Sequence record: NC_061440.1 | Reading direction: 5' to 3' (one strand) | DNA length: 64,000 bases | Shown: in pieces, positions 1-64,000 of the stretch | Layout of the letters: the number at the start of each line of letters is the position of its first letter | Numbering within the stretch: the first letter of the stretch is position 1 | Made by a program: the position numbers and the translations under genes | The notes under the pieces: model-generated | What the model saw: only the letters and a program-made list of their open reading frames with translations | Told to the model about the DNA's origin: nothing | The model's database searches: none

Positions 1-28
1 AAAAAGGGTAGGCAGATGCCCACCCCTT
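1..28 (-). terminator. Rho-independent terminator after the 541-aa gene
   Basis: Minus strand reads GGGTGGGCA-TC-TGCCTACCC followed by TTTTT. Confidence 0.8.
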
Positions 29-54
29 TATTATGTTACGGCTGTCGTTGTCGC

Positions 55-1680
55 TTAGGCTTCTGGTTCAACGTAGGTGTTGGTACCAGTTACGAATGCG
101 ATTGCAACTTTCTTCGCGGTGGTCAGCTCTACACGCAGGCTGTTCGCGTCGATGAACACAACTTCGTCAGGGATGATCTGGTAGCCAGTATCATCAACAA
201 CGGTGACGGTACCGAACTTGTGGCCAGCGTTGTGGGTGAAGGTGTGTGCAGTAGCTGCAACGTCACCGCTCGCAGTTTTGTCGTACTGATAAACTTTAGC
301 AGCAGAACCGCTAGAGCCAGCAGCGATTGCATCAGTAACGAACTTCTTGCTCACCGCAGAGTTGTCGGTGTAGTCAGCGCTGTCACCAGACAGGGTGATC
401 TGAGTAACTTCACCACCAGCAGCGTCGATGAAACCACCAGCAGTTTTAACAGCAGCAACATCGACAATGATTTTGCTGTTATCAACGTCCTGTTTCAGGC
501 CGGTACCCAGTGCAGCAGCAGCGATCTGGCCGTAGCCAACACCGCCGTCAGCGATTGCGATACCGTCAACAGAGCGAGACAGAGTAGCGCCGTCCAGTTT
601 AACGCGAGTGCTGCCTGCGTTATCTTCCAGACCGCCGTTGGCGTCCAGTTTAGCAGTCACGGCATTGCTGGTGATCTGAATACCAGCGCCGACTTTAACG
701 TTGACAACGTTACCAGCTTTTTCCAGACCGTCACCAGCGTTGAACTCGGAAGCGCCGCCGAATGTAGTCCACTCAGTACCATCGAAACGACGATACTCTT
801 TGATATCTTTAACCCAGGTAACCGCACCACCAGCTTCGCTGTCAGTTGGGTCGAACACGATAACGAACGCAGTGCCGTTATAGCGAACGATCATGTTGTC
901 AGCCAGACCAGTGATAGAACCGAAGTTCGGGTTGATGGTGTCAGCAGACAGGATGATGTACTGCTTACCGTTCTCCAGAACAGGGTCCAGAGTGCCGTCA
1001 GCCTGAATACCGTCAGAGTCTTTCAGCCAGTCGATGCCAGCGATAGCGTTGTCGATATCGATCTTACGAGCAGCGTCGTTCGGGTTAGCAGGAGCGGCCA
1101 GGTTAGCAACGGTATTACCGTTAGCATCCAGGTCGCCAGTCAGTTGGCCGTTAGCCGCATCAACTTTACCCGCCAGCGCAGTTTCGTTCGCGTTAGCTTT
1201 GTTGCTAACAGCAGTGATCTGAGACTGGATGTTAGAGCTTGCGCCAGACAGATAGCCCAGCTCGGCAGCAGTGATGGAGGAGCTTTGCAGTTCAGAGTCG
1301 GCGCCAGCGATAACAACCGCGTTCTCGGTCAGGCCGCTGATTTTGTCTTGCTTGGTAGCAACAACGGTTTCAACGTGTTTCTTAGAAACAGCCGCGTTGT
1401 CAGCAGAAGCAGACTGGTCAGGACCAGACAGTTCGAGGTCAGCAGTCATTGCCACAGAACCGTCAGCCAGGATAGCGCCTTCTACAGAACCACCACCAGT
1501 GCCCAGCTCTTTGATTGCAGTACCGTCGAAGTATTTGTACTTCTTATCGGTGCTGTTGTACCACATGCGGGCTTCTTGTGCCGCGACCAGATCACCAACT
1601 ACAGGGTCGGCTGCAAGAACTTCTGGGCGGAAGTTCTTAATAGAAGCGCCGAGCATTAAATCAAGATTACCAGTACGCAT
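55..1680 (-). CDS. Virion structural / fibre-associated protein (541 aa)
   Basis: AGGAG SD upstream. Gly/Ala/Asp-rich beta-repeats (GAGIQ, GDGLEK). C-terminal HTFTHNAGHK..VTVVDDTG..DANSLRVE module is shared with the 275-aa protein. Confidence 0.75.
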   Translation of the reverse strand: MRTGNLDLMLGASIKNFRPEVLAADPVVGDLVAAQEARMWYNSTDKKYKYFDGTAIKELGTGGGSVEGAILADGSVAMTADLELSGPDQSASADNAAVSKKHVETVVATKQDKISGLTENAVVIAGADSELQSSSITAAELGYLSGASSNIQSQITAVSNKANANETALAGKVDAANGQLTGDLDANGNTVANLAAPANPNDAARKIDIDNAIAGIDWLKDSDGIQADGTLDPVLENGKQYIILSADTINPNFGSITGLADNMIVRYNGTAFVIVFDPTDSEAGGAVTWVKDIKEYRRFDGTEWTTFGGASEFNAGDGLEKAGNVVNVKVGAGIQITSNAVTAKLDANGGLEDNAGSTRVKLDGATLSRSVDGIAIADGGVGYGQIAAAALGTGLKQDVDNSKIIVDVAAVKTAGGFIDAAGGEVTQITLSGDSADYTDNSAVSKKFVTDAIAAGSSGSAAKVYQYDKTASGDVAATAHTFTHNAGHKFGTVTVVDDTGYQIIPDEVVFIDANSLRVELTTAKKVAIAFVTGTNTYVEPEA

Positions 1681-1703
1681 TGTAAATCTCCTGTTGCGTG
1701 GGA

Positions 1704-2447
1704 TTAGAAGAACTGACTGTCACAACCATCAAGGCTACAGCGTAACGCTTGATATGCAGTGGCACGTTCTTCCGTTAGATTGATATACTTATCGTCAATA
1801 TTGTACTTCACTCTAACAGGCACGTCGTACCCATCGAGCAGGCCGTGTCGCTTATAAGCATTCAGGCGTAGCACAGGTGAACTGACCTTAGCATGTTCCA
1901 TGATGTTCAGGTCAATCTTGTCGGCGTAAATGAATGGACGCTCTCGCTTACACATGATGTAATCAATCTCATGCAAATTAAAGAGTGTGAAATTCATATA
2001 GCCAATAATGAACTCCGCAATCAGCCTGAATGAATCAAACATATCAGGCCTAAATTGTTGTGTGAGAATATGATCAACGTACGGTCTGATCTCGGTACGC
2101 ATCTCATACCAACTCTCACAGAACAATGCAGGGAAGTCTTCAGGGTGATGGGCCATAAGGCCCAACACTTCTTTCTCTGTATCTGCAAAGGAACTTAAAA
2201 TGTCTGAGGCATCGTCAGACGCCTCGACACCACGACCGGTCGAAATAAAACGACGCTCAATGTCTCTCAACCAAGATTCCGAAGCAGATAGGTATTGGAG
2301 CAGTGTTTCTCTCGCGGCAGCCGAGAACTCATGCCTGTCGGAGTCAAGAACCTCACCGAGCATGAAGGCTTTCGCTTTGTAGAAATCAATATAGCGCTCG
2401 GCGGTAAATCGTCGAAACCCTATGTTATTCCTCAAATAGCCCATCAT
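1704..2447 (-). CDS. Hypothetical cytoplasmic, mostly helical protein (247 aa)
   Basis: Long ORF coupled to the upstream gene by an ATGA overlap at 2444-2447. No recognised motif. Confidence 0.75.
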   Translation of the reverse strand: MMGYLRNNIGFRRFTAERYIDFYKAKAFMLGEVLDSDRHEFSAAARETLLQYLSASESWLRDIERRFISTGRGVEASDDASDILSSFADTEKEVLGLMAHHPEDFPALFCESWYEMRTEIRPYVDHILTQQFRPDMFDSFRLIAEFIIGYMNFTLFNLHEIDYIMCKRERPFIYADKIDLNIMEHAKVSSPVLRLNAYKRHGLLDGYDVPVRVKYNIDDKYINLTEERATAYQALRCSLDGCDSQFF

Positions 2448-2959
2448 CGCAATGCCCTCAGATCATTCAACTCCGTGTTGCCTTGAGCGTTTGGAGTTGT
2501 GTAGAGAGAACTGGAGATGCTCTGCAATCTCAGCCCGAGCTTCTCAAGTTCTTGCTGGTTGCCACCTAACTTCTCAAGGACTTCACGCATAAGTTCAACG
2601 GAGCCTTGATGGTCACGGGATTGCTGGGAAATGATTCGTTCGAAGCGCTGCATAGCACGGAGAACAGAGTTCAATCCCTCTTTCATATCCAAATTATCGA
2701 CTGGCGCAGAATCAGAAATTGACTGAATCATTCGCATCATCTGCGCCAAGTCGGCTTGCAATTCATCGCTATCTGTATTGATAGGACGACCTGCTTCTAG
2801 CTCTGCGTTACGCGCTTTCAATTGCTCCAGTTCTTCAAGCTGAGGCAGTAGCTTCAACCAAACGTATGCACCACCTGCGATTAGCAGAACTACAGAGAAG
2901 ACAGTCGCGTAGTTGGACGCAAGCAACTTGTCTAAAATTTCCGCCCACATTATATTCAA
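2444..2959 (-). CDS. Bitopic membrane protein with coiled-coil tail (171 aa), holin-like candidate
   Basis: Single hydrophobic segment YATVFSVVLLIAGGAYVWL followed by heptad-rich LEELEQLKARN...LEKLGLRLQ. Coupled to both neighbours by 4-nt overlaps. Confidence 0.7.
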   Translation of the reverse strand: MNIMWAEILDKLLASNYATVFSVVLLIAGGAYVWLKLLPQLEELEQLKARNAELEAGRPINTDSDELQADLAQMMRMIQSISDSAPVDNLDMKEGLNSVLRAMQRFERIISQQSRDHQGSVELMREVLEKLGGNQQELEKLGLRLQSISSSLYTTPNAQGNTELNDLRALR

Positions 2960-3240
2960 CCCTTACAGGTGTTATCGTTCAGATCAACAATGACCCTCTC
3001 GGCACCTGGTTCGTTTACGTCAGTGGTTTTGTACGTGTGCGCCATCCTAGGCTTGAACTCTAAGCAGCTCTGACCGTAACGTCCATCGACAACACAGATG
3101 GCGGACAGGCAACTCACATCTTCCTTGAGAATTAAATTTTCAGGAGACTGGTTGACACTCCTAACGGCAGTGATTACAAACCCAACCACAGCGATAGCAA
3201 TGACAACCACAATGGCAATCCTAATTCGCTTGGCTTGCAT
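2956..3240 (-). CDS. Small membrane-anchored protein with 4-Cys extracytoplasmic domain (94 aa)
   Basis: KRIR, then IAIVVVIAIAVVGFVITAV (positive-inside N-terminus), then a domain with 4 Cys. GAGG SD upstream. Confidence 0.75.
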   Translation of the reverse strand: MQAKRIRIAIVVVIAIAVVGFVITAVRSVNQSPENLILKEDVSCLSAICVVDGRYGQSCLEFKPRMAHTYKTTDVNEPGAERVIVDLNDNTCKG

Positions 3241-3275
3241 TTTTGGTTCTACCTCACAGTCCTTTTATCTGACTG

Positions 3276-3283
3276 AAATTAGC
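3276..3283 (-). promoter_or_regulatory. GCTAATTT motif (candidate late promoter)
   Basis: Intergenic, 36 nt upstream of the 3240 start. Same octamer recurs upstream of several other genes. Confidence 0.55.
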
Positions 3284-3305
3284 GAACCACACGCCCTGCG
3301 AGGAT

Positions 3306-4334
3306 TTATTCCTCCAATACGCCACTAATCTCCGCAAACATATTTTTGTACACTAAACTCCCACCAAGTTTGTCCAATCTGTCCACCAGCACATATAGCT
3401 TCGGTGTCGTGCGCATGTTAGCCCACGTCTTCTCGTTCGGGTCGAGTCCGCCTACAGTAGGCACAATCACCAGACTGAGGTTTTTATTGGCTCGAACGAA
3501 ACCGATATCCAGATGCGTCCTGTTTATAGTCCTGATAAGCCTATTGATTGCGTCCAAACCAACAGGCTTGTTGAATTCCGTATCATTGACAGTGTTGACC
3601 AAACTAATGAGAATTCCTTTGTCTTTCGTGTCGATATCAAACAGGTCTGCTTTCAGATCTGCCACAGTCGATGCCGAGAAGTATGACACGTCGTGGTTAA
3701 GATCTTTCAGGCAGGAACCTAAGGCACGCGCCGATTCGATGTGAGCCACGTTGTCATCCCGAAGAATATACACAGGCGCATCTGGCTGGTGGGTGCGTTT
3801 CGATATCAAATCAATAAGCTCGCAAGAGGGTCGACCAACAGTAGCCAGCCCCTTGTTAGCAATATAGAATTTGTCACGATACACGTCATATATGTTAGGA
3901 GGCATATACTTCATGTAGTCATCGTCCAGACTAAGAATCATTCGGGGCTTAGTTAATTGAACGACCAACTGCATACTACGGAGCGAAGCCTTGTACTCTG
4001 TATCGGAAAGCACACGGCTAATCGGCAGATACTGCACAACCACAAAGCGTTCGTCGATTGAGTCAACGACAGACCGTATGAGTGTGCTGCCTAATGTAGG
4101 TCCAGCAGAGAACTGGGTAACGATCATCAAACTGCCTGCGACCAAGCTACGTGTCTTAGCTACCGTCTGACCGCTACCCAGCTCGACTACGGAGGACTCC
4201 CACGTTAAGGCTGGATCGTCTCGTCCGCTATCGGCATGTACATAAGCTGCGCTACACCAGAGACAGGCTCCAAGAATGTAAGCAGCAATACGTTGTCCGG
4301 ATCGGCCTCTGCTGGATTGACCGTTTCGGGCCAT
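3306..4334 (-). CDS. Secreted periplasmic-binding-protein-like (ABC_sub_bind / sensor-kinase input-type) domain protein (342 aa)
   Basis: AGGAG SD upstream of ATG 4334. Arg-rich n-region, h-region IAAYILGACLWCSAA and YVHA|D cleavage site. LMIVTQFS...VVVQYLPISR...KPRMILSLDDDYMKY resembles the VLILHSY...EYLD.KR...KPDLII..DD.A pattern of PBP-type input domains of histidine kinases and diguanylate cyclases. Confidence 0.6.
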   Translation of the reverse strand: MARNGQSSRGRSGQRIAAYILGACLWCSAAYVHADSGRDDPALTWESSVVELGSGQTVAKTRSLVAGSLMIVTQFSAGPTLGSTLIRSVVDSIDERFVVVQYLPISRVLSDTEYKASLRSMQLVVQLTKPRMILSLDDDYMKYMPPNIYDVYRDKFYIANKGLATVGRPSCELIDLISKRTHQPDAPVYILRDDNVAHIESARALGSCLKDLNHDVSYFSASTVADLKADLFDIDTKDKGILISLVNTVNDTEFNKPVGLDAINRLIRTINRTHLDIGFVRANKNLSLVIVPTVGGLDPNEKTWANMRTTPKLYVLVDRLDKLGGSLVYKNMFAEISGVLEE

Positions 4335-5032
4335 AGCACTTCTCCTCTCTCGTCAGTGACGTAAGGAATGCCGGCGCCTTTACCCAATCCGTGTCGTAAA
4401 GCCCAAACAGTGTCGGCATTCTCCTGCACGAACACTAACCCTTTGACTTGCACATCGGACGTTGCATTCTCCAGTACCTCAACACGCTTCTCAAGAAGCT
4501 CGGCATCGGATTGCAGCACACGAATAGCAGACAGGTTAGAGTTAACGCGCTGGTTCATGTTGTTGAACATGGTGAAGAACGAGTTGTTCATCGCCGTGCG
4601 AACGCCGTCCGTATAGGACTTTGGAATTAGTTCATCGTTGTCAAACGTTGTTACGCCTGTACGCGCGAGAACTTTACCGGTAAGACGTCCACCACTTGCG
4701 CTGATAATCTGAGGAGCAGGCAAATCAGCCTCATCCCAGATTTGAACAGTGGTCATCACCGTATTGTAGTCGGTCTCTTCCTGCCACGTATTCTTATACG
4801 GTGCAGTAGCCGTTTTGGACTTACGACGCATGACTTTCTTATAGCCAGCGTTCGATCCATCGGCGATGATCCAGAGACCGTTCAGTGGAAATACGTGAGT
4901 AATAGGTTCGGCGAACGAAAGAATAATCGTAACGTCGGCGCCTACCTTGTACGCAATATCGTTCGACGCAGAAAGCCCTTGCTGTTGAGCAAGAGCAATC
5001 AGCGTGTCCACGTAGTTAGTCAACTGGCTCAT
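4205..5032 (-). CDS. Virion structural protein (275 aa)
   Basis: SD upstream. Coiled coil followed by a C-terminal W.LRHGLG...VTDERG...LLLTFLEPVSG.A module paralogous to the C-terminus of the 541-aa protein. Confidence 0.75.
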   Translation of the reverse strand: MSQLTNYVDTLIALAQQQGLSASNDIAYKVGADVTIILSFAEPITHVFPLNGLWIIADGSNAGYKKVMRRKSKTATAPYKNTWQEETDYNTVMTTVQIWDEADLPAPQIISASGGRLTGKVLARTGVTTFDNDELIPKSYTDGVRTAMNNSFFTMFNNMNQRVNSNLSAIRVLQSDAELLEKRVEVLENATSDVQVKGLVFVQENADTVWALRHGLGKGAGIPYVTDERGEVLWPETVNPAEADPDNVLLLTFLEPVSGVAQLMYMPIADETIQP

Positions 5033-5492
5033 CCGAAACTCCTAACGATTTTAAAATTGAAGAACTTGTATCGGAGAAGGCCTTAGCTATTGCTTTAGCG
5101 GCAACCTTATCGACAACGAGAGTGCTGATTCGGCCTTTGGTGTTGCATACAACTGTTTGCGGTGCATACTGTGCAAGCGCCAAAGCGAATAGCAGATGGT
5201 TGCCTAGATCACCAGAGATAGAAACCTCCACGTCAAGTTCAGGCACGTAGATGTTCTGGTTGATTTCGGCAACAAACTGCGCCAGCGCAACGGGGTCGAA
5301 CTCGGGAAGCGCTGTATCATAGTCCTCAACAAGATCAATCTGTCCTGTTTCCGGATAGTAACGAAATGCAGCAGGGTCCGAGATGATGCGACCGAATAGA
5401 TCGTCGCTCACCTCGATGCAATACTCATCCGTCTTTTCACGCACACGACCAACAATGCTGTTGTTCGCTGGGTTGATTCTGATAATAGGCAT
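5016..5492 (-). CDS. Hypothetical protein, possible tail-fibre assembly chaperone (158 aa)
   Basis: GGGAG SD. Directly follows a fibre gene, the usual chaperone position. Confidence 0.6.
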   Translation of the reverse strand: MPIIRINPANNSIVGRVREKTDEYCIEVSDDLFGRIISDPAAFRYYPETGQIDLVEDYDTALPEFDPVALAQFVAEINQNIYVPELDVEVSISGDLGNHLLFALALAQYAPQTVVCNTKGRISTLVVDKVAAKAIAKAFSDTSSSILKSLGVSDEPVD

Positions 5493-5494
5493 AG

Positions 5495-6316
5495 TTAATC
5501 TCCCTTAGCCTCGAACCAGAAGTCCCAGCCTACAGTATTGGTGCCGCTGGACTTAATGGTAAAGCCACCTAACAAGGCGTTCTCGTTCACTGCACTAGTA
5601 CCATCAAGGTTGTAGAGCGTAAACGTCTTAGCCTGGTTCGTTGCCGCATTCAAGAACGTAATCTGAATGCTTAGGCAGCGGTTGATGAATGGGCTGTTGA
5701 AGATAACGTGAATGGTGTCAGTAGTTGATTTGTTCACGATGCGACCCATGTTCTGGGTAAAGCCCGTGTTCATATCGCGGTTGCTACCAATCCATGCGTT
5801 TGGAATCACAGCACCTGTTACAGGGTCAAGTGCTTGCGCTGTTCGATACTCGTCGATAGCAGCATCACGCCCCGGGTTACCAGTAGGACCCGTCGCACCA
5901 GTAGGGCCGACTGCGCCCGTGTTACCAGTAGCGCCGACAGGGCCCGTGTTACCAGTAGGACCGTTACGGCCTCTTGGGCCACGAGGGCCAGGACAACCGT
6001 CTTCACCATCACGTCCGTCACGACCATCAGCACCAGGAAGACCGCGTAAGCCGTCTTTACCCTGCTTGCCTTCACGTCCTGACTTGAGCTGGTCGGCAGT
6101 AGGCAAACCAATAACGTTCGTCTGACTGCCGTCCGGCCAAATGAGTGTTAACGTACCTGTTGTCGTATCGAACTGAGCACCCTGAGCACCTGGAATCTTC
6201 GCAGCTTCTTGCGGACTGATAAACGCGACCGCAGTAGAAGTCTTCTTACCTAGCACTTTACCGACGGGGTCGGTGCCACCGTCGATGAGTGAAGGATTAA
6301 TGCGTGTTAAAGACAT
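5495..6316 (-). CDS. Collagen-like fibre protein with C-terminal gp53-like/lectin-like domain (273 aa)
   Basis: Continuous Gly-X-Y triplets (GREGKQG...GPTGNPG). C-terminal F.SPF...C....GGFTI...WFEAKG tail-fibre end module. Confidence 0.85.
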   Translation of the reverse strand: MSLTRINPSLIDGGTDPVGKVLGKKTSTAVAFISPQEAAKIPGAQGAQFDTTTGTLTLIWPDGSQTNVIGLPTADQLKSGREGKQGKDGLRGLPGADGRDGRDGEDGCPGPRGPRGRNGPTGNTGPVGATGNTGAVGPTGATGPTGNPGRDAAIDEYRTAQALDPVTGAVIPNAWIGSNRDMNTGFTQNMGRIVNKSTTDTIHVIFNSPFINRCLSIQITFLNAATNQAKTFTLYNLDGTSAVNENALLGGFTIKSSGTNTVGWDFWFEAKGD

Positions 6317-6326
6317 GGGTGAACTC

Positions 6327-6530
6327 CTAACCAGTCAGTGTTGTCCAATCAGGTTGGCCCGATTGCCCGGCTTCTGGGTTTTTGACTTTCGTGTTATTGA
6401 TCGTCATACGAACCCAACGGACAGTACCGTCCGCATCTTGCCACCGAACCTTCGTGCCACCGTATGCTAAATTAGCTACCCATCTGTCTCTGCTTGGGTC
6501 TTTGAATGCTAAACGTGCATATGCAGGCAT
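6327..6530 (-). CDS. Small Trp-rich fibre-associated protein (67 aa)
   Basis: GGAG SD. Resembles the N-terminal ~55 aa of the 672-aa protein. Confidence 0.7.
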   Translation of the reverse strand: MPAYARLAFKDPSRDRWVANLAYGGTKVRWQDADGTVRWVRMTINNTKVKNPEAGQSGQPDWTTLTG

Positions 6531-6539
6531 AAGTTCTCC

Positions 6540-9416
6540 TTACTCGATCTCACTCGGTTCCCAGCACAGAATTGGGCGGCGCCATACTTGGAACACACCG
6601 ATAGGCGAAGCACGGCCAGAATCAATGAAGCAGTCCATAGTTGTACCACCAGAGTTACCGCTCTGCATAAGAGTTTGCAGGTTAGCAATCCAAGAAGCAC
6701 GTCCACCAGAGTCTGCCTCAAACAGTCCTTCCCACACCATATCAAAAGCACCGTTCCATGCGTTGAAGTGGTGAGAAGAATACGCACCATCACCGACTGA
6801 ACAAAGAACCATGTACTGGTAATCTTTGACGCAAGGAATAGCGTAGTTATTGCCGCGCGGAACTGCTGTACCGTTGTTATTAAAGATACACTCCCAGCCA
6901 GTACGATCAGCAGCACCAGTAGTTAAGAACAGAGGACGACGAATGATCATCATAATCCCGTTCTCACCGCCATTGTTGCTGGACTTCTCGCAGTACGCAT
7001 TACAACGTAAGGAACGGTCCACAGTGAATGTGGTTGAGTTTGAGAAGTCACGGCAGTAGTAGTTCGATCCCCACTTAGGCAGATATTCTGCTGGTGGTAC
7101 AAAGAAGTGACGCTCCGCAAGTTCGATCTCACCGTAACGGTCGTAAGCAAATACAATGTACTCGTAGCCCGCCTCAATCTGAATGTTGTGGCCTTGACTG
7201 CCGATACCATTCCACTTCCATACAACCTGCCAATCGTTCGTATCACGTTCAGGCATTTCGGTAATCAACTGATAAGGACGCTCATATACGTGCCACACCT
7301 TCCCTTCTTCTGTCGTGTTGATATACAACGAAGAAGGGTCATTGATGTTGCCGTTAGACGTACCACAATAAACTTTATGCGATGCACCAGCAGAGTTGTA
7401 GATAGTGCCTGAGCTTACAGACTGGAACATGTCCCAGTTCATCATCAGGTGCGAGGTACACATTTCATTCTGGCCACTACCATCAGAGGTTGTGAGCAGG
7501 TACTCGTTGAGGTCTTTGAACGCATAGCGCACATAGTTAGAGCCAGCACGGTTAACGCGGTGTACCCAGTCATGCGATTGAACTTTCGGCACAGGGAAGC
7601 AAGGGTTAGTGACAGACACGACGAAGTTTTTAGTTTCGTACATCGGCAGTTTCTTGAAGCGGTTATCACGAATCGTTACCGTGTGCTTCATGCCATATGT
7701 CTGCGCACCATCCATACCGCCCAGCACTTTGTAGTACGACTCATGCGCACTCTTGGTGTTTTCGTACAGACTAGTGATGCCAAGCCCAACGTTGCCGTCA
7801 CGGTCAGTGCCGCAGCAGAAGGGCACGTTACCTGAATCAAAGTCAAAGCCAACAGAGTAATAGCTGTCAGGTGAACTTGATTTAGGGCCCCAGTAGAGTT
7901 CGGTGTAAGCAGAACCTTCACCGATACCCGGCTCACCGAACACGCAGTATGCAGCACGATACACGTACTGACTGCCCTGGAACACACGGCGCGATGCACC
8001 AATGCGATACATAGCAGCAGGAAGGCCACCCTGAACACGGTTAACGTCAGCCGTATCATACGACACAACGAAGACATAACAGTCGGTGCCGATTGAGTTG
8101 AGGAACGCAGCACAGGCAGCAGCGTTAGTTGTACCTGGAGCTGTACCTTCGGCCGATGCGTGAATGTCAAACGAGCGGCGCTCAAGCAACGCAAGGTCAG
8201 ACTTACGAATCTTATAGACGTTCAGGCCACGCGTATCTCGGTACGTCACACCATTATAGACAGTGTAGCCATAGTCACCAGTGTCTAGGTAACGCTGATA
8301 ACCAACTACGTGCGAGAACAGTTTACTACGTGCTTGCAGCGACTGACCATTCTGATTCGACCAACTGACCGACACATCACCAGCAGCCATACGTGCTGCC
8401 CAGTCATCAGGCTTGTATGGGTATGTGGTAACATCGAAGTTCACACCGTACGCGGAGCCTGGCTCTACGCAGCATGGATTGCGATAGATGATTGGTGGAT
8501 CAATCACTATGTCATCAGGAATATCGACTTGACCGCAGTACAGTTGCTTCCACGTACCAGGCTGACCTCCGAGCGAACTAGGTCCCGCAGCAGGTGTTGT
8601 GTTGAACTGATAGATAGCAGACGTGCGATAGTTAATCTGATTGTGAAGCTGAGGAACGTTCGTCCACGCAATGTGATTACCGAACGAGTTAATGCTTTTG
8701 TCGTGTGCTGCAGGAGTCGAGACAACATAAGCCTGACCGTTACTGCGAATGCCGAGTGGGTTGAAGATAGCGTTGAAGTTAACGTTACCCTCGTAGGCAT
8801 TCTTCTGCAATACAATCAGGTGGACTCCGTTGCGGTGAGCTTCACGTAAAGCAGTGAGCATCGCTGTAGGCATACTCTGGTTAGTCGCAGACAACAGCAG
8901 CATGACACAACTGAACTGTTTGAAGTAACGGTAGTCGCCGTTGTACCCGTAAGCGCCTGCGTTAATCTCCTGCCAGCTATGCGCTAACATATCGAGAGGC
9001 ATACGCTGCATGTAACCAACGAGCTGGCCCCATGATTCCATTGCTGTGTCGTCGTTGACAGGAGCAAGGTCGGAGATGACCAACATCGTACTGCCGTTTG
9101 TAATGTTTGCGTTGAAGCCACGCTGGGTCAGCAAATGGCGGAACACACCCATGTTGTTGATAGACTTGTTACGGTAGTTGCCCATCCAGCCGTAGTTTGA
9201 ATCCACAAGAGGGCTACCGTCTCGAACAAATCGACCATTCATATAAACAGAGGCAAAGCCGCAGACGTATGCTTGCGCGTGTCCGTCCACTACGAACGAA
9301 GTAAAGCGGGAAGCATCTACCGCCATCGCATTAACAGCAGCCTCAGAGCCATTGCCGGGACTACCACTAAACACAGGAGTGATGCCTCGTGCGTACAGGC
9401 AACTTTGTTGCAGCAT
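6540..9416 (-). CDS. Fibre / receptor-binding protein with ILEI (PANDER-like) domain (958 aa)
   Basis: AAGGA SD. RGLNVYKIRK...RSFDIH...AAFLNSIG...VFVVSYD...YRAAYCVFG matches the ILEI carbohydrate-binding-like domain. Three aromatic-rich repeats near the C-terminus. Confidence 0.7.
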   Translation of the reverse strand: MLQQSCLYARGITPVFSGSPGNGSEAAVNAMAVDASRFTSFVVDGHAQAYVCGFASVYMNGRFVRDGSPLVDSNYGWMGNYRNKSINNMGVFRHLLTQRGFNANITNGSTMLVISDLAPVNDDTAMESWGQLVGYMQRMPLDMLAHSWQEINAGAYGYNGDYRYFKQFSCVMLLLSATNQSMPTAMLTALREAHRNGVHLIVLQKNAYEGNVNFNAIFNPLGIRSNGQAYVVSTPAAHDKSINSFGNHIAWTNVPQLHNQINYRTSAIYQFNTTPAAGPSSLGGQPGTWKQLYCGQVDIPDDIVIDPPIIYRNPCCVEPGSAYGVNFDVTTYPYKPDDWAARMAAGDVSVSWSNQNGQSLQARSKLFSHVVGYQRYLDTGDYGYTVYNGVTYRDTRGLNVYKIRKSDLALLERRSFDIHASAEGTAPGTTNAAACAAFLNSIGTDCYVFVVSYDTADVNRVQGGLPAAMYRIGASRRVFQGSQYVYRAAYCVFGEPGIGEGSAYTELYWGPKSSSPDSYYSVGFDFDSGNVPFCCGTDRDGNVGLGITSLYENTKSAHESYYKVLGGMDGAQTYGMKHTVTIRDNRFKKLPMYETKNFVVSVTNPCFPVPKVQSHDWVHRVNRAGSNYVRYAFKDLNEYLLTTSDGSGQNEMCTSHLMMNWDMFQSVSSGTIYNSAGASHKVYCGTSNGNINDPSSLYINTTEEGKVWHVYERPYQLITEMPERDTNDWQVVWKWNGIGSQGHNIQIEAGYEYIVFAYDRYGEIELAERHFFVPPAEYLPKWGSNYYCRDFSNSTTFTVDRSLRCNAYCEKSSNNGGENGIMMIIRRPLFLTTGAADRTGWECIFNNNGTAVPRGNNYAIPCVKDYQYMVLCSVGDGAYSSHHFNAWNGAFDMVWEGLFEADSGGRASWIANLQTLMQSGNSGGTTMDCFIDSGRASPIGVFQVWRRPILCWEPSEIE

Positions 9417-9436
9417 GTTATGTCCTTAAGATCGGC

Positions 9437-9459
9437 AAGAGGGGCCGAAGCCCCTTCTT
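9437..9459 (-). terminator. UUCG-capped hairpin, weak terminator or processing/stability element
   Basis: GAAGGGGC-TTCG-GCCCCTC with only a short U-tract on the minus strand. Confidence 0.55.
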
Positions 9460-11478
9460 TTAGTCGAATACTACGTTTGTGATTGCGATGTAGTCCATGT
9501 TGATACCATCACCCCTATCCCAACCAGACGACACGTACAGCCAAATCTCTTGACCGACAGGTACGTCTACGTTTATCGTGTAGGTCTGGATCGCGGTGTT
9601 GTTCAGTGGATGGAAGACATTGTTCGGCGCACTGCGCTCGTACCAATCAAGGCCGCTATGCCATGAACCCTGTCTACCTGAGTAGCGAATATCAACAGTG
9701 ATTTGAGTAATGCGGCGCGTGAAGAAGTTGTTCCATTTGAACCAACCTTTCGAGCCACCCCAAAGAACACCGTAGTCACCGTCAGGCGAACGTACCTGCG
9801 ACCAGAAGTCACCAAAGCCACGACCACCAGTATGTTCAATCTGATAGCAGTACCAAGGGAAACTATCTGCAACAGGAGGCTGTGCGTTGTCACCTTCAAT
9901 CGTCACACAACGATAAGGAACCGTGAAGTCACTAACGTTGATATGCGGCGGCTGAATAGGACAGTACACATAGTACGACCAATCACATCCGATAGGTGCT
10001 GTCACGCGTACAGTGATGTTAGCGCGAAGCACATGCTCAGGGTATTTCCAAAATTCGAGTGTACCAGTTTTCCCAGCTACAACGATTGACGTATCAAGCA
10101 GGTTCATGTTCTGGTCAAACACTTCAAACTTCGTATCAAACGAATTGGCCACACAAACAATAAGCTGTGCGCGAATGTCCGTTTGAGTTCCTAATGCAAA
10201 ATTATCTTCTGTAGTTGGATGCCCGGCAGAGTACACGCTGTAACTCTGACATGGGTGCATAAACTCACGCGCACCACGTTCACCAGGACAGTACAGGCTG
10301 TAGAAGCAACTGGCAAGCGATGCAGCGTTACCGAAGTCCTTGCTAACCACACGCACCATGATATCACACGCAACACCTTTCGGGTCGAAGTAGAAGTACA
10401 GGTAACCTTCTCCCGTCTGTGCGTCAAGTGTTGTTGCGATACGTCTGCCTGATTGATAGACCTCGATGAAGTCGAAGGTTTCCCATGACGTGTAATCGAG
10501 ATACATCCAGCCAGCTACCCAACCTATGAAGTGATAATACTCAAACGCGTTCGAGTTCTGAATGCGTTCTGTAATCGGCCAGACAGTTGCATGACAAGGT
10601 GCCGGGAAGATAGGGCTACCGATATAATCTGGATGAATGACGTCAGGGAAGTTGATAACGTCATACGCTGCCTGACTATCGAGAGCTAATCCACCACGAT
10701 CCGAAGGTGCTGCAAGACGAGGCGGATAGACTTCTAAGCTCCAGCTATAGCCCTGCGTAGTACGCACACGCACCATGATACGCATATCAGCAGCGTCAGG
10801 GTCAAACTGGAACTTGATACGCGAACGACCAACAACCTTACCGCATGTCGAAGCAACACGCACACCCATGTGGTACACGTCAACGCTTGCACCCGCAGGA
10901 GCATACGATGCAATCATCAGCTCCACGTAGCCTTCAACAGCAGGCATTGCGTAGATTGTTTCAGTGATTGTTGCACCACGACCATGAGTGGACGCATACG
11001 GAACGTTAGGGTTAGCATATGTGCCAAGCCCTGAACGCGAGGCCACGCCGACAGGGTCGTAGGTCTCAATAGTCTTAATACCAGGGCGATTGATAGATCG
11101 TCCAGTAGGTGGAGCAAATGAGTTAACAAGGCCGAAGCCAGTACGCCCAGCATCAGGCAAATCAAAGCCAGCAGGATAGCCTTTAAGAATATCATACTTC
11201 TCACGACCACCTGAGCCGATGCCATTACCAGAGCCTTTAGTTGTCGATGTAGGACCGCCGCCACACGCACCAGTTTCGAGATTCGAACAAGGGTCATCGT
11301 AAGTGGGATCGAACGAGTCATCAATTAGATGCCAGCGTTGACCCCACTGATTTCTGACGCTGAACTTCTCAGGAGTAAGAGGAGTCCAGTCACCTTCTTG
11401 TGTGCGTATGAACATAGGCGTGTCAACACAATCGTGCCAACCGTTATTCGCAGCATTACGAACGCGAAAACGTGCCAC
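9460..11478 (-). CDS. Virion structural protein with three repeated beta-sandwich modules (672 aa)
   Basis: GTG start after AGGAG. Repeated pattern (G..EL.IASY...S.DVY..G.RVAST / GWMYLDYTSW...D.IEVYQSG.RIATT / AQLIVC.A...T.FEVFDQ) with RVRT/RVVS/RVTA closing strands. Confidence 0.75.
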   Translation of the reverse strand: MARFRVRNAANNGWHDCVDTPMFIRTQEGDWTPLTPEKFSVRNQWGQRWHLIDDSFDPTYDDPCSNLETGACGGGPTSTTKGSGNGIGSGGREKYDILKGYPAGFDLPDAGRTGFGLVNSFAPPTGRSINRPGIKTIETYDPVGVASRSGLGTYANPNVPYASTHGRGATITETIYAMPAVEGYVELMIASYAPAGASVDVYHMGVRVASTCGKVVGRSRIKFQFDPDAADMRIMVRVRTTQGYSWSLEVYPPRLAAPSDRGGLALDSQAAYDVINFPDVIHPDYIGSPIFPAPCHATVWPITERIQNSNAFEYYHFIGWVAGWMYLDYTSWETFDFIEVYQSGRRIATTLDAQTGEGYLYFYFDPKGVACDIMVRVVSKDFGNAASLASCFYSLYCPGERGAREFMHPCQSYSVYSAGHPTTEDNFALGTQTDIRAQLIVCVANSFDTKFEVFDQNMNLLDTSIVVAGKTGTLEFWKYPEHVLRANITVRVTAPIGCDWSYYVYCPIQPPHINVSDFTVPYRCVTIEGDNAQPPVADSFPWYCYQIEHTGGRGFGDFWSQVRSPDGDYGVLWGGSKGWFKWNNFFTRRITQITVDIRYSGRQGSWHSGLDWYERSAPNNVFHPLNNTAIQTYTINVDVPVGQEIWLYVSSGWDRGDGINMDYIAITNVVFD

Positions 11479-11487
11479 ATGTTCTCC

Positions 11488-11979
11488 TTATGGGCGAACC
11501 CAGATTGCGCCAGGTGCGATCTCATTATCAATGGCAGGGTCAGTGTCTTGAACAAACACCTGTACTGCACCAGGATTACCGGGAGCACCTGTTGCGCCAG
11601 TAGGACCAGTTGGACCGGCAGGACCACGATTACCCACATAGCCCTGTTTACCCATCTGACCATCAGAGCCACGAGGGCCTGGGCAGCCGTCAGTACCGCG
11701 ACGACCATCGTTACCCATGAGACCGTCGATACCGTCACGACCAGAAGGACCAACACCACCAGCAGGGCCATAGCCTATGCTGTGAATGGTAGGCAGTCCA
11801 GCAATCTGCAACTTACCAATCGACGGGATATTCAGAGCAAGCACACCCGTAAGAGCATCAAACGAACCGTTGAGTGTGCTGTCATCTTCGGCAGTGTCTA
11901 CTGTCAGACCGCCTTGAGTCGCTACGACAGGACCAGATGCGTTGGTCTTGACTAGCGCTATATCAACTTTTTCTACCAT
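11488..11979 (-). CDS. Collagen-like fibre protein (163 aa)
   Basis: FD..TG.L.L...GLPT head, Gly-X-Y triplets with GCPG, C-terminal VFVQDTDP...GAIWVRP. Confidence 0.85.
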   Translation of the reverse strand: MVEKVDIALVKTNASGPVVATQGGLTVDTAEDDSTLNGSFDALTGVLALNIPSIGKLQIAGLPTIHSIGYGPAGGVGPSGRDGIDGLMGNDGRRGTDGCPGPRGSDGQMGKQGYVGNRGPAGPTGPTGATGAPGNPGAVQVFVQDTDPAIDNEIAPGAIWVRP

Positions 11980-11988
11980 GATTACTCC

Positions 11989-12621
11989 TTACGGCCAGGT
12001 AGTGCCTTGATCTTTTGTCGGGTCAACCCAGATTGTTCCAGCGGCAACTGCGCCCGGCTGGGTAGCACTCACGATGATAGACAGACGGCCAGCAGGACCC
12101 GCTGCACCAGTAGGACCAGTAGGACCTGTAGCGCCAGTCTTACCAGTAGGGCCTGTGCCACCACGAGGACCAGTAGGCCCTGTAGGCCCCATAGGACCTG
12201 TGCGACCGTCTGGGCCAGTAGGACCAACAGGTCCAGGCAGACCATCACGGCCATCAGGACCGGGAATACCCTGCTCACCGTCAGGGCCTATCTCACCGTC
12301 ACAGCCCTGTTCACCAGGATTACCGTCACGCCCATCACGACCGTCTTTGCCGTCTGCACCAGTTTCACCACGACCACCCTGACGACCTTCTGGTATGTCA
12401 GCAGCAGTAGGGAAACCATTGACCTTAACAGTCTGTCCGTTAGCAAACTTGAGCGTCAGAATACCGCTGGTGGCATCGAACGACGAGTCGGCAGTAAGCT
12501 CGGACGGCACGTCTGCATCAGAAGGATTGATAGTCAGCGTACCGCGCGAAGCTCTGATTGGAGTGGGCGTAGAAGACGAACCCGCTTGAATGAGGCCCGT
12601 GTTTACTTTAATCAGACCCAT
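11989..12621 (-). CDS. Collagen-like fibre protein (210 aa)
   Basis: Same head motif, long GPT-rich triplet run, C-terminal VSATQP...GTIWVDP. Confidence 0.85.
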
Positions 12622-14063
12622 TACGTTTTCTCCGCTTTAGCAACGATATCCGTATTGTGCACCAGCACATCTCCTACGAAGTAACAGTCAAACGGGTCAA
12701 CATCTATATCAACCGTCTGCACTTGCTCATCAACGCGAACAAATTCAGATACAGCGATAGGTCCTTTACGACCTAAGACAGTTTGACCAATACGAACGTC
12801 ACGCGCAGGAACATAGCGCCATACGGACTCATCATAAATCAATACTGGGTGTTCGTGAGTGAACTTTTGACCGTTGATCACATAGTAATGATCTTCTTGG
12901 CCGAGCTTCAACGCTTTCACCGCAGCGTACACGGTGTTGCCTTTGAGACTAGGCGAAGACCAATTACGAAACTCCTTAGGCTGGTTCGAGTAGCCAAGCA
13001 GCGCATCGCCGACACGCAAGTTCTCTACAGCTTTAGGACCAACGATAGTGTTCACGGTACTGCCAAACACGATACAGCCAGATGTTGCAGTGTTGATAGG
13101 GTTACGCGCCACGACAGTCAGAGCAGAACGCACCGTAACAGTCGGACGTGATGGTTGACCCATATCAGTTACGAGACAGCTAATGGTGCCTTTGATCGAA
13201 CGATCAGCACCTAAGCCTAAACGCAGATAGAAGTTGACAATGCAGGTATTTGTCTCGACAGCATCAAGAGTCACACCCTCTGTGGTCGTGATAGTCCATT
13301 TGTACTTATACGGACCAACGCCACCACGCGCATTGACAGGCAGATACGCCAACGAAGTAAACACATCAGAGCCTTGCACTGTACGTTGACCTACCATGTA
13401 CAGATTAGACACTGACGCAGCAAGAGGTGTGATTGTAGGCAGAGGCGGCGCAGGAGTAACGTTGGCTGTAGGGTACAACCAGACGAACACTTTACCGTCT
13501 GTAGGCTGTGTGCTCGATAGCACTGCTGTAGTGATAGGCGCTGGCCCAGTAGCACCCGTAGCACCAGCAATACAGCTAGGACCATCGTTACCACGAGGAC
13601 CGATAGGCCCTGTAGGACCCGTTGCGCCGTCAGGACCAGTAGGACCGTCAGGACCTTGACGCCCAGTGTCTCCTGGAGGACCGTCTTCACCGTCACGTCC
13701 AGGGTCACCTACAGGACCAGTCTTACCTCTATTGCCTACACCGCCCGGACAACCTTGTTTGCCGGTCTCACCATCACGCCCGTCACGTCCATCTCGACCA
13801 GGAGAACCTGGAGCGCCTCGACGCCCAGGTTTACCTTCGCCAAACATCGCAACAGTGGGCAATCCAGGGATGTTCACCACATCCCCGTTCTGCTTGATGA
13901 ATACCAACACACCTGTCTTGCTGTTAAATCTTACGCTGGCGAGCTGTGTTAATGTTGCCACATCGGAGTTTTCAAACTTAGCCACTCCGTCAACACCGAT
14001 CAATGATTTACCTTCATCGTTCGGTGTTGTTTCGACTTGCGAAAGTTTTAACTGTGTTGTCAT
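12621..14063 (-). CDS. Collagen-like fibre protein with C-terminal Hint (intein-like) domain (480 aa)
   Basis: Gly-X-Y region followed by a beta-rich domain. Then G|CIVFGSTV...[10 protein letters not shown] (Hint block A), FTHEHPVL (block B, T..H), [31 protein letters not shown]|T (blocks F/G). Confidence 0.85.
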
Positions 14064-16402
14064 TTCGGTTCAACCTTAATGCACAAGTTACCAGTCAGCT
14101 TCGAACCATAGCTAGTGATCTGCGAATCAACGATACGCACCTTAGCGACGATATCAATGAAGCCTTGTGGTTGGTTCTCTTTCAGCACCGTGAACATCTG
14201 CGTCAGGCTCACGTTCGAATACGCAATCACTTCTGTCAGACTCGTATCAGAGGTAACTACGTTGAAGCCTGCGCTACCAGTACCTTTGAGGCCACGGCCA
14301 TATTCAGCTTCGGACACGCCAGGCATCTTAAACGACAGGACGTATTCGATATGCTCTTTGCCACTTGTAGCAGCAAAGCCTGGACCAAGTTGACACTGGA
14401 AGTCAGCGATGCACGTCAGGAACACACCCTTAGAGAAGTCGATACGTTGAACGATGGTCAGTTCTTCGGAGTCTTCGACGTTCTGTTGGATGTTGTACAT
14501 GTTCTTCGGGTCGGCTTCTTCGGCGAGCGCCTGTGTATTGCTGATCGTAATCTCTGGCCATGTGCCTTTGATAACGATACCTTCACCCTGAATGATTGAA
14601 GGAGCAGCGATTGGCACGTCGATTGGAGGCAGACCTTGACGCTTGAACATGTAACCTGTTGGCGTAGGAATAGCGTCGATGATAACACCATCAACTGAGC
14701 TATCTTTTGAACCTACAGCCATGACGTTCTCGAAGATTGTTATCTCAACGAGTGTATCGGCAGGTACCTGCGAAGTTGTTTTCAGTACGTTGCCAGCTAC
14801 CGTGAAGTCAAGCGGATGAACGGTCAGACCGCCCATTGCCATTACGCAGTGCGCTTTATTCAGTGGTGTAGTTGGCAGAACAAATGTATCAGCATCATAA
14901 GGCAGGCGATACTGAGCAACACGAATACGAGTAGACCAGTTGGCGCGTTCTTCATAGCGAGCCACGTAGAATGAATACTTCTGACCAGATGGAATTGCTT
15001 CGGTCAGCGTTACCTTGTTACCAGCATTGAGCTTGTAGACCGTCGTTGGCTGCCAAGTAGAACCGACAACGCAGAAGATCATGTCAACGCTATCAATCGG
15101 CTTGTTGCCGAGAGTGAACGTAGTAGTCTGGCCGTCACCTGTGCCTTCGTATGTATCGAACAACACCACATGGCCCTGCGACGGTTCAATACGGAACTGT
15201 CTTAGGTCAAGCGTCATACGCTGTTCAGGATAGGACGAAAGCAGAAGCTGGTCATCAACAACGCTGTACGCAACACGAGGCTGCAAGACACCTGATGTAC
15301 CTACAAGAAGGTCAGTAGAGCTATCAAGGATCTCGGACAGCGTGTAGCGCATCTTATCAGGAGTTGCTGTAGTCACGACGGAGCTAAACAGCATCTTGCC
15401 TGGAGGTACGAACAACGTCGCCATTGTCTGACGAGAGCTACCACCAACAGGCGCCCAATAAGGCTTCGCGTCTTTACCGCGCATCAATGCCCAGGATTCA
15501 GGCACTTCATTGTTATCAGGCCAAGGTAGACCAGCAGTAGGCGTAGTCGGGTTAGTGATTCGACGCCATACAGCAATCGTCGTCTGGGCAGATACGAATG
15601 GAATCGCACCGTCTTGGTTAACAAGCTGTCCGCCTGTGAACTTGAAGTGACGACACGCACCAGCACCTGTACCTGAGATTGTTTGAATAAGCACAATCTC
15701 ATTCGCTTTCAACACGGTAGACAGCGAAGCAATCTTGAACGTGTTAGCGTTAATGAATCCAGACGAGGTAATCTGACCACTGAACACACGGTCATGCTCG
15801 CTGAATGCCCAGTAGTAGGAGCCTGCTCCATAACGATACGCAGTGCCTGGAGAGCGCGAGCCATCAGAGTTAACGTGCATGTCGAGTACAGACACGGCAT
15901 TGAACACGTTGTCGCTCAAGCTCGGCAGATTTTCAAGCGTGGCCACACTCGGAATAGAAGTGTAGTCGGCCATCTTAACAGCAAGAATCTTTTGAATGTC
16001 CTGCTGAATATGAACGAGTAAGCTCACACGACTGATACTGTTAGGTACAGCGATGATAGGCTCTTGCAGGACAATGTGACCAAACGGTCTATTGTCAGAA
16101 AGCATAATCAGTATTTCACCGACACGCTTCAACTGCTCCCCAGCGGTGTAGCTGAGTTTTATGTCAAAGATAAAGCGAGCGCTGTTCTCGGTAAGAACCT
16201 GAACATATGACAATGCGCCCGACGCAAGCTCGTTGCCAAGTAACTGCTCTGGAACCACTGCTGGGTTAGAGCCTACAAAGTCACCTGCTTTAAACGACAC
16301 TGGCTGGACAGCGAGTCCGCCAGAATTAGCGTTCGCAACGGCCTGTTCTCCCTGAGGCGTTAGACGCAGAACGTCAACGTAGATAGATTCAGTGGCCATC
16401 AA
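14060..16402 (-). CDS. Baseplate / tail-fibre attachment protein (780 aa)
   Basis: N-terminal LTPQGEQAVANA...FKAGD resembles tail-collar fibre starts. Repeated GDGQTTTFTL...V.G..Q...Y modules. Follows the wedge genes. Confidence 0.6.
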   Translation of the reverse strand: MMATESIYVDVLRLTPQGEQAVANANSGGLAVQPVSFKAGDFVGSNPAVVPEQLLGNELASGALSYVQVLTENSARFIFDIKLSYTAGEQLKRVGEILIMLSDNRPFGHIVLQEPIIAVPNSISRVSLLVHIQQDIQKILAVKMADYTSIPSVATLENLPSLSDNVFNAVSVLDMHVNSDGSRSPGTAYRYGAGSYYWAFSEHDRVFSGQITSSGFINANTFKIASLSTVLKANEIVLIQTISGTGAGACRHFKFTGGQLVNQDGAIPFVSAQTTIAVWRRITNPTTPTAGLPWPDNNEVPESWALMRGKDAKPYWAPVGGSSRQTMATLFVPPGKMLFSSVVTTATPDKMRYTLSEILDSSTDLLVGTSGVLQPRVAYSVVDDQLLLSSYPEQRMTLDLRQFRIEPSQGHVVLFDTYEGTGDGQTTTFTLGNKPIDSVDMIFCVVGSTWQPTTVYKLNAGNKVTLTEAIPSGQKYSFYVARYEERANWSTRIRVAQYRLPYDADTFVLPTTPLNKAHCVMAMGGLTVHPLDFTVAGNVLKTTSQVPADTLVEITIFENVMAVGSKDSSVDGVIIDAIPTPTGYMFKRQGLPPIDVPIAAPSIIQGEGIVIKGTWPEITISNTQALAEEADPKNMYNIQQNVEDSEELTIVQRIDFSKGVFLTCIADFQCQLGPGFAATSGKEHIEYVLSFKMPGVSEAEYGRGLKGTGSAGFNVVTSDTSLTEVIAYSNVSLTQMFTVLKENQPQGFIDIVAKVRIVDSQITSYGSKLTGNLCIKVEPK

Positions 16403-16428
16403 AGAACTCCTTGGGTTTTAACTCATCT

Positions 16429-16436
16429 AAATTAGC
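16429..16436 (-). promoter_or_regulatory. GCTAATTT motif (candidate late promoter)
   Basis: Lies between a terminator and the SD/start of the 780-aa gene. Confidence 0.6.
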
Positions 16437-16443
16437 GTAAATG

Positions 16444-16480
16444 AAAAAGGGAGCCGGAACATGTGCTCCAGACTCCCTTT
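16444..16480 (-). terminator. Rho-independent terminator after the 1511-aa gene
   Basis: GGGAG...TGGAGC-ACAT-GTTCCG.CTCCC followed by TTTTT. Confidence 0.7.
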
Positions 16481-16483
16481 ATT

Positions 16484-19400
16484 TTACTGATAGCGCACTG
16501 TGATTACTGCGGTTCCGAACGCACGAGCGTTTGTGCGATAGATCAAGACGTTCTCTGTCAAGTTATCATACACAACCTTTCCTACGATTGGTCCCTTCTT
16601 ACCGTTATCTCCAGTGACAGGCCATTGAGCACCATCGAACCCAAGCCACCCTTTGTTTACTGCGCCTGTGCTGTCTGCGGCTGCTGCGAAAACAGCTTGA
16701 CCGTATGACTGCCTAACAACAAAGTAACCGTATTCATCTGTCTTGGTAGACAACACGAACTGACCACCGTTGTTAGAACGCAAGCGCGTAGGCAATTGAG
16801 CGAGCGCAATGCTAACGCCTGTTATACCGAATGGCGCAATGCCGAAGCGTGGATAGGACGACATAGCTTTCATGAAGTGCGTCTGTGTTAAGCGCTGCTG
16901 ACCTTCGGTATACAGTGCTTTCACACCGAAATCAGTATCGTTCAATAACAGGCCGATGGTTAGGCGTCCAGTCTGCGCGTTGATTGATATGCCTTGCACG
17001 TCAACCACGTCACCCTTACTGTTCGTTATCTGCCACAAGCATTTCGCACTAACATCATCTTTGACGAACGTACCAGTGCGGCCTAACAGCGCATTCATCT
17101 GCATAGAGCTATCATCACGAACGTTGGTGTAACCGCCGACTGTAAGGTCTTGCGGGAAACCTACGCCAGGACAAGTAATCTCTTGCACCAGACTGATTTC
17201 AGTACGCTGCTCGGTAATGATACATTCCACCTTCACTGTCTGTGGGTCTTTCGAGGCAGGGAAACGGAACGTGCCGTCTTGAGCCAAGCTGAATCCACTT
17301 ACAGAGTTGATGACGTTCCATTTAAATTTAACCGAGTTCGCATCTGGAATCGCGGACGAACCACCAGCACCAGAACGACGCTGATAGTAAGCGATAAAGC
17401 GATAGTCAGTGTTCGGGTTAATATTGCCTGCAGGATTCTCGATGTAGCCGTTAAGAATCGTGTTCTGCGTCTGCAACTGAATGGTACGAGTACCTGTGAT
17501 TGTCTCGTCTGCTAACGACTGAGGGTTTTGTTTGGTGAATACCGCACGTAGCCCAATCTGACCGTCAGAGAGTTGTGACTGACCGATAAACAGGTGACCA
17601 TTGAGTGGGTCAATAGACACACCGTCCACGTTAGTCTCATCACCAATAGACCAGATAGCATCAGTAGACAGGAACTCATCGTCAGGGTCAATGATGACAC
17701 GCAGCGAGTAAGGGACATACCAGCGACCGTTCTCATAACCAATAGTTGGGTTACGATCAGACACATCCCAAACAACGTCTGGGCCTACGATACCAATCTG
17801 ACGGAGATACGTGTTTGCCTGTACGAGGAATACAAGCAGCGTCTTCTCAATCTGATATTGATCACAGGTGTAACGAGCACGAAGCATCACAGCACCATTG
17901 ACGTTCTGGCTTGGCGTGAGAGTACCTTCCGCATCAATCTCCGCAACCACGTCAGTCGTAGGAATCAGGACTTGCGTGTTGTTCGGACCATCTTGCGTGT
18001 AGTAGTTCTGCACAACAGACCATTCAGAATCAACTTCGAGGTCAAACGTTCGAGGAGTTTCTTCTGCATACGAACCATCGAGAGTACGCATTACACCACC
18101 GGTCTTATATGTGTTAACCAGAGTGTAGGACTCGTTCAACACACCAGCAGAGATTTGCGTGGCACCTTCGATGCGGCTGTTAATGATGTTGTTTATGCTT
18201 TGCTTAGGTGCAGGCGAAACAATCAGGTCGATCTTATTGCTCACACGGAAGAATGAAGCAATGACCTGCGTGTACGTGTCGTAATCAGTCAGGCTCTTAC
18301 CTGTTTGGAGAATCGCACCATCGTAATACGCTTTATCCAGATCTGCCAGACTACCGATAGCGTTGAACATAGGCAGTTTGCTTACGTCCATACTACGGAA
18401 GTCTTTGTAATCAACAGGCGCACGTCCTTCGATGATCTCAACCACAGCAGAACCAGAGTAACGACCAGGCGAGAACTGCAAGAACTTGTACTCGTCTTCG
18501 TTTTTCTCAGGCCAGTTGCCTGTCCACTCTGCGGCTGTCACGTATTCCTGTGAGCCATCAACATAAGTTGCGAGCAAACGGACGAACGTGCGAGACTTCT
18601 CATACATCGTGTCTGGGCATTCAATCGTGATACTATCTACCAGCGAACGCACAGGGATAAGCTGTAGGTCACGATAGTTGGTGAGCGTTGTACCTTCGAA
18701 CTCGTAGGTCAGGTGCACACGCGCAGAACCATGCAGGTCACCCTGATAGTAAAGCACATACTCTTTGACGCTACGTTTCATCACAGGGTCATAAACATCA
18801 ATCGTGGAGAAACTGATATTCAACGTCACCCAGCGAGCGTAGTCAGGATTGTCTGGGTCAAATTGACTTGGGTCCTGTCCTTGTTCGACTGCCTGTTGTT
18901 GTAGCCTGATAGTACGAGCGCGAGCTTCTTCACGCGCACTATCTGACGGAAGATACTCAACCGTCGCAGCAGCCGCAGCAGCGTAGGACAGGCCGTTATT
19001 CCACAGGCACATAATCGGCAGCATGAGCGTAGAGCCGCTACTGATTGTTGGTGAGCTACGCAGGTCAACCGATTTAGGAATCATGATCGTATCGTTAATC
19101 ATGATGATGCGATTGAACGTCTGCACACCAGAACCTTCGATGTACGAGAAGTTAAGCGCATACGGCAGAGCGTTCCCATCAACCAATGGAGCTTCGAACT
19201 CACCTGTCTGCTGGTCAACACGAGGCAGAGCGTTAACGCCAGTAGCAGAGTCTTCGCTACTAAACCAGATGCCAAACACTTCGGTGTATGCAACCACAAT
19301 TGTAGGGTCACGCGCAGCAATCTGTTCAGCAGTAGCAGAAGCCAGCACATACAACGCCATTGCTTTTGGGCGAATGATATCACGTTCAACCACAGTATCA

Positions 19401-21019
19401 AGAACAACAATGTCGATTGTCGCAAGATTAATCTCTGGCGCTTTCAACACAACCTGCTTAACTGCTTCGACAGGCACAACGTTACCGAATGCTGCATAGA
19501 TGGACGTCATGTAGTCTTGGCGCATCACCTTAGATTTGAGAACGTTCTCCACAATCTCGGTGTGCTCGCTGGTGGTACGTGCTTGAGCCACGCCCAGCTT
19601 AGACGTTCCATCGTTGTACGTAACGGCGTAACGCAGACTGAACTCCTCGCCTTGAGGAATCTCATCATCAACAATGATACGCAGCTCGGTCGGCACCAAA
19701 TCTTTCACGCTACGATTAACGTCAAACTCTTTGGTCTGGGACATATCAAACTGTCCCTGATACTTGACGTTGATATCAATCTTCGTATCGGCGTCCACGC
19801 TAGGCAAATTGAGAGTTGTACCATTGAATGTGCCGAGGGAAGAGGACAGAGCGATCATGCCACTATCGGTCAGTTCTTTGGTCGAGCCTGTTGCAAGGTA
19901 CTTACCATACACCCGCACCTTAGCGCTGGCGTTACCGTACAGCGTTGGGCATTCGATTGTCAGTTCATCAGGGTCAGGCTCAACACCCATAGGATAGATG
20001 CGAGACTCAAGAGGCTGACTGGTTCCGTTGTACGTTAGAGTCAGATTGATAACAGAGATGGCCAGAGGCTCATTGAAGCGCACTGCATTACCGTCGCGTT
20101 CTGCAATCCAATCAGAGTCTTCTACCCACACCTCTACCGTTTCTTCCGTACTGTCACTGTAGCTGATAACAGCGCCAAACGTAGTCCACTCGCCACCGCG
20201 AATGAACTCAGGCTGGATGAATGCGATTGAGGACTGGATAGGTCTACCAACGTTGAAACGACGTATTGGTTCGACAACGACGTGAGCACCGAGATACAAC
20301 TTCGCACCGATATTAATCGCGGCATAGACACCCTCCAATACTTCTTCGATAGGCGCCCACTGATAGAACAGGTCTGCAATACGGCGCTGGAACATTGCGC
20401 TTCGTGCCGTGTACTGTTCAACATCGTTATTCACAGGTTCAAAGCCGATATGGTTGTTGAACCAATCTTCCGCTTCTTGCTGCGTCATGCCCACTTCTTG
20501 CAGAGCGTTAACAACATCCTGTTCTGCATCTTTCGTGATCGTCAGGTCAAGGCCACCGTCAATTAGATGTGCATCGACTTCGAGATTCACCTTGTTCGTT
20601 TTGTACCACGTACCTCCGTCTTGAATGAGAGTACCAAGAGGTGTGGGCACGAATGTCTGATAGTCCGCCGTATATAAGCGCGTAGAATCAAACTGACCAC
20701 CGAGAAGCATACCAACGAACTTAGGCCATTGAGTAGTACCAGACACCTGCTGCCAATCAGGCAAACAGTCAATGACGCGTTTCAGCGAAGGCAAACGATA
20801 CTGCATCAGGTCGCGTGTGATGTTGATGCCAAGCTGGCGAATAGCAGCTTCGGCCAGCTCGTCGTTTGTGTCTGCGGTGATACGACGAAGGTCCAACAGT
20901 TGTTGAATGACTGTCAGGTTCTGTTCGTCGTTGTGCGCGTCAAGCATCTCGAACAACTCTGCCCATGCTGGATTGCTTTCAATGAAGTCAATGTTGAAGG
21001 CTAGAGTGTTTGTCTTCAC
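16484..21019 (-). CDS. Large baseplate wedge / fibre protein with tandem Ig-like domains (1511 aa)
   Basis: N-terminal ~250 aa look like a wedge subunit (LGINIT...LP...GT..W...G..L). Then repeated Ig-like units (i.I..P..v.E...y...Y.DGS...W). Directly follows the gp6-like gene. Confidence 0.7.
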   Translation of the reverse strand: MKTNTLAFNIDFIESNPAWAELFEMLDAHNDEQNLTVIQQLLDLRRITADTNDELAEAAIRQLGINITRDLMQYRLPSLKRVIDCLPDWQQVSGTTQWPKFVGMLLGGQFDSTRLYTADYQTFVPTPLGTLIQDGGTWYKTNKVNLEVDAHLIDGGLDLTITKDAEQDVVNALQEVGMTQQEAEDWFNNHIGFEPVNNDVEQYTARSAMFQRRIADLFYQWAPIEEVLEGVYAAINIGAKLYLGAHVVVEPIRRFNVGRPIQSSIAFIQPEFIRGGEWTTFGAVISYSDSTEETVEVWVEDSDWIAERDGNAVRFNEPLAISVINLTLTYNGTSQPLESRIYPMGVEPDPDELTIECPTLYGNASAKVRVYGKYLATGSTKELTDSGMIALSSSLGTFNGTTLNLPSVDADTKIDINVKYQGQFDMSQTKEFDVNRSVKDLVPTELRIIVDDEIPQGEEFSLRYAVTYNDGTSKLGVAQARTTSEHTEIVENVLKSKVMRQDYMTSIYAAFGNVVPVEAVKQVVLKAPEINLATIDIVVLDTVVERDIIRPKAMALYVLASATAEQIAARDPTIVVAYTEVFGIWFSSEDSATGVNALPRVDQQTGEFEAPLVDGNALPYALNFSYIEGSGVQTFNRIIMINDTIMIPKSVDLRSSPTISSGSTLMLPIMCLWNNGLSYAAAAAATVEYLPSDSAREEARARTIRLQQQAVEQGQDPSQFDPDNPDYARWVTLNISFSTIDVYDPVMKRSVKEYVLYYQGDLHGSARVHLTYEFEGTTLTNYRDLQLIPVRSLVDSITIECPDTMYEKSRTFVRLLATYVDGSQEYVTAAEWTGNWPEKNEDEYKFLQFSPGRYSGSAVVEIIEGRAPVDYKDFRSMDVSKLPMFNAIGSLADLDKAYYDGAILQTGKSLTDYDTYTQVIASFFRVSNKIDLIVSPAPKQSINNIINSRIEGATQISAGVLNESYTLVNTYKTGGVMRTLDGSYAEETPRTFDLEVDSEWSVVQNYYTQDGPNNTQVLIPTTDVVAEIDAEGTLTPSQNVNGAVMLRARYTCDQYQIEKTLLVFLVQANTYLRQIGIVGPDVVWDVSDRNPTIGYENGRWYVPYSLRVIIDPDDEFLSTDAIWSIGDETNVDGVSIDPLNGHLFIGQSQLSDGQIGLRAVFTKQNPQSLADETITGTRTIQLQTQNTILNGYIENPAGNINPNTDYRFIAYYQRRSGAGGSSAIPDANSVKFKWNVINSVSGFSLAQDGTFRFPASKDPQTVKVECIITEQRTEISLVQEITCPGVGFPQDLTVGGYTNVRDDSSMQMNALLGRTGTFVKDDVSAKCLWQITNSKGDVVDVQGISINAQTGRLTIGLLLNDTDFGVKALYTEGQQRLTQTHFMKAMSSYPRFGIAPFGITGVSIALAQLPTRLRSNNGGQFVLSTKTDEYGYFVVRQSYGQAVFAAAADSTGAVNKGWLGFDGAQWPVTGDNGKKGPIVGKVVYDNLTENVLIYRTNARAFGTAVITVRYQ

Positions 21020-22479
21020 TGGTTCATCTTCCTTTCGCTGTAGGTGATGTTAATGCGAAGGTTACGCAGCGCCACATACTCAAGCATCGTGTTAGGAATG
21101 ATATCCTGGACAGGGCTTTCGATGTTGCAGTAGTCCACTACAGGTCTACGCTTAGGCTGGTCTACATCAGTCCAGTCATACAACACACGGTCTGTAATGT
21201 CAGACAGAGCAAGGCGTTTACCCAGCATACCAGGACGGCGCTCAAACAGTTTAAGCACGGACGCTTCGAGTGTAGCCTGATTTGATTCACGCGTACCAGG
21301 TGCGTCAGCGTACAGAGCCACATTCAAGATGCAGTCAATCTGGAGTTTATCAGGGTTCCACGATTGCACATCGAGAGGACTGTGGTACTGTGCAAGCCAG
21401 TTCAAGAACTTCGTCCATTGCGCAGAAGTAGGATTAGGATTAATGCCTCCCCACGTGCTGGTGTTACGAGGCAGAATGCAGCAGCGCACAACGCCTTGCC
21501 ACTCACGATCATTTGGTGCAATCTCCGCCTGACCTTGAACGACAACATCAGCAACGTCTGGATAGAGTGCGATGGCCGCTTTCCATTCGTCTCGGCGAAT
21601 CAGCTTCTTACGACTGCGACCGACGATGGGGCTGTAGTTGCGGTAGTAGTCCACAGGTGTTTCATCAGAACCACCGAGACACGCACTAACAGTCTTGCCT
21701 TGCAGTTGTGAGTTAGACAGGCACTGCACTTTCAGACCGATACTGTCTGTGTTGCTCGACGCACCGAGTGCTTTGATGCCCTGCACTTTCATCGTATAAC
21801 CAACAGGAGGTTGTGCTCCCCACTGCTCACCGCCGAATTGAATCTCAACGTCGCCCTCATCGGTTGTCACGTCGAGGAAGATTTGCTGGTCAGCATATGC
21901 TTCAAACAAACACTTGTCGAAACGCTGGAACTCAATCTTCGTGCCAGTGGGATGTTCGAACCACACACGCAGTTCATCGGTCAACTGGAAGTTCTCGGTG
22001 CCGAGTCGAATCGACATGTAATCGACAGCGTTAGGCACTACCTGACTGAACGTGAATGTTTCGGCAATGATGAAGTCCACGTTTTTAACTTCGCCTGGTT
22101 CCCACTGCGTAACTTCCGCCAACAGGGCGTTGAAGGTACCGATAGTGAACGGCGTGTACTTATCGTATGACTGTTTGATAGACGACAGGTTAGCAACCGA
22201 CGCTGTTACTGTAGATACGGATTTGCGTCCAATATCAACGCCGAGATAGCGGGCGTTAGCGAGGATTGAAGTGTTACGTCTGGCCAGACGACTGAACGCT
22301 TCACGCGCTGCAATCAGGTTAGCATATGAGTTCGTTACACCGATATCGCCGAGCGCATCCGCAAGCAATGACGTCAGGGAACTTACCTGCGCATCCGTCC
22401 AGTAACTCGATTTGTTGATACGCGAAAGGAAGTCTTGTGCAAACTCCTCGTGCGTGGTGTAGGTGTTAAGCATGGACAT
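21016..22479 (-). CDS. Baseplate wedge protein, T4 gp6 / P2 gpJ-like (487 aa)
   Basis: SS.TS.L.D.L...A.REAF...ARR.TSI...AR.LG, EIQFGG...G..PP.G, GG.D.TP, R.D.W..A motifs of the baseplate-J family. Confidence 0.8.
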   Translation of the reverse strand: MSMLNTYTTHEEFAQDFLSRINKSSYWTDAQVSSLTSLLADALGDIGVTNSYANLIAAREAFSRLARRNTSILANARYLGVDIGRKSVSTVTASVANLSSIKQSYDKYTPFTIGTFNALLAEVTQWEPGEVKNVDFIIAETFTFSQVVPNAVDYMSIRLGTENFQLTDELRVWFEHPTGTKIEFQRFDKCLFEAYADQQIFLDVTTDEGDVEIQFGGEQWGAQPPVGYTMKVQGIKALGASSNTDSIGLKVQCLSNSQLQGKTVSACLGGSDETPVDYYRNYSPIVGRSRKKLIRRDEWKAAIALYPDVADVVVQGQAEIAPNDREWQGVVRCCILPRNTSTWGGINPNPTSAQWTKFLNWLAQYHSPLDVQSWNPDKLQIDCILNVALYADAPGTRESNQATLEASVLKLFERRPGMLGKRLALSDITDRVLYDWTDVDQPKRRPVVDYCNIESPVQDIIPNTMLEYVALRNLRINITYSERKMNQ

Positions 22480-22481
22480 GG

Positions 22482-22904
22482 TTACTGGGACCTCATGGCA
22501 AACGTAACGGATTCTTTCGATTCGAGCTTAGGACAGCGCCACGTAACGATACACACGTAGGTCTGTTCGTATTGCTCGCTCATTGTACACGCTGTCTGCA
22601 CGTTGGTCACATCATTCGTAAGACCATTAGCTGGGTCTTCGAGCGCAAGGCGCATGTACGTTGCAATCCAGTCGGCTGTAGTCTGGTCGAAAGGTTCAAA
22701 TAGGTATTGATACACGTCAGCACCAAACGACTCACGCCATTTGCGAGACTTTTTGCGAGTACCAATGACCATTAAAATCTTCTGGACAATGCTGTCCATG
22801 TTCTGCACGTTATCGCGCGGTTCAAGTTGAATCCACGCATTGATATCACAATAGACTCGCTCGCTGATAGGAACGTCTATTAGTCTGACTCCGATTCCTG
22901 CCAT
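22482..22904 (-). CDS. Baseplate wedge protein, gp25/gpW-like (140 aa)
   Basis: SIVQKILMVIGT.K.SR.WR..FGADV..YLFEPFD..TA is the typical gp25 signature. Confidence 0.8.
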   Translation of the reverse strand: MAGIGVRLIDVPISERVYCDINAWIQLEPRDNVQNMDSIVQKILMVIGTRKKSRKWRESFGADVYQYLFEPFDQTTADWIATYMRLALEDPANGLTNDVTNVQTACTMSEQYEQTYVCIVTWRCPKLESKESVTFAMRSQ

Positions 22905-23194
22905 TAGCCAAATCTCACGTTAGAGCTACCGTTAGAAGCTGTGTCACCACAACTGTTTCCATCACCAGCACGTTGAGCGGGCTTGCCGTTAACACGCACA
23001 CTGGAGCTTGATGTTGCTTTACCAACATGCGGAGGTTTCTTAGGCTTCCAGTGTGGTTTATAGGCGTCACCGCTGCGAACGCTTCCCTTGCCGTTGACAA
23101 GCACATTCGTTGATGCCTGTGCTGGGACGACAGGGAAATAACCGCTGTGACCTGTAGACAGATCTGCGCCAAGTCGAATAGCTTTCTGACCCAT
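22904..23194 (-). CDS. PAAR-repeat spike-tip protein (T4 gp5.4-like, 96 aa)
   Basis: RLGAD.STGH, NVLVNGK...R.GD...H, VRVNGKPAQRAGD..SCG, GSSNV.FG. Confidence 0.9.
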   Translation of the reverse strand: MGQKAIRLGADLSTGHSGYFPVVPAQASTNVLVNGKGSVRSGDAYKPHWKPKKPPHVGKATSSSSVRVNGKPAQRAGDGNSCGDTASNGSSNVRFG

Positions 23195-23217
23195 GATTAT
23201 TCTCCTCTGTTAGACAC

Positions 23218-23225
23218 AAATTAGC
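23218..23225 (-). promoter_or_regulatory. GCTAATTT motif (candidate late promoter)
   Basis: Immediately after a terminator and 24 nt upstream of the PAAR start. Confidence 0.6.
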
Positions 23226-23239
23226 TTGTTAGGCCGCAG

Positions 23240-23270
23240 AAACAAAAACGGGCAGCCTCATGGCCACCCA
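23240..23270 (-). terminator. Rho-independent terminator closing the structured region
   Basis: GGGTGGCC-ATGA-GGCTGCCC-GTTTTTGTTT. Confidence 0.8.
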
Positions 23271-23303
23271 GTTTCTGTGCTTGGATTTGTGTCGCCCATT
23301 CCC

Positions 23304-23462
23304 TCACACCCGAAGCGAGTGCCCGACGGCTTTAGCCGATGAGCCGGAATGAATGTCCGAGAGTGACGATACACCTGGTATCGACAGCATGTGACTCTCG
23401 GGCCATGATAGCAATAGACCAAGCATCGCTATTGCCACCAGCGACACTAAGAACAAAAGCAT
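23304..23462 (-). CDS. Possible 52-aa hydrophobic peptide (MLLFLVSLVAIAMLGLLLSWPESH...)
   Basis: GAGGAG SD 7 nt before ATG and a 19-residue hydrophobic N-terminus. However, it lies within strongly paired RNA and may be incidental. Confidence 0.35.
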   Translation of the reverse strand: MLLFLVSLVAIAMLGLLLSWPESHMLSIPGVSSLSDIHSGSSAKAVGHSLRV

Positions 23463-23521
23463 GTTTCGCTCCTCGTGTCTTACTTTAAATAACTACGTTT
23501 GATCAACTGGTACTTTGTTCT

Positions 23522-23549
23522 GCTCGTCGCCCAACATCACTTGAGTATC
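23522..23549. repeat. 28-bp direct repeat, copy at 23522
   Basis: GCTCGTCGCCCAACATCACTTGAGTATC, identical to 23911-23938. Confidence 0.95.
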
Positions 23550-23910
23550 AGAACGTTTCTCTGTCTTTACCGCCTACGTTGCGGTTATACCGCGCACGAC
23601 ACTCACATATCAAGGGCACTCGGCGGAAAAGGTAAGTTCCGAATGTCCTAACAACATGAGTGAAGCGAAGGAGGTCCCGTATCGGTGATCTGCAGGGGTT
23701 CACGCACTTTTAACATTCGCTTCTTTGTGCATTAAATCTTTCGTGGACTCGAATGCCCTGCTAATCATTCCACTAAGATATTTCACACCCTATTGTGAAC
23801 GGGTCAAGCTATGGCAGCACGTCAGCACGGCAGGCAGCGGACACACTCCATTAAGCATTGTTAAGGGCAATGCTCAACAGGCTGTGAACAGCTTGGTCGG
23901 AATAGGTTTC

Positions 23911-23938
23911 GCTCGTCGCCCAACATCACTTGAGTATC
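23911..23938. repeat. 28-bp direct repeat, copy at 23911
   Basis: Identical to 23522-23549. Confidence 0.95.
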
Positions 23939-24524
23939 TCGACCTAAACTTTTACTCTCCACACGACTACAAGGAAGAATCGCGTTTCTGTGACCTGCGG
24001 ATGTTTATCACTCTCAGACTCTTGAGCCACTATCTGGAAGCTAACACGTTGAGTCGTCCGCTGGATGACGTGTTAGCTCTCCTCTCCTCGTCGTGCGAAG
24101 GCCAGAGTGGTAGCTGATGGATTGTCATGAAGTCCTGACAGGAGTCATCGCTTCCCAATGCACACAGGGTGAAAGCCTATGCACATCAGGCAGCGTCTGC
24201 TGCGATACTGCTATCCCCTTGAGAGTGGCCATAGCGTTGAGTTTGCGCTTCGCCAGTCTACGTGCCTGGAAGGTATCTGCCGTGCCTATGTCTGCATTCA
24301 GCATGGTTCCTTTGCTGGGCCTTTTGGGCGTCAGCGACAGAGCAGATATTCATCACGTGGGTGCCGGGGTTGTCCTCACGATTACAGAGCGAACTCAAAC
24401 CGGCTGGAGGCCCGTATGCTCAGGAATGCACATACGAGTTTACCAGAAGAACGGCCCCGCTATGGTAGCGTTCTTCCGAGACATACTGATATTACTATCT
24501 GCAATTTTTATTTACAGATTTTTC

Positions 24525-24587
24525 TTAACCTTCGCCCCAACCACAAGAAGCAGGTTTACCGTCACCGTAACCGATTTTAAACAGCAT
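24525..24587 (-). CDS. Possible 20-aa sORF MLFKIGYGDGKPASCGWGEG
   Basis: TAAGGA SD overlaps the upstream stop, with ATG 7 nt later. Confidence 0.25.
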   Translation of the reverse strand: MLFKIGYGDGKPASCGWGEG

Positions 24588-24596
24588 AGTTAGTCC

Positions 24597-26357
24597 TTAG
24601 AACGCTTTACGTTCGATGTTGGAGTAGTACGTGTCATATGGTTCGCTATACAGCTCAGGGCCGCGCTGCGCACGAATGGTCACGTAACCAGTGTGTCGGT
24701 TGAACGCGATGATTTCGACTGTAGGCTGTTTCGGCTTGATGGTCGAATAAATCGGAGCGTTCATGGTTGGTTCGTCTGTCTGAATCTTATTTACAGATTG
24801 CAGAGCAGCACCAGACAGCGTAGGCAGATTGAATCTGATTTCCGCACGTTTCTGGCCGAACGCGATTTTGATTACACCAGCAGGAAGCTCAACGCCGTTC
24901 TGTTTCAGATACGCACCAATGCGACGAGCGATACCAGTCAACTGATCGCGTGTGCGAGGGTCGAATGTACCTTCGAAGCTGATTGCTTCTGCTGGCTGGC
25001 GCACGGACAGATGCAGACCTGTGTTGAAATAGCCTTCGGTCAGCAGGCGCAGCACTTCCTTCACGACTTCTTTCGTGTTGGATTTGATAGCAGCGATTTT
25101 GAGTTCAGGCACGTCAACCTTAATCGGGTCACGCAGTTCGGTCTGGTTGTCCATGTAGCCGAGTGATACGTGTTTCGCTTTGGTGTACGTGTGCTGCAAC
25201 ACACCAGTAGCGCGAATCAATACAGAGCCAGACTTCGATTGATCATACAGTTCGTCGCTGGTGGTTGTGCTAAACAGGTAATAGTCTGTAGGCACTGCCA
25301 TACGATTAACCGCTTCAACTGCTTTCGTCTGTACTTCTTTTACAGTTTTACCGAAGACAACACGACTACGGTTAGGCTGTGCTGCCGAGACAGGGAAGAA
25401 GGCGCCGTATACAACCTGCACGTTCTTCTGAATAGGCTTGGAAGAGTTTACCTTGATACCGCCTTGCAGCGGAGGTAGCTTCACGCCCACCAGCTTACCG
25501 TTAACGATAGCTTTGTTTGCTACAACAGGCTTGAGGCCAGACAGCAGTTTCTGCAACTCAGCGCCATCAAGAATCTTCTCAAGCGGAACAGCAAGGTTCT
25601 GCGGCAGATAGTGTTTCTTGCGGAACGAGTAGATAACTGTGTCTTTCTTGATCTGCAAAGGCGTAGCCATGTTGCGACCAATCTGACCTACAGGCTGGAA
25701 CGTGTTCTTCTTGTCATCCGCAATGGTACCGAATGCTTTCGTGAACTCAGACTGTCCGATGATGTTAGCCACACGCTGGTGACCACGAACGATAAACACG
25801 ATCTTCGGTTCGTCTTTCAGGCGCAGTTCGTAACGGTCACGGTTCAGATAAACCATGCTGTACTTATCGCCTTTCTCCAGCTCAAGGTCATACTCATCGT
25901 TGGCGTCATCAACCACGACTTTCTTACCTTGATACGTTGCGTACTGACGAGCAGCAGACTCGGAGGCAATCTCCATAGCCTTACCAGTATTCGACAGCGC
26001 AACAGCAAAGTCAGTTACAGCAGGCATCAGATCAACAGACGATGCAACCGCGTAGCTGTTACGGCGTTCACCGAGATGCAGATGCACGGCACTTGAAGCA
26101 GACATGAATACAGTGTTACCTGTGTCTTCATGCTTACCTGCAAAGTTCATACCGCTAATGCGTTCGATGATGTTGGCGCTTAACGCAGGAAACGCGATAT
26201 CGCTACCAGCAGTGAAGTCAAAAATCTCACCGTGACGCCATGCGTATGCCACGTTGTTCGAGCTAAGACCGACAAACGCATCGCCGATCTGCTTAACAGT
26301 CATCGGCATGATACTCAAGTCACGAATGACCGAGTTTTGCTTTTGAATAAGATTCAT
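24597..26357 (-). CDS. Hypothetical protein with SH3-like paralogous domain, probable internal head protein (586 aa)
   Basis: Contains IASESAARQ-YATYQG...LEKGDKYSM...YEL..KDEP..VF, the module shared with three other proteins in the window. Confidence 0.7.
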   Translation of the reverse strand: MNLIQKQNSVIRDLSIMPMTVKQIGDAFVGLSSNNVAYAWRHGEIFDFTAGSDIAFPALSANIIERISGMNFAGKHEDTGNTVFMSASSAVHLHLGERRNSYAVASSVDLMPAVTDFAVALSNTGKAMEIASESAARQYATYQGKKVVVDDANDEYDLELEKGDKYSMVYLNRDRYELRLKDEPKIVFIVRGHQRVANIIGQSEFTKAFGTIADDKKNTFQPVGQIGRNMATPLQIKKDTVIYSFRKKHYLPQNLAVPLEKILDGAELQKLLSGLKPVVANKAIVNGKLVGVKLPPLQGGIKVNSSKPIQKNVQVVYGAFFPVSAAQPNRSRVVFGKTVKEVQTKAVEAVNRMAVPTDYYLFSTTTSDELYDQSKSGSVLIRATGVLQHTYTKAKHVSLGYMDNQTELRDPIKVDVPELKIAAIKSNTKEVVKEVLRLLTEGYFNTGLHLSVRQPAEAISFEGTFDPRTRDQLTGIARRIGAYLKQNGVELPAGVIKIAFGQKRAEIRFNLPTLSGAALQSVNKIQTDEPTMNAPIYSTIKPKQPTVEIIAFNRHTGYVTIRAQRGPELYSEPYDTYYSNIERKAF

Positions 26358-26365
26358 ATAAATCC

Positions 26366-26800
26366 CTAATACGAAACAAGGCGGAAGGCGTTCTGCTTGA
26401 GCAGATTGAGATTGCCCAGCATCAGGCTGTAGGCCAGAGTGCCGTGCTGCGCGATCAGACTATCAGGAACGATAGACCCGAAGTAAATCGAGTTGTCTGG
26501 TCGCGTGTTAATCTCCTCACCAATAGACTTCATTGCGTCAGGGACAACGAAGCACCACGGTTCAGCAACGTACTTACCGCGCACGTACTGAACTCTATAG
26601 CCAACAGCCATGTGCTGGCCTTTGGTAGGGCGGCACGAAAAAACATCCGCGTTCTGGTTGCGTGACTTACGAACCGCAAACAGAGCCATAGTCAGAAAGC
26701 GCTGTTCGAACTGCGGCATGAATGCGTTATCTTCGCAAATCTTTTTCAGAACCGCCTCTTGTCGAGCTTTAGGCATCGACGAGAACAAGTTTAAGTTCAT
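26366..26800 (-). CDS. Hypothetical protein (144 aa)
   Basis: ATGA overlap with tmk. No recognised motif. Confidence 0.7.
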   Translation of the reverse strand: MNLNLFSSMPKARQEAVLKKICEDNAFMPQFEQRFLTMALFAVRKSRNQNADVFSCRPTKGQHMAVGYRVQYVRGKYVAEPWCFVVPDAMKSIGEEINTRPDNSIYFGSIVPDSLIAQHGTLAYSLMLGNLNLLKQNAFRLVSY

Positions 26801-27411
26801 GACAGTTGCGCGAGAATCTGGCGTACAACGTCAGACACCGAATTGACCTCAGTATCAATAACTAAATCAAAGCCGCCCGGCACTTCAAGGTAGCGCTGAT
26901 TGTATTGCTCGAACACTTCTTTGGTCTGACGCTTTTCAATGCGGTCTTCACCACCGATGCGAATCTTACGACGCTCAACGGAAGTTTCATAACCACAGGT
27001 CAGCAGCACGGTCAGTCGGTTCTCAGGAGCAAGCGCTTCCCAAGTGTGCTGATAGATGTGTGCGTTAACATCTGACTCACCCGCCTGATAGACGTATGTT
27101 GATGGGTACCCACGGTCAGCAATGATAACGGTATCTGGTTCGTTTTCCAGAATACGTTCATAGGCTGTCATCGTGGAGGAACGTGCAGCAAGGAAAAGCA
27201 GCAGTTCCGTACGCGGGTCCATACCTTCGTTAAGAGGGTTTGAATTGGACAGCAGAACATCACGAATGTGTTCGGCCAGAGGCGTACCACCAGGCTCGCG
27301 CAAACGCAAAGTCTTTGCGCCGCGTTGTGTGAGAATCTCAGACAGAGCAGTACATACAGTAGACTTACCGCTACCCTCTGGGCCTTCGACTAAGAGATAG
27401 ATTGAGTTCAT
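26797..27411 (-). CDS. tmk: Thymidylate (dTMP) kinase
   Basis: P-loop VEGPEGSGKST, REPGGT..AE.IR, ELLLFLAAR, IIADRGYPSTYVYQ, DRIE lid. Confidence 0.92.
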   Translation of the reverse strand: MNSIYLLVEGPEGSGKSTVCTALSEILTQRGAKTLRLREPGGTPLAEHIRDVLLSNSNPLNEGMDPRTELLLFLAARSSTMTAYERILENEPDTVIIADRGYPSTYVYQAGESDVNAHIYQHTWEALAPENRLTVLLTCGYETSVERRKIRIGGEDRIEKRQTKEVFEQYNQRYLEVPGGFDLVIDTEVNSVSDVVRQILAQLS

Positions 27412-27420
27412 AATGAGTCC

Positions 27421-27909
27421 TTAGGCAAATCGCCCACCTCGCCATGCGGCCTTGATGAGCAATTTCGCCACGATTTCGTTCTTCATTGTCTTTCGCTTGG
27501 CGTTGCTTCTGACAAATGCAGAGCCGAACTTATTCACGACGATTAGGCCGCAGCCTAACTCTTTTATGCGACCAATTATTTTGTCGCCGTGAGTTTCAAA
27601 CAGTTGTTCGTCAATGATGAAGTACATGCGCATACAGAAAGGCAAATACTTGTGCCACTTCTTATCGGTATTGAAGTCAGCCCAGCAACTCTTAACCTCA
27701 GTGATAATCATATCACACTTGGTATTCAGGCAGAACACGTCGGCCCTTAAGTTACCGTGCTTTATCAATCCGAGTTCAACGTGACAGGAATAGCGTTTGT
27801 CAATCCAGTAGCGCTGCGCGGCTTCGGTGAGAAAGGCCGTCTTATCAGGACGGCTCATTGATTTGAATACTGCTTGAATGGGTTCAGCCTTGCGCCGCTT
27901 ATAGGCCAT
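27421..27909 (-). CDS. MmcB-like PD-(D/E)xK nuclease-fold DNA-repair protein (162 aa)
   Basis: LRADVFCL...IITEVKSCWADF.TDKKW..YLPFC.RMYF matches the MmcB family pattern. Confidence 0.75.
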   Translation of the reverse strand: MAYKRRKAEPIQAVFKSMSRPDKTAFLTEAAQRYWIDKRYSCHVELGLIKHGNLRADVFCLNTKCDMIITEVKSCWADFNTDKKWHKYLPFCMRMYFIIDEQLFETHGDKIIGRIKELGCGLIVVNKFGSAFVRSNAKRKTMKNEIVAKLLIKAAWRGGRFA

Positions 27910-28357
27910 ACGATTCGATAATGTCCAGGGCTTGCTCTACAATTGGACGGAGTTTCCTGTCCAGTTTACGCAGAGCCTTATCCGCTTTGAACCATTTGCG
28001 TTCACGCGTCAGGGCTTCATCATACTCGGTCAGCATAGTCTTGACCTTCATGACGTACCATTCAACGTGTTGCTCACGGCCGGTTTTGCCTTTGACGTAA
28101 CGCATGATATCTACGAAGTCTTTCGGCTTACCGAGAACACCAGCTTCTTCCATAGCTTCTTTAAGCGCACTGTCGAGTGCAGTCATTCCCTTCTCCACGC
28201 CGCCTTTTGGGAGACCCCAATTGCCTGCATGGGTTGTACGAATGAGCAAGAGTTCAATCGTACCATCCTTTTTCTTGCGATATGGGATAACGCCAGACTG
28301 CTTACGAGGTTTCTTCTCGCTTGGCAGCTTGGCTGACAATGACACGTTGATCATCAT
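27899..28357 (-). CDS. Nudix hydrolase (Ap4A/DIPP-like subfamily, 152 aa)
   Basis: Nudix box WGLPKGGVEKGMTALDSALKEAMEEAGV. N-terminal RKQSGVIPYR...ELLLI. Confidence 0.9.
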   Translation of the reverse strand: MMINVSLSAKLPSEKKPRKQSGVIPYRKKKDGTIELLLIRTTHAGNWGLPKGGVEKGMTALDSALKEAMEEAGVLGKPKDFVDIMRYVKGKTGREQHVEWYVMKVKTMLTEYDEALTRERKWFKADKALRKLDRKLRPIVEQALDIIESYGL

Positions 28358-28857
28358 AATGAATCAAGTCCTCTCGGGAGGTCAACATCCCACGAGCCAG
28401 CGTTGTCTTTCCACAGACCTTGGTTCTGTAACTCTTTATAAGCGTCATAAAGAGAAACACGAGCCTGTACCGAGACTTCGTTGGTACCCGCAGCACCTAA
28501 GCTGTAGCAATACGTGCAGCCTGGGAAGTATTGTGTACGGGTCGCCTCATATGTGTCAAACACAATTTGGCCTTCGCTATTAGAGATAACAGCGTGTGAC
28601 GCCATACCACCTTGACCGAGAATGACGATATCATAATCGGGATGCTGTTTATAGCAGCGTTGAATGAACTCGGCGCAGTCTGCAAATGGTCGAGCTACGG
28701 CAGCAGCGCGATTGCAGTTAAACTGGGCGGCAGACTCAGAAAGAGAACGCGCACCAGTAAGATTCATAGCCGAGGCAAAGATAAGAGTTGCGAGCGATTC
28801 AGGCTCAACGGCAGTGGGGAAAAACTTTGTGCCCCACGCTTGTGATAGCGAAAGCAT
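28354..28857 (-). CDS. Hypothetical protein, possible papain/transglutaminase-like fold (167 aa)
   Basis: AAGGAG SD. Candidate triad FNC..AA / SHAVI / VFD. Starts MLSLSQA. Confidence 0.6.
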   Translation of the reverse strand: MLSLSQAWGTKFFPTAVEPESLATLIFASAMNLTGARSLSESAAQFNCNRAAAVARPFADCAEFIQRCYKQHPDYDIVILGQGGMASHAVISNSEGQIVFDTYEATRTQYFPGCTYCYSLGAAGTNEVSVQARVSLYDAYKELQNQGLWKDNAGSWDVDLPRGLDSL

Positions 28858-28886
28858 GGACGTCTCCTTATACGATAGTCTCAGCT

Positions 28887-28894
28887 AAATTAGT
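28887..28894 (-). promoter_or_regulatory. ACTAATTT variant of the candidate late promoter
   Basis: Intergenic, 30 nt upstream of the 28857 start. Confidence 0.45.
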
Positions 28895-28898
28895 GTGC

Positions 28899-29186
28899 TT
28901 AGTCTTCTGGGCAGATAAGCACCTGACGACCCTGTTGATAATAAGAGTCTGGTGCTCGCCCTATTACGATAGCGCGTTTGCACATAAATGCAGGCTTGCG
29001 CAGAGCAACGTTACAACCGCCGTGCGAGAGTACAGCCATAGCTTCTGCTTTAGCTGGCCCAGTCAGGCACAACGTATGCGAGTAAAACGGCTTTTGTGCT
29101 TTCTTCATCGTGCGTGACATTAAAGCGCGGATGCGTTCGGCCTGGCCTGATGTAGGTACATGATCGCAGTACACGGCGATATTCAT
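28899..29186 (-). CDS. Small protein, possibly BRCT-like (95 aa)
   Basis: TLCLTG...EA...L..GGCNV....IVIG..P.S resembles the BRCT consensus. GGAG SD. Confidence 0.5.
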   Translation of the reverse strand: MNIAVYCDHVPTSGQAERIRALMSRTMKKAQKPFYSHTLCLTGPAKAEAMAVLSHGGCNVALRKPAFMCKRAIVIGRAPDSYYQQGRQVLICPED

Positions 29187-29908
29187 TTGCCAGCTCCTTT
29201 GATGTTCAGAATGCCGTTGAAAACAGTGAACTTATCAGAGAAATGGCCGACCACGTTACCGAGACTATGCACATCGCCATGGCCACCGTAAGGATTAAAA
29301 TCTGCGAGGTCGATTTGCAGATGCGATGCACTGATGGGATTGAATCCTGTTTCTTTAATGAAGATGGTATGGCCATCATAACGAGGCTTATCAGTAAAGA
29401 GCACACCCATGTTAGACCACGTATTGGAGCTGGACTCCAGCACGAAGACAGACGCCTGGTAAAACTTCGCTCCCAGGTCTGGTGCCGTGTCTTGGACGTA
29501 GTGGTAATCTTCATGATCAGCAACGATAACGTCCACAGTAATGAGTTCCGCTTCATTTCTACGGTTGCGCAACCAGCTCTGCATACAGCGCGTAAAGTAG
29601 TCCGCCATTGCGCAACAAATGCAGCTACGGTTCGTCGGGTCTTTTTCGGCGCGAGGGATTGCAGTGACATTGCGGTCGGAGAATTTCCATGTGACATGAT
29701 CGGTTACCAGATTACCAGATTGAAACTCAAACTCCTCGTCATTGATAACGAAGATGTTTTTACGCTGCATTACGATGTTCGACAATACATGGGCCGCGCT
29801 GTTTTGCAGGCCCAGAGGATATTGAAGCAATACGCGAGCAGTGACGACACGAGGAACCCCGTTTTCGAGATAAGCGAAGTTCATTGTGCGATGCGCTACA
29901 GAAAGCAT
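29183..29908 (-). CDS. Hypothetical protein (241 aa)
   Basis: AAGGA SD and long ORF. No recognised motif. Confidence 0.7.
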   Translation of the reverse strand: MLSVAHRTMNFAYLENGVPRVVTARVLLQYPLGLQNSAAHVLSNIVMQRKNIFVINDEEFEFQSGNLVTDHVTWKFSDRNVTAIPRAEKDPTNRSCICCAMADYFTRCMQSWLRNRRNEAELITVDVIVADHEDYHYVQDTAPDLGAKFYQASVFVLESSSNTWSNMGVLFTDKPRYDGHTIFIKETGFNPISASHLQIDLADFNPYGGHGDVHSLGNVVGHFSDKFTVFNGILNIKGAGK

Positions 29909-29918
29909 GGTACGTCCT

Positions 29919-30707
29919 TTAGTTCAGGTTGATTGTCTGTCCATTTACAGTTACATCCTGACCTGCCTCGATATTAACAGCGCCCCTTACATCCAACACG
30001 TCATCGCCCTTAACAGTAACTTTACGACTCCCACCAATCTCAACAGTCTGGTTGCCTGTGATCTTAGTGTACTGGTTGCCTGCATCGTTCTTCTGCGTAC
30101 CTTTGAACTTGATACGCTTCTTCGGGTCAGGCTTCAAGGACTTAGGCGTCATCACAGGGTCATTCAAGATATAGTCTGGAATGTCGTTCTTACTGCCTGT
30201 GATAATCAGTTGCTGATTGCCTACGATAGTCTGGTTAACGTCACCCATGATTGTCATGTTGAAGTCCCCCGACGTCACAAGGAAGTGCTCGTTGGTCAGG
30301 CGGTCAATGATGAGCTGGGTGCCAGTAGACAGACGCACACCCACGCGATGCGGATAGTTCACGAGGAACTCAGGCAGTTGGTCAGCCTCTGTCATGCGCA
30401 CGTTGGTGCTATACATACCTTCGTGCAATTGACCAGTAGGGAACTTCACATTGACCTTAGCACCACGCGTAGGAATGAATGACGCGCCAAACGTCACACC
30501 CTGTGAGCCGCCTTTAAGCCCTTCGAGATGACCAACAGCAGGGCGAATCCAGGGTATCATGTCGTCGGCAATGTCGTCAGTCAGACCCATGATACGTGCT
30601 CGAATCTGACCGATGCGTCGAGGGTCGTTGTTGTCGATTACGATTGCCTCATAATCCATTTGAGGGTCGATGCCTTTCTTGGCGTTCACACTATTCAGAG
30701 GAATCAT
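29919..30707 (-). CDS. Baseplate central spike, T4 gp5-like OB-fold plus beta-helix (262 aa)
   Basis: YEAIVIDNNDP...GQIRARI.G, PW.RP, P.RG.KV.V.FP.G...Y, followed by V.GD/I.GNQ beta-helix repeats. Confidence 0.85.
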   Translation of the reverse strand: MIPLNSVNAKKGIDPQMDYEAIVIDNNDPRRIGQIRARIMGLTDDIADDMIPWIRPAVGHLEGLKGGSQGVTFGASFIPTRGAKVNVKFPTGQLHEGMYSTNVRMTEADQLPEFLVNYPHRVGVRLSTGTQLIIDRLTNEHFLVTSGDFNMTIMGDVNQTIVGNQQLIITGSKNDIPDYILNDPVMTPKSLKPDPKKRIKFKGTQKNDAGNQYTKITGNQTVEIGGSRKVTVKGDDVLDVRGAVNIEAGQDVTVNGQTINLN

Positions 30708-32599
30708 TTATTCACCCGTGGCATATACATTTCAAGACGCTCACCGTCAGGCGTGCCGTGCGTACTTGAACCATCAACAGTACCGTCACCAAGAGAGCAC
30801 AGGAAGTTACGCAGGTTCTCTTCCTGCTGGCGAATGAGCTGGCTCAGGTTCGTACTTGGACCAAGCAGCTTGCTGATAGACAGAGCATCGAGACACTTAT
30901 CAGGCAGAGCATCGCTCATCATACGGTTCATATCGTCCAGCTTGTTGCTTACGCAGCGCTGGTTGATTTGAGGACCGTCGAGATACTCAGCAGGGATATC
31001 GCCGTTAGCAATCAGACCGTTCACGTCATTGGTGAAGCCACCAAGCATGTTCTCCATGCTATCAAGACGTGAGGCGAGGCCGTCGAGTATGCCACCCTTG
31101 TAATTGATCGCAAGGTTGACACTCAACTTCTCCAGACTGTTCAGTGCGCTACAAATACCAGTCAGATACTTCGCCATATTGAACTCTTGCATCAGAGCAT
31201 TCAGGTAGTCAACACCTTCACCATACTTAGCAGCCAGCTCAGGGAATTTGAACGCTTCTGATTCTGTCTGGAACTGGTCAAGCATAACGTCCAGCTGGAG
31301 ATTGTGTTGCTGCGAAAGCCAGTCGATAGGATTTGAGCCATCAAGCGCCTGTTTGATGTTCGCGTTAATCTGGAACGGACGCAGAACGTTAGCAACCGTA
31401 GACAGCGGAGTCTGGATGATGTTCGAGCCACCACCAATGTTCGACGTACCCTCAACAGGAGTGAAGTTACGCGACAGCAAGAACGCTTCGCTATACATGC
31501 CACCAGAGAAGACGCGAGTACGGCCGATGACCAGCCACTTGCCTGATACCTTGATATCAGTTTCGACTTCACGATGACCGTTAATCACACCAGCAGATAC
31601 ATCGACAATATCAAAGATATCGACTTCTGGACAGCCGCCTAAGATGAGAGCGCGAGCAGTCTCGGTGTAAGCCATAGACTGGCGTTTGTTGTTGTAGTAC
31701 GCCTGCATGTACTTATCGTGAATGTTGATATCGTTCGTTGGTCGAGCGTAGGCCTTACGAGCACCAGCAATATCACCACGCGTGTCGCTGTTAATGTTCA
31801 GCGGGTCACGACCTTTGACAGTCACTGAGGACAGTTCGTTCGTCTTGCCCTTGCTATCGGCCCACAGCAGCTTCTCGCCATAGTTCGACATGCCGTTGAA
31901 GATACCACTCATGGACTTCGGCCGGAACTCATGCAGGTTATAGAGCGGCGTGTCGCCTGTAGGCTTATGGTTGAATAACCAGTACGCCTTAGGGTCTTCG
32001 TCAAACAGTTTGTTGATATCGCGCACTACCATACGCTTGTCGGCAGTGATGAACATCTTAGGCAGCGCTTCTTCACTTACCCACATGTGCTGTTCGATTT
32101 CGTGAGCGAACTTCTTAGGCGAACACGTTGCAGATACCCAGCTCATGATATCTGACGTTTGAATGTCACCGAAGTCAGGCGTCAAGCCGCCGAAAGAGGC
32201 AACTTGTTTTAAAGCATCAATGGAGGTTCCGCGAATGGAGAAGCTACGCGTATCAAAGAGAAAAGCAGGTGCGTCGAGAGCACACAGCACATTAAGCATT
32301 GGTGCGCCACCCTCACCGTATTCGCGCACAGCAAACACAGAGAACGTGAACGTAGACGCCGATTCCTGATCAGGCCCCATCATCAATGTTATTTTCGTAC
32401 CGTCCACAATCGCGTGGGTAGAGCGTAGTACGTTCGTCTGGTCAGAGAATTTGATCAGAGCGCAGGGCACAGCGAAGGTGTTTTCAAACACTTGGACGGA
32501 ATTGATTAGGTTCGGCATAGACGGCGGTGCTTTGCCGTCTAACAAAAGACCAAAGAAGCCTTGGTCTTTTACGCCGCCAGATGTTGCTTGGTCAGCCAT
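30704..32599 (-). CDS. Baseplate hub protein, gp27/VgrG-like (631 aa)
   Basis: Position next to the spike gene. SGKWLV.G.TR.F..G.YSE.F.L.R hub C-terminal motif. Confidence 0.65.
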   Translation of the reverse strand: MADQATSGGVKDQGFFGLLLDGKAPPSMPNLINSVQVFENTFAVPCALIKFSDQTNVLRSTHAIVDGTKITLMMGPDQESASTFTFSVFAVREYGEGGAPMLNVLCALDAPAFLFDTRSFSIRGTSIDALKQVASFGGLTPDFGDIQTSDIMSWVSATCSPKKFAHEIEQHMWVSEEALPKMFITADKRMVVRDINKLFDEDPKAYWLFNHKPTGDTPLYNLHEFRPKSMSGIFNGMSNYGEKLLWADSKGKTNELSSVTVKGRDPLNINSDTRGDIAGARKAYARPTNDINIHDKYMQAYYNNKRQSMAYTETARALILGGCPEVDIFDIVDVSAGVINGHREVETDIKVSGKWLVIGRTRVFSGGMYSEAFLLSRNFTPVEGTSNIGGGSNIIQTPLSTVANVLRPFQINANIKQALDGSNPIDWLSQQHNLQLDVMLDQFQTESEAFKFPELAAKYGEGVDYLNALMQEFNMAKYLTGICSALNSLEKLSVNLAINYKGGILDGLASRLDSMENMLGGFTNDVNGLIANGDIPAEYLDGPQINQRCVSNKLDDMNRMMSDALPDKCLDALSISKLLGPSTNLSQLIRQQEENLRNFLCSLGDGTVDGSSTHGTPDGERLEMYMPRVNK

Positions 32600-32601
32600 G
32601 A

Positions 32602-33045
32602 TTAGCCCTCAGCGTCAAGCTCAATCGCAATGGCTTTCAACTTCGCTGCAAGTAACTTTATCTCGGAAGACTTGGGTTGAATGTTGAAGCCACCGCGACC
32701 TGGCTTGATCTCAGAATCGTTTTTGGTGTTGTACCACTTACGCACTGCAACGACACGGTTACCGGCATCATCGCCTACGAGGTCAACAGACAGGAAGCTA
32801 TGTTCACCAATCTGAATACGGAAGACTTCAGGCTCAGAAGTCTCTTTGCGAGTCTCCTTTACCTTCTTCTGCTTGGGACGCTTGAGTTCAGTGTTCTTTC
32901 CAGCAGGCTTCTCAGACTTCTTGGCTTTCTTAGCCTTGACGCGCTTGAGTTCTTCTGCCTGTTCGGCAAGAGGCTTATCACGCTTCAATGTCCGCTTGAT
33001 CTTCTTCGCTTTCTCGCCTACGATTTTGCCGTTAACCATTGCCAT
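32602..33045 (-). CDS. PC4/Sub1-like ssDNA-binding protein with Lys-rich N-terminus (147 aa)
   Basis: VVAVRKWY...EIKPGRGGFNI...I..L...L matches the PC4 fold signature. Confidence 0.7.
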   Translation of the reverse strand: MAMVNGKIVGEKAKKIKRTLKRDKPLAEQAEELKRVKAKKAKKSEKPAGKNTELKRPKQKKVKETRKETSEPEVFRIQIGEHSFLSVDLVGDDAGNRVVAVRKWYNTKNDSEIKPGRGGFNIQPKSSEIKLLAAKLKAIAIELDAEG

Positions 33046-33338
33046 TAGATTTGCGTCCTCTTAACTTTCTTAATAGCAGCACTAGGCCGCTTTTGTGGGA
33101 ACACGACTAGCATCCCCGCTTTAAGTTCAGAGGGATGCAGCAGTGCGTTTGCGATCAGTATGAAATTCCAGTAACCGTTAGAGCCGTATTTGTTCACGGA
33201 CAACAGCTGCGGGTTACCCTCAAGTGCGGCATCAATACGCTCGGACGTTCCCGTCTGGGCAGCATCAACATCATCAAAGATCTTCATGGTCAGAGGATCA
33301 ATGCCCCACTTGTCGATTACGCCGATTGTTTCAGCCAT
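33045..33338 (-). CDS. Baseplate wedge protein, gp53/LysM-like (97 aa)
   Basis: LLSVNKYGS..YW.FIL.AN.L.HP.ELKAG..V..P. Confidence 0.7.
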   Translation of the reverse strand: MAETIGVIDKWGIDPLTMKIFDDVDAAQTGTSERIDAALEGNPQLLSVNKYGSNGYWNFILIANALLHPSELKAGMLVVFPQKRPSAAIKKVKRTQI

Positions 33339-34129
33339 TTACGAAGGTCCTCACGCGTCACAGCGAAGTAGCTACTCACCTGCAGGATGAAGTCAACGCT
33401 GATAGGGTTACCTGTCCCGTCTTCCCACACGTTGTCGAAGTTCGCGCTAACGTTATCGACTACGCAAGGACTCATCGAGAAGAAATTACCAATATCAACA
33501 AAGAACGCTTCACTGTCTTCCAGAATACCGCCCATTGCAGCATTCGCCGCGTCAGCAGTACCGCCACTGGCTGCAAGTGTCATCGCTTCCATACTAACGG
33601 ACTTCAATGGACTTGGGCCAGGTGGAAGCAGCAAGCCTCCATTCTCAGAAGGAGCACAGAGCGACAACAGGTTGATTGTTGTATCTACCACTTCGCTTTT
33701 CGTATCAGAGTAAGCATCGACAAAGATAGGCAGGTCGACCTGCATATAGCTAGGACCGCCCCACACGCGAGCACTCGCCAGCTTGTGCATAGAACTTGCA
33801 CCAGCGAACTTGAGCGCCTTATCCATCATGCCTGCGCTATTCCCAATGAAACCACCAAGAGCACCAGTTCTACCACCTACGCCAGCTAACGCATTACCTG
33901 CGTTACCAACAACGTCTGCAACTGATGTATTCATGAACGGTGATTCCCAGGAAGAACCTAAGCTGAACGTGAAGTCAGGAGGAATGAACCCCGTGAACTT
34001 AATCGTGCCACTCTTGTTATAGATCTTTACTCGGTACATGTTATCGACAGAGATGATATCGTCACGCGACCGAGCAGTACCTATAGCAGTGGCTTGCCCA
34101 CCATCGGCGGGCATTAAGTAGTTAGCCAC
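33317..34129 (-). CDS. Baseplate tail-tube initiator, gp48/gp54-like (270 aa)
   Basis: F.FSLGSSWESPF, W.G.S...V.LP, IGNFFSM.PCVV.NVS..FD...P.SV.F.L.V. Confidence 0.6.
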   Translation of the reverse strand: MANYLMPADGGQATAIGTARSRDDIISVDNMYRVKIYNKSGTIKFTGFIPPDFTFSLGSSWESPFMNTSVADVVGNAGNALAGVGGRTGALGGFIGNSAGMMDKALKFAGASSMHKLASARVWGGPSYMQVDLPIFVDAYSDTKSEVVDTTINLLSLCAPSENGGLLLPPGPSPLKSVSMEAMTLAASGGTADAANAAMGGILEDSEAFFVDIGNFFSMSPCVVDNVSANFDNVWEDGTGNPISVDFILQVSSYFAVTREDLRKWLKQSA

Positions 34130-34141
34130 ACAAACTCCTTA

Positions 34142-36808
34142 TCACATATAGCCCATAGTAATCATGTTCAACATCGGATCGTCCATAAAGATTGGAATCG
34201 AATCGAGTGAATGACCAGCAGCAGGACTAGAACCACTATTGCCCGAAGCAGCGGGACGAGATACAGCGCCACCTTTAGGCTGATTAGCAACAGGTGCTGG
34301 TGGTGCAGAAGGAGCTGGAGCAGCAGGTGCTTCCGTTCGAGCGATATCGCCCTCTGTTACGAGAGGCTGACGATCAACAGGAGCTTCTGGCTGAACTACA
34401 GGCTCGATGCGATTGACCTCAGGAGCTTTCATTAATGCTGTAGGCTCCTGACCACCAAACTGTTCGTTACGCACATTGCGCCGAGCATCGGCCAATGCTT
34501 CTGGCGTTGCTGCACGTTGGGTGTCAGTTTCAGGCGGTCGATAGTCAGAAGGTTTATGGCCATCTGCTACCTGTTGAGGCTTCGCAACGTCTGACGGTAG
34601 TTGCTCGTTATTTACAGCTTTCTTCTTGCGATCTGCCTCTGCAACCTTAAGCAATACGTCCTTCTCATTCTGCGCTCGTGTCGCCACAGATTGTTGTGTC
34701 TGCGCCGAGCTTGATTTGAAGTAACGGTCAGTCGTTGCTGCCTTGTAGTCCTGAATAGTCTTAATCAACTCTTCATCGGACATGCCGTTAACGTCTTTGC
34801 CTTGAAGCGCATTGGCGATGACGCTTGTACCTGCACCATACTGCACAGCCGTACTGTACATCAGTTCTTTGACACCAGCACCACGCTTCGTCAAGTCCAC
34901 ACCAACTTCGTTCTGCATCTTAGCCACGAGCGGTGCGTAATGAGTACGCGTGATATAGTCGGACTGCGCTTTATCGAAGTCGGCACCTTGAGTATTCGCA
35001 ACATCCTTATAGACGGAGTTGAACTGAGCAGTACCTGGAGCGAGTCCACCGAAACGTTGCAGGAACGGTTTGCCTTCAGGACTGTTCAGGAAGTTCATCA
35101 TGCTGCCGTTGTTCGTAGCGAGCTGGTGCTTACCGTACGACACACCACCAGCATCACCCTGACCAGTAGACACAGTGCCTACACCACGACCACCCGACTC
35201 GAACTGTTCCGACACTGAACCGAGACCGCCTTCTGCAATTGCGCGATTAGCGATATCGGTTACTTGCTTGCTGTCCATACGACGTGCAGGTTGAGCGCGA
35301 GCAAGTCCTGGGAATGTACCGCCACCAGAGCCAGGCATCCCGCCCATACCACCAAAGCCAAAAGGCATAATGACAGGCTGAGGGAATTTAGCTTTGTTCT
35401 GATTCTCTGCGGTAGTGTCGTTATACTCGTCCATCTTCTCTTTGCGGTCTTTCTCACCGTCAGCGAGCATCTTGTCCGATTCGTCAGTAATCTTTTCAGC
35501 GACATATTCGCCTACAGAACTACCGAAGTAGTCACCCAGTATGTTACCAAGCAGACCACCCAACGCAGCACCAGCAGCAGTACCAACAACAGGAACAACT
35601 GAACCGAGTGTACCGCCTATCCATGCACCAGCAATAGCACCAGTAGTACCGCCAGCAGCACCACCGATAGCAGAGCCGCCCGCTTTCTTCTTCTCTTTGG
35701 CCTTCTCTGCATCAGTCAGCGTTTCGTCTGCGTCGATGTGTTGCGTTTCGTTCGCATAAGACAGGCCGTTACCTAATGCAGGACCGATGATAGGAATCTT
35801 CTTCGATGCACCCGCCAGTAGTAGACTCGCGCCCGCTACAGCAGCATCCTGTGTTGCAGATGGAGGCGTTGGTACATCGCCCTTAGCAGCTTCTTCCGCA
35901 CGTTGAACCTCTGGTGCAGTAGGCATCGGTGTGGGCTTTGCCTCAGAGTCAGGAGCAGCCTCGGTCTTCTGGTAATCAGGAGCACCAACACCTCCATTCT
36001 CCGCGTTCTGCTCCTCAAACTTCTCTTGTGATCTGTGCTTCAACCACAAGCCACCAGCCACAGTAGCGCCTAGAGCTAGAGCAAGTCCCAGCTTACCTTT
36101 GAGCTTAGGCAAGCGGCTACGACGAGGTAGATTACGGCCTGGGCCTCTGCGTTCACCGCGATTGCGGCCGTAGCGTCTGCCACGTTTACGACGAGGGCGA
36201 TTATCTTCTGGGCCAAAGTCTGGACCAGCACCGTTGTCAGGCCCGTTATCGTCATTAGCAGAATCATCAGGACCGTTGTTACCGCCTCCACCCGCGCCAG
36301 GCTGATTGCCGTGTGGGTCTGACTTAGCGCGGTTCTTCTCTTTGAATGCTTCGCGCTTCTCCCACTCCAACCAATCTTCAAGGGCTTTCTGCGTCTTCGC
36401 AGATACTGCGTTACCCTCTTTGATTGCGTGAACGATATCTTCACCAGACTTCTCGCCTGCAATAAACAGGTCTTCCAGAGCGGATTCTACTTCACGTGGA
36501 TTAGGCTGTTGTGGTACGGCGCGCGGTGCAGCAGGAGCAGCATCATTGTTCTCCTGCACATAGCGCACACGCGTGTTGGCCATCTTCTCACGCGCAGCTT
36601 TAGCCGCACGGTTCTTAGCCCTTGAGCCTGGACCAACATAAACAATTTCGTCATCAAGCAGTTCGGGATCGTAATCATCCTCAATGTCATTGGCAGCACG
36701 CCGTCTGCGTTTCGGCTTAGGCATACCAGCGACTGAACCACTAATGCTGTCCGCATGTTCGATCATTAGTTCGAGTGCGGTTAGCTCTTTCTCTTTTGGC
36801 TTAGCCAT
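34142..36808 (-). CDS. Tape-measure-like protein with glycine-zipper segments and a VgrG3-type muramidase domain (888 aa)
   Basis: LGSVSEQFESGG.G.GTVS.G.GD.GG.SYG..QL, F...Q.DYI..THY.P, S.AVQYG motifs. Hydrophobic GGAAGG..GA.AGA segments. Confidence 0.7.
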   Translation of the reverse strand: MAKPKEKELTALELMIEHADSISGSVAGMPKPKRRRRAANDIEDDYDPELLDDEIVYVGPGSRAKNRAAKAAREKMANTRVRYVQENNDAAPAAPRAVPQQPNPREVESALEDLFIAGEKSGEDIVHAIKEGNAVSAKTQKALEDWLEWEKREAFKEKNRAKSDPHGNQPGAGGGGNNGPDDSANDDNGPDNGAGPDFGPEDNRPRRKRGRRYGRNRGERRGPGRNLPRRSRLPKLKGKLGLALALGATVAGGLWLKHRSQEKFEEQNAENGGVGAPDYQKTEAAPDSEAKPTPMPTAPEVQRAEEAAKGDVPTPPSATQDAAVAGASLLLAGASKKIPIIGPALGNGLSYANETQHIDADETLTDAEKAKEKKKAGGSAIGGAAGGTTGAIAGAWIGGTLGSVVPVVGTAAGAALGGLLGNILGDYFGSSVGEYVAEKITDESDKMLADGEKDRKEKMDEYNDTTAENQNKAKFPQPVIMPFGFGGMGGMPGSGGGTFPGLARAQPARRMDSKQVTDIANRAIAEGGLGSVSEQFESGGRGVGTVSTGQGDAGGVSYGKHQLATNNGSMMNFLNSPEGKPFLQRFGGLAPGTAQFNSVYKDVANTQGADFDKAQSDYITRTHYAPLVAKMQNEVGVDLTKRGAGVKELMYSTAVQYGAGTSVIANALQGKDVNGMSDEELIKTIQDYKAATTDRYFKSSSAQTQQSVATRAQNEKDVLLKVAEADRKKKAVNNEQLPSDVAKPQQVADGHKPSDYRPPETDTQRAATPEALADARRNVRNEQFGGQEPTALMKAPEVNRIEPVVQPEAPVDRQPLVTEGDIARTEAPAAPAPSAPPAPVANQPKGGAVSRPAASGNSGSSPAAGHSLDSIPIFMDDPMLNMITMGYM

Positions 36809-37653
36809 TATCCACCTCTACGACCTCGCTTCGCTGCTAATGCAAGCGCTCGCTGTTCTTCGGCTTTGTTCTTATCGTGAACATAAGCACTATGCCAGTA
36901 CAGCAATTTGTTGATCGTTATATCATCTGGCACGTAGATGTTCTTGGCACTGGCTAGGTCCAGCGTCATGTTCATCATTGATGTGTCAGAAAACACACGG
37001 AAGTAGCCTAAGATATCAATCGGACTTTTATACGTGTAGGAGCGGAAGCACTTGTTGCATTTGTGCGTTGTCTCCAGCTCACAACTAACGTACACGTAAT
37101 TGCCTGCGTTCATTATCTCAATGGGGTCAGCGTATTCGAGCGTCTGCTCCAGTGGCAGGTCGCTGTCGATGTACATGGCATTCATCACCTGTGTAGCATC
37201 GCGCTCCTCACTAAGTAACACGGCTTCAATCCAGCGCTGAACGGTAGGATGGCGCAAGCCTTTTGGAAGGTCGCGCCATTTGTGTTCTACGATTCGTTGT
37301 CGCATGACTTCTTCGGTGTTAAGCAGGTTGCAGTCTACTTCTACGAATTTGCAACCACGCGGCCTGTCATAGTACCGCTCTCCGCGCATATCAACGAAGA
37401 ACGGTTGTGTGCATCGCCATTCGTATAGACGGTGCGACTGCGGCCAACTATTTCTATCGAACATCGCAAGCATATAACGGAAGTCTTCGAGGTACATGTC
37501 TCTGATCTTCACATTGGTGAAATGCTGCAACGTATCGACAAAGAGTTCAGGCAGTTTATACTTCTGGGCGTTGAACAAACTGGACATAGCGTTCGCAGTG
37601 ATTTGCTCAATACGCGCATCGGACCTGCCTGATGGGAGATATATCTCTAACAT
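36808..37653 (-). CDS. Baseplate hub assembly protein, gp26-like, with CxxC
   Basis: Probable start MLEIYLPSG at the TAATG overlap (37653). Contains CNKC. Paralogous to the upstream gene. Confidence 0.6.
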   Translation of the reverse strand: MLEIYLPSGRSDARIEQITANAMSSLFNAQKYKLPELFVDTLQHFTNVKIRDMYLEDFRYMLAMFDRNSWPQSHRLYEWRCTQPFFVDMRGERYYDRPRGCKFVEVDCNLLNTEEVMRQRIVEHKWRDLPKGLRHPTVQRWIEAVLLSEERDATQVMNAMYIDSDLPLEQTLEYADPIEIMNAGNYVYVSCELETTHKCNKCFRSYTYKSPIDILGYFRVFSDTSMMNMTLDLASAKNIYVPDDITINKLLYWHSAYVHDKNKAEEQRALALAAKRGRRGG

Positions 37654-38336
37654 TAGCGCACGAACATCGCAGGGTTCATATCCCACGCACGGACGCTTTT
37701 GCGTTTACATGCAGGGCATTCGAGGCTGATATCAGTCAACACACCGTGACGAGAAGCAAGCACCCACTCGGATAATTGCAGCCACAATTTCAGGTCTTCC
37801 TGTTCTTCCAGTAGCGCAACGTTCGCATCGAAGTTACGACCCATGTGCGCTACATGCCAGCTAAACATATCCTCCGAAGCGCGTTCGAAGTGACGCATAC
37901 GAGGCAGGTCAAACGTTTCATGCTCTGCCGCCAATACAGCCACAGTCATGGAAGTCTCATCGACAATGCCGACGTTGTTTGCTGCACAAGGGAACGTATT
38001 GATAGCACCACCTTCAGGGCGCATCTCGTTAACGATGCCATCGGAATATTCAAACAGCGGTTTGTTGCAACGCCAGTGTGTCATCAGAGGCATTACGGAG
38101 TTCATCCACATACGCTGCTGGAAGACGAGCGCATAGGCATCAGGCACAGTCAGTTCATCGAGGGGAATAGACAGGCACGGAGCCAGTGCATCGAGAAGGA
38201 TATACTTCATGTCCTTCTTATCAATCGCTTTCGCAATCGCACGGTTCTCTTTACCGCCAAAACGACGCATCGTAAAGGCTGGTGGGAGTTGTGCTTTGTA
38301 ACCATGCGACGGTAAACTCGCTGTTTGAATTTCCAT
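37653..38336 (-). CDS. Baseplate hub assembly protein, gp26/gp51-like (227 aa)
   Basis: LPS.GY..., R.F.GKE, FDLPR, CPAC near the C-terminus. Confidence 0.6.
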   Translation of the reverse strand: MEIQTASLPSHGYKAQLPPAFTMRRFGGKENRAIAKAIDKKDMKYILLDALAPCLSIPLDELTVPDAYALVFQQRMWMNSVMPLMTHWRCNKPLFEYSDGIVNEMRPEGGAINTFPCAANNVGIVDETSMTVAVLAAEHETFDLPRMRHFERASEDMFSWHVAHMGRNFDANVALLEEQEDLKLWLQLSEWVLASRHGVLTDISLECPACKRKSVRAWDMNPAMFVR

Positions 38337-38347
38337 TTATTCTTATC

Positions 38348-38860
38348 TCATATCAAAGGACGGGAAACATCAAGAGCCATTTGAACACTCCACATACCAC
38401 GACCTCCTGTGCCATTAAGCGTAATGCTTTGACCGCCAATAGGCCAACAGTTGCGGAGTTGTTGTTCGCCAACCATTTGCCCCTGGTTGTCGTATAGCTC
38501 AATGATAAGATTTTTCTTGTACACAGACGGCAATCTAAAGCCGCCAGTATACGGGTTCTGAATCAAGTTCTGCCACGCGTTCATATACTTCATGACAGCG
38601 AGCTTTTGGTCGAGGCCAAACAGCAAACTGAATCCATCAACACTTGAACCGTGTGGCCAGTTGATTTGCACAGTGGCCACTTCTTTCGATTTAGATTGAT
38701 AGACAGAGAACGGTAAGTCTACCTCTTCACATGCGAACGGGCTTAACGATATATTACCAATAACAGGAAATTCTCGCACACGCCACTTGTCCTGCATGAA
38801 AGGATCATCAAGGCCAGGAGCAGAAGAATCATTCAGATCGTCAAGTGTTGGCAGCGGCAT
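38348..38860 (-). CDS. Tail-tube-like protein (gp19/gp54 family, 170 aa)
   Basis: Paralogous to 39589-40101: W.NLI.NP.TG...Y...IELYD..G......L.NCWP. Confidence 0.7.
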   Translation of the reverse strand: MPLPTLDDLNDSSAPGLDDPFMQDKWRVREFPVIGNISLSPFACEEVDLPFSVYQSKSKEVATVQINWPHGSSVDGFSLLFGLDQKLAVMKYMNAWQNLIQNPYTGGFRLPSVYKKNLIIELYDNQGQMVGEQQLRNCWPIGGQSITLNGTGGRGMWSVQMALDVSRPLI

Positions 38861-38862
38861 GA

Positions 38863-39537
38863 TTATTCCTCTACTATGATAAGCACAGGTCGAACATCGC
38901 TATCGAGCTTGAGGAACGTAGCACCAACCAGATAGCCGTCATTCTCAATTTGCTTGACTACGGCTTTCTCGTAGTCCGTTTCCCATTTCTCACGCTGCGA
39001 GGCTTTGTAGCCTTCAAACGTTTCAGTTGCATCGTAGTAGTTATAGATACCACCAGTCGGCATAGGGATACGCGCAAGGAACTGAATACGACCAGCGTTC
39101 TTAAACTTGGTCTTATGCAGCGCTTGAGTCAGCTTGGTGTTCTCAGCTTTAGAGCCAGGAACAGCTTTAAACGGTTTCTTCGGTTGAGGCTCTTTAGGTG
39201 CAGCAGGAAGTTTCTCACGCGCAGGAGTATTCTTGTCTGTAGCTTTCTTAACGCGAATGCCAGAGACAGTTCCTGTGAATGGACGACTACGGCTTAACAG
39301 TGAACGTGCGGTCGCAGCGTCTACCGTGAATACCACAGACGGGTCATCCTTATGCAGCACATAGAACAGGTTGCGCTTTGCAGCCTTGATACCGAATACG
39401 TCTTTCTCCTCGATATCAGCCTCGTGCTCTTTGTTCTCAATGCTGACCTTGCGCTTACCTTCGAAGCGATACCAATCACAATCCATAATGGACGCGACAG
39501 GCAGTTTACGTGCGCTTTCGCTCAGTAAAATAAGCAT
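38863..39537 (-). CDS. Hypothetical protein with SH3-like paralogous domain (224 aa)
   Basis: Starts MLILLSESA. Contains WYRFEG...DVFGI...FYVLHKDDP..VF.VD.....LLSRSRPF. Confidence 0.75.
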   Translation of the reverse strand: MLILLSESARKLPVASIMDCDWYRFEGKRKVSIENKEHEADIEEKDVFGIKAAKRNLFYVLHKDDPSVVFTVDAATARSLLSRSRPFTGTVSGIRVKKATDKNTPAREKLPAAPKEPQPKKPFKAVPGSKAENTKLTQALHKTKFKNAGRIQFLARIPMPTGGIYNYYDATETFEGYKASQREKWETDYEKAVVKQIENDGYLVGATFLKLDSDVRPVLIIVEE

Positions 39538-39546
39538 AGAGTCTCC

Positions 39547-39581
39547 AAAACGAAAAAGGGCCAGAACGAATCTTGGCCCTT
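39547..39581 (-). terminator. Rho-independent terminator after the tail tube gene
   Basis: GGGCCAAGA-TTCG-TTCTGGCCC-TTTTT. Confidence 0.8.
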
Positions 39582-39588
39582 GTGTTTC

Positions 39589-40101
39589 TTACGATACGAG
39601 TTCGGCGTAGTCGAAGGACCATTCGATTGAGACCGGAACAGCCTGTGCGGCACCAGAGAAGTTCAGATCTGGTACCTGCTTCGGCCACACGCCGTAGATG
39701 TTGTACTCAGCAACTACAGAACCATCCATATCGAAGATACGGAAGATTGCTTTGGTCGCGTAGTCTGCTTTACGTGCGCCCAGCTGGGTTTGAGTAGCAC
39801 GAACAAACTCATGCCATTCTTCCAGTTGTTTATACACAGCCATCTCGGAGTTTTCGTTGTACTCGGTAGAGAGCGCGTGAGAGAAGATCTTACGACCAGC
39901 GTAGTTGAGCTGGTGGCCGAACGCTTCTTTCAGAACTTCTTCCAGAGTAGAACCTGGCTTGATACCAGTCTTACAGAACAGACGCAGAGTACGCGCGTAG
40001 TCCGCACCACCGACAGGCGGGTTAGGAATCAGGAACTCGAAGTTGTCATCGAGTAACGGATCTTTAGTAGACGAAAATTCGTCAAGAGTTACCTTTGGCA
40101 T
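39589..40101 (-). CDS. Tail tube protein (T4 gp19-like, 170 aa)
   Basis: DPL...NFEF.IP, YAGRKIF...L..EY.E, W.EF, Y...A.F...D.DG......IYGVWP..V.DL. Follows the sheath gene. Confidence 0.85.
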   Translation of the reverse strand: MPKVTLDEFSSTKDPLLDDNFEFLIPNPPVGGADYARTLRLFCKTGIKPGSTLEEVLKEAFGHQLNYAGRKIFSHALSTEYNENSEMAVYKQLEEWHEFVRATQTQLGARKADYATKAIFRIFDMDGSVVAEYNIYGVWPKQVPDLNFSGAAQAVPVSIEWSFDYAELVS

Positions 40102-40112
40102 CTAAAAGCTCC

Positions 40113-41798
40113 TTAGAGTGCACCAGAGTTGATCAGTTGCAGCGCGTACTGGATATCACCAACAGGTGGTACGATAGCCGTTACGTGGATGCGTTTGGTG
40201 TAGCGAGTCGGGTCAAGGAACACGTCGATGATCAGATCGCCACGCGCTTCGTCTTCTGCGGTGTTGTTGGTGTAGTCACAAGTAACTGCATACCAACGTA
40301 ACCCACGACCTGTCTTAATCGGTTCGAGGATTGCTTCCATCGCAGACTTCTGGCGCTGTTTCAGAATGTCGTCGTTCGGTTCGAAGACAGCACTCAGGTT
40401 GTTAGCGCGGGCAGAGGCATGAAGCATTGCAAGCAGACGACGCACACCGATATCTTGCAGCGGAGACTTCGTAGTGTAGGTGGTATCAGCACCCCACATG
40501 AAGATACCTTCGCCTTCGAAGATAGCAATCGGGTTAATCTGGTTATCCACCAGAATATCGCGGTCACCCTGCTTGAAGCGATAGCGCACGTCAGTTGCGA
40601 AGTCCAGCTTACCGCGTTGCATACCGCCAGGCGCAAGCCATGAAGCGACTTGGTCCGCAGTCAACATGCAGTATGCCATACACACAGACGCTGGTACGTA
40701 GAAGTCACGAGCGTTGGTGTTGTCACGCGCTTTAACGTCGGCATTCGACAGCGCAGACCAAGAGCCGATGATAGAGAACTCAGCTTCTTTGTACGGCTTG
40801 TTACCGCGACGATACGCCACAGCGTTGTCACGCGCTTGATACAGCACGGGCACACCATGCGTTGCGATACAGTCCATGCGGCTCTCAGCCAAGTCATCGA
40901 TCTTGTTCGCAATAACAGGATGTTCCAGACCGCCAGAGCACAGAATGCCCGCCTGAATGTCTTCCCAGTCGCGGTAGTTATCCCACGCAGTCAGAACAGC
41001 AGACAGAGAACGGTTAGCAATCAGTGCATCGTTGTGGTCAATGTCAATCACATCGCCGTCGCTACCACCAGTGAACTGACCGTTAGGTGCAGTAGGTGCT
41101 GTTGGGTCAGCAGGGCCACCACCGATGGAGTTGATGACCACGAAGTTCGGGTCTTCCACCAGCTTGTAGTGATTTTCATTCAGCTTCACGCGAATGTATT
41201 TCGAGTTCACATTGATAACGTCTTCAATGTAGAACTGGTTGCCTGCTTCGTCTTTGTAGTAACGAGTAGTCACCACATGCGTTTCCAGCGGCGTCAGATA
41301 ACCAACGCGGTACACTTTGATGATGGACTTAATGCCCAGCGCATCAGTCACGTCAGGTTCAAACGTGATGTACATGTTGTTCGCATCAGCGTACTGTGAC
41401 ATGGCGTAGATCAGGCAGATATCACGATCAGAGAAAGCAATCTGCTCAGGGTCCACCAGACCAGCGTCACCGAGAGGACGGCAGGTAGCGAAGTTGTTAT
41501 ACGTTGTGAGATACACACCTGCATACTTCACGGAGAGAGCGACACGCGTGATGTTCAGCTTGGTCGCTTTCGTCATCAGAATCTTGGCGTTCTGGACGTT
41601 GTTAGCGTACTTCCCAGTTGCTGGACCAAAGATTGCGTCGATCTCATCTTTAGAGGTAACAGTTGTGTTCACACCCACAGGACCACGAGGGAACGGCAGA
41701 ACCAGAGTACACATGCCATACTGGACAAGTGACGCCTGATTCGAGCGGTCGTTCTCCTGCGTGTAGACCCCAGGAGAGGGGTGATTTGGTTGTAGCAT
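40113..41798 (-). CDS. Tail sheath protein (T4 gp18-like, 561 aa)
   Basis: SPGVY.QE.D.S, GPVG, F.GG.DG, W.APGG..RG, NQINPI..F.G.G...WG..T, VRRLL, F.EPND. Confidence 0.92.
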   Translation of the reverse strand: MLQPNHPSPGVYTQENDRSNQASLVQYGMCTLVLPFPRGPVGVNTTVTSKDEIDAIFGPATGKYANNVQNAKILMTKATKLNITRVALSVKYAGVYLTTYNNFATCRPLGDAGLVDPEQIAFSDRDICLIYAMSQYADANNMYITFEPDVTDALGIKSIIKVYRVGYLTPLETHVVTTRYYKDEAGNQFYIEDVINVNSKYIRVKLNENHYKLVEDPNFVVINSIGGGPADPTAPTAPNGQFTGGSDGDVIDIDHNDALIANRSLSAVLTAWDNYRDWEDIQAGILCSGGLEHPVIANKIDDLAESRMDCIATHGVPVLYQARDNAVAYRRGNKPYKEAEFSIIGSWSALSNADVKARDNTNARDFYVPASVCMAYCMLTADQVASWLAPGGMQRGKLDFATDVRYRFKQGDRDILVDNQINPIAIFEGEGIFMWGADTTYTTKSPLQDIGVRRLLAMLHASARANNLSAVFEPNDDILKQRQKSAMEAILEPIKTGRGLRWYAVTCDYTNNTAEDEARGDLIIDVFLDPTRYTKRIHVTAIVPPVGDIQYALQLINSGAL

Positions 41799-41840
41799 CG
41801 TGAATCTCCATGAGAATGGGCATCGTGAAACGACTATAAC

Positions 41841-41848
41841 AAATTAGC
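41841..41848 (-). promoter_or_regulatory. GCTAATTT motif (candidate late promoter)
   Basis: Intergenic, 43 nt upstream of the sheath start. Confidence 0.6.
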
Positions 41849-41854
41849 GTATTG

Positions 41855-42199
41855 TCAGTAGCAAATCACATTAACACGCTGATCAACGTCACTTACGAGA
41901 ACCGATTGCGCCATCTTACCAGTGAGAGTGAATTGGCCTTCGATGATCATCTGGCCACCAGCGAACTGCAAGATGATTGGCTCAGCCGTATCAATGTACA
42001 GCAGCCCTTTAATCTCAGGCAGTTGGTAGCCTTTAGGACCAACGATGATCGATTGCTCCATGAACAGTCCATCGAGAGGGATACCTACAGGATGTGACTG
42101 TCGCTTGAGCACAGAGTTTTGGTTGGAGGTGACTGAACGCACACGGCTATCAATCACAAGAGTGCGGTCGAGCTTACGATACTTCTCGCGTGTGTACAT
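41855..42199 (-). CDS. Hypothetical structural protein (114 aa)
   Basis: TAATG coupling to the upstream gene. Located in the head-tail joining region. Confidence 0.7.
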   Translation of the reverse strand: MYTREKYRKLDRTLVIDSRVRSVTSNQNSVLKRQSHPVGIPLDGLFMEQSIIVGPKGYQLPEIKGLLYIDTAEPIILQFAGGQMIIEGQFTLTGKMAQSVLVSDVDQRVNVICY

Positions 42200-42906
42200 T
42201 AGTCATCGTCCTCTTCTTCTTCTTCTTCCTCTTCTTCGGTCTCCTGAGCCTTAGTTGCACGAGGCCCTAAGTCCATGTCGATTTCAACGTTCTCGGTGAT
42301 CTCACCGTAGTTGTTAATCTTGGCCTGCTCCATGTTGAAACCAATCTTGGTCATGATAGTGATTGGAATCTCCAGTTCGAAACTGCCTGGCGTACTACCT
42401 TCATCGAGGTCATCAATGTTAGGCAGAGGGATAGAGTCATCTATCTTAACGCGCACAGTCCATTTAGCTGTAGGCATTTCAATAGAGAAGCTCATCAGGT
42501 CAGTTAGGCCAGCAACCATTAGCTGTTGTACACACAGCAGCGCCTGATCGATGTTCATGAACTTGAGGTACAGGGAACCTGTAAGAGTGATAGGGAAGTA
42601 GTAGTTCGTTACCACAACGGCATTCGTACCATCGCTGCCTATAGCCCAACCAGAACCGTGACGTGCAATGTTCTTAATGTTCACGGATTCTTCGCGGTTG
42701 AAAGCCATAGTAGGTAGTTTGAACCAGCCGTACGGATAGTCAGTGCTTTGATTGTTCGTTGCACGAATACCCTGCTTCGGGTTGTTATGCACAGACCAAA
42801 CAAAACGCTTTAGGCCGAAGCCTTGTCGGAATTGGCGTTGAAAGCCAAAGATGGTTGCTCGTAACGATGTGCTGTTCTTGAGCAAGCCTGCAACGTTTGC
42901 GCTCAT
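42199..42906 (-). CDS. Probable neck / tail-terminator protein with acidic tail
   Basis: Probable start MSANVAG after a GGAG SD. The longer ORF start falls inside a terminator. Position between the head and sheath genes. Ends EEEEEEEEEDDD. Confidence 0.55.
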   Translation of the reverse strand: MSANVAGLLKNSTSLRATIFGFQRQFRQGFGLKRFVWSVHNNPKQGIRATNNQSTDYPYGWFKLPTMAFNREESVNIKNIARHGSGWAIGSDGTNAVVVTNYYFPITLTGSLYLKFMNIDQALLCVQQLMVAGLTDLMSFSIEMPTAKWTVRVKIDDSIPLPNIDDLDEGSTPGSFELEIPITIMTKIGFNMEQAKINNYGEITENVEIDMDLGPRATKAQETEEEEEEEEEDDD

Positions 42907-42920
42907 GTGGAGCTCCAGAG

Positions 42921-42950
42921 ACGAAAAAAGGGCGGCCGAAGCCACCCTTT
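42921..42950 (-). terminator. Rho-independent terminator
   Basis: GGGTGGC-TTCG-GCCGCCC-TTTTTT, nearly identical to 61821-61846. Confidence 0.85.
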
Positions 42951-42970
42951 TGGTTACCCGTAGTCGGGTG

Positions 42971-43390
42971 CTAGTCGTCGAGTCGTAAGCGAATCAGAGA
43001 AGACGTGGCGGCAGAGTCGGATTCAACGGTAGCGTCGTCCTCCTCTTCCAGGTCTTCTTCATCGTCAAGGTCTTCATCTTCTTCCTCATCGGAATCGGAG
43101 TTCAGACTGATGATTTCGTCATCGCCATACAATGCAGCGACTTGTTCTTCCTCGGCATTAAGCGCTAAAGCAGCAGATAACGCAGCAACGGATTCGTTCA
43201 TACCTGATGCACTACTCACGGAGTTAACGAGGCATGACGCTTCGAAGTTATCCGTGAGTTCGCAACAAAGAAAGTCCTCAGTGTCTGGCGCTACAGCAGC
43301 TTGAGCAAGCAAGCGGGAAGCATCCATCCACTGTCCGTCACGCGCTGCGACGATTGCCAGTGCAGCTAAGGAACCAGATAAAGTCTTCAT
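42971..43390 (-). CDS. Small acidic head-associated protein (139 aa)
   Basis: GAGG SD, S-x-S motifs and a D/E tract near the C-terminus. Confidence 0.7.
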   Translation of the reverse strand: MKTLSGSLAALAIVAARDGQWMDASRLLAQAAVAPDTEDFLCCELTDNFEASCLVNSVSSASGMNESVAALSAALALNAEEEQVAALYGDDEIISLNSDSDEEEDEDLDDEEDLEEEDDATVESDSAATSSLIRLRLDD

Positions 43391-43415
43391 GCTTGGTCCT
43401 CAGTTAGTAGAACAC

Positions 43416-44264
43416 CTATGCGGCAGCCAGATGCGGGTGAAGCATCTCGTCCATCATCGCATAAATCTTATCTTTCGTTCTCAGGCGAGTAGATGAAAGC
43501 GCAGAGTAAATCTGTTCCTTCACCTTAACGCGCTTACGCTCAGGCACCTGCTTAATCAAATGGCCAAGCCGCTTTTGAGCCGCCCATATTGCCCTTTGCT
43601 TAGGAGTAGCATTTGCGTGTCGCGCGTTTGCTTTAGCAGCAATCTTTCCCTTGAACTCAGCAAGATACAAGGGATCACTCTTTATGGTCTGCCACGCAGC
43701 CTTACCTGCTTCCGAGTAAACACGAGAACGATGTTCAGCGAATTTCTTATCGCGTTTGCATCGCTTGCGTGTTTCTTCAAAGCGTACCTTCTTAGTAGCT
43801 TTCATCTTCTCGATAGCAAGCCGTCCGTCCTCAGTAGCGTACTTAGCTAACAGGGCTGCGGACATTTCACGTTTGCGTTTGTCTGTGTACTTTTCGCGTG
43901 GAGCATCAAGTGCCCCCTTACCGCCCGCAGAAAGATTCAATAAAGGACCTCCGTACCGTATGCGTTTAATCTTCGCAATCAGTTCGAACTCTTTATCGTA
44001 GGCTTCTTCCTGCGTATCATAACGATACTTGATTTGGGCGATAGGCTCATAACCTTCATCGAGTAAGTGTCGGAATCTTGCGAGCTTCGGAGTATTGTCT
44101 CTCGTCTGCGCTTGATTCTTCAAGAACTTCGCCCAATGAACGTTGACCCTATCGCCTACACCCTTTCCCACGTAGAACGGCTCATGAGAAAATGTGTTGC
44201 GGCCGTAACGGAATGACCCAGGTCGTCTTGGGTCCATTAGTACATAAACATAATGACGTTTCAT
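43416..44264 (-). mobile_element. Free-standing GIY-YIG (LEM-3-like) homing endonuclease gene (282 aa)
   Basis: HYVYVLMDPR...PFYVGKG.G.RV..H, E.EA...E..LI..I...GPLLNL..GG, and a basic C-terminal DNA-binding-like tail. Sits directly after the capsid gene. Confidence 0.8.
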
Positions 44265-44294
44265 AAAGAGTGATCCCTCGTATGGATAATGAAG

Positions 44295-44364
44295 AACAAC
44301 TCAAGTGGTAGCGAGTGATACGAGCACTCGCAGAGCTGGCCGGCCTTTTCCCACAAGAGTTGTT
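44295..44364. other. Branched stem-loop upstream of the endonuclease gene
   Basis: AACAACTC/GAGTTGTT, GTGG/CCAC and GCGAGTG/CACTCGC form nested perfect pairs. Confidence 0.6.
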
Positions 44365-44398
44365 TATTGCTTTACATCAGTGTTCTAGGCAATCAATC

Positions 44399-45499
44399 CT
44401 AGCCTCGAACAGCTTTTGCGACTGAACGCACGTTCGCCAGAGTGAAGGAGAAGGTGCTAGACAGCAACCAGCCGCGGTCGGTGTTACCCTGGTTAGCGCC
44501 AGAGGTCGGAGTAGACTGGGTGCCGCCACGAGTGGTGTACACTGCGTGGTAGTCCTGGTCAGCCAGAACGTACAGTTCGCCGTCCTGCAGAACGCGGTGC
44601 TCTGGAGCACGGAAGCCGTCAGTTACCAGTTCCATACCCAGCAGGGTACCCAGACGACCGGTGGTGATCAGGTCATACTTAGACACTGGGTCCAGAGCAG
44701 AGCTGAACTGATCGTTACCAACGATATCGTTCCAGTAGTCCTGCGCCATCACGGCAGTGCTTACAGGCAGCGGCCAGCTAGACACAGAATTTTTCAGGGT
44801 AGACAGCAGACGCGGAGTCAGGTCACCGTGAACGAAGGTCATCGGGTTAGCAACGCCGACTGCCTGGTCACAAGCACGTTTCCACAGACGGTCTTCTGCA
44901 ACCATGATAGAAGACAGGCCGTCTTGCTGCGCACGGTCCAGCAGGTCGCCGTTGATCTGGTCCAGGTCCATTTTGCTGACGCGGATGTTGGATTTCAGTT
45001 CGAACTCAGCAGGCGTGTATACACGACCGCGGAACTGGTAGTAACCCATGTCAGAAGGACCGGTCGCGATGATTGCTTCCGCCTGGTGAATTTTCAGTTC
45101 GATACGAGCGATATCGCCCTGACGAACGGTAGCGCCTTTACAAACTTTGCGCAGCAGGCCAGCACGTTCAGCACGGTCTTCGATAGATGCAACGATAGAA
45201 GCACCCAGAGAAGCCCACTTCTCACCAGAGCTGTCAGCCACAGCTTCCTGGAACAGTTCGATCTTCTCTTGCTCTGACAGGCCGCCAGCGTTTGCAGAAG
45301 TAGAGTGAACCAGTTCGCCGTTCTGGAATGCGCCCATCAGCTTAGTGATTTGGCCCAGCAGGTCTTTTTGGCTCGATGCGTTGATCTCACCAGTGGAAGA
45401 GGAAAGCGCCAGCTCACCTTTACCACCAAAACGCAGGTCTTCGATAGGCGCGCCATTACGCAGGGTTACTTTAGCGCCGCGCATTAAAGAGTTGTTCAT
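44399..45499 (-). CDS. Major capsid protein (HK97 fold, 366 aa)
   Basis: AGGAG SD and strongly biased codons. FELKSNIRVSKMDL.Q...DLL.RAQ......IM..ED and G.LGTLLG.E...D patterns. Canonical position after protease, scaffold and decoration genes. Confidence 0.8.
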   Translation of the reverse strand: MNNSLMRGAKVTLRNGAPIEDLRFGGKGELALSSSTGEINASSQKDLLGQITKLMGAFQNGELVHSTSANAGGLSEQEKIELFQEAVADSSGEKWASLGASIVASIEDRAERAGLLRKVCKGATVRQGDIARIELKIHQAEAIIATGPSDMGYYQFRGRVYTPAEFELKSNIRVSKMDLDQINGDLLDRAQQDGLSSIMVAEDRLWKRACDQAVGVANPMTFVHGDLTPRLLSTLKNSVSSWPLPVSTAVMAQDYWNDIVGNDQFSSALDPVSKYDLITTGRLGTLLGMELVTDGFRAPEHRVLQDGELYVLADQDYHAVYTTRGGTQSTPTSGANQGNTDRGWLLSSTFSFTLANVRSVAKAVRG

Positions 45500-45561
45500 T
45501 AGTTGCTCCTGAGATTAATCTCGTAAGTTTTCAGATACTAAACAGTCACGGTGCGCGACGA

Positions 45562-46284
45562 TTAAGCGCCGTAAGAGGAAGTGGTTTCGATGATCAGGTA
45601 GCCGCGCTCAGTAGTTGGCGCTTGCTTGATGATCAGACCTTTCAGCTCGGTGCCGTTACCACCGATGGTCAGCAGGCCGTTTGGACCCAGGCTTGGGTGC
45701 AGCACGTTGTCAGCAGACCAGTCAGCAGTCGGGTCAAACATAGAGGTAGCAACGTTACCCAGTTTGATGTACGCGATGCGGCCTTCAACGTTAGACGGCA
45801 GACCACCGATAGGAGCATCAGCAGTGTAAGAACGCGCTTCGGTCACGGTCAGTTCGTAAGCATACTGGATGCGAACTTTCTTACCAATGTCGTCAGCGTG
45901 GAAGTACAGGTCAGCACCCTGAACACCGACTTTACCTTCGGCAGTAGGAGCAGCGTTAGCTTCCTGATCTGCTTTAGTACCGTCGATTTTAACCAGCAGT
46001 GCGCCAGCGTTAGGAACGCGGGATGCAGTGAACTTTTTGGTAGCGTCGATAACGAACTCTTCCACACGGTTCATGTTCGCAGGCGGCATAGAGCGAGCCA
46101 GAGCGAAACCGGCGAATACTTCGTCAGCAGCACCAGTAGACAGACGCAGGAAGGAGTGACCGCCTTCGCGAGTCCAAACCAGTGCGACGCCTTCTTCGTG
46201 GATTACTTCACCCGGCAGCAGATCAGCTTCCTGGGTCTGTACGATTGCGGTAGCGTTTTGAAACAACATAATCAAATTCTCCAA
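45562..46284 (-). CDS. Capsid decoration / head structural protein (240 aa)
   Basis: Highly biased codons, immediately upstream of the MCP, beta-rich sequence. Confidence 0.6.
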   Translation of the reverse strand: MENLIMLFQNATAIVQTQEADLLPGEVIHEEGVALVWTREGGHSFLRLSTGAADEVFAGFALARSMPPANMNRVEEFVIDATKKFTASRVPNAGALLVKIDGTKADQEANAAPTAEGKVGVQGADLYFHADDIGKKVRIQYAYELTVTEARSYTADAPIGGLPSNVEGRIAYIKLGNVATSMFDPTADWSADNVLHPSLGPNGLLTIGGNGTELKGLIIKQAPTTERGYLIIETTSSYGA

Positions 46285-46320
46285 TAAGAGATTGCGAGAT
46301 TAAACTACTGTCTGCCCGTA

Positions 46321-48354
46321 TTAGCGCAGACGAGCAAGTTTATCAGCGAAGGATGAGCCAGTGGAAGCTGAACTCTGGGAAGAAACAGACTCGAGGTCCT
46401 GATTCAACAGGTCAGCAGCAGTCTGTTGTTTGACTGGTGCAGTGGTAACCTGCTGTTGAACAACTGCCTGGCGGTCGGCACTAACAGTACCAGCAGCGGC
46501 GTCGATCGATTCAGAAATTTCGTTCTGGGCTACTTCTGACTTGCTCATCAGGTCCATCGCTTTTGACAGCGAAGCCGCGAGGAAGTCTTTACCGTGAGCG
46601 ATAAACGCACGTTCAATCAGAGCGCGTGGCTCTTTGAGACCGGCAGCAGTCAGAGAACTCGCCAGAGACTCAACGATTGGGTTACGCACATCACCCCAGA
46701 AGTTTTTGGTAACACCCAGCTGTGCAGCAGACAGCGCAGCGACCAGACGATCAGCGTGAGCTGAGGTAGCTTCTTCGATAGTCGCAGTGACGTTCGAGGT
46801 TGCTTCGTTGATACGCGCGTCGGATTCAGCCACCAGCAGTTTGTCTACCGGCATTTCGAACTGATACGGCATAAAGCCGAACGATTCACAAGTACCAGCA
46901 ACACCAGTCTGATTCAGAGAGTGTGATACGGCACGGATGAAATTATCAGTATCGAAAGATTTAACCGCATTTTCTTCGCCGACTGCATTAGATACAGAAG
47001 CGAGAGTAGCGCGGGCCAGAGGTTCGCCATCGTAGTACATGTGAACAGTGTTCACTTTACCAGCAGCGCGGCTCAGGCTAACGAGTGACGGGTCCAGCGT
47101 GCCGTGGTTGGCTTGCGCAGTGGACAGACTGTCGAAGGTGCGGCTGACGGCCTTACTTTCAGAATCGAAATCGTCTTCGTCATCGAGGTCGAGATCATCT
47201 TCTTCCAGTTCTTCGTCGTCGAGGTCTTCATCTTCGTCGTCATCGCTAGATGATTCGGAATCGAAGTCTTCATCGTCGAGGTCTTCGTCATCCAGATCTT
47301 CGTCGTCGAGGTCTTCCTCATCGAGGTCGTCTTCGTCGAAATCTTCGTCGTCTTCCTCGTCGTCGTCAGAGCTGGATTCAGAATCGAAGTCGTCTTCGTC
47401 TTCTTCCAGGTCTTCGTCATCCAGATCATCTTCATCCAGATCTTCGTCGTCGAGGTCGTCTTCGTCGTCGATATCATCTTCATCATCGTTAGAAGATTCG
47501 GAGTCGATATCGTCTTCGTCCAGATCGTCATCTTCATCGTCAAGGTCATCTTCCTCAACAATGTCGATATCGCTGTCGTCGCCAGATTGAGATTCAATCG
47601 GCTCATCAACCAGCGCGGCAGAACAGTGGGCGCAGAACACTGGCTCTTCATCGGAAGATACAGTGAATGGCTGGTCGCAGTTAGCAGAGCAGCTATAGAT
47701 ATGCGCTTCAACTTCATCGCCAGCAGAAGACAGAGCAGCGATTGCTTCTGGAGCTTCTTGCGGGTCACAGGAAGTAACTTCCTGGCCGGTGTACGGGTCG
47801 AAGTTTGCGGCAGTAGCAGCGTTAAAGCTACCAGTACCAGACACAGCGGTAAACGTGTGTGCGTTGCTCAGTGCCAGTGCGAAGTTGCGTTGTGCAGCTT
47901 CGGCAGTCTCGCCGGTAGCAACCAGACCAACGTGTTCAACCTGTTCGTCAGCAGAAGCTGATTCGGCCAGGAATTGAGTAACGCGTTCGTCAGTGATTTC
48001 GGACAGGTCAGCAGAGCACGATGGGCAGCAGCCCTGAACCAGAGCAGAGCTATCAGAGATAACGTGGCTACCACAACCATCAAGACAGATGGTGTAATGC
48101 GCTTTCACGTCACCAGCAGAAGACTGCGACTGGACTTCGGCTTTCTCAACCAAATCAGGATGCTCTACCAGCAGTTCTTCACCGCCGTTAGGATTGTAAA
48201 GGTCCGCGCCGCTCTGCGAAGCAAAGCCCACACCGGCAGAGTTCCCGAAAATCATCAGGTTCTGACCGAGTGCAGTACGGCGAAAGTTCTCTACTGCCTG
48301 ATTATGGTTTTGACCGACACACAGGATACCCGCGAGTTGGGTAATCTTTGGCAT
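46321..48354 (-). CDS. Prohead scaffold/core-like protein with two Zn-ribbon-like motifs and a ~140-aa acidic tract
   Basis: Probable start MPKITQL after GAGG. Contains C.xxC...CPSC and C.xxC...CAHC pairs and a D/E tract punctuated by (F/I)DSES. Confidence 0.65.
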   Translation of the reverse strand: MPKITQLAGILCVGQNHNQAVENFRRTALGQNLMIFGNSAGVGFASQSGADLYNPNGGEELLVEHPDLVEKAEVQSQSSAGDVKAHYTICLDGCGSHVISDSSALVQGCCPSCSADLSEITDERVTQFLAESASADEQVEHVGLVATGETAEAAQRNFALALSNAHTFTAVSGTGSFNAATAANFDPYTGQEVTSCDPQEAPEAIAALSSAGDEVEAHIYSCSANCDQPFTVSSDEEPVFCAHCSAALVDEPIESQSGDDSDIDIVEEDDLDDEDDDLDEDDIDSESSNDDEDDIDDEDDLDDEDLDEDDLDDEDLEEDEDDFDSESSSDDDEEDDEDFDEDDLDEEDLDDEDLDDEDLDDEDFDSESSSDDDEDEDLDDEELEEDDLDLDDEDDFDSESKAVSRTFDSLSTAQANHGTLDPSLVSLSRAAGKVNTVHMYYDGEPLARATLASVSNAVGEENAVKSFDTDNFIRAVSHSLNQTGVAGTCESFGFMPYQFEMPVDKLLVAESDARINEATSNVTATIEEATSAHADRLVAALSAAQLGVTKNFWGDVRNPIVESLASSLTAAGLKEPRALIERAFIAHGKDFLAASLSKAMDLMSKSEVAQNEISESIDAAAGTVSADRQAVVQQQVTTAPVKQQTAADLLNQDLESVSSQSSASTGSSFADKLARLR

Positions 48355-48398
48355 GGTTAAAACCCTCATAAATTTTTAGTCGTTGAATCGACAGGTTA

Positions 48399-48406
48399 AA
48401 ATTAAC
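48399..48406 (-). promoter_or_regulatory. GTTAATTT variant of the candidate late promoter
   Basis: Intergenic, 45 nt upstream of the scaffold-like gene. Confidence 0.45.
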
Positions 48407-48431
48407 GATTGCAGAAAAAATTCAGGTATTT

Positions 48432-49565
48432 TTAAACTTTTCTGCTATCAATGTCAGCTTGCGGAATATAGCGATTTTCGAAGTATTTATTGACCACTTC
48501 TACTCCGTTTAACGTATAAACGTTACGCATACTATCACCCCAAACCATTAGCTCTGCGAGGGTCGCAAAGTGTTCTGCGGGCACTGTATTTATGGTACGT
48601 GCGTTCAAGCTATCTGGATGGATTTTCTTTCCTCGGATAGCCTGATCGAACTTCATACGGTCAACATTTCGTATCATCGTATGGTCAACAAAGTGCGCCA
48701 ATTCGTGGGTCATTGCATGGCCGAATGAACGGCTATTATAACCCCCGAACAAGTCCACCAACTGCTTTGGACTCATTGAAATTACACCATACAGGAATCC
48801 TGACACGGTATAAGTAGCAATATGTGACCCACCAACATCGTTACCATGTTTAACGATACCCACATATAGGCGTTTAAACGGCAGAGGCACATTAAGACCT
48901 ATGCCAGGCATGACGTTATCCTGAATGTCTTTGAGTACATAGTCAGGAGGACTCACACCTTCCAGCAGGATTTTCTTGCCACCTATACGCAGTTCGTCAG
49001 CACCCAATACTTCAAGATGCACATTGCCACAACGTGGTATCTTCTGGACTGCGTAGTTATTTGGCGTACCACCAGGATAGTTGGCATTTGCATACACCAA
49101 GGCTTTCATATCACCGAACTGCGGCATGTCCATTAGACGACGCTGTTTGGCTTTGAGCGACTCTGGCGTATCTACACCGAACTGATCAAGAGGACCATCG
49201 GCTGGTGTATTTTGTTCGGGCGCTGGAGCTTCTACTTGCTGGGGTTTCGCTTTGACAGGCACGGGCTTCGGCTTGGGTGCAGCAGCTTTCTGCTTTTCCT
49301 CGTAAGGAACGAAGTCGAATCCAGGCTTGAAGAGGGCGTCAGGCTTAGCCGTGAATGGGCGACTCTGCGATACTACGCGGTCACCGTCTTCTCCACTGAT
49401 TGCATAAGCCATGTCGTATTTAGGGTGGGCTATGTAGTACAGGTCGTCACTCACTTTGACCAGACCTACAACCTCACGTGTATGCAGATGCACACCGTTT
49501 GAGATCATAGCGTCTGGTCCAAGATAACGATAGTACGAATAGTCTGCTATGGACATATCGGACAT
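48432..49565 (-). CDS. Zincin metallopeptidase with N-terminal SH3-like paralogous domain
   Basis: HAMTHELAHFVDH (HExxH) plus a downstream PAEHFATLAE third-ligand motif. Probable start at the TAATG overlap (49565). Confidence 0.75.
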   Translation of the reverse strand: MSDMSIADYSYYRYLGPDAMISNGVHLHTREVVGLVKVSDDLYYIAHPKYDMAYAISGEDGDRVVSQSRPFTAKPDALFKPGFDFVPYEEKQKAAAPKPKPVPVKAKPQQVEAPAPEQNTPADGPLDQFGVDTPESLKAKQRRLMDMPQFGDMKALVYANANYPGGTPNNYAVQKIPRCGNVHLEVLGADELRIGGKKILLEGVSPPDYVLKDIQDNVMPGIGLNVPLPFKRLYVGIVKHGNDVGGSHIATYTVSGFLYGVISMSPKQLVDLFGGYNSRSFGHAMTHELAHFVDHTMIRNVDRMKFDQAIRGKKIHPDSLNARTINTVPAEHFATLAELMVWGDSMRNVYTLNGVEVVNKYFENRYIPQADIDSRKV

Positions 49566-50344
49566 TAAGCCATCCGCAGCAGATGTTCTTTGTACGTTGC
49601 AGCACACGCAAATGCTGGATCATCGACCGAGCTACATTCGAAGCCAGTCAACATCTTGCAATCACGATACACCAGACGGCCTGTACGACCATCGAGGTAT
49701 GTAGGCTTATTGAATGCCGTGTGCGAACAGAAGTTACGATGACGCGGTGTAACCAACTGACCACAGATACTGCACTTATATGCCTTGTACGTTGTGCCTT
49801 TAGAGTACGTGTTAAGCTCGCCACTCAGAATACGGTCACAACGCTCCTTGCAGCGTGTACGGTCAAACGCCAGCAGCAGAGTAAGACGCGCATGGTTGCC
49901 ACGGAAGTTTTGCAGCTTCGACAGGTTCGAGTCAAAGATCATGCCCATTGCCTGGCGGTAATCTTTATTGTTGTGCTCGATGAACGTCGGCTTACCAATG
50001 AACGTCTGATATGCAAGACGGCCTTGGTCTGGATTGAATGTCAGCCATTCTTGAAGTGAGAACGCATCACCGTTAGTGTTCGGCAGTTCAGTGATATTCA
50101 CAGGAACAGGCACGATGATATAGTCACGAATATCTCGCGAGGTGTTGTACTGCTCGGCCGCTTTAGGCAGCCACACGTTCACGTCAAGATTAAACGAGCC
50201 TGATTGAATGCCGAAACGCGACGCATCTACACGAATGGATTTAGCATCACGGCTAACATCTTCTTTGTGCATATCAATCGCGTTTAGACCAACAAGGCCC
50301 ATATCCGAGGTATCAAAAGACTCGGAGCGAATGGACTGGTCCAT
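49565..50344 (-). CDS. Prohead maturation protease (HK97/assemblin-like, 259 aa)
   Basis: PN.NGDAF, TF.GKP...EHN, MG.I.D, YS.G, CSICG...CSH, FECSSV.DPAF. Confidence 0.8.
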   Translation of the reverse strand: MDQSIRSESFDTSDMGLVGLNAIDMHKEDVSRDAKSIRVDASRFGIQSGSFNLDVNVWLPKAAEQYNTSRDIRDYIIVPVPVNITELPNTNGDAFSLQEWLTFNPDQGRLAYQTFIGKPTFIEHNNKDYRQAMGMIFDSNLSKLQNFRGNHARLTLLLAFDRTRCKERCDRILSGELNTYSKGTTYKAYKCSICGQLVTPRHRNFCSHTAFNKPTYLDGRTGRLVYRDCKMLTGFECSSVDDPAFACAATYKEHLLRMA

Positions 50345-50354
50345 CGTGTTCTCC

Positions 50355-50777
50355 CTATTGGAAATTGTTGATGTTATCGGCGCTTGCGTTAGCCAAACGA
50401 ACGCAACCCTCTTCGACTTGGAAGCCGTTGAGTCCGTCCATAGTGCTTAGCCAGTAGCGCAGCCGTCCATCTGAAATTACTGCGTTTTCAACATACGCAG
50501 GAACTTCTTTGCCTGAATCTTTGAACGTGGCAATGACTTCAACGCCAGGGTAGAACACGTCGAATGACTTCGTACTGAATATCGGTTTAACGATATCGGC
50601 CTCGGTCACTGGGTGCATTGCGTAGCGACTCTGAATCATGTACAGAGCCTCAGTTGCTCCGATAAGAATCGAGTTGATTGTGCCACGCAACTGACAACGT
50701 TCAGTGCCATCTAAATTGCGCCCGTGATAGAACGTCACGATATCGCCGATGTTATAATCAAAAGAGAACTGGGCCAT
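50355..50777 (-). CDS. Hypothetical protein with two SH3/KOW-like halves
   Basis: Probable start MAQFSFDYNIGDIV. The second half FYPG.EV..T...G...PAYV repeats the pattern. Confidence 0.6.
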   Translation of the reverse strand: MAQFSFDYNIGDIVTFYHGRNLDGTERCQLRGTINSILIGATEALYMIQSRYAMHPVTEADIVKPIFSTKSFDVFYPGVEVIATFKDSGKEVPAYVENAVISDGRLRYWLSTMDGLNGFQVEEGCVRLANASADNINNFQ

Positions 50778-50778
50778 G

Positions 50779-51654
50779 TTAACCTCGCAGCGCACCACGT
50801 GCCCAAGACTTGGCAAGAGCCAGAGTCATACGGCTTGGGTTTTGCAGTTTGACTTCACCTTTATGTACGGCAGTGAATGGCTCATGAGCGTTCTCACCAC
50901 GGCCTGAACGATATGCAGCTTCATTGAAACCGTCGAATAGCGTTACAACCCAGCCCGTGGACTTATCAGAACATTCACCACACGCTTTGTCCCAGCTAAT
51001 CTTACCGCAAGTACGGCCACCAGCATTCACGGCATAACTTACTTGCTCGGTACCTTTATACAGGTCCTGAGATTTCAGCGCCTTGAATGTCACACGAGTA
51101 GAAGATTCGGAGCGTGGCATCATCTTCTCTTTCAGCGCCTCAATGTCCAGAGAACTCCAGAACGATTCAAACAGCGCAGCGAACTTCTGCTCAATAGGCA
51201 GGTCGATTGTGTTGATCTGTGCGATAGTGCTGGAGCTGTCGTTCAGCACACGGTTAAGGAAATAGCCGCCAAGAATTACAGGCATCTGGGTGCCTTGTGT
51301 GCCAGCCGTAAGGCCAGCACGTTTGGCGTACATATCACACATGCCGATAGCAAGACGCGCCAACGTCATGAACGTCTGCTTCTCGGTACTGTTAGCGATC
51401 TCCGTGTAGATACGCGCAGCGATTGCAGGCACTACAGTGCGTTTCGCCACGCTTAGGATATCTTCTGGAGAGATGGCCTGACCGAGTTTCTTCTTGGCAG
51501 CCAGCTCGAAAGCATTAATCAGGCTTGCTTTGTTCGCTGGTGTCAGAGACTCGCTCAACTTGATAGTCGTCTGCTCGGAGCTGTTCACCAGACTCGGCTG
51601 CGGTGCTACCTTCAGTCTGCGGACTCCCGTCGTGTTCAATCGAGCTACTGTCAT
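50779..51654 (-). CDS. Hypothetical protein (291 aa)
   Basis: AGGA SD. Start overlaps the 3' end of the glycosyltransferase gene by 140 nt. Confidence 0.7.
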   Translation of the reverse strand: MTVARLNTTGVRRLKVAPQPSLVNSSEQTTIKLSESLTPANKASLINAFELAAKKKLGQAISPEDILSVAKRTVVPAIAARIYTEIANSTEKQTFMTLARLAIGMCDMYAKRAGLTAGTQGTQMPVILGGYFLNRVLNDSSSTIAQINTIDLPIEQKFAALFESFWSSLDIEALKEKMMPRSESSTRVTFKALKSQDLYKGTEQVSYAVNAGGRTCGKISWDKACGECSDKSTGWVVTLFDGFNEAAYRSGRGENAHEPFTAVHKGEVKLQNPSRMTLALAKSWARGALRG

Positions 51655-52759
51655 TTGTTTCTTCCTGAGTAGGAGCCTGTAGATATTGCAGCAGGCCAGA
51701 GTTCATGATCTCCTCATTCACATCCTGACCACGAAGCGTAGCGAGATGTGCGAGGTAATTGAGTGCGGGTTCGACCATACCCAGATTGCGACAGCCCCAA
51801 TAGGCTATGTCATAACACAGGTCTAAATTAATAGCGGTCTGATCGAACAGGAAACCTTTTGGATTCTGCTTGGTTGCTTCGATACCTTGAACAGCCATAC
51901 CGATAGCATTGATGTTATCGCCGTGTCGGTAGAAGATATCGGCCAGCATCGAATACGCTTCAATGCGGTCAGGACGGAATGCTATGGCGCGATAACACGC
52001 ACACACCGCTTCCTGAGTGAAGCCCTGTTTGTACGTGGCTTTCGCTAGTTCGATGTTGGCGATTGTAACGTAATCCGCCCACTTAGCAATGCCAGCAAGA
52101 CGATCTACTTCACGCCGTGCATCTTCGAGCAAATCAGGACGTTCGTAATACGCAACGGCATAGCAGAGTTCACGCGCATAGTAGAAACTGCAACGGTCAT
52201 CATGCGGATAGTCACCAACATCAAGTCCAAGCTCTAGCAGATAGTTACGGCCTTTGCTGTGGTCTGGATAGTGATCGGTGGCGAACGGAGCTTCAACCGT
52301 TCTGAGTTGCTGTCCAGGCTTGCGCGAGGTCAGCACTTCATGCGCACGATATTTCCAGAAGTAAGAACGACGGCGGTAGGCCTTCATCTGACTGTAGTGG
52401 CTGTCACCATTGCGCATCAGAATCCAAACAGCTTCTGCCTTCTTAATGCCTTGCATTGTGCGCAGCTTCTCAACCCAATCAGGGTCATCAAAACGCTCAT
52501 CAATATCAAGCCACACTACAAGGTCATCTTCGGAGAATGGCGTAGCGGCCAGTTCACGACTTGCACCAAGGTTACGCTCTTGACTAACATCAAACGTGTG
52601 GTAGATGTTAGGGTGCGTGAACGCCGAGATGATGTTTGTGGTTTGGTCTTCGCTGCCTGTATCGACAATGCTAATCGCATCAGCCTTGGCTACGTGCTTC
52701 AACCACTCACTCATATTCTTTTCTTCATTGCGACAGATAGCCGCTACGCAAATTCTCAT
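51515..52759 (-). CDS. Glycosyltransferase family 2 with TPR-like C-terminal repeats (414 aa)
   Basis: RICVAAICRNEE, IVDTGSED.T, RN...SR..A, WLDIDE (DxD), W.YRAHE, HYPD..K.R.YL.L, then helical R..FYYAREL...R.EAY..LA repeats. Confidence 0.88.
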   Translation of the reverse strand: MRICVAAICRNEEKNMSEWLKHVAKADAISIVDTGSEDQTTNIISAFTHPNIYHTFDVSQERNLGASRELAATPFSEDDLVVWLDIDERFDDPDWVEKLRTMQGIKKAEAVWILMRNGDSHYSQMKAYRRRSYFWKYRAHEVLTSRKPGQQLRTVEAPFATDHYPDHSKGRNYLLELGLDVGDYPHDDRCSFYYARELCYAVAYYERPDLLEDARREVDRLAGIAKWADYVTIANIELAKATYKQGFTQEAVCACYRAIAFRPDRIEAYSMLADIFYRHGDNINAIGMAVQGIEATKQNPKGFLFDQTAINLDLCYDIAYWGCRNLGMVEPALNYLAHLATLRGQDVNEEIMNSGLLQYLQAPTQEETNDSSSIEHDGSPQTEGSTAAESGEQLRADDYQVERVSDTSEQSKPD

Positions 52760-52774
52760 ACATGCCTCATTGGG

Positions 52775-53692
52775 TTATACTAAAACGTTACCACTATCCC
52801 ACCAGCGCTTACCGTAGATATCAGACACACGGTATTCGAGGATGAGAGGTTGGTCCAGGTCGACTTGTGTTATGTATCGCTGTAGAGAAGGACTCCACAC
52901 TGTTTTCTCCTCAGTGTAAAGCCGTATCTCCAGCTCAACGTCGCCTTGAGAGTTCTTCGGTACGAACGGATGAGAATAGTCCCCATCGAAACCCGCACCA
53001 AGAGAGTCGTCGAAGTAAGTGAATGCGCGAACTTCTTCACCAGTGTTGATGATCGTGGGTGCATACACTTGACGGTTATAATACGCAGTATAGTCGGCAA
53101 CAGTTGTCTGCCAAACTGTACGGCGCTTATAGATACGCGTCACGCCTTTGCTGTCTGTCTCCGCACGATATTGGTTGTAGTACCAAGTTATCTGTGCGAA
53201 CTTAACAGGCTTCAACGGTGTTTGACCAGACGCATATTTCATGAACGGCTTCGCAGTGAAACGGTGATATGTCTTCTGCGTGTTCAAGCGATAAAGCAGA
53301 ACCTGATACGTGTACCACTGATAAACATCGAGGGTAATCGTACCTGAGTCTGATTGCTGCGTACCGTTAGTCAGGATGTATGCGAAACAGTCCGTACCAA
53401 CGTAGCCGCTGCGTGGGTTATAGAGGAACGCATCGCTAAAGTTGTTCAGTTGCACCGTGCCTACCATCGGGTCATTGACCTTGATCGCAGAAAGGCGCCA
53501 ACCCCTTTGAGCTGGCACCTTATCAAGCACACCCTCAGTCGGGCTATGCAACGTCACTTCATCACGAGCGCCTTGTAAGATCTTTTCGAGCGGTAACTCG
53601 GTCTTACCCGAGTTACGCACTCGCACCGTAAGGTTCGGAGCTAATGGTTTGTAATTGCGCCAATAGTCGAACGTACAAGGCAAAGAGAGCAT
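52775..53692 (-). CDS. Ig-like (Big_9/cadherin-like) domain virion protein (305 aa)
   Basis: P..GTV.L...AFLYNPRSGYVGTD.F.Y.LT.G...S..GTITL.V. Confidence 0.65.
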   Translation of the reverse strand: MLSLPCTFDYWRNYKPLAPNLTVRVRNSGKTELPLEKILQGARDEVTLHSPTEGVLDKVPAQRGWRLSAIKVNDPMVGTVQLNNFSDAFLYNPRSGYVGTDCFAYILTNGTQQSDSGTITLDVYQWYTYQVLLYRLNTQKTYHRFTAKPFMKYASGQTPLKPVKFAQITWYYNQYRAETDSKGVTRIYKRRTVWQTTVADYTAYYNRQVYAPTIINTGEEVRAFTYFDDSLGAGFDGDYSHPFVPKNSQGDVELEIRLYTEEKTVWSPSLQRYITQVDLDQPLILEYRVSDIYGKRWWDSGNVLV

Positions 53693-53694
53693 AG

Positions 53695-55641
53695 TTACTC
53701 CAGTTTGTACTTGCTCTTAAACTCTGCGAGTCCCATAACAGGGATGCCTTTGTCCATCGCTTTCTGGAGTTTCGCAGAACCAGAGCCAGGGTCTTTTGCG
53801 ATCAGTATCGTCGTATCGGCTTTCATGCTATCAGAAGCAGTACCACCAAGTTCAACGATACGCTTCATCAGGTCGCGATCACGAATGCCTGTGAATGCTA
53901 CGTTAACGCCTTTTAGCTTGGAGCTAACCACTTTCACTTTCTTCGGAGCAACGAGAGTCACGCCCATATTCGCGGCCATCATGTATGACTTAACAGCAGC
54001 TTCTGCGATGGCAGGACCGAGCTTGTCGATGCCGTGCATACCACTAATCTTGAGAACAAGGTCTGCGGTATATCCACGCTTGAGGTAATACTCAAGGTTA
54101 GGAATGGCGTCAACAACTTTGTCGAACGTAGTGTTAGCCCCGCGCATGAAGAATGACGCTGTAGCTTTTAGCCACGTATTCATCGGCACACCAGCTTTCA
54201 ACGCTTTGAGATCTTTAGCCAGTTGACGACCGCGAGAGTCGCCTACGATTTCACGCAGCGCACTCATTGAAGCACTAAACAACTGCTCAGGAGTTTTGAT
54301 GCCTGACTCAACAAGCATCTTACAAGTACCAGGTCCCGTGTTCGCAACGTCCAGTCCTTTCAAGAACGAGCCAAGCATACGAGCATCAGCAGCAGACGAC
54401 TTCGTTTTGACGACGAACTCTACACCACTGATCTTGTACGGCACGCCAGGCAACTTAGGCTTCTTAGCGGGCTTGAGAATCTCCATGATGTATGGGATTA
54501 CCTTACCGCTTCGAATCAACTTAACCTTAGCACCAGGGCCCAGCGGGCGTTTAGGGCCAAGCACTGCACCTTTCTTCTTCGGCTTGAGATAGCCGTGCTC
54601 AACGTAGAAACCGTTGTGCGCAGAAGCACGTTCGACAGTTACACCACCAGGCATAACAGTAGGTGGGAACAGTGCGACAGGAGCCAGTACGCCGTACTTG
54701 GACTCTTGATAGATAACGTCTTTGACAGTCACGATCACCGTGTCCGCTTCAACGTTCATCTTGAACTTAAAGGCATGTCGTGGGTTGCTTGCCGTAGCTT
54801 TCGGCGTGGCCACATCACGAGTCATCACGATGCCGTCGAGTTCATACTTCGCTTTGGCTATACGCTTGTCTAACCAAGGAATGAGTTCTTCCTGATTGTC
54901 GAAACGCAATGGACCAAAGTGACGCACTACCTCGAATCCCCACTTGTCTAACAGTTTGAACTGTTTCGACTGCGAGAGCGTGGCACCTTTACCACCGATG
55001 ATACCGAAGCATACCATGTGGACGTACTTGAACTCTTTAGAAGTTTCAAAGTTACGGATGAGTCCTGACGCAGCGTTACGTGCGGCCTTGAAGCGACCAC
55101 CAGCAGATTCGTGCAGCTTCGCCATAAAGGTCTTGTAGGGAATCAGCGCTTCACAGCGTATAACCACCTGACCCTTTTCTGGGATTTTCTGAGGAATGCG
55201 CATGGCCGGAAGGTGCTGAGACACATCCTTACCGTGAGTAGCATCGCCGCGAGTAAGAGCACGAACAGGCACACCCTTCTCGTAAACGATTTCAATACTC
55301 AAGCCATCGAGCTTATCTGTCAGAATCCAGTCAACGTCTTCGGCCAGAGCCTTAGACAGTTGCTTACCACCGAGCGTATACTGATCGAGACTCGCCATAG
55401 GAACAGGCAGCTTAACATCGGAATCATCACGAGCACCGATCTTACGAGCCAGCTTGGACTTAGGCCAGCGCGTGTCGATATAGCGACGAATATGGTCATA
55501 GACCGCATCCGATATCAAGCCTTCCGAATCAGTGTGGAACGCATCATCAAGATGCGCCACAAGTTTCGTTGTCTGCGTCAGATTGAGCGTGTCCAGAATC
55601 TTATCAGGATTCCTTTCGAGCCGCTTCAATGAGATTTGCAT
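53695..55641 (-). CDS. ligA: NAD+-dependent DNA ligase with C-terminal BRCT
   Basis: Domain Ia ISDAVYD, M.SLD, motif I TDKLDGLS, A.TRGD...G.DV, RNAASG, DGIV, AFKF, RSGKVIPYI, BRCT AFTG.RD...GG...T..L....GS.KLQKA...GIP. Probable start MQISL after a GGAG SD. Confidence 0.92.
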   Translation of the reverse strand: MQISLKRLERNPDKILDTLNLTQTTKLVAHLDDAFHTDSEGLISDAVYDHIRRYIDTRWPKSKLARKIGARDDSDVKLPVPMASLDQYTLGGKQLSKALAEDVDWILTDKLDGLSIEIVYEKGVPVRALTRGDATHGKDVSQHLPAMRIPQKIPEKGQVVIRCEALIPYKTFMAKLHESAGGRFKAARNAASGLIRNFETSKEFKYVHMVCFGIIGGKGATLSQSKQFKLLDKWGFEVVRHFGPLRFDNQEELIPWLDKRIAKAKYELDGIVMTRDVATPKATASNPRHAFKFKMNVEADTVIVTVKDVIYQESKYGVLAPVALFPPTVMPGGVTVERASAHNGFYVEHGYLKPKKKGAVLGPKRPLGPGAKVKLIRSGKVIPYIMEILKPAKKPKLPGVPYKISGVEFVVKTKSSAADARMLGSFLKGLDVANTGPGTCKMLVESGIKTPEQLFSASMSALREIVGDSRGRQLAKDLKALKAGVPMNTWLKATASFFMRGANTTFDKVVDAIPNLEYYLKRGYTADLVLKISGMHGIDKLGPAIAEAAVKSYMMAANMGVTLVAPKKVKVVSSKLKGVNVAFTGIRDRDLMKRIVELGGTASDSMKADTTILIAKDPGSGSAKLQKAMDKGIPVMGLAEFKSKYKLE

Positions 55642-55681
55642 GTTGTTTTCTCCGATCGTCATCAACACTGTTATTTACAGT

Positions 55682-57598
55682 CTAGCTGGCGATTGGGTCT
55701 TTGTTGACAGGATAATCTTCCACCATATCGATCACGCGATTGAACAGCTTAGGCGTCATATCTTTCACATGTTCGGCATAGTCAAAGAGGTTTTGTTTAC
55801 GCGCACGGTTCACACGGACCTGACGCACTTCATCAGGGCTGTTGGTGATATCGTACAGCGTATAGACCACGATATTATCAGAGGCGTTGTGCGTACTAAC
55901 ACGGACGATAACCCAATCACGATTGAGTTTGGCATCTGCTCTGAATCGCAGCACGTCACCTTCTTCCGCTTCTTCTGCGCGAGCATTAGGAGTGGATTTG
56001 TTGGCGGCAGCAATCTTCTTCGCAGTCTCTTTAGCTTCGGCTTCTGCGGCAGCAACGTCAGAGTCTTGGTCTTCCTCTGCGTCATTCTCATCTACCGCGT
56101 CAGTAGCGTCGGCTTCTGGGTCATCATCGGAGGCTTCGTCGTCTTCTGCTCCAGAATCTTCTGAGTCAGCTCCTTCGTCGTCAGCACCTTCATCATCCAC
56201 GGATTCGGAATCATCGTCGGCAGTGTCGTCCTCATTTGATTCATCATCAACATCTGGATCGCTATCGTCAACGTCTTCTTCTGCATCTGGGTCTTCCTCT
56301 TCCTCTTCCTCTTCACCGTCAGTAGAGTCTTCTTCCTCTTCTTCTGGCGCAGGTTTAGCAGGCTTGGCCCCTTTCTTAGGACGCACTTTAGGTGGCGGAG
56401 TATCTTCTTCGTCGTCTTCTGGTTCGTCAATATCAGAAAGGTCGAGCGCAGGTTCTTCGTGGTCTTCTGAATCATCACCACCAAACAGCGAACCTACAGA
56501 ATCTTCGATGTTGAACATGTCGCCTGCAAACGGGCTGCGAGATAACACGTCTTCGAGTTTCTGCTCATCGAAGTCCAGATCGATTTCGACTTCTTCAATC
56601 GCATCGTCCAGTTCTTCGTGCTCGATGACACGCACACGCTTACCACGTTTGTCGATACCATCTTCGTAGACAGTGCGCACTTCTGCTTTAGGCGCTTCGA
56701 TCTCACCGGACTTAACCTTGCTACGCAGGTCTTTCATCTCGGCAGCACGGGCCTGTTGCTTTTTGCGTGTCTCTTTCGCCAGCTCTTTACGCTGCTGCTT
56801 TTGCTCAAGAATTTTCGCGTTGTTGGCGAGGCGTACAGCTTCTTCCTCTTCCAGTTGCGAGCGCTTACGATGACGACGCACCTGCTTGCGATATGCTTTC
56901 AGTGTATCAATGTCCACATCACCTTTCGGCCAATCATTGAAAGGCAGAATGTTGGTGTCGTGAACAAGCAGATCGTATTGTGCGTCATCAATCTTAACGA
57001 ACAGGCCTTCGGTGTTAATGACCACACCACCTTTACCTTGTCGCAAGAAGCGTACACCGATCATGTCGTTTTTGTACAGCTTGAGCATACCCTTAGAAGT
57101 CTTAATAGGATATTCCATGCTCGGAACCATACGCCACTGATAGTTATCGAAGTTAACACCGTACACAGCCTCAGACTTCACAGACTTAGGCGAAAAGCGG
57201 GCAGCATCGAACTGCACACGATTGATTTGACGCTGCATGGTTTTAGCGCCAGCAGTCTTCGTGCGCGTTTCACGTTGAACAACATCGGGGACCTTGCGCA
57301 GTTTGGAGCTACGCTCAATCAGGAACAGGCCTGTTGTTTTATCGAGAGGGAAGTCAACGTGAGGCATGTCGGCAAAGATTAATGTGTAGCGACCGCCATT
57401 GCGCAGCGGGAGAATGCCGAAAGTATCTCCATCACGAATCATACGCTTATGAGTTCGTTGGGATACTTCCTTGCCGCGTGAACCTTTATACTTCATCCAC
57501 GCGTACTTCGTTACTGCATCTTCATGAGATGCGGACACGGAAAGTATCATGTTCTTGTCTCTATGTTGTCTGTCACTCATTGAAATTAGCTTACGCAA
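55682..57598 (-). CDS. Hypothetical protein with two SH3-like paralogous domains, a coiled coil and an acidic tract (~620-638 aa)
   Basis: Probable start at ATG 57580 or 57550 (MILSVSAS). Contains WMKYKG...GDTFGI...YTL...D.P..DF.LD and a D/E-rich linker. Confidence 0.75.
   Translation of the reverse strand: MRKLISMSDRQHRDKNMILSVSASHEDAVTKYAWMKYKGSRGKEVSQRTHKRMIRDGDTFGILPLRNGGRYTLIFADMPHVDFPLDKTTGLFLIERSSKLRKVPDVVQRETRTKTAGAKTMQRQINRVQFDAARFSPKSVKSEAVYGVNFDNYQWRMVPSMEYPIKTSKGMLKLYKNDMIGVRFLRQGKGGVVINTEGLFVKIDDAQYDLLVHDTNILPFNDWPKGDVDIDTLKAYRKQVRRHRKRSQLEEEEAVRLANNAKILEQKQQRKELAKETRKKQQARAAEMKDLRSKVKSGEIEAPKAEVRTVYEDGIDKRGKRVRVIEHEELDDAIEEVEIDLDFDEQKLEDVLSRSPFAGDMFNIEDSVGSLFGGDDSEDHEEPALDLSDIDEPEDDEEDTPPPKVRPKKGAKPAKPAPEEEEEDSTDGEEEEEEEDPDAEEDVDDSDPDVDDESNEDDTADDDSESVDDEGADDEGADSEDSGAEDDEASDDDPEADATDAVDENDAEEDQDSDVAAAEAEAKETAKKIAAANKSTPNARAEEAEEGDVLRFRADAKLNRDWVIVRVSTHNASDNIVVYTLYDITNSPDEVRQVRVNRARKQNLFDYAEHVKDMTPKLFNRVIDMVEDYPVNKDPIAS
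57583..57590 (-). promoter_or_regulatory. GCTAATTT motif (candidate late promoter)
   Basis: Directly after a hairpin terminator and upstream of the ATG starts at 57580 and 57550. Confidence 0.6.
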
Positions 57599-57600
57599 GG

Positions 57601-57626
57601 TAAAGCGGGGATTAACCCCCGCTTAA
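57601..57626 (-). terminator. Hairpin terminator after the 1395-aa gene
   Basis: AAGCGGGG-GTTAAT-CCCCGCTT followed by a short U-tract. Confidence 0.6.
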
Positions 57627-60600
57627 ATACCCTCTTGCAGCACATGACATAGAGCCACAAGATTCTTCGCACACGGTGATTTGTGCCCACGTCCAGTAAC
57701 CGTTAGGCTGCTGAATCGCATACACCACAGACGGATCAAAGCCCCAGACCTGCGTAGCATTTTGAAGTGCCAGCAATTCTGTTTCGAAATAACCTTCTTC
57801 GAGTGGCTTATCAATTGAACCGTGGTTAGGCTCAACAGTCCATGCCTCAACTACAGGCGCAACAACAGCATACGACTTGTTGTTGTCTGCTTTACGTGAC
57901 GTCCTAATCTCGACTGAAATAGGAGGACGTGTTGCAGGTGCGCCTGGAGTACGAGCAACAGGAATGATTCTCGGCGCCTTGATAAGATCAGGCTCAAGTA
58001 CATCCGTGTCGATTTGAGGCGCACTTTGAATGAACTTACCTTCTATCAGATGCAGATAGACAGTCGGCGCATCCTTAGAAGACGGCTTCGCAACGTCAAC
58101 AGGCGCAGCAATCAGCTTGAGTTGTTCGAACTCACCAGCAGCAGGACTCACAGGGTACTTAACAATATGCTCCATACGCACAGGCGTAGCTGGGCCATAG
58201 TGATAGATCTGTGAAGGCTGCAACCAACGAGTGAACGGGATCTCAGGCATGAACAGCACGGCCGGATGGTAGTCAGGATCGACATACTTCGCGGTCATCG
58301 TCTTGGCTTTATATGTCACATAAGCAGGGCGCCACAGAGGACGTGCCCAACCCACATGATAAATAGCAGACGGCTCAACGTACTGCGGACCGAATGCTTC
58401 TGGATGGAACAGTCCACCGAGATTAGCCTGACGCGGCTCTGTCATACCCTGCTGGAACAAGCCACCAGCATTTACCTTCTTGACCTCAAGCGCGTCTACT
58501 GGATAGTTGCCTTTCGTATCAGCAAATCGAGGCAGAATTTGGTCAGACTTCGTTTTAACACCAGTACGATACACAGGGTCTCGAAGATCGAAATACTGTG
58601 GCGCATCGTCCATGTGCTCAACAAAATTGTTGATGAACGTGTCATTGACCGTAGCAACATCGGTGGCGAAGGTCGGCCAGAACCAATCAGAAACAACATC
58701 ATCACCTACAGTCGCTTCAAACAACGGGAAATCCGTTGCAGTATCGACCTGTCCTTGCGTCAGTTCAAACAGAGGGAATGTAGCAGTCGATGCACCTTCG
58801 TTCGTGCCAATGAAAGCAGGAAGAGGCGTAGTGACGACAACATCCTTCTGACCCTCAGTGAGTTCAAATAGAGGGAAGTTATCAGACGCAAGTGCTGGCG
58901 CTTCTGTCAGTTCAAACAGAGGGAATCGGTCGTAGATGATATCCGAACGGTCAATCAAATCGGCCATGCGGAAGTTATCCACAAAGTCCTTATGACCAGT
59001 ATCGAAGGGAATGACTTCGATAACCTGCACAACGTCACGATCTCCAGTAGCGATCACACGGTCAGCAGCACCCACAGCGTGAGTAGCAGCGTCTTCGAAG
59101 TCAAGCCACTGTAGTTGAACATCCAGCTCAGGGTCGTACACAGGCGTGAGGACAATGTTCTGGTCAGACGCAGCAACATAGGTCTTAGCGTCCAACACAG
59201 ACACTGCATCGGTGGTAGCGTCCAGATAGGACACGTCAAACAACTGAACAGAGTCAGTGCCATAAGCTGTGTACGTCGGGTCGACCGTCATGTTGTACAG
59301 CCAGCCAACTGACGCATCACCGAACTTCAACGAGTGAGGTTGATTCTGCGAAGGCAAGCCGTAGATCTTGAGCATCGTGTCCGCACATTCGAACGGACCT
59401 ACTACAAGGCCTTGCTCTTTGTACACACCACGACTATCAAGCTCTTGCTCAACACGCACACCATCAATGTCCAGCAGCATACCCGCAGGAACCGTGAAGT
59501 ACGTCCAGAAGTTATCTGGAATGTTGTCGATGAAGAACGTACCGCTGTTGTCCATGACATAACGTTCAGCACGTTTAGCAGCAGGCACCGTGCCTAGCCA
59601 TTGCTTGTCAGCCCACACATACCATTCATAAGTGAACTGGTCTGAATGGAACTTAACGGCATACTGCTTGTTCTCTTTGGGCGCGAACTTAATGCTGGTA
59701 CTTGCGCCAACGGCCAGAGTAATCGTCTGCGTACCGTTCGGGAATACAGCATCGGTATCAGTGATTGTCAAGACCAAAGGGATGGTGCCTGTGTTCTTCA
59801 TCGCATCAGACTGGACTTCTTTGCCAACAGGCACGTATGCCCAGTGACGTCCAACATCCAATTGCGCTTCGACGATAGTGAACACGCTGAAACGAGAAGT
59901 GCCTTGTCCTACATCAACATCAATGCGGGAGGTATCGTTCTCATGCAGAATCTCAAAGCCGAGTGTCTGATTGTTACGGATAAGCACAGGCATTGCTGTC
60001 TCTACACCGTTAACGAAGATCTTCACACGACTGTAATCTTCCACACCATCGACAAACACTTTCACAGGAACGGACACGTTGATGCCAGTGATGGCCACGT
60101 CTTCCGTACGGTTCCATGTGTCGTTATCAACACCAACGATGTTCTGCCACGAGAAAGCATTAGGCGTATCGTCAGCTTTCATCTCAAACTGGTAGACAGT
60201 ATGACCGATTGTAATCGGGAACGATGAGCTGGTGATGTACTCATGGCTTAACGTGATAGTGACTTCCTGCCCATCATACACTTTGGTCACAGGCACGGTC
60301 GTAACCGTAGTAACCTCTTTACCGTCTACGATATCAGTCGTGGTGACGTCAATAGTTGCAGCAACAGTAACGCCAGCAGGCGCAGTGATAGGCAGAGGAA
60401 TATCAGGGTCGCCAGCATCGACGAGAACCTTGAACTTGACAGTCGGACCAAGCTGGACAGAAGACAAGTCAGGCCACACGATATCGTAATTGCGAATCGC
60501 CAAATGCTTCAAGCCAGTAGTCGGCCGCGCAACGTAATAGAACAGGCGATCATACGTGTCGGCTTGAGTGTACGACGGAGTGATGAGTTCTATGTATGGC

Positions 60601-61799
60601 CAACCAGAACGAGTCTGCGTAGGTGTTTCAGCAGATGCGAAGTTGAACAGTGCGTTACTACCGTTCGTGTCCATACCTGAAACGAGCTTACCACCCTTAT
60701 CAGTCCATGCAGCAGTCGTGTTAAACACAACGAGGTCGTTAGCGACAAGTGGACGAGCCGCTACGTTCTGAACGTTGTCTCGCAGGTTGAACTGATAAAT
60801 GTTTGTACCGTCATGACCGAGCACCAACAATGAACTCGGAACGAACTGGTACCAGAAGACAGACGCAGGAGCAGCGGCAGTGTTACCGCCCACCAGCTTG
60901 CCGTCTAATGTTGACAGCACATCGTAGCTGTCTGAGCCGTTAACGTAGAACTGGTCTGACTTAACAGAAGTCTCTACGAAAGATGCGTTAAGGTAATGCG
61001 CACGGCCATCTTTATCGAAAGCCACATAGCTATCGACTGTGTTTGTACCGACGCCAGCACGACGACAGATAACGCGATTGACTTCGTAGCCTAACTGCTT
61101 AGGTTCACCGAACTGCGTCATCGCTTCATCGAGAACATCAACCTGACCAGACGTGTGGAAGACTACCGCGCTGCGTTTGTTGTTCGTGTCGTAACTGACT
61201 TTATAGCCAGCGATATCAACGTCATCCATGCTGCCGAACACTTTCGTATTCGAAGCATCACCGTCAGTGTGCAGATAGTACAGTCGGCGGCCTTGACGGT
61301 CATGTACGATAGATATTGGTTTGGTTAAATCAAAGAACGTACCTTCAAAGTCCGAGAACTTCGCTACGCTACTTTGCTGCATGTCCTGTGTGGTAGGGAT
61401 GCGCACACCGCCACCGAGAACAAGACCACCATAGGTAGGATTGAGTGCGCCGCCAAGTGGCATAGCATCCATACCCTGTGTGACTAAACGATAGTCCAGC
61501 TCTTTCGTCTGCGGTCTGACAAAGATGCGAGACAGTGAATGCACAAGCACCCACGTATCACCGTCAAGATAATACAGCACAACAGGTTGCGTAGCAGCGG
61601 CAGAGACCGTTACGTTAGCACTAAGACTAACATCATAGTCAGAGCCTGAACTCGGCGTGATATCTTTCTCTGTGGAAGCATCAGCAAATGTTCCGCCAAC
61701 AACACGGAACTTGAGTGCGTCAGTATGGCCGTTAACTGAAACAGTACCAGACCAAGACTGCGCACCCGTCGCTGATACGACAGGAATCATTTCAGCCAT
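57612..61799 (-). CDS. Large virion fibre-like protein (1395 aa)
   Basis: GAGG SD. Beta-propeller-like N-half, DDTPNAFSW...ITGINV Ig-like unit, internal FPLFELT repeats and a Cys-rich C-terminus. Confidence 0.7.
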   Translation of the reverse strand: MAEMIPVVSATGAQSWSGTVSVNGHTDALKFRVVGGTFADASTEKDITPSSGSDYDVSLSANVTVSAAATQPVVLYYLDGDTWVLVHSLSRIFVRPQTKELDYRLVTQGMDAMPLGGALNPTYGGLVLGGGVRIPTTQDMQQSSVAKFSDFEGTFFDLTKPISIVHDRQGRRLYYLHTDGDASNTKVFGSMDDVDIAGYKVSYDTNNKRSAVVFHTSGQVDVLDEAMTQFGEPKQLGYEVNRVICRRAGVGTNTVDSYVAFDKDGRAHYLNASFVETSVKSDQFYVNGSDSYDVLSTLDGKLVGGNTAAAPASVFWYQFVPSSLLVLGHDGTNIYQFNLRDNVQNVAARPLVANDLVVFNTTAAWTDKGGKLVSGMDTNGSNALFNFASAETPTQTRSGWPYIELITPSYTQADTYDRLFYYVARPTTGLKHLAIRNYDIVWPDLSSVQLGPTVKFKVLVDAGDPDIPLPITAPAGVTVAATIDVTTTDIVDGKEVTTVTTVPVTKVYDGQEVTITLSHEYITSSSFPITIGHTVYQFEMKADDTPNAFSWQNIVGVDNDTWNRTEDVAITGINVSVPVKVFVDGVEDYSRVKIFVNGVETAMPVLIRNNQTLGFEILHENDTSRIDVDVGQGTSRFSVFTIVEAQLDVGRHWAYVPVGKEVQSDAMKNTGTIPLVLTITDTDAVFPNGTQTITLAVGASTSIKFAPKENKQYAVKFHSDQFTYEWYVWADKQWLGTVPAAKRAERYVMDNSGTFFIDNIPDNFWTYFTVPAGMLLDIDGVRVEQELDSRGVYKEQGLVVGPFECADTMLKIYGLPSQNQPHSLKFGDASVGWLYNMTVDPTYTAYGTDSVQLFDVSYLDATTDAVSVLDAKTYVAASDQNIVLTPVYDPELDVQLQWLDFEDAATHAVGAADRVIATGDRDVVQVIEVIPFDTGHKDFVDNFRMADLIDRSDIIYDRFPLFELTEAPALASDNFPLFELTEGQKDVVVTTPLPAFIGTNEGASTATFPLFELTQGQVDTATDFPLFEATVGDDVVSDWFWPTFATDVATVNDTFINNFVEHMDDAPQYFDLRDPVYRTGVKTKSDQILPRFADTKGNYPVDALEVKKVNAGGLFQQGMTEPRQANLGGLFHPEAFGPQYVEPSAIYHVGWARPLWRPAYVTYKAKTMTAKYVDPDYHPAVLFMPEIPFTRWLQPSQIYHYGPATPVRMEHIVKYPVSPAAGEFEQLKLIAAPVDVAKPSSKDAPTVYLHLIEGKFIQSAPQIDTDVLEPDLIKAPRIIPVARTPGAPATRPPISVEIRTSRKADNNKSYAVVAPVVEAWTVEPNHGSIDKPLEEGYFETELLALQNATQVWGFDPSVVYAIQQPNGYWTWAQITVCEESCGSMSCAARGYLSGG

Positions 61800-61817
61800 T
61801 GTTCACCTCACGATGTA

Positions 61818-61846
61818 GAAACGAAAAAGGGCGGCCGAAGCCACCC
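61818..61846 (-). terminator. Rho-independent terminator
   Basis: GGGTGGC-TTCG-GCCGCCC-TTTTT. Confidence 0.85.
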
Positions 61847-61860
61847 TGTGAGGAATAGGC

Positions 61861-63042
61861 TTAGCCGCCTGTTACTTCTGGTTCTTTGTAACCCTGCAGG
61901 AAGAAGATACGCATACCGGTGTTGTTCGGACTGTTAGCAGTCAGAGCTTTGTAGGTACGTTTCTTCGGCGTGCTGCCGTCATCTTCCATTTCGTTGTACA
62001 CCTGCACGTCGATCAGGGTACCGTTGGAGATAACGTCAGAAGACGCGTAACCCACGATATCCATTTCGTACGGATAGCTGTAGCGCTGGGTGTTGAAGCC
62101 AGCAGGCAGACGGAAATCGAAGTGGTTATCTTCGGAGAACGGAACCATCTGGTACGGGTTGATAACCGCGTAGCTATCAGCACTGTGTACGTGCGCTGGT
62201 ACTGGCAGAGTCGGCGCGTTCACATCAGACTCACGCACGGTGTAGCGCATGATCTGGAACGAGCCTGGGCTGTTAGTCGCAGGACGAACTTCCAGATCGT
62301 TGTTGATAGAGCCGCCGCCGTTAACAGAGAACATGCAGAACAGAGGCGCTTTACCATCGACGACAACAGATCCATCAGAGTTGATAGCACGTTGAACTAC
62401 CAGCCATGCACCACGGCAACCATCAGAGTCACGACCTTCAACTGCGAGATGCAGAGCGAAGCCATGCTCAGTCAGAGAGATGTGGTAGGTGAACGGTGAT
62501 GCTTCTGGGTCTGCCCAAATCAGGCTGTCTGGGTTCTGCTGGCCAGCAGTGGCGTTGGTGGCGTTGGTTGGGTACGCCATGGTGCCGCCATAGTAAACAG
62601 CGCCGTTACTGTTTGCAATGCCACGGTGCCAGAAACACACATCGTAGTCGCCAGTAGTACCACCAGTGTTACCATTAAAGCGAGCACCGACCTGACCAGC
62701 ATACTCAGGGAAAGAAGTACCGCCAACAGTAACAGTACCCGTCTTAGCGATGGTGCCTGTGTCAGAGATCTGCTCCGGGGCAGCAACGTACAAGTTGGTA
62801 CGCTTATCAGTGACTTTACAAGCTACACGCCAGCGCTGTTTGCCTGCACCAGTACCAGCCAACGGATCGATAGTCGAAGTAGCTTCAATAACGAATGAAG
62901 CCAGGTCAGTGGACGGAATCGTCGAGGCGACGGTACCGTTAACGCTCACCAGCTGGAAACCATTATCCACCAAATCCTGAAGGATAGATTTCCACATCTT
63001 GATGTTGCTGGTGAAGCCAGATTTCACAATCAGTTTGTTCAT
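61861..63042 (-). CDS. Virion structural protein, paralog family member (393 aa)
   Basis: Strong codon bias. Shares P.TY....T.HG.AL.....G.D..G....W.V.QR, PLFC.FS..GG, I.R.TV.E, INP.Q.V, YP..LD..GY.S.DV.S.G and GMR with the neighbouring gene. Confidence 0.75.
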   Translation of the reverse strand: MNKLIVKSGFTSNIKMWKSILQDLVDNGFQLVSVNGTVASTIPSTDLASFVIEATSTIDPLAGTGAGKQRWRVACKVTDKRTNLYVAAPEQISDTGTIAKTGTVTVGGTSFPEYAGQVGARFNGNTGGTTGDYDVCFWHRGIANSNGAVYYGGTMAYPTNATNATAGQQNPDSLIWADPEASPFTYHISLTEHGFALHLAVEGRDSDGCRGAWLVVQRAINSDGSVVVDGKAPLFCMFSVNGGGSINNDLEVRPATNSPGSFQIMRYTVRESDVNAPTLPVPAHVHSADSYAVINPYQMVPFSEDNHFDFRLPAGFNTQRYSYPYEMDIVGYASSDVISNGTLIDVQVYNEMEDDGSTPKKRTYKALTANSPNNTGMRIFFLQGYKEPEVTGG

Positions 63043-63061
63043 GAGTCGTTATCCCCTAATA

Positions 63062-64000
63062 TTAAGCCGCGTCGCCAGTACCGATAGGAAGCATCAGACG
63101 CATACCACGGTTGTCTTTACCGTTTGCGTTCATGCCCAGGTACTTGGTTTTGTTAGTCGCTTTCAGCGGGTTCAACTGTACTTCGGAACCAGCAGAGAGA
63201 ACGTCAGCAGAGGTGTAACCCAGCATGTCCAGTGTAGCGAAGTACACATATCGTTGGGTGTTAATCATCTGCGGGAACAGCACGATGGCGCGGTTACCTT
63301 CTGCAATCATAACCTGTTGGAGCGGGTTGATGATTGGTGCGGAGTCAGGAGTCGGCTGTACGGCAGACAGAGGAACTGTCGCGCTGTAGATACCTGCTTC
63401 GATAACAGTGAAGCGCTGAATTGCTTCAGGCTTGATTGTATCAGGGTCGCCAGCCAGACCGCCGCCACACGAGAAGATGCAGAACAGTGGGCTATGATCA
63501 CCCGGCTTAGTATCGCCAGTCTGTACGCCACGCTGTGCAACGAACCAACTGAACGCGGTGCCAGTGTTGTCGAAACCTTCTGCGTTGATGTGCAGAGCGA
63601 TACCGTGGTCGGTGGTGATGAAGTCATAGGTCAGCGGGTATGCTGCCATGTCAGCGGTCGCATCCATCTTCCAGTCAGCAACCAGATCGATGAAGCTGTT
63701 AGCAATCAGACCAGACTTGGACAGACGGCCGATTTCTACGGTAGCAGAACGCTTCGCCGCAGTGTAGTCGTTCTCACTCACCTGAAGGTCAGGCAGAACG
63801 TTGATTGACAGAGTTTTAGCCGCGTTGTCAGCTTTGAGGATGATGCCCCATTGCTGCGTATCAAACAGCGGATCAACTGCGTCAGAGGCCATCAGGTAGA
63901 ATGCTTTACCATCTGGTTTGATCTGAGTACCAGCAGTACCATCGACTGCAACGAGTTCAAAACCCGCAGCAACCATTTTAGCCACCAGGTCACGGGTCAG
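63062..64000 (-). CDS. Virion structural protein, paralog of the 393-aa gene; 5' end lies beyond the window
   Basis: The reading frame stays open to position 64000. Alignment to the paralog shows the N-terminus is missing. Confidence 0.75.
   Translation of the reverse strand: MTRDLVAKMVAAGFELVAVDGTAGTQIKPDGKAFYLMASDAVDPLFDTQQWGIILKADNAAKTLSINVLPDLQVSENDYTAAKRSATVEIGRLSKSGLIANSFIDLVADWKMDATADMAAYPLTYDFITTDHGIALHINAEGFDNTGTAFSWFVAQRGVQTGDTKPGDHSPLFCIFSCGGGLAGDPDTIKPEAIQRFTVIEAGIYSATVPLSAVQPTPDSAPIINPLQQVMIAEGNRAIVLFPQMINTQRYVYFATLDMLGYTSADVLSAGSEVQLNPLKATNKTKYLGMNANGKDNRGMRLMLPIGTGDAA

Follow-up and report, generated by a model that had tools for sequence, protein, structure and literature searches.

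A new family of large structured RNAs predicted in a gene desert of Erwinia jumbo phages

Comparison of homologous loci shows that a gene desert in the Erwinia phage pEa_SNUABM_22 (Alexandravirus, 265 kb) constitutes a discrete, strongly conserved unit on the minus strand, encoding a predicted new family of multi-domain structured RNA of ~1.26 kb. The sequence analyzed, a stretch of 64,000 nucleotides referred to here as the window, matches MZ443785 with 100% identity. The central proposal of the first-pass annotation, a new large structured RNA on the minus strand of a phage genome, is strongly supported by compensatory covariation, a pseudoknot, the lack of any Rfam match, and conservation at the level of the flanking genes. 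As judged from its predicted length, the RNA is among the largest structured phage RNAs known. To our knowledge, very few bacterial or phage RNAs of more than 600 nt adopt complex conserved folds, namely rRNAs, group II introns, OLE, GOLLD, and ROOL. Each of these has opened new biology, and the Erwinia phage RNA exceeds GOLLD in size while displaying exceptionally clear covariation, illustrating that RNA genes can hide in the "gene deserts" of jumbo phages. As the phages are lytic, cultivable, and grow on tractable hosts (Erwinia, Dickeya), the function of the RNA is directly testable; because such phages are under development for fire-blight biocontrol, the role of a conserved and probably abundant RNA is also of practical interest.

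The interval between positions 23195 and 24596 is the sole gap of more than 350 nt in the 64-kb window that is free of minus-strand ORFs. It had been singled out as the only long gap without a credible gene, which is correct with respect to its uniqueness but not to its content, since a conserved 52-aa ORF resides at 23462-23304. In every relative checked, the gap is flanked by a gene for a KMPT-N protein and a PAAR gene, and this synteny is kept in 46 phage records, while the ORF annotation inside the gap varies from record to record. KMPT-N is the single recognized domain of the adjoining 586-aa protein, for which searches of PDB and NCBIfam returned no match and the AlphaFold2 model (pLDDT 49) was of too low quality for use. 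The locus marks the junction of a nucleotide-metabolism cluster and a baseplate cluster and does not, as had been assumed, lie within a purely late region. The elements assigned to the unit are as follows.

24488-24520, minus strand: promoter-like 5′ element AATCTGTAAATAAAAATTGCAGATAGTAATATC, 31 of 33 positions invariant in 18 of 18 homologues
23239-24505, minus strand: predicted primary transcript of ~1.26 kb, between the conserved motif and the terminator
24443-24479, minus strand: P1 hairpin of 11-14 bp with the conserved apical loop (A/U)UAGCGGG, obtained in separate folds
24412-24437, minus strand: P2 hairpin (helix 3), compensatory changes at 9 of 9 pairs
24215-24411, minus strand: Domain 1, a multi-helix domain with covarying helices 4, 5, 7, 8, and 10
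24154-24190, minus strand: conserved 14-bp hairpin CCUGAUGUGCAUAG...CUGUGUGCAUUGGG (helix 14)
24025-24115, minus strand: three-way junction, the same in independent folds of most homologues
23997-24061, minus strand: candidate second pseudoknot, GCGGA (24061-24057) with UCCGC (24001-23997), paired in 18 of 18 homologues
23911-23939, minus strand: hairpin module, copy 1, GAUACUCAAGUGAUGUUGGGCGACGAGC, with stem 23947-23940/23911-23902
23842-23886, minus strand: hairpin P(26), compensatory changes at 6 of 15 pairs
23688-23779, minus strand: hairpin 23779-23769/23747-23736 with pseudoknot, supported by covariation
23569-23686, minus strand: domain of nested helices 30-33, 96-100% paired, 18 compensatory pairs
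23517-23554, minus strand: hairpin module, copy 2, with stem 23554-23549/23522-23517
23304-23462, minus strand: small ORF of 52 aa, MLLFLVSLVAIAMLGLLLSW..., with the Shine-Dalgarno sequence GAGGAG upstream
23279-23424, minus strand: structured 3′ domain overlapping the small ORF (helices 37-42)
23239-23275, minus strand: intrinsic terminator (terminator scan; helix 43)

Both ends of the unit coincide with conserved sequence elements. The AT-rich 5′ boundary noted earlier corresponds to the 33-nt element at 24520-24488, which is near-invariant across homologues; its two varying positions (A14 and C20 of the aligned sequence) are accounted for by Y3 and two SNU34-type sequences. The core of the element, TCTGTAAATA, is similar to the T4 late-promoter type, and the element is able to fold as an 8-bp hairpin. 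Four more distant genera and one unclassified phage also have AAATCTGTAAATA..TAATT or a close variant behind the stop codon of the 586-aa gene, there without the hairpin complement. The window has four TGTAAATA sites, each of them on the coding strand. The intrinsic terminator, which had likewise been pointed out, was recovered by the terminator scan as a stem at 23270-23249 followed by a U-tract extending to ~23239; its helix is 100% paired, features GU-to-GC as well as compensatory changes, and is kept as far out as in the JA13 and JA29 phages. From these two elements we infer a transcript with its 5′ end set by the promoter-like motif (±10 nt) and its 3′ end in the terminator U-tract.

The fold was derived from an alignment of 18 non-redundant homologues that are 57-99% identical and represent only ~5-6 independent lineages. 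In the resulting consensus structure of 270 pairs, 96.2% of cells are paired, as opposed to 33-44% when the partners are slid against each other, and compensatory double changes occur at 125 of the 270 pairs compared with 24-38 in the slid controls; none of 500 shuffles matched the observed values of pairing and covariation. Covarying pairs among homologues are thereby found in abundance. Folding the homologues separately gives the same motifs as the consensus. When the consensus-pair cells are read on the minus strand, 656 G·U stand against 50 A·C combinations, which indicates that it is the minus strand that carries the RNA and upholds the selection on this strand previously deduced from individual G-U pairs. 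The minimum free energy of -438.9 kcal/mol lies below that of 48 dinucleotide shuffles (-410.7±9.6; z = -2.9), with z-scores of -1.4 and +0.3 for two coding controls of equal length. Nucleotide conservation amounts to 70-81% in the region and 67-81% in the flanking genes. A coding signal is missing from the body, where no ORF is common to the homologues and 115 of 133 indels have lengths not divisible by three; it is present at the 3′ end in the form of the 52-aa ORF.

Five of the nine helices drawn from the single sequence are supported by covariation in the 18 homologues, namely 24469-77/24445-53, 24102-10/24027-37, 24068-78/24039-49, 23868-77/23851-60, and, for the portion 23394-400/23358-64, the helix 23391-400/23358-67. 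The long-range helices proposed alongside them (24277-85/23825-33, 24220-27/24009-16, 23712-19/23640-47, and 23614-22/23316-24) fared differently: their arms covary with other partners or the pairing is broken in most homologues, so that the nested architecture spanning ~450 nt has to be abandoned. At the 5′ end of the body, P1 emerges as the same hairpin from independent folds of all 18 homologues with differing stem sequences. In Domain 1, the junctions CCUCCAGC, UGUAAUCGUGAGGA, GCACCCACGUGAU, and AGGCACGUAG are near-invariant. A covariance model of this domain (R1, 51 bp) scores 192 bits in the window, 150 in Y3, and 135 in the metagenomic homologue L029, and finds no match in Yoloswag, SNUABM_5, JA13, JA29, or fHe-Yen9-02; its absence from more distant genera suggests that the RNA is fast-evolving or clade-specific. 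Helix 14 is 99.5% paired with four to five compensatory positions, and its hairpin is the segment best recognized in Yoloswag and SNUABM_5 by nhmmer. The three-way junction consists of an outer helix (24115-24102/24037-24025), a small hairpin at ~24101-24086, and a long hairpin (24079-24038) that includes the 11-bp stem and displays the invariant apical sequence CAUCCAGCGGACGACUC; helix 17 of this junction has compensatory changes at 9 of 10 pairs and up to 6 pair types. Within the domain of the nested helices 30-33, the near-invariant sequence ACCUCCUUCGC (23677-23665) is single-stranded in the consensus, resembles an anti-Shine-Dalgarno sequence, and is missing from Y3. The helices of the 3′ domain are 94-100% paired with 19 compensatory pairs. 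This domain, detectable also in Yoloswag, is closed by a GCUUGG/CCAAGC helix and comprises an internal hairpin at 23401-23357, which contains the helix 23394-400/23358-64, and a three-way junction at 23350-23298 in which GAAA, UUCG, and UAAA loops are swapped.

A pseudoknot is apparent as well. The loop of the hairpin at 23779-23736, AUUAGCAGG (23765-23757), pairs with CCUGCAGAU (23696-23688) in 98.6% of cells versus 16-48% in slid controls, with double changes at two positions in three variants; L029 carries GCGGG/CCCGC, the variant found in SNU3. The second pseudoknot, GCGGA/UCCGC, is a weaker candidate marked by a single compensatory event, in which A-U became G-C in the SNUABM_34 lineage. 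The two copies of the hairpin module form a direct repeat of 33 nt with 94% identity at a spacing of 389, and an exact 25-mer appears twice in this RNA, with no further copy in the 64 kb. Both copies rest on covarying stems, with 8 of 9 pairs compensatory in the stem supporting copy 1 (helix 23) and 8 compensatory pairs in helices 34 and 35 of copy 2. Hairpin modules akin to the 25-nt module are present in four more distant genera. An interpretation of the module as a K-turn was rejected, because the sequence departs from the G·A/A·G signature and only the outer 3-bp stem is backed by covariation.

The unit is not purely non-coding. The designation as a non-coding RNA is appropriate for the body, but the last ~200 nt encode a conserved peptide of 47-53 aa, and part of the conservation therefore resides at the protein level. 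A variable, unpaired linker with the Shine-Dalgarno sequence joins the RNA body to the small ORF, whose frame is shared and uninterrupted in all 18 homologues, with indels of 3, 15, and 3 nt. The peptide combines a hydrophobic transmembrane N-terminus, whose codons show 14, 7, and 13 variable sites at positions 1, 2, and 3, with a variable tail. No homology to Pfam or PHROG families was detected, and apart from the window's own sequence, a search with the peptide retrieved a single Logan cluster, whose two contigs are SNUABM_35-like. Sequestration of the Shine-Dalgarno sequence by CCUCCUUCGC (23677-23665) was considered and discarded: SNU3 and SNU34 lose the Shine-Dalgarno yet keep the motif, Y3 loses the motif yet keeps the Shine-Dalgarno, and co-variation is absent. 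Nor does CCUCCUUCGC appear to mimic the 3′-end of 16S rRNA, a search with the SSU model giving no match.

Homology searches set the RNA apart from known families. A cmscan of the whole window against the 4227 models of Rfam 15 at gathering thresholds yielded no hit, GOLLD and ROOL included, in agreement with the novelty claimed at first sight. At E ≤ 10, the region gave a single chance match to a C/D-box snoRNA (15.7 bits, E = 1.3) at module copy 2, and the models for group I and II introns, RNase P, tmRNA, 6S RNA, riboswitches, and other ribozymes remained unmatched. The loci of eight relatives likewise gave no Rfam hit. Blastn against E. coli genomes or plasmids found no match, and pattern scans covering viral, metagenomic, and genomic collections gave true matches in the same phage clade only; ~40 further matches, located in Actinomycetota genomes (Mycobacterium among them) and in high-GC contigs from soil metagenomes, lack the other RNA motifs and were dismissed as chance. 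No description of an RNA at this locus was found in the literature searched. A role as a sponge for CsrA/RsmA or Hfq was rejected, given that GGA occurs 18 times versus 19.3±3.3 in shuffles and A.GGA 3 versus 5.0 times, and that no GGA is invariant among homologues.

The explanation we favor, to which we assign a probability of about 0.5, is a new large architectural RNA that acts in trans and is co-expressed with a small membrane peptide. Cis-regulatory leaders seldom exceed 300 nt, and multi-domain RNAs with conserved junctions usually act in trans; a trans-acting role is preferred here because the body exceeds the usual size of a leader and has conserved multi-domain junctions. The body of ~1,040 nt, with its covarying helices, pseudoknot(s), and near-invariant junctions, would take on a defined three-dimensional fold and form an assembly, either with protein partners or by self-association, in the manner of large "ornate" RNAs. 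Docking would take place at the two identical 25-nt hairpin modules, used as a pair. As a partner separable from the body, the co-expressed membrane peptide could tether the complex to the membrane or act beside it. That the modules are separable is suggested by Yoloswag, where body and ORF are split, and by the related hairpin modules in four further genera. More tentatively, the RNA may found a class of giant architectural RNAs in jumbo phages of Gram-negative bacteria, building a defined nanostructure or ribonucleoprotein complex with partners docked on its two hairpin modules, and cooperating with the peptide or held at the membrane by it, or else represent a new large ribozyme; this broader proposal is less likely than not. 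An architectural RNA or a new large ribozyme would, if true, amount to an RNA-based infection device without a described counterpart.

GOLLD and ROOL resemble the Erwinia phage RNA in being very large, multi-domain, pseudoknotted, phage-carried, and conserved by covariation. They often adjoin tRNA genes; in the whole 64-kb window around the Erwinia phage RNA, ARAGORN detected neither tRNA nor tmRNA genes. The Erwinia phage RNA matches neither covariance model, is longer than GOLLD (~1.26 kb versus ~800 nt), and is found in jumbo phages of Enterobacterales with an embedded ORF. A preprint based on cryo-EM describes GOLLD and ROOL as architectural and self-assembling (bioRxiv 10.1101/2024.12.08.627333). 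The ~800-nt non-coding RNA of phage ICP1, the most abundant transcript of that phage, originates from an ORF-less gap of ~1 kb (PMC7567579). By description, this RNA of a lytic myovirus, which is not located beside tRNAs either, is comparable to the Erwinia phage RNA (PMC7567579), though it belongs to another phage lineage with a Vibrio host and lies beside a lysis cluster instead of a baseplate cluster. The Erwinia phage unit shares with OLE/OapA the linkage of a large RNA to a gene for a transmembrane product, an interaction between peptide and RNA being purely conjectural here. OLE RNA is large and ornate and is co-transcribed with the gene for the membrane protein OapA, which anchors the ribonucleoprotein at the membrane. 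However, the two match neither in sequence nor in structure, the OLE covariance model included; OLE is a bacterial (Firmicutes) RNA of ~610 nt, and OapA is a larger, multi-pass protein. RNAIII/hld of S. aureus and SgrS/SgrT are also structured RNAs encoding a small peptide, membrane-active in the case of RNAIII, but they are base-pairing regulators of 200-500 nt, whereas no target complementarity was identified for the Erwinia phage RNA.

As an unlikely alternative, the unit might be a giant cis-acting leader or attenuator in which a late-infection signal controls translation of the peptide or read-through into the PAAR/gp25/gp6 baseplate operon. In all relatives, its strand is that of the baseplate genes and its place just upstream of them is fixed, the operon following 45 nt downstream. 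As in attenuators, an intrinsic terminator (23275-23239) directly precedes the genes, the PAAR start codon being located downstream at 23194 behind a terminator-to-ATG spacer that is invariant. The interval between terminator and PAAR gene lacks a TGTAAATA-type motif, and without a copy of the promoter motif between unit and operon a cis role via terminator read-through is conceivable. The gene order of Yoloswag (motif, small ORF, 3′ domain, terminator, then PAAR region) can be cited in its favor. Yet in both Yoloswag and SNUABM_5 the body is several genes away from the ORF as well as from the PAAR gene, and a multi-domain body of 1 kb far exceeds known leaders in size. An all-against-all scan, limited by alignment quality, did not find a covarying antiterminator pairing; moreover, the Shine-Dalgarno sequence and AUG of the small ORF are unpaired in the consensus, and CCUCCUU and the Shine-Dalgarno change independently in SNU3, SNU34, and Y3.

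Still less likely is a unit that serves chiefly as mRNA for a small hydrophobic peptide (resembling a type I toxin, a holin or antiholin, or an exclusion peptide), the long structured 5′ region of which would mainly provide stability or delay translation. The conserved ORF with its Shine-Dalgarno sequence, transmembrane N-terminus, and in-frame indels is compatible with such a function, and Yoloswag (gp109) and SNUABM_5 each carry an annotated gene for a homologous ORF. Strong structure is likewise a known trait of type I toxin mRNAs, and those of hok/sok and tisB contain a hydrophobic ORF of less than 60 aa, a feature also found here in the 47-53-aa ORF, for which a toxin role is putative. 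However, the leader is 3-10 times longer than theirs, and neither an antisense antitoxin nor sequestration of the Shine-Dalgarno sequence was found, the translation initiation region not being sequestered. No conserved antisense promoter is evident: the sole plus-strand candidate for a type I antitoxin promoter, at 23381-23409, was rejected because the segment varies among homologues, and promoter-like hits in the region are no more frequent than by chance. Junctions, a pseudoknot, and repeated modules impose more constraint than stability requires. In Yoloswag, furthermore, the ORF occurs without the body upstream; three protein genes separate the ORF-less stretch from the small ORF, which is preceded by its own, second copy of the promoter-like motif.

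The idea of a new large ribozyme, or of a self-splicing or mobile RNA element that left a domesticated remnant, appears improbable. Size, invariant single-stranded junctions, the pseudoknot, and the swaps between GNRA and UUCG loops are reminiscent of catalytic RNAs, but no intron, RNase P, or ribozyme model matched even at E ≤ 10, no host gene is interrupted, and neither a reverse transcriptase nor an endonuclease or transposase is associated with the locus, whose fixed position indicates that the element is not mobile.

Finally, the view that there is no RNA gene at all, the interval being either the decayed remains of a protein gene or an element acting as DNA (origin, pac site, cruciform), is effectively refuted: GenBank lists assorted small ORFs, such as one of 158 aa on the plus strand within the gap in SNUABM_22, and the plus strand also folds below shuffles (z = -2.5), but this ORF annotation is inconsistent among genomes, the frames are broken by indels, the 13 to 1 asymmetry of G·U over A·C is unexpected for DNA hairpins, and pairing is preserved by compensatory changes at 125 positions. 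The annotation of ~40 GenBank genomes is corrected accordingly, spurious ORFs having been called at this locus while the real small ORF was mostly missed.

The interval 23195-24596, which is 100% identical to its counterpart in the Erwinia phage pEa_SNUABM_22 (MZ443785.1, 265 kb, Alexandravirus), is the only long gap, as the first-pass annotation had stated: no other stretch of more than 350 nt in the 64 kb is without minus-strand ORF cover. Judged by the order of the minus-strand genes, this gap is where a nucleotide-metabolism block meets a baseplate block.

Minus-strand gene order around the gap
27411-26797, minus: thymidylate kinase
after thymidylate kinase, minus: 144-aa protein, no assigned function
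26357-24597, minus: 586-aa protein, KMPT-N domain as sole recognisable feature
23195-24596: gap between the 586-aa gene and the PAAR gene
23194-22904, minus: PAAR spike tip
after PAAR spike tip, minus: gp25-like protein
after gp25-like protein, minus: gp6-like baseplate wedge protein

By blastn, 46 phage records match the interval, 34 of them with at least 80% query cover at 73-100% identity, and similarity is patchy in Sasquatchvirus Y3 and the SNUABM_34 group. IMG/VR holds further metagenomic relatives, including a partial copy (L029) whose adjoining flanking protein is 62% identical. All fetched relatives keep a gap of about 1.3 kb between the same two neighbour genes, and the ORFs annotated inside it vary in strand, place and presence. 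Identity at aligned positions to AD1, phB78, SNU3, Y3 and SNU34 is 70-81% for the gap versus 67-81% for the flanking coding DNA; unlike neutral spacer DNA, the gap is thus as conserved as its coding surroundings. A GenBank CDS, pEaSNUABM22_00118 (158 aa, UAW96606.1; 24117-24593, plus strand), runs antisense to the RNA; since relatives do not keep this ORF, the annotated gene is very probably spurious.

Covariation and a pseudoknot in 18 homologues establish what had been proposed from the sequence, a new large structured phage RNA: the locus is a gene for a structured RNA of very large size and several domains, in which a small ORF is embedded, and we put the probability that the structured RNA exists above 0.95. 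The alignment A1 comprises 18 non-redundant full-length copies, which represent about 5-6 lineages, and is imperfect within variable hairpins. RNAalifold predicts 270 pairs in A1, of which 125 keep pairing through changes on both sides; when every 3′ partner was slid by 1-3 columns, a control that preserves phylogeny, 24-38 compensatory pairs were obtained, standard pairs occupied 33-44% rather than 96.2% of cells, and the covariation score was 0.04-0.10 rather than 0.371. None of 500 column shuffles matched any observed pairing or covariation measure, and many consensus pairs display 3-6 pair types. For poorly aligned segments, every homologue was folded separately: the same 5′ hairpin, built from unrelated stem sequences, and the same three-way junction recurred in most homologues, and these segments fold otherwise in the most divergent lineages, Y3 and the SNU34 type. 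An all-against-all scan revealed a loop-to-single-strand pseudoknot, 23765-23757 with 23696-23688, which is paired in essentially all copies with three compensatory variants among the 18; its arms in L029 (GCGGG/CCCGC) are those of the SNU3 variant. A candidate second pseudoknot (GCGGA 24061-57 with UCCGC 24001-23997) displays a single compensatory event, and the closing helices of large domains, e.g., 24214-10/23892-88 and 23721-17/23444-40, are based on conservation rather than covariation. The strand of the RNA had been named correctly: G·U cells outnumber A·C cells by 656 to 50 and pairing drops from 96% to 84% if read on the plus strand, which places the RNA on the minus strand. At -438.9 kcal/mol, the minimum free energy lies below that of shuffled sequences (-410.7±9.6; z = -2.9) and adds modest support, the plus strand giving z = -2.5 and two equal-length coding controls -1.4 and +0.3.

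Among the nine helices drawn in the first-pass annotation, 24068-78/24039-49, the enclosing 24102-10/24027-37, 24469-77/24445-53 and 23868-77/23851-60 are present and covary, and 23391-23400/23358-23367 survives in the trimmed, covarying form 23394-400/23358-64. The long-range helices 24277-85/23825-33, 24220-27/24009-16, 23712-19/23640-47 and 23614-22/23316-24 found no support. In one proposed long-range pairing, GCACGGCA instead pairs locally and with covariation to 24346-24337, and Y3 and SNU34 have lost the 3′ arm of the partner that had been proposed for it.

The claim that the gap lacks a credible gene holds for the RNA body upstream of the small ORF, in which no ORF is common to all homologues and 115 of 133 distinct indels would shift a reading frame. 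It fails for the small ORF at 23462-23304 (minus strand), whose frame is open in all 18 copies (47-53 aa) and which is preceded by an A-rich linker, variable and unpaired, that contains the Shine-Dalgarno sequence GAGGAG. Its first 21 codons specify a conserved hydrophobic helix, M(I/L)LF.VSLIAIAMLG.LLS, in which variable sites number 14, 7 and 13 at the first, second and third codon positions, the second being the most conserved. Indels in the ORF measure 3, 15 and 3 nt, and a lone 1-nt indel near its end alters the last residues in the SNU34 type. The tail, devoid of codon periodicity, lies within covarying hairpins with GAAA/UUCG loop swaps, one of which contains the stop codon, so that coding and RNA structure overlap. 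Yoloswag (gp109) and SNUABM_5 have homologues that are annotated as genes; the ORF carries no annotation in the pEa_SNUABM_22 genome, and the peptide, almost never called in databases, matched no Pfam or PHROG family.

Both proposed boundaries of the RNA were recovered as predicted transcript ends. At the 3′ boundary, a 9-bp G+C-rich hairpin with a covarying stem and a U-tract (23275-23239) forms the terminator. The 5′ boundary is a nearly invariant 33-nt element at 24520-24488, with 31 of 33 positions invariant in all 18 copies and the other two varying in Y3 and SNU34-type sequences. The core of this element, AAATCTGTAAATA..TAATT, recurs in Yoloswagvirus, Rivsvirus and Salmondvirus, again after the stop codon of the gene for the 586-aa homologue, and the unclassified Yersinia phage fHe-Yen9-02 has two copies of a close variant, AACTGTAAATA. 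Since the hairpin complement of the element is not retained in any of these distant phages, it probably works as DNA. A second copy immediately precedes the small ORF in Yoloswag, and the window has four TGTAAATA sites, each on the coding strand and two in rare intergenic spaces. Given its likeness to the T4 late-promoter type, TATAAATA, the motif may be read as a phage promoter. In Yoloswag (L108 4781-4818), a terminator-like hairpin with a U-tract lies between the 586-aa gene and the motif, which supports separate transcription of the downstream ORF-less stretch.

The 586-aa KMPT-N protein (24597-26357, minus strand) is encoded upstream of the ORF-less region in six of six genera, its stop codon lying at the promoter-like motif or at most about 80 nt away. 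The protein, for which the PDB has no match, may have a functional tie to the RNA; its AlphaFold2 model (pLDDT 49) is too poor for fold comparison. Between this stop codon and the motif, pEa_SNUABM_22 and SNUABM_28 have an additional 76 nt with a 20-codon micro-ORF (24587-24525, minus strand), MLFKIGYGDGKPASCGWGEG plus stop; a shorter one (MYIGYGEG plus stop) occupies the equivalent place in L029 (~5282-5308), and most relatives have none.

An exact 25-mer, ACUCAAGUGAUGUUGGGCGACGAGC, occurs twice (23935-23911 and 23546-23522, spaced by 389 nt) and nowhere else in the 64 kb, each copy sitting behind a 3-nt bulge atop a strongly covarying stem. In the distant genera a hairpin related to it, UAGACCU.U.U.AGU.GGGA.ACGGG (about 26 nt), is present in two copies each in Yoloswag and SNUABM_5 and in one each in JA13 and JA29; a blastn patch shared with the JA13 copy suggests it in fHe-Yen9-02 as well, and the first module copy of Y3 is of this type. 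The module is the most widely kept element of the syntenic ORF-less region and the leading candidate docking site. Another short direct repeat within the RNA, GCACGGCAGGCAGCG and GCACATCAGGCAGCG, has its copies 356 nt apart, at 23825-23839 and 24181-24195 in plus-strand coordinates.

Members of the RNA family in the strict sense are Alexandravirus, Sasquatchvirus, the SNUABM_34 group and one metagenomic lineage. On these, a covariance model built from domain 1, the multi-helix domain at 24215..24411, scores 135-192 bits; it has no match (E ≤ 10) in distant genera. Those genera retain the promoter motif and the hairpin module along with 620-1000 nt free of ORFs; the small ORF, its 3′ domain and the terminator are kept in part. 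Nothing similar was found in E. coli genomes or plasmids, and when metagenomes and 185,579 genomes of bacteria and archaea were scanned with sequence patterns, no match beyond the phage clade was accompanied by the RNA's other motifs. A degenerate pattern did hit a 71-nt stretch that is conserved among many genomes of Mycobacterium and other Actinomycetota and recurs in high-GC contigs of soil metagenomes (L084-L107, L064-L081, L083); at 62-68% G+C and without the other motifs, these are chance matches.

As to function, the RNA body would act in trans as an architectural RNA, a tentative reading to which we give even odds or slightly less. With conserved junctions, pseudoknots and repeated modules extending over 1 kb, it far exceeds known cis-regulatory leaders, and such complexity is typical of RNAs folding into a defined three-dimensional object. 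The ORF initiation region, moreover, is open rather than sequestered. Several protein genes separate the ORF-less stretch from the small ORF in Yoloswag and SNUABM_5, indicating that body and ORF are separable modules kept in one neighbourhood, which again argues for a role in trans. The main rival, a cis-acting leader or attenuator of the baseplate operon, draws on the start of that operon 45 nt past the terminator and on the absence of a promoter motif in between; an antiterminator alternative was looked for among the covarying helices and not found, but this rival keeps some probability. The RNA recalls OLE RNA/OapA in its link to a membrane peptide, and GOLLD, ROOL and the abundant ICP1 ncRNA in size and phage context; none of these appears to be a homologue.

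Further (T/A)CTGTAAATAA copies occur at 24797-24787 and 55681-55671 (minus strand), one inside the 3′ end of the 586-aa gene, the other in a short intergenic space; there, some 40 nt before the ATG of the following gene, it makes a small hairpin with perfect pairing (ACTGT-AAATA-ACAGT). In some relatives a further short ORF, basic and about 41 aa long (e.g., MSRCTNWKQYLDILHGKRKL...PKIP...), separates the terminator from the PAAR gene (AD1, 2910A and SNU3, loci L004, L006 and L010, about 872-1000; L108 6787-6916; L109 7089-7214), which the window phage lacks. From the terminator to the start codon of the PAAR gene, the spacer (23238-23195, minus strand; ...AACAAGCUAAUUUGUGUCUAACAGAGGAGA...) hardly varies, even when Y3 and SNUABM_34 are included, which is uncommon for a spacer, and may be a promoter or translational operator of the baseplate operon.

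Follow-up and report, generated by a model that had tools for sequence, protein, structure and literature searches.

Hairpins that recur within one RNA to bind a protein are familiar from several systems: the operators bound by RNA-phage coat proteins, which have a bulged A and a loop A, the GGA hairpins of CsrB and RsmB, and the anticodon-like pair of the E. coli thrS operator. The usual pattern of protein-binding hairpins is that fixed unpaired bases are read sequence-specifically on a scaffold whose own sequence is free. Large structured RNAs of uncharacterised function are, to our knowledge, rare, and we know of none yet described for jumbo phages of Enterobacterales, nor of any repeated 28-nt module described for the large RNAs GOLLD, ROOL or OLE. 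These three RNAs form oligomers through loop contacts (PMC12286853), and kink-turns (k-turns) are known as protein-binding and architectural elements in large RNAs (PMC5061560, PMC9723947). Here we report, on the basis of comparative sequence analysis, that a 28-nt repeat in an Erwinia phage is the local form of a hairpin module. The module is carried by a large RNA, not described before, that occurs in jumbo phages of Erwinia and Dickeya and is predicted to be highly structured.

The repeat lies in a 64-kb window (the whole stretch of DNA analysed) from Erwinia phage pEa_SNUABM_22 (MZ443785, Alexandravirus, 265 kb). An earlier note on this DNA had claimed that a 28-nt motif is present exactly twice on the minus strand, 389 nt apart, and exact and 3-mismatch searches bear out this count. 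The 28-mer GATACTCAAGTGATGTTGGGCGACGAGC has exactly two exact copies at that spacing (copies A and B, Table 1), a tolerance of up to three mismatches adds no third copy, and 0 of 100 dinucleotide-preserving shuffles yield even one match. Scanning the 265-kb genome with the covariance models R1 and R2 also returned nothing beyond these two copies. The direct repeat around the 28-mer extends to 33 nt with 94% identity, while larger tandem domain repeats around the hairpins are absent; the hairpin alone repeats. The closing stems are as the note had described them: GUUCUG/CAGAAC for copy B, where the 28-mer begins with the inner G of this stem and ends with its inner C, and AGGU/ACCU for copy A, where a CGA/GAA internal loop in which tandem G.A pairs are possible sits between this stem and the 28-mer. 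The note had also found the motif unlike the enterobacterial type I-E and I-F CRISPR repeats, which is consistent with two copies 389 nt apart and no array; this arrangement does not match a CRISPR repeat or a solitary repeat mimic (repeats of 28-37 nt, spacers of ~30-40 nt).

Both copies fall within one stretch of ~1.25-1.4 kb that holds no credible gene. It is flanked on one side by a gene for a 586-aa protein and on the other by baseplate genes (PAAR, gp25-like and gp6-like); the minus strand encodes all of them. The stretch is kept at 74-100% identity in 34 phage records, where it is unannotated or inconsistently annotated. The consensus fold computed with RNAalifold from 14 sequences contains 321 pairs, 93 of them with compensatory changes. 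Its consensus energy is -325 kcal/mol for the minus strand versus -211 kcal/mol for the reverse complement, and this far stronger fold of the minus strand indicates that the structure belongs to an RNA and not to the DNA. The same evidence bears on whether the repeat might be a DNA-level element, either direct repeats used in recombination or replication or the operator of a protein that binds double-stranded DNA. A direct repeat of 28-33 nt with its copies 389 bp apart would suit such an element, but compensatory changes preserve a hairpin within one strand, G-U pairs are confined to the minus strand and the other strand folds much more weakly. Moreover, the repeat flanks are unrelated, and the intervening segment is kept in all relatives with no signs of deletion. 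We consider an element acting in the DNA very unlikely and this reading already largely refuted.

Table 1. Positions within the 64-kb window of the hairpins, the predicted carrier RNA and its associated signals.
Feature	Position	Strand	Remarks
Predicted carrier transcript, ~1.25-kb structured RNA with both hairpins, small ORF and terminator	23240-24500	-	RNAalifold
Phage promoter-like motif AATCTGTAAATA	24509-24520	-	Just upstream of the carrier RNA
Hairpin A including closing stem AGGU/ACCU	23904-23945	-	Closing stem covaries
Copy A, 28-nt core	23911-23938	-	Exact match; R1 57.6 bits, R2 40.7 bits
13-bp hairpin with invariant 7-nt loop CCCUUAA (23861-23867)	23848-23880	-	Candidate kissing partner of loop A GGGC
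Hairpin B including closing stem GUUCUG/CAGAAC	23517-23554	-	Closing stem covaries
Copy B, 28-nt core	23522-23549	-	Exact match; R1 63.1 bits, R2 48.8 bits
Small ORF, 52 aa, hydrophobic N-terminus	23304-23462	-	Same predicted transcript, ~55 nt to the 3' side of hairpin B
Intrinsic terminator, stem followed by U run	23249-23270	-	Terminator scan; stem kept with G-C/G-U changes

The core of the promoter-like motif, CTGTAAATA, has 28 exact sites genome-wide, each on the gene strand of its own block, and their 5' flank is conserved as A-A-T. Most of them precede a ribosome-binding site and start codon by 20-50 nt. The full motif AATCTGTAAATA, which is reminiscent of the T4 late promoter TATAAATA, is probably the phage's own promoter, of the late type. 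After the two CTGTAAATA sites at 24509 and 24788, no further consensus site precedes the baseplate and fibre genes, which fill ~43 kb of the minus strand, so the carrier RNA may be the leader of a very long late operon, with the terminator at the leader's end. Transcription of the carrier RNA is itself a prediction. Short contigs of diverged relatives were found in two wastewater metatranscriptome runs and in two further runs that are labelled as RNA and are probably DNA, and we do not count these contigs as proof of transcription. In three contigs that span copy A, none of the differences listed falls inside the 28-mer, and the adjoining stem carries many.

The 52-aa ORF keeps its frame and stop codon in the relatives AD1 and DIV (the latter a divergent metagenomic relative merged from two overlapping contigs), and a conserved hairpin (23443-23479) encloses both its ribosome-binding site and its start codon. 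A 16-nt deletion breaks the frame in pEa_SNUABM_35 and pEa_SNUABM_2, and the 3' half of the ORF overlaps covarying hairpins with GAAA and UUCG loops. Elsewhere in the carrier RNA, an invariant ACCUCCUU (23668-23675, minus strand), which follows GAUCACC and is also present in the divergent relative, is similar to the anti-Shine-Dalgarno sequence at the 16S rRNA 3' end and could pair with ribosome-binding sites in cis or in trans. Two alignment columns, 133 (~24395, C-to-U) and 174 (~24360, G-to-A; both on the minus strand), change jointly in pEa_SNUABM_30 and in Y3-like and divergent relatives. The joint change turns GCCGG/CCGGC into GCUGG/CCAGC, which suggests a helix or pseudoknot absent from the RNAalifold drawing.

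When the whole 64-kb window was searched against Rfam 15 at the gathering score, no family was matched, including GOLLD, ROOL, OLE, raiA, group I/II introns, RNase P, tmRNA and riboswitches, and a literature search returned nothing on this locus. The carrier RNA is nevertheless similar to GOLLD, ROOL and OLE in being large, densely structured, phage-borne and of uncharacterised function. A membrane-protein gene shares the transcript of OLE, and here a small hydrophobic ORF comes after the RNA. It is unlike them in its lack of an Rfam match, in its Enterobacterales jumbo-phage hosts and in its apparent setting as a baseplate operon leader.

In the fold of the repeated hairpin, a closing stem whose sequence is free leads to a bulge of three nucleotides, A-N-A, on the 5' side; beyond it come the 4-bp stem CUCA/CGAG and the 15-nt loop AGUGAUGUUGGGCGA. 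In copy A, these parts correspond to G1, the bulge A2-U3-A4, the stem C5-A8/C24-G27, the loop A9-A23 and C28. The Alexandravirus relatives compared keep both copies of the motif at the homologous loci, conservation on which the earlier note had made its interpretation depend. Among 15 distinct hairpins, taken from both positions in ten phages, the 5' bulge is AUA or AAA, 87.8% of cells are paired and changes on both sides are seen in 8 of 12 pairs. This covariation is reached by 0 of 500 shuffles, slid controls all collapse, and the outcome is the same with 19 distinct hairpins. Copy A is almost unchanged across the 14 Alexandravirus-type RNAs; copy B in relatives carries compensatory changes within the 4-bp stem. 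The changes recorded in this stem convert U6:A26 to C:G, C7:G25 to A:U or U:A, and A8.C24 to U:A or A:U.

These substitutions discriminate between the two internal folds that the earlier note had offered. Pairing of CUC with GAG is supported by the compensatory changes, and CUCA/CGAG covaries, whereas the CUCAA/UUGGG fold is rejected, as it is broken by A8-to-U and C7-to-A in copy B; RNAalifold draws CUCAA/UUGGG for copy A, where no base varies. The note's view of a conserved core on interchangeable stems holds as well: the bulge and loop are fixed, the closing stems covary freely and are wholly exchanged between relatives, for example from GUUCUG/CAGAAC to GAAUUG/CAAUUC. Variants of the hairpin A closing stem are AGGU/ACCU, GUAGA/UCUAC, GCAGA/UCUGC and GAUUG/CAAUC, and those of hairpin B include, besides GAAUUG/CAAUUC, also GAAUCG/CGAUUC, GAGUUG/CAACUC and GACAGCG/CGCAGUC. 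One degenerate instance was seen in Erwinia phage Alexandra, where copy B (L002:3988-4016) reads AGUGGAGUUUAGGCGA, with A13-to-G, one U inserted and G18-to-A; the stems of this copy are intact, and copy A of the same phage is unaltered.

More distant relatives were gathered through a profile search with the neighbouring 586-aa protein, whose homologues are 42-73% identical. This profile brought in the pEa_SNUABM_7 group, Erwinia phage Y3, the Dickeya phages JA29 and JA11/JA33 and four metagenomic contigs, and all the phages gathered in this way have a long gap at the same place. The equivalent gap measures up to ~2.3 kb in distant relatives, as against the ~1.25-kb RNA of pEa_SNUABM_22. All module copies lie within this gap on the gene strand, with none elsewhere in the loci. 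In the distant RNAs the module is the top direct repeat, and the remaining RNA is barely alignable. The distant form of the hairpin consists of a closing stem, AGA, CCUG, YYYYAGUKGGGARA, CGGG and the closing stem again.

Across 21 instances from nine lineages (a small number of independent lineages, with hairpins compared from part of the 34 Alexandravirus records), A2, A4, C5:G27, A13 and G19 in the numbering of the 28-mer are invariant, and U11, G15, G18, G20, A23 and G25 are kept in at least 90% of instances. Every stem pair except one varies, while the bulge and loop bases are fixed. The helices of this alignment have a covariation score of 0.742 versus 0.257 in shuffles; ten distant instances were chosen with a pattern demanding pairing, so that the paired fraction on the 21-instance alignment leans towards structure, a bias of which the statistics on 15 and 19 hairpins are free. 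Model R2 recovered two instances outside its training set (32.8 and 23.7 bits). We define the module as a closing stem, an A-N-A bulge, a 4-bp stem C-Y-Y-N/N-G-R-G and a loop of 14-15 nt with A13, G15, G18-G20 and A23, and both copies in the window fit this definition.

We also looked for the module outside these phages. A degenerate 28-nt pattern retrieves the family's own members from viral contigs. In the prokaryote genomes covered by a search of the kind that the earlier note had proposed for hosts, no credible copy appeared: E. coli genomes contain no match, and the same pattern gave one match in 185,579 prokaryote species genomes, in an unrelated actinomycete MAG, where by our own estimate about one chance match is expected. 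A metagenome scan with a conserved 20-nt pattern of the RNA yielded two true relatives. Six other metagenome matches to this pattern were rejected as they have no wider similarity, the five inspected looking like chance matches in coding sequence, and four exact 16-17-mer matches in viral contigs were attributed to chance.

The gaps of the distant relatives have features of their own. The promoter motif occurs twice in them, ~1.7 kb apart (L078:5283-5303 and 6982-7002; L075:5325-5339 and 7064-7078), and a conserved 103-aa ORF is present (L073 6013-6324, L076 6280-6591, L078 7113-7424); the RNA in these relatives may be a separate transcription unit of ~1 kb. The distant RNAs also contain a second kind of hairpin that shows AGUUGGGAA without the A-N-A bulge, in the form UGUC-GGGAAAGUUGGGAA-GACA (L073 ~5920-5950, L076 ~6195-6225, L077 ~6270-6300), so that the display of the G-rich loop sequence is not limited to a single structural frame.

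The distant homologues are informative about the resemblance of the module to k-turn hairpins such as the U4 snRNA 5' stem-loop, box C/D RNAs and the OLE k-turn, with which the Alexandravirus-type copies share a Watson-Crick stem, a 3-nt unpaired stretch and GA...GA. If these copies formed a k-turn, with CUCA/CGAG as the C helix, A9-G10-U11 as the bulge and the pairs G12.A23 and A13.G22, a reading with which their sequences are compatible, the hairpin would be a purely architectural bend in the helix. The 4-bp covarying stem does provide a Watson-Crick C helix 5' of the bulge, and G12, A13 and A23 are invariant in nearly all Alexandravirus-type copies. In addition, the sole Rfam match at E up to 10 in 23100-24700, at chance level, is a box C/D RNA, sR17, matched through GUGAUG (15.7 bits against a gathering score of 36, E = 1), and in OLE RNA protein recognition proceeds via a k-turn (PMC9723947). 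However, in the modules of Y3, the Dickeya JA phages and the metagenomic relatives, position 12 is C or U and position 22 is free to vary, and the tandem G.A pairs are therefore not conserved in the module. Nor are there Watson-Crick pairs beyond G.A (3b.3n would be U.C and 4b.4n G.G) or an extended non-canonical helix, and the pair next to the loop, or k-turn bulge, is A.C in about half of the copies. The module moreover has an extra invariant A-N-A bulge and a fixed G-rich loop, neither of which k-turns need, and an L7Ae-family gene is absent from the phage genome. A box C/D small RNA was rejected, with sR17 below its gathering score and the D-box position reading GCGA instead of CUGA. A k-turn was demoted along with it, given the distant homologues without the G.A/A.G signature, and we now regard this architectural role as improbable.

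Another resemblance, to the tRNA D-arm, lies in the 4-bp stem and in the distant-type loop core AGUUGGGA, which reads like the D-arm A14-R15-Y16-Y17-G18-G19-N-A21. The loop of the module is 6-7 nt longer, however, the Alexandravirus-type core is UGUUGGGC, and other tRNA arms are missing; ARAGORN found no tRNA or tmRNA genes in 23000-24800.

Copy number differs between lineages. Two copies are present in Alexandravirus, the pEa_SNUABM_7 group, Erwinia phage Y3 and Dickeya phage JA29, and the metagenomic relatives have two, two and three copies. The single copies in JA11/JA33 and in DIV (which is without hairpin A), like the three copies in one metagenomic relative, show that two copies are not obligatory. 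The spacing between copies is fairly regular, 271-506 nt, in all lineages with at least two of them. Where Y3 has its own loop type at position A, Alexandravirus has the B-type loop instead. Identical hairpins at such regular spacing could serve RNA processing, with a structure-specific endoribonuclease cutting both and freeing a fragment of ~390 nt, and repeated hairpins do mark processing sites in CRISPR arrays. Yet single-copy lineages exist, and the copies and the segment between them belong to a single covarying fold, whose long-range helices reach across the hairpins, which makes a processing role quite improbable.

Our leaning, which we hold tentatively, is that all copies are recognised by a partner that they share, probably a protein. 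This partner would act in trans and would most likely come from the phage or the host proteome; it would engage each copy and would read the bulged adenines and the G-rich loop directly, with the stems acting only as a scaffold. Several copies would then make the RNA multivalent, able to assemble or sequester several partner molecules late in infection. That the unpaired bases are what the partner reads we infer from the free stems and the fixed bulge and loop. Like known repeated protein-binding hairpins, the module combines fixed unpaired bases on free stems with several copies per RNA and a varying copy number. It is unlike them in that it has no sequence resemblance to them and far fewer copies than CsrB, and in that it sits in a folded RNA of ~1.25 kb (in pEa_SNUABM_22), in contrast to a short operator or a flexible sponge.

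The neighbouring genes, which are structural or uncharacterised, yielded no partner protein. The 586-aa neighbour was considered as an RNA binder; it has a KMPT-N domain only, with no KTSC domain and no relative of solved structure. Nor does loop invariance by itself point to a protein, since many other loops of the carrier RNA are as invariant as the hairpin loops in the 14-sequence alignment. The comparison of copies speaks for a common partner: as their number and position vary and a Y3-type loop is swapped for a B-type loop, the copies look interchangeable, which accords better with a single shared partner than with a pair of distinct, fixed contacts within the molecule.

One observation that counts against a protein is the co-occurrence of hairpin A with a loop bearing CCC, which favours an RNA-RNA contact for copy A. 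More generally, the G-rich loops might dock onto RNA through kissing or loop-receptor contacts, within one RNA or between RNAs, and so aid folding or oligomerisation. The carrier RNA is large and densely structured with many invariant loops, and RNA-only oligomers are known for large bacterial and phage RNAs (PMC12286853). The GGGC of loop A can pair with GCCC of the CCCUUAA loop in the adjoining hairpin, whose stem covaries while its loop is invariant across 14 sequences. Both elements are kept in the pEa_SNUABM_7 group, where CCC is retained and UCGGG/CCCGA is on offer. DIV, which is without hairpin A, has a UUCG tetraloop on the same 13-bp stem, and Y3 differs at both places: position A carries another type of loop, and the loop next to it reads AAUGUCCGA. 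One evolutionary event could, however, explain the co-occurrence of hairpin A and the CCC loop, so this lead is suggestive only, and U14-to-A and U17-to-C in the loop are without a matching change in the CCCUUAA loop.

For copy B and for the distant copies, no candidate receptor was found. The carrier RNA holds no loop complement of at least 6 nt that is conserved across the family, and when perfect 6-mer complements of each loop were counted in the RNA that carries it, 18 of 19 comparisons gave roughly the number expected from shuffles; one L075 loop stood apart, with 14 complements observed versus 4.3 expected. No alignment column covaries with the variable loop position 14. Identical loops in differing contexts would need repeated receptors, and none was seen in direct-repeat searches; together with the interchangeable look of the copies and the single-copy lineages, this favours a trans-acting partner over RNA-RNA docking, its main rival, which we consider possible and the less probable of the two. 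The earlier note had read the repeat as the signature of a repeated protein-binding aptamer or an RNA-RNA docking module. Its repeated module stands, with one to three copies per RNA, while the searches brought up no partner protein, conserved complement or evidence of oligomerisation. In one further observation, two non-sister phages, pEa_SNUABM_2 and pEa_SNUABM_3, share G22-to-A in loop B (alignment column 1068, ~23528, minus strand) and a G-to-A in GACGUGCUGCC (column 763, ~23814, minus strand) that breaks a predicted C-G pair. This joint change could reflect a tertiary contact, or chance, as only two events are involved.

A more speculative and rather unlikely extension is that the hairpins give valency to a new phage particle, either a ribonucleoprotein or one made of RNA alone, that forms late in infection. 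The one to three identical loops would join the RNA to copies of itself or to a phage protein in a defined higher-order complex, comparable to the ROOL and GOLLD cages or the membrane-bound OLE particle. Such a particle might have a link with the small hydrophobic protein encoded on the same predicted transcript, or with the regulation of the baseplate/tail-fibre operon that lies downstream.

The module is the one element of the carrier RNA that is recognisable throughout the clade, from Alexandravirus to the Dickeya JA phages. This holds even where sequence comparison can hardly detect the remainder of the RNA, which makes the module the best handle with which to search for more members and to pull down the partner. 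It also permits clean loss-of-function mutants in which the global fold is left intact. Should the partner be a protein, the module and its binder would constitute a novel pair for recognition between RNA and protein; should the loops dock onto RNA, they would represent a new tertiary or quaternary motif.

What the first reader, a model, noticed from the sequence alone, without database searches (positions are those of the whole stretch)
51515..52759. GT2-TPR glycosyltransferase among head genes: possible glycosylated 'hairy' virion
Seen: an intact GT2 (DTGSxD, DxD) with TPR-like tail between the Ig-domain gene and the prohead protease cluster, and in the same window GPT/GAT-rich collagens. 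Known: GT2-TPR enzymes are typically protein or peptide glycosyltransferases (SunS, flagellin GTs). GxT-rich collagen-like BclA proteins of Bacillus and Clostridioides spores are O-glycosylated (SgtA for BclA3). Some mycobacteriophages glycosylate their virions. DNA-modifying phage GTs are usually of other families and sit with replication genes. Inference: a phage protein-glycosylation system that decorates fibres or capsid, analogous to the spore nap.
Basis: partly seen in the sequence, partly recalled or inferred. Interest (0 to 1): 0.7.

Follow-up and report, generated by a model that had tools for sequence, protein, structure and literature searches.

The report
SgtA-like glycosyltransferase of a hairy jumbo phage
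This jumbo Erwinia phage carries a soluble enzyme related end to end to the Clostridioides difficile enzyme that puts sugars on collagen-like spore fibres, and relatives of this enzyme in many other phages sit next to threonine-rich collagen-like fibre genes, so the phage probably sugar-coats its own collagen-like tail fibres.

Summary
Window 51515-52759 (-) is an intact 414-aa gene, gp150 of Erwinia phage pEa_SNUABM_22 (Alexandravirus, 265 kb, 100% identical). It has a GT-A/GT2 domain with invariant DTGSxD and DxD motifs, a 10-helix TPR-like domain and a disordered acidic tail. Four GPT/GAT-containing collagen-like genes lie 38-46 kb away in the tail-fibre module.

- The family profile aligns end to end with the C. 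difficile 358-aa TPR-GT2 that sits immediately upstream of a bclA3-type gene, i.e. SgtA (hhalign 100%, E 6e-60).
- SgtA is a proven beta-O-GlcNAc transferase for Thr in collagen repeats.
- Among distant viral homologs, 14 of 19 de-replicated loci carry a GXT collagen-like gene within 10 kb on the same strand, against 0 of 64 control loci (p about 4e-12).
- 19 of 120 viral loci chosen only for a (GPT)3 run carry the enzyme, against 0 of 62 controls.

Caveats: in this clade the gene is unlinked from the collagen genes and is syntenic with the prohead protease, and no glycan has been observed. DNA, LPS and glycocin roles are disfavoured. The RefSeq label 'beta-1,4-glycosyltransferase' has no support. 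I rate it a new member of a known kind, of moderately high interest.

The parts
51515..52759 (-). gp150: SgtA-like GT2-TPR glycosyltransferase gene (414 aa plus stop)
52265..52759 (-). GT-A (GT2) catalytic domain, aa 1 to about 165, with DTGSxD (aa 33-38) and DxD (aa 85-87)
   Evidence: Pfam PF00535; invariant columns; AF2 strand/helix pattern; phmmer hit to the GmaR GT domain, E 1.4e-5
51698..52240 (-). TPR-like helical repeat domain, aa 174-354 (10 helices). It begins with the family signature FYYAREL (aa 191-197).
   Evidence: AF2; Foldseek hits to ThuS/SunS, CTPR, OGT-TPR and GmaR; phmmer hits to consensus TPR; R189, Y193, R196, E197 and W227 are invariant
51518..51670 (-). Disordered acidic Ser/Thr-rich C-terminal tail, aa 364-414. 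It is absent from Salmondvirus and more distant homologs.
   Evidence: pLDDT below 50; composition 14 D+E, 3 K+R, 14 S+T; alignment
5495..6316 (-). gp106: collagen-like tail fibre protein (24 GXY triplets, 7 with Thr at Y). Predicted acceptor.
11488..11979 (-). gp110: collagen-like tail fibre protein (23 triplets, 3 with Thr at Y). Predicted acceptor.
11989..12621 (-). gp111: collagen-like virion protein (34 triplets, 11 with Thr at Y). Predicted acceptor.
12621..14063 (-). gp112: collagen-like virion protein (29 triplets, 6 with Thr at Y) with a C-terminal Hint-like domain. Predicted acceptor.
52775..53692 (-). gp151: Ig-like (Big_9) protein immediately upstream. Syntenic with the GT in Salmonella phage Sen-NF. 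Alternative acceptor candidate.
50779..51558 (-). gp149: unknown protein whose start overlaps the GT stop by 44 nt. No informative fold match.
49565..50344 (-). gp147: prohead maturation protease, the syntenic anchor of the GT across the extended jumbo clade
   Evidence: PHROG 18299; synteny in Sen-NF, PaBG and Lu11; 22 of 26 distant protease-anchored loci carry the GT
61828..61847 (-). Terminator-like hairpin after tail sheath gene gp155. Probable start boundary of the transcription unit that contains the GT.
   Evidence: consensus scan only
45545..45559 (-). Next terminator-like site downstream, after gp144
   Evidence: consensus scan only

Best explanation
gp150 is a soluble, cytoplasmic, metal-dependent GT-A (GT2) protein O-glycosyltransferase of the SgtA type. 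Its TPR-like domain recruits a protein substrate. Its catalytic domain transfers a sugar from a host UDP-sugar onto Thr (or Ser) at the Y position of G-X-T triplets. The donor may be UDP-GlcNAc, by analogy with SgtA, but this is not predicted by any result here. The most likely acceptors are the four paralogous collagen-like tail-fibre/virion proteins gp106, gp110, gp111 and gp112, modified during late infection before or during fibre assembly. The result would be virions whose collagen-like fibres carry O-glycans.

Shown: an intact catalytic motif set, the fold, end-to-end homology to the C. difficile sgtA-position enzyme, family-wide linkage to GXT collagen genes, and co-occurrence with four collagen-like genes throughout the clade.

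Inferred: the activity, the donor, the acceptor identity in this phage, the timing, and any link between these fibres and the 'hairy' tail morphology.
For: (1) Motifs and fold. PF00535 scores above its cut-off. DTGSxD and DxD are invariant. The AF2 model has pLDDT 86 and shows GT-A followed by 10 TPR-like helices. The best full-length PDB matches are the peptide glycosyltransferases ThuS and SunS (E about 1e-12), then OGT-TPR and GmaR. The GmaR GT domain also matches by sequence.

(2) Homology to SgtA. The C. difficile 358-aa TPR-GT2 (P0376) lies immediately upstream of a 712-aa protein with 153 GXY triplets, 75% of them with Thr at Y. This matches the published sgtA-bclA3 description (PMC7157674). 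hhalign of the phage family profile against P0376 gives probability 100%, E 5.8e-60, over 337 columns. BLASTP of the window protein alone gives E 2e-9.

(3) Published biochemistry. SgtA adds beta-O-GlcNAc to Thr of collagen-repeat peptides and is Mn2+ dependent (PMC7157674).

(4) Association. 27 of 51 distant viral loci have a collagen-like run within 10 kb, which is 14 of 19 de-replicated clusters. Controls give 0 of 88 loci and 0 of 64 clusters. Fisher p is 5e-15 for loci and 4e-12 for clusters.

(5) Reverse association. 19 of 120 (GPT)3-selected viral loci carry a full-length GT2-TPR, all on the same strand as the collagen gene, against 0 of 62 ThyA-anchored controls.

(6) Bacterial genomes. 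52 of 79 loci have a GXT collagen run. In 34 of 73 it is the immediate downstream gene, with a median gap of 21 nt.

(7) Phage setting. The neighbouring genes are real phage structural genes. The isolated phage DSL-LC01 shows collagen-collagen-x-x-GT on one strand.

(8) Clade co-occurrence. The GT and the collagen-like fibre family are found in the same records: 65 records have the fibre, all from the organism groups that make up the 69 GT records. PaBG and Lu11 keep four collagen-like paralogs.

(9) Localisation. There is no TM segment, so the enzyme is cytoplasmic, like SgtA and GmaR.
Against: In this phage and its whole jumbo clade the GT is not next to the collagen genes: 0 of 25 own-clade loci and 0 of 26 distant protease-anchored loci have collagen within 10 kb. 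Instead it is syntenic with the prohead protease and overlaps gp149, which would fit a head-related target.

The phage collagen runs have only 13-32% Thr at Y, against 75% in the BclA3-type protein.

Co-occurrence within the clade is not phylogenetically independent.

Profile A1 includes some clostridial sequences, which inflates the hhalign score; the pairwise E of 2e-9 is the independent figure.

No glycan, transcript or proteomic data exist for gp150 or the fibres. PaBG virion proteomics (14 proteins; Table 1 was not readable) does not mention it in the text I could read.
Confidence: 0.55

Rival explanations
1. gp150 is a protein O-glycosyltransferase, but its acceptors are head or other virion proteins rather than the collagen-like fibres. 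Candidates are the Ig-like gp151, gp149/gp148, gp144 or the major capsid protein. This would resemble capsid and tail-tube glycosylation in mycobacteriophages.
For: The order ligase-x-GT-x-x-prohead protease-...-MCP is conserved in Sen-NF, PaBG and Lu11. 22 of 26 distant protease-anchored jumbo loci carry the GT. There is a 44-nt overlap with gp149, and genes are packed tightly from the ligase to gp146. No terminator-like site appears between the sheath gene and gp144. In L068 the GT is followed by a protein matching head-decoration/Ig-like families. Mycobacteriophage capsid glycosylation is summarised in PMC12619734.
Against: The family-wide association is with GXT collagen-like genes, not with capsid genes. 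A non-structural gene (NAD-ligase) sits in the same block, so position alone does not imply a head role. gp149 has no glycan-related or informative fold.
Confidence: 0.2
2. gp150 modifies a host molecule, either an envelope polysaccharide/LPS or a host protein such as flagellin. It would then be a takeover or superinfection-exclusion function.
For: There is a weak PHROG 841 (GtrB-like O-antigen conversion) hit on aa 1-143, E 2e-5. GmaR glycosylates flagellin (PMC9638930). The literature habitually assigns phage GTs near fibre genes to LPS modification (PMC7029224).
Against: The protein has no TM segment (maximum Kyte-Doolittle score 0.87). No GtrA/GtrC-like partners appear in the annotation. 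The GtrB-like hit covers only the generic GT-A core. The TPR domain and SgtA homology point to a protein acceptor. The gene is conserved as a core syntenic gene in phages of Erwinia, Dickeya, Salmonella, Yersinia, Pseudomonas and a cyanobacterium, whose envelopes differ.
Confidence: 0.1
3. gp150 glycosylates phage DNA (hydroxymethyl-pyrimidine hypermodification) to evade restriction.
For: It lies one gene from an NAD-dependent DNA ligase. Some phage GTs hypermodify DNA (Pyle 2024, as cited in PMC12619734).
Against: The only ThyA-family gene in the genome (gp042) scores as a canonical thymidylate synthase: PF00303 E 1e-56, PHROG 160, and best PDB hits to E. coli-type ThyA. No dCMP or dUMP hydroxymethylase appears among the top hits. 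A TPR domain is a protein-binding module. The closest relatives act on peptides or proteins.
Confidence: 0.05
4. gp150 is a glycocin-type S-glycosyltransferase (SunS/ThuS-like) that matures a small secreted peptide.
For: The best full-length structural matches are ThuS (7msk) and SunS (7msn), E about 1e-12.
Against: Identity is only 12-15% and TM-score about 0.5. No precursor peptide, C39-peptidase ABC transporter or thiol-disulfide oxidoreductase genes are evident among the neighbours. By sequence the protein is closer to SgtA.
Confidence: 0.03

Closest known systems
SgtA of Clostridioides difficile (O-GlcNAc transferase for the exosporium collagen-like protein BclA3; PMC7157674)
   Same: Both have an N-terminal GT-A/GT2 domain followed by C-terminal TPRs in a core of about 360 aa. 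They are homologous end to end (hhalign 100%, E 6e-60; BLASTP E 2e-9). Both keep the DxD motif and the FYYxREL signature at the start of the TPR domain. Both are soluble. In both cases the genome encodes GXT collagen-like surface fibres.
   Different: The phage gene is 38-46 kb from its putative substrates, whereas sgtA is immediately upstream of bclA3. The phage protein has an extra 50-aa acidic disordered tail. Its candidate substrates are short collagen runs (23-34 triplets, 13-32% Thr at Y) in virion fibres, not a long run with 75% Thr in a spore protein. Donor sugar and activity are untested.
GmaR of Listeria monocytogenes (bifunctional flagellin O-GlcNAc transferase and MogR anti-repressor; PMC9638930)
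   Same: Both have a GT domain of about 180 aa followed by a TPR domain. There is a direct sequence hit to the GmaR GT domain (E 1.4e-5) and a Foldseek hit to its TPR part.
   Different: gp150 has no linker or anti-repressor domains (414 aa against 637 aa). There is no flagellin context.
SunS/ThuS glycocin S-glycosyltransferases (PDB 7msn, 7msk)
   Same: They are the best full-length structural matches, with a GT-A domain plus a helical repeat substrate-binding region.
   Different: Identity is only 12-15% and the domain orientation differs (rmsd about 13 A). gp150 has no glycocin gene cluster.
Mycobacteriophage virion glycosylation (Freeman et al. 2023, known to me only through PMC12619734; the paper itself is not held)
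   Same: A phage-encoded GT sits among structural genes, and the predicted outcome is a glycosylated virion.
   Different: The reported targets there are the C-termini of capsid and tail-tube subunits. No collagen-like acceptor is reported. I could not check which enzyme families are involved.
GtrB-type and T4-type phage glycosyltransferases (O-antigen conversion; DNA glucosylation)
   Same: They are phage-encoded sugar transferases, and GtrB shares the generic GT-A core.
   Different: gp150 has no membrane anchor, no Gtr partners, no hydroxymethyl-base pathway, and it has a TPR domain.

Membership tests
GT2 / GT-A fold glycosyltransferases | Pfam PF00535 above the gathering score | tested here: met
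   31.5 bits against 23.3, aa 5-118
GT2 / GT-A fold glycosyltransferases | Nucleotide-binding and DxD metal-binding motifs intact | tested here: met
   D33, T34, G35, S36, D38, D85 and D87 are invariant in 28 sequences
GT2 / GT-A fold glycosyltransferases | GT-A fold | tested here: met
   AF2 pLDDT above 90 over aa 1-165; Foldseek hits to TarS, ArnC, SunS and ThuS
GT2 / GT-A fold glycosyltransferases | Sugar-transfer activity | not testable with these tools
   No biochemical data
SgtA-like TPR-containing GT2 protein O-glycosyltransferases | N-terminal GT-A plus C-terminal TPR repeats, core of about 360 aa, soluble | tested here: met
   SgtA is described as 358 aa, GT-A plus 4 TPR (PMC7157674)
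SgtA-like TPR-containing GT2 protein O-glycosyltransferases | End-to-end sequence homology to the C. difficile sgtA-position protein | tested here: met
   hhalign probability 100%, E 5.8e-60, 337 columns. BLASTP 25% over 281 aa, E 2e-9. Identity of P0376 established by species, length and the downstream collagen gene.
SgtA-like TPR-containing GT2 protein O-glycosyltransferases | Gene adjacent to a GXT-rich collagen-like gene | tested here: not met
   The nearest collagen-like gene is about 38 kb away. The feature is met in 14 of 19 distant viral clusters and 34 of 73 bacterial loci.
SgtA-like TPR-containing GT2 protein O-glycosyltransferases | GXT collagen-like protein encoded in the same genome | tested here: met
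   Four genes with 27 Thr-at-Y triplets in all
SgtA-like TPR-containing GT2 protein O-glycosyltransferases | Transfers beta-O-GlcNAc from UDP-GlcNAc to Thr of collagen repeats | not testable with these tools
   Known for SgtA only
SunS/ThuS glycocin S-glycosyltransferases | Structural similarity over GT and helical domains | tested here: met
   Foldseek E 8e-13 to 5e-12, TM about 0.5
SunS/ThuS glycocin S-glycosyltransferases | Clustered with a glycocin precursor, a C39-ABC exporter and thiol-disulfide oxidoreductases | tested here: not met
   No such families among the neighbours or in the genome annotation
GmaR-type bifunctional O-GlcNAc transferase | C-terminal linker plus anti-repressor domain | tested here: not met
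   The protein ends in a 50-aa disordered tail. GmaR architecture from PMC9638930.
GtrB-like bactoprenol glucosyltransferase (O-antigen conversion) | C-terminal transmembrane helices and GtrA/GtrC partners | tested here: not met
   Maximum KD(19) 0.87; the PHROG 841 hit covers only aa 1-143; no partner genes are annotated
Phage DNA glycosyltransferases | Genome encodes a pyrimidine hydroxymethylase that supplies the acceptor base | tested here: inconclusive
   The only ThyA-family gene looks like a canonical ThyA. Sequence alone cannot fully exclude hydroxymethylase activity.

The most novel reading that the evidence does not exclude
SgtA-like GT2-TPR enzymes and GXT collagen-like fibres may form a widespread, so far unrecognised virion O-glycosylation module of tailed phages. 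It would occur in 'hairy' jumbo myoviruses of plant-pathogenic enterobacteria and pseudomonads, freshwater actinophages, gut phages and siphoviruses. If so, many phage fibres would be glycoproteins built on the same chemistry as the Bacillus/Clostridioides spore nap. In the jumbo clade the enzyme would have become a core morphogenesis gene, unlinked from its substrates.
Probability: 0.4. Interest if true: 0.75.

Novelty: new member of a known kind. Interest (0 to 1): 0.62.

Why it matters
Virion glycosylation has so far been demonstrated in only a few phages (mycobacteriophages). There it affects antibody recognition, which matters for phage therapy.

If SgtA-type enzymes glycosylate collagen-like fibres, a large set of phages would have glycoprotein fibres. 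That set includes biocontrol candidates against fire blight (Erwinia) and soft rot (Dickeya). Consequences could include changes in adsorption, environmental stability and triple-helix stability: Thr glycosylation is a known stabiliser of hydroxyproline-free collagens (my own knowledge, not checked here).

The result also corrects a misleading database label ('beta-1,4-glycosyltransferase'). It offers an alternative to the habitual reading of fibre-linked phage GTs as DNA- or LPS-modifying enzymes. Finally, it gives a concrete and cheaply testable prediction: HexNAc or hexose on GXT peptides of four named virion proteins.

Tried and rejected
1. gp149, which overlaps the GT. I built an alignment of homologs, an AF2 model (pLDDT 76) and ran Foldseek against PDB. 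No match had E below 1e-3, so this was a dead end. gp149 is not recognisably glycan-related.

2. NCBIfam scan of the GT. Only sub-threshold generic GT2/TPR hits appeared.

3. Names in the large protein databases were uninformative.

4. PaBG virion proteomics. The GT is not mentioned in the text I could read, and the table was not readable.

5. The DNA-modification hypothesis. I searched the whole genome for a ThyA or hydroxymethylase homolog. The single hit behaves as ThyA, so I rejected this as unlikely.

6. The GtrB/LPS hypothesis. I rejected it because there is no TM segment and no partner genes.

7. The sigma-70 promoter scan is uninformative: 12 sites found against 16.7 expected. The phage has its own sigma factor.

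8. Freeman 2023 (PMC10527164) is not held, so I could not compare enzyme families with the mycobacteriophage systems.

9. Co-occurrence of the GT and collagen-like fibres within the clade is perfect but phylogenetically non-independent, so I gave it little weight.

10. My simple ORF caller probably undercounts adjacency in bacterial loci (34 of 73). The six-frame count (52 of 79) is the more robust figure.
Full report
IDENTITY OF THE WINDOW. The window is 100% identical to Erwinia phage pEa_SNUABM_22 (NC_061440.1 / MZ443785.1; genus Alexandravirus). This is a 265,146-bp jumbo myovirus of Erwinia amylovora, and the window covers record positions 62001-126000. The flagged ORF, window 51515-52759 on the minus strand, is gp150 (YP_010299569.1). 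RefSeq labels it 'beta-1,4-glycosyltransferase', a label that matches the description of PHROG 13126. Nothing I found supports that linkage specificity.

OBSERVATION. The ORF is intact and encodes 414 aa. Pfam Glycos_transf_2 matches aa 5-118 above the gathering score. In an alignment of 28 homologs down to 22% identity, D33-T-G-S-x-D38 and D85-x-D87 are invariant. So are W135, H140-E141, H163, R171, R189, Y193, R196-E197 and W227.

An AlphaFold2 model built on that alignment is confident (mean pLDDT 86; above 90 for most of aa 1-360). It shows three parts: a GT-A domain (aa 1 to about 165), ten helices forming a TPR-like solenoid (aa 174-354), and a disordered acidic Ser/Thr-rich tail (aa 364-414). 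The tail is missing from Salmondvirus and more distant homologs. There is no hydrophobic segment; the maximum Kyte-Doolittle 19-residue mean is 0.87.

The neighbours on the same strand, in transcription order, are:
- tail sheath gp156/gp155
- gp154
- gp153 (KMPT-N domain)
- NAD-dependent DNA ligase gp152
- Ig-like gp151
- the GT, gp150
- gp149, whose start overlaps the GT stop by 44 nt
- gp148
- prohead protease gp147
- gp146 (KMPT-N domain)
- gp145
- gp144
- major capsid protein gp143
.

Four collagen-like genes are present and match Pfam Collagen (E about 1e-14). They are gp106, gp110, gp111 and gp112, with 24, 23, 34 and 29 G-X-Y triplets. Each has a GPT/GAT-rich C-terminal half. They are the only collagen-like genes in the genome and lie 38-46 kb from the GT, in the tail-fibre module.

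WHAT THE ENZYME RESEMBLES. By structure, the best full-length PDB matches are the peptide S-glycosyltransferases ThuS and SunS (Foldseek E 8e-13 to 5e-12, about 370 aligned columns). After them come consensus TPR proteins, the TPR domain of human OGT, TarS, ArnC and the TPR part of GmaR. By sequence, the N-terminus matches the GT domain of Listeria GmaR (E 1.4e-5) and aa 237-300 match consensus TPRs. GmaR is a flagellin O-GlcNAc transferase with the same GT-then-TPR order (PMC9638930).

A profile search over 1.8 billion representative proteins finds 3,898 proteins at E below 1e-30. Many are about 360 aa and match end to end. This is therefore a large family with a fixed two-domain architecture.

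LINK TO SgtA. The literature (PMC7157674) describes C. difficile SgtA as follows:
- 358 aa, with an N-terminal GT-A domain and four C-terminal TPRs
- encoded immediately upstream of bclA3
- shown in vitro to add beta-O-GlcNAc from UDP-GlcNAc to Thr residues of BclA3 collagen-repeat peptides
- Mn2+ dependent

Starting from a Clostridioides MAG homolog returned by my genome scan, I recovered a cluster of 259 sequences of a 358-aa 'tetratricopeptide repeat-containing glycosyltransferase family 2 protein' of C. difficile. In complete C. difficile genomes this gene is followed 66 nt later by a 712-aa protein with 153 G-X-Y triplets, 75% of them with Thr at Y, mostly GAT and GPT. That is the published sgtA-bclA3 arrangement.

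The phage-family profile aligns with this protein over 337 columns, covering query 4-363 and target 2-356, at probability 100% and E 5.8e-60. The window protein alone gives BLASTP 25% identity over 281 residues, E 2e-9, extending into the TPR domain. The FYYxREL motif that opens the TPR domain is shared. The profile contains a few clostridial sequences, so the pairwise value is the conservative figure.

GUILT BY ASSOCIATION, WITH CONTROLS. I scanned IMG/VR with the family alignment. Besides the 25 own-clade loci, 51 distant loci (26-33% identity) were returned with 10-kb flanks.
- 27 of the 51 contain a collagen-like run of at least 8 non-Gly-rich G-X-Y triplets. In 26 of these, at least 40% of the Y positions are Thr or Ser.
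- In the gene-level listing for 49 of these loci the collagen-like gene is on the GT's strand, apart from one extra Gly/Ala-rich run in L068, and in several cases it is directly adjacent: gaps of 3, 19, 176, 429 and 466 nt.
- After DNA-level de-replication this is 14 of 19 clusters.

Two control sets were fetched the same way. Loci anchored on distant relatives of the prohead protease gave 0 of 26 (514 kb). Loci anchored on distant relatives of ThyA gave 0 of 62 (1,056 kb). Together that is 0 of 64 clusters. Fisher p is 5e-15 for loci and 4e-12 for clusters.

The reverse test used viral stretches chosen only because they encode (GPT)3G. Of 120 such stretches (1,087 kb), 19 carry a full-length GT-plus-TPR match (E 1e-24 to 1e-75). 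All 19 are on the collagen strand, at a median distance of 2.4 kb. The ThyA controls gave 0 of 62.

The neighbours of these distant homologs match portal, major head, head decoration, tape measure, minor tail and tail fibre families, so they are genuine tailed phages. In cultured or deposited records, Actinomycetia phage DSL-LC01 has collagen-collagen-x-x-GT on one strand, and a fecal phage contig has a collagen-like run 180 nt upstream of the GT.

In bacterial genomes (mostly Clostridia MAGs), 52 of 79 loci have a GXT collagen run. In 34 of 73 it is the next gene downstream, with a median gap of 21 nt. One further relative sits beside an endospore-appendage (A_ENA) gene, close to Collagen and C1q genes.

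THE SITUATION IN THIS CLADE. Here the picture differs.
- The GT is never within 10 kb of a collagen-like gene: 0 of 25 own-clade and 0 of 26 more distant jumbo loci.
- It keeps a fixed place upstream of the prohead protease. The order ligase-(x)-GT-x-x-protease-...-MCP holds in Salmonella phage Sen-NF, Pseudomonas phages PaBG and Lu11 (GT identity 25-28%), and in 22 of 26 distant protease-anchored IMG/VR loci.
- The collagen-like fibre family has the same distribution as the GT in the phage database: Erwinia 48, Dickeya 8, Pseudomonas 5, and Yersinia, Alcaligenes, Salmonella and NCTB 1 each.
- PaBG and Lu11 keep four collagen-like paralogs. The 34- and 23-triplet helix lengths are conserved.

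This co-occurrence fits the hypothesis, but it is not phylogenetically independent evidence.

The clade (Lu11, PaBG, Y3, JA phages, AD1) is described in the literature as 'hairy Myoviridae', with hair-like fibres on the tail (PMC6143709). Whether the hairs are the collagen-like proteins is unknown.

Terminator-like hairpins occur after the sheath gene (61847-61828) and after gp144 (45559-45545), with none convincing in between. Genes from the ligase to gp146 are separated by -44 to +15 nt. This suggests co-transcription with head-assembly genes, but it rests on a consensus scan only.

RIVALS.
1. A protein GT acting on head or other virion proteins. Synteny supports it, and I cannot exclude it (confidence 0.2).
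2. Host envelope or host protein modification. The protein has no membrane anchor and no Gtr partners. The family signature is a protein-binding TPR. The gene is a core syntenic gene in phages of hosts with different envelopes (confidence 0.1).
3. DNA glycosylation. The genome's only ThyA-family gene (gp042, annotated hypothetical) behaves as a canonical thymidylate synthase. I found no sugar-nucleotide genes in the annotation, which is sparse (confidence 0.05).
4. Glycocin maturation. The resemblance to SunS/ThuS is structural only, and there is no glycocin cluster (confidence 0.03).

MECHANISM PROPOSED. gp150 is made in the infected cell and is probably not a virion component. It would use its TPR solenoid to hold unassembled or assembling collagen-like fibre subunits. 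It would transfer a sugar from a host UDP-sugar, through the DxD-bound metal, to Thr at the Y position of G-X-T triplets. These triplets are clustered in the C-terminal half of each collagen run and number 27 over the four proteins. Everything after 'is made in the infected cell' is inference from homology and association. The donor (UDP-GlcNAc in SgtA) is not predicted by my data.

NOVELTY. The gene and its generic GT annotation are public. Papers in the searchable library interpret fibre-linked phage GTs as DNA- or LPS-modifying (PMC10202952, PMC7029224). I found none that links SgtA-type enzymes to phage collagen-like fibres. That search covers open-access text only. I therefore file gp150 as a new member of a known kind: an SgtA-like protein O-glycosyltransferase paired with a GXT collagen substrate, in a new setting, the phage virion. 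The family-wide phage association is the more interesting product.

LIMITS. There are no experimental data on glycans. Collagen detection is a regular-expression criterion. Gene calling in fetched loci is crude. IMG/VR loci are metagenomic. The controls sample other genomic neighbourhoods, one structural and one metabolic, but not every possible one.

Noticed in passing
window 12621-14063 (-), gp112, aa about 330-470: This collagen-like virion protein ends in a Hint-type domain (sub-threshold Pfam PT-HINT E 9e-5 and Hint_2 E 9e-4). The domain starts at a Cys and ends in ...VHNT. This suggests autoproteolytic processing of a fibre protein.
   Followed up: partly
window 5864-6079, 11563-11769, 12082-12387 and 13575-13835; L423 (PaBG) and L424 (Lu11): The four collagen-like paralogs keep nearly fixed triple-helix lengths across very divergent phages. 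34 and 23 triplets are identical in pEa22, PaBG and Lu11. A conserved G-x-x-G-C-x-G with a single Cys sits mid-helix. This looks like a length ruler or a disulfide knot.
   Followed up: partly
window 48432-49565 (gp146) and 55682-57550 (gp153): Two proteins with KMPT-N domains (KTSC/metallopeptidase N-terminal fusion domain; E 1.5e-31 and 8e-17) flank the ligase-GT-protease block. gp153 is 25% Asp+Glu. Their function is unknown.
   Followed up: no
window 46321-48354 (-), gp145: It is annotated 'ATPase' (PHROG 20988), but it has 25% Asp+Glu, only 4% Lys+Arg and no Pfam hit. It sits between the prohead protease and the MCP. Its composition and position look more like a scaffold or internal head protein than an ATPase.
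   Followed up: no
window 53695-55641 (-), gp152: A full-length NAD-dependent DNA ligase (adenylation, OB, HhH and BRCT domains) is embedded between tail and head genes. It is syntenic there from Erwinia phages to PaBG and Lu11.
   Followed up: partly
outside the window: NC_061440.1 25904-27001 (L006): gp042 is annotated hypothetical but is a ThyA-family protein (PF00303 E 1e-56). It is about 100 aa longer than the solved E. coli-type thymidylate synthases it matches (365 against 264 aa), and it is shared with PaBG gp250.
   Followed up: partly
window 50779-51558 (-), gp149: Its annotated start is a TTG that overlaps the 3' end of the GT by 44 nt. A longer ATG-initiated ORF (to 51654) also exists. 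The protein is conserved (62% mean column identity) but has no fold match. Its C-terminal part weakly matches PaBG gp261 (E 2e-6).
   Followed up: partly
L425 (Actinomycetia phage DSL-LC01), locus 10433-20941: Near the GT2-TPR and the collagen genes lie a 'tryptophan halogenase'-annotated gene, a UDP-galactopyranose mutase, a second glycosyltransferase and two methyltransferases. This hints at a more elaborate fibre glycan in that phage.
   Followed up: no
L009/L010 (metagenomic Firmicute-like contigs): The start of a 357-aa family member overlaps the end of an upstream A_ENA (endospore appendage) gene, with Collagen and C1q-domain genes about 4-5 kb away. This fits glycosylation of appendage tip fibrils.
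   Followed up: no
one search hits, e.g. P0061 (2742 aa, 7 matched stretches) and P0070: Some members of the family are giant proteins with up to seven tandem GT2-TPR modules. L370 (a Clostridioides MAG) has two family genes in tandem, of 365 and 671 aa.
   Followed up: no
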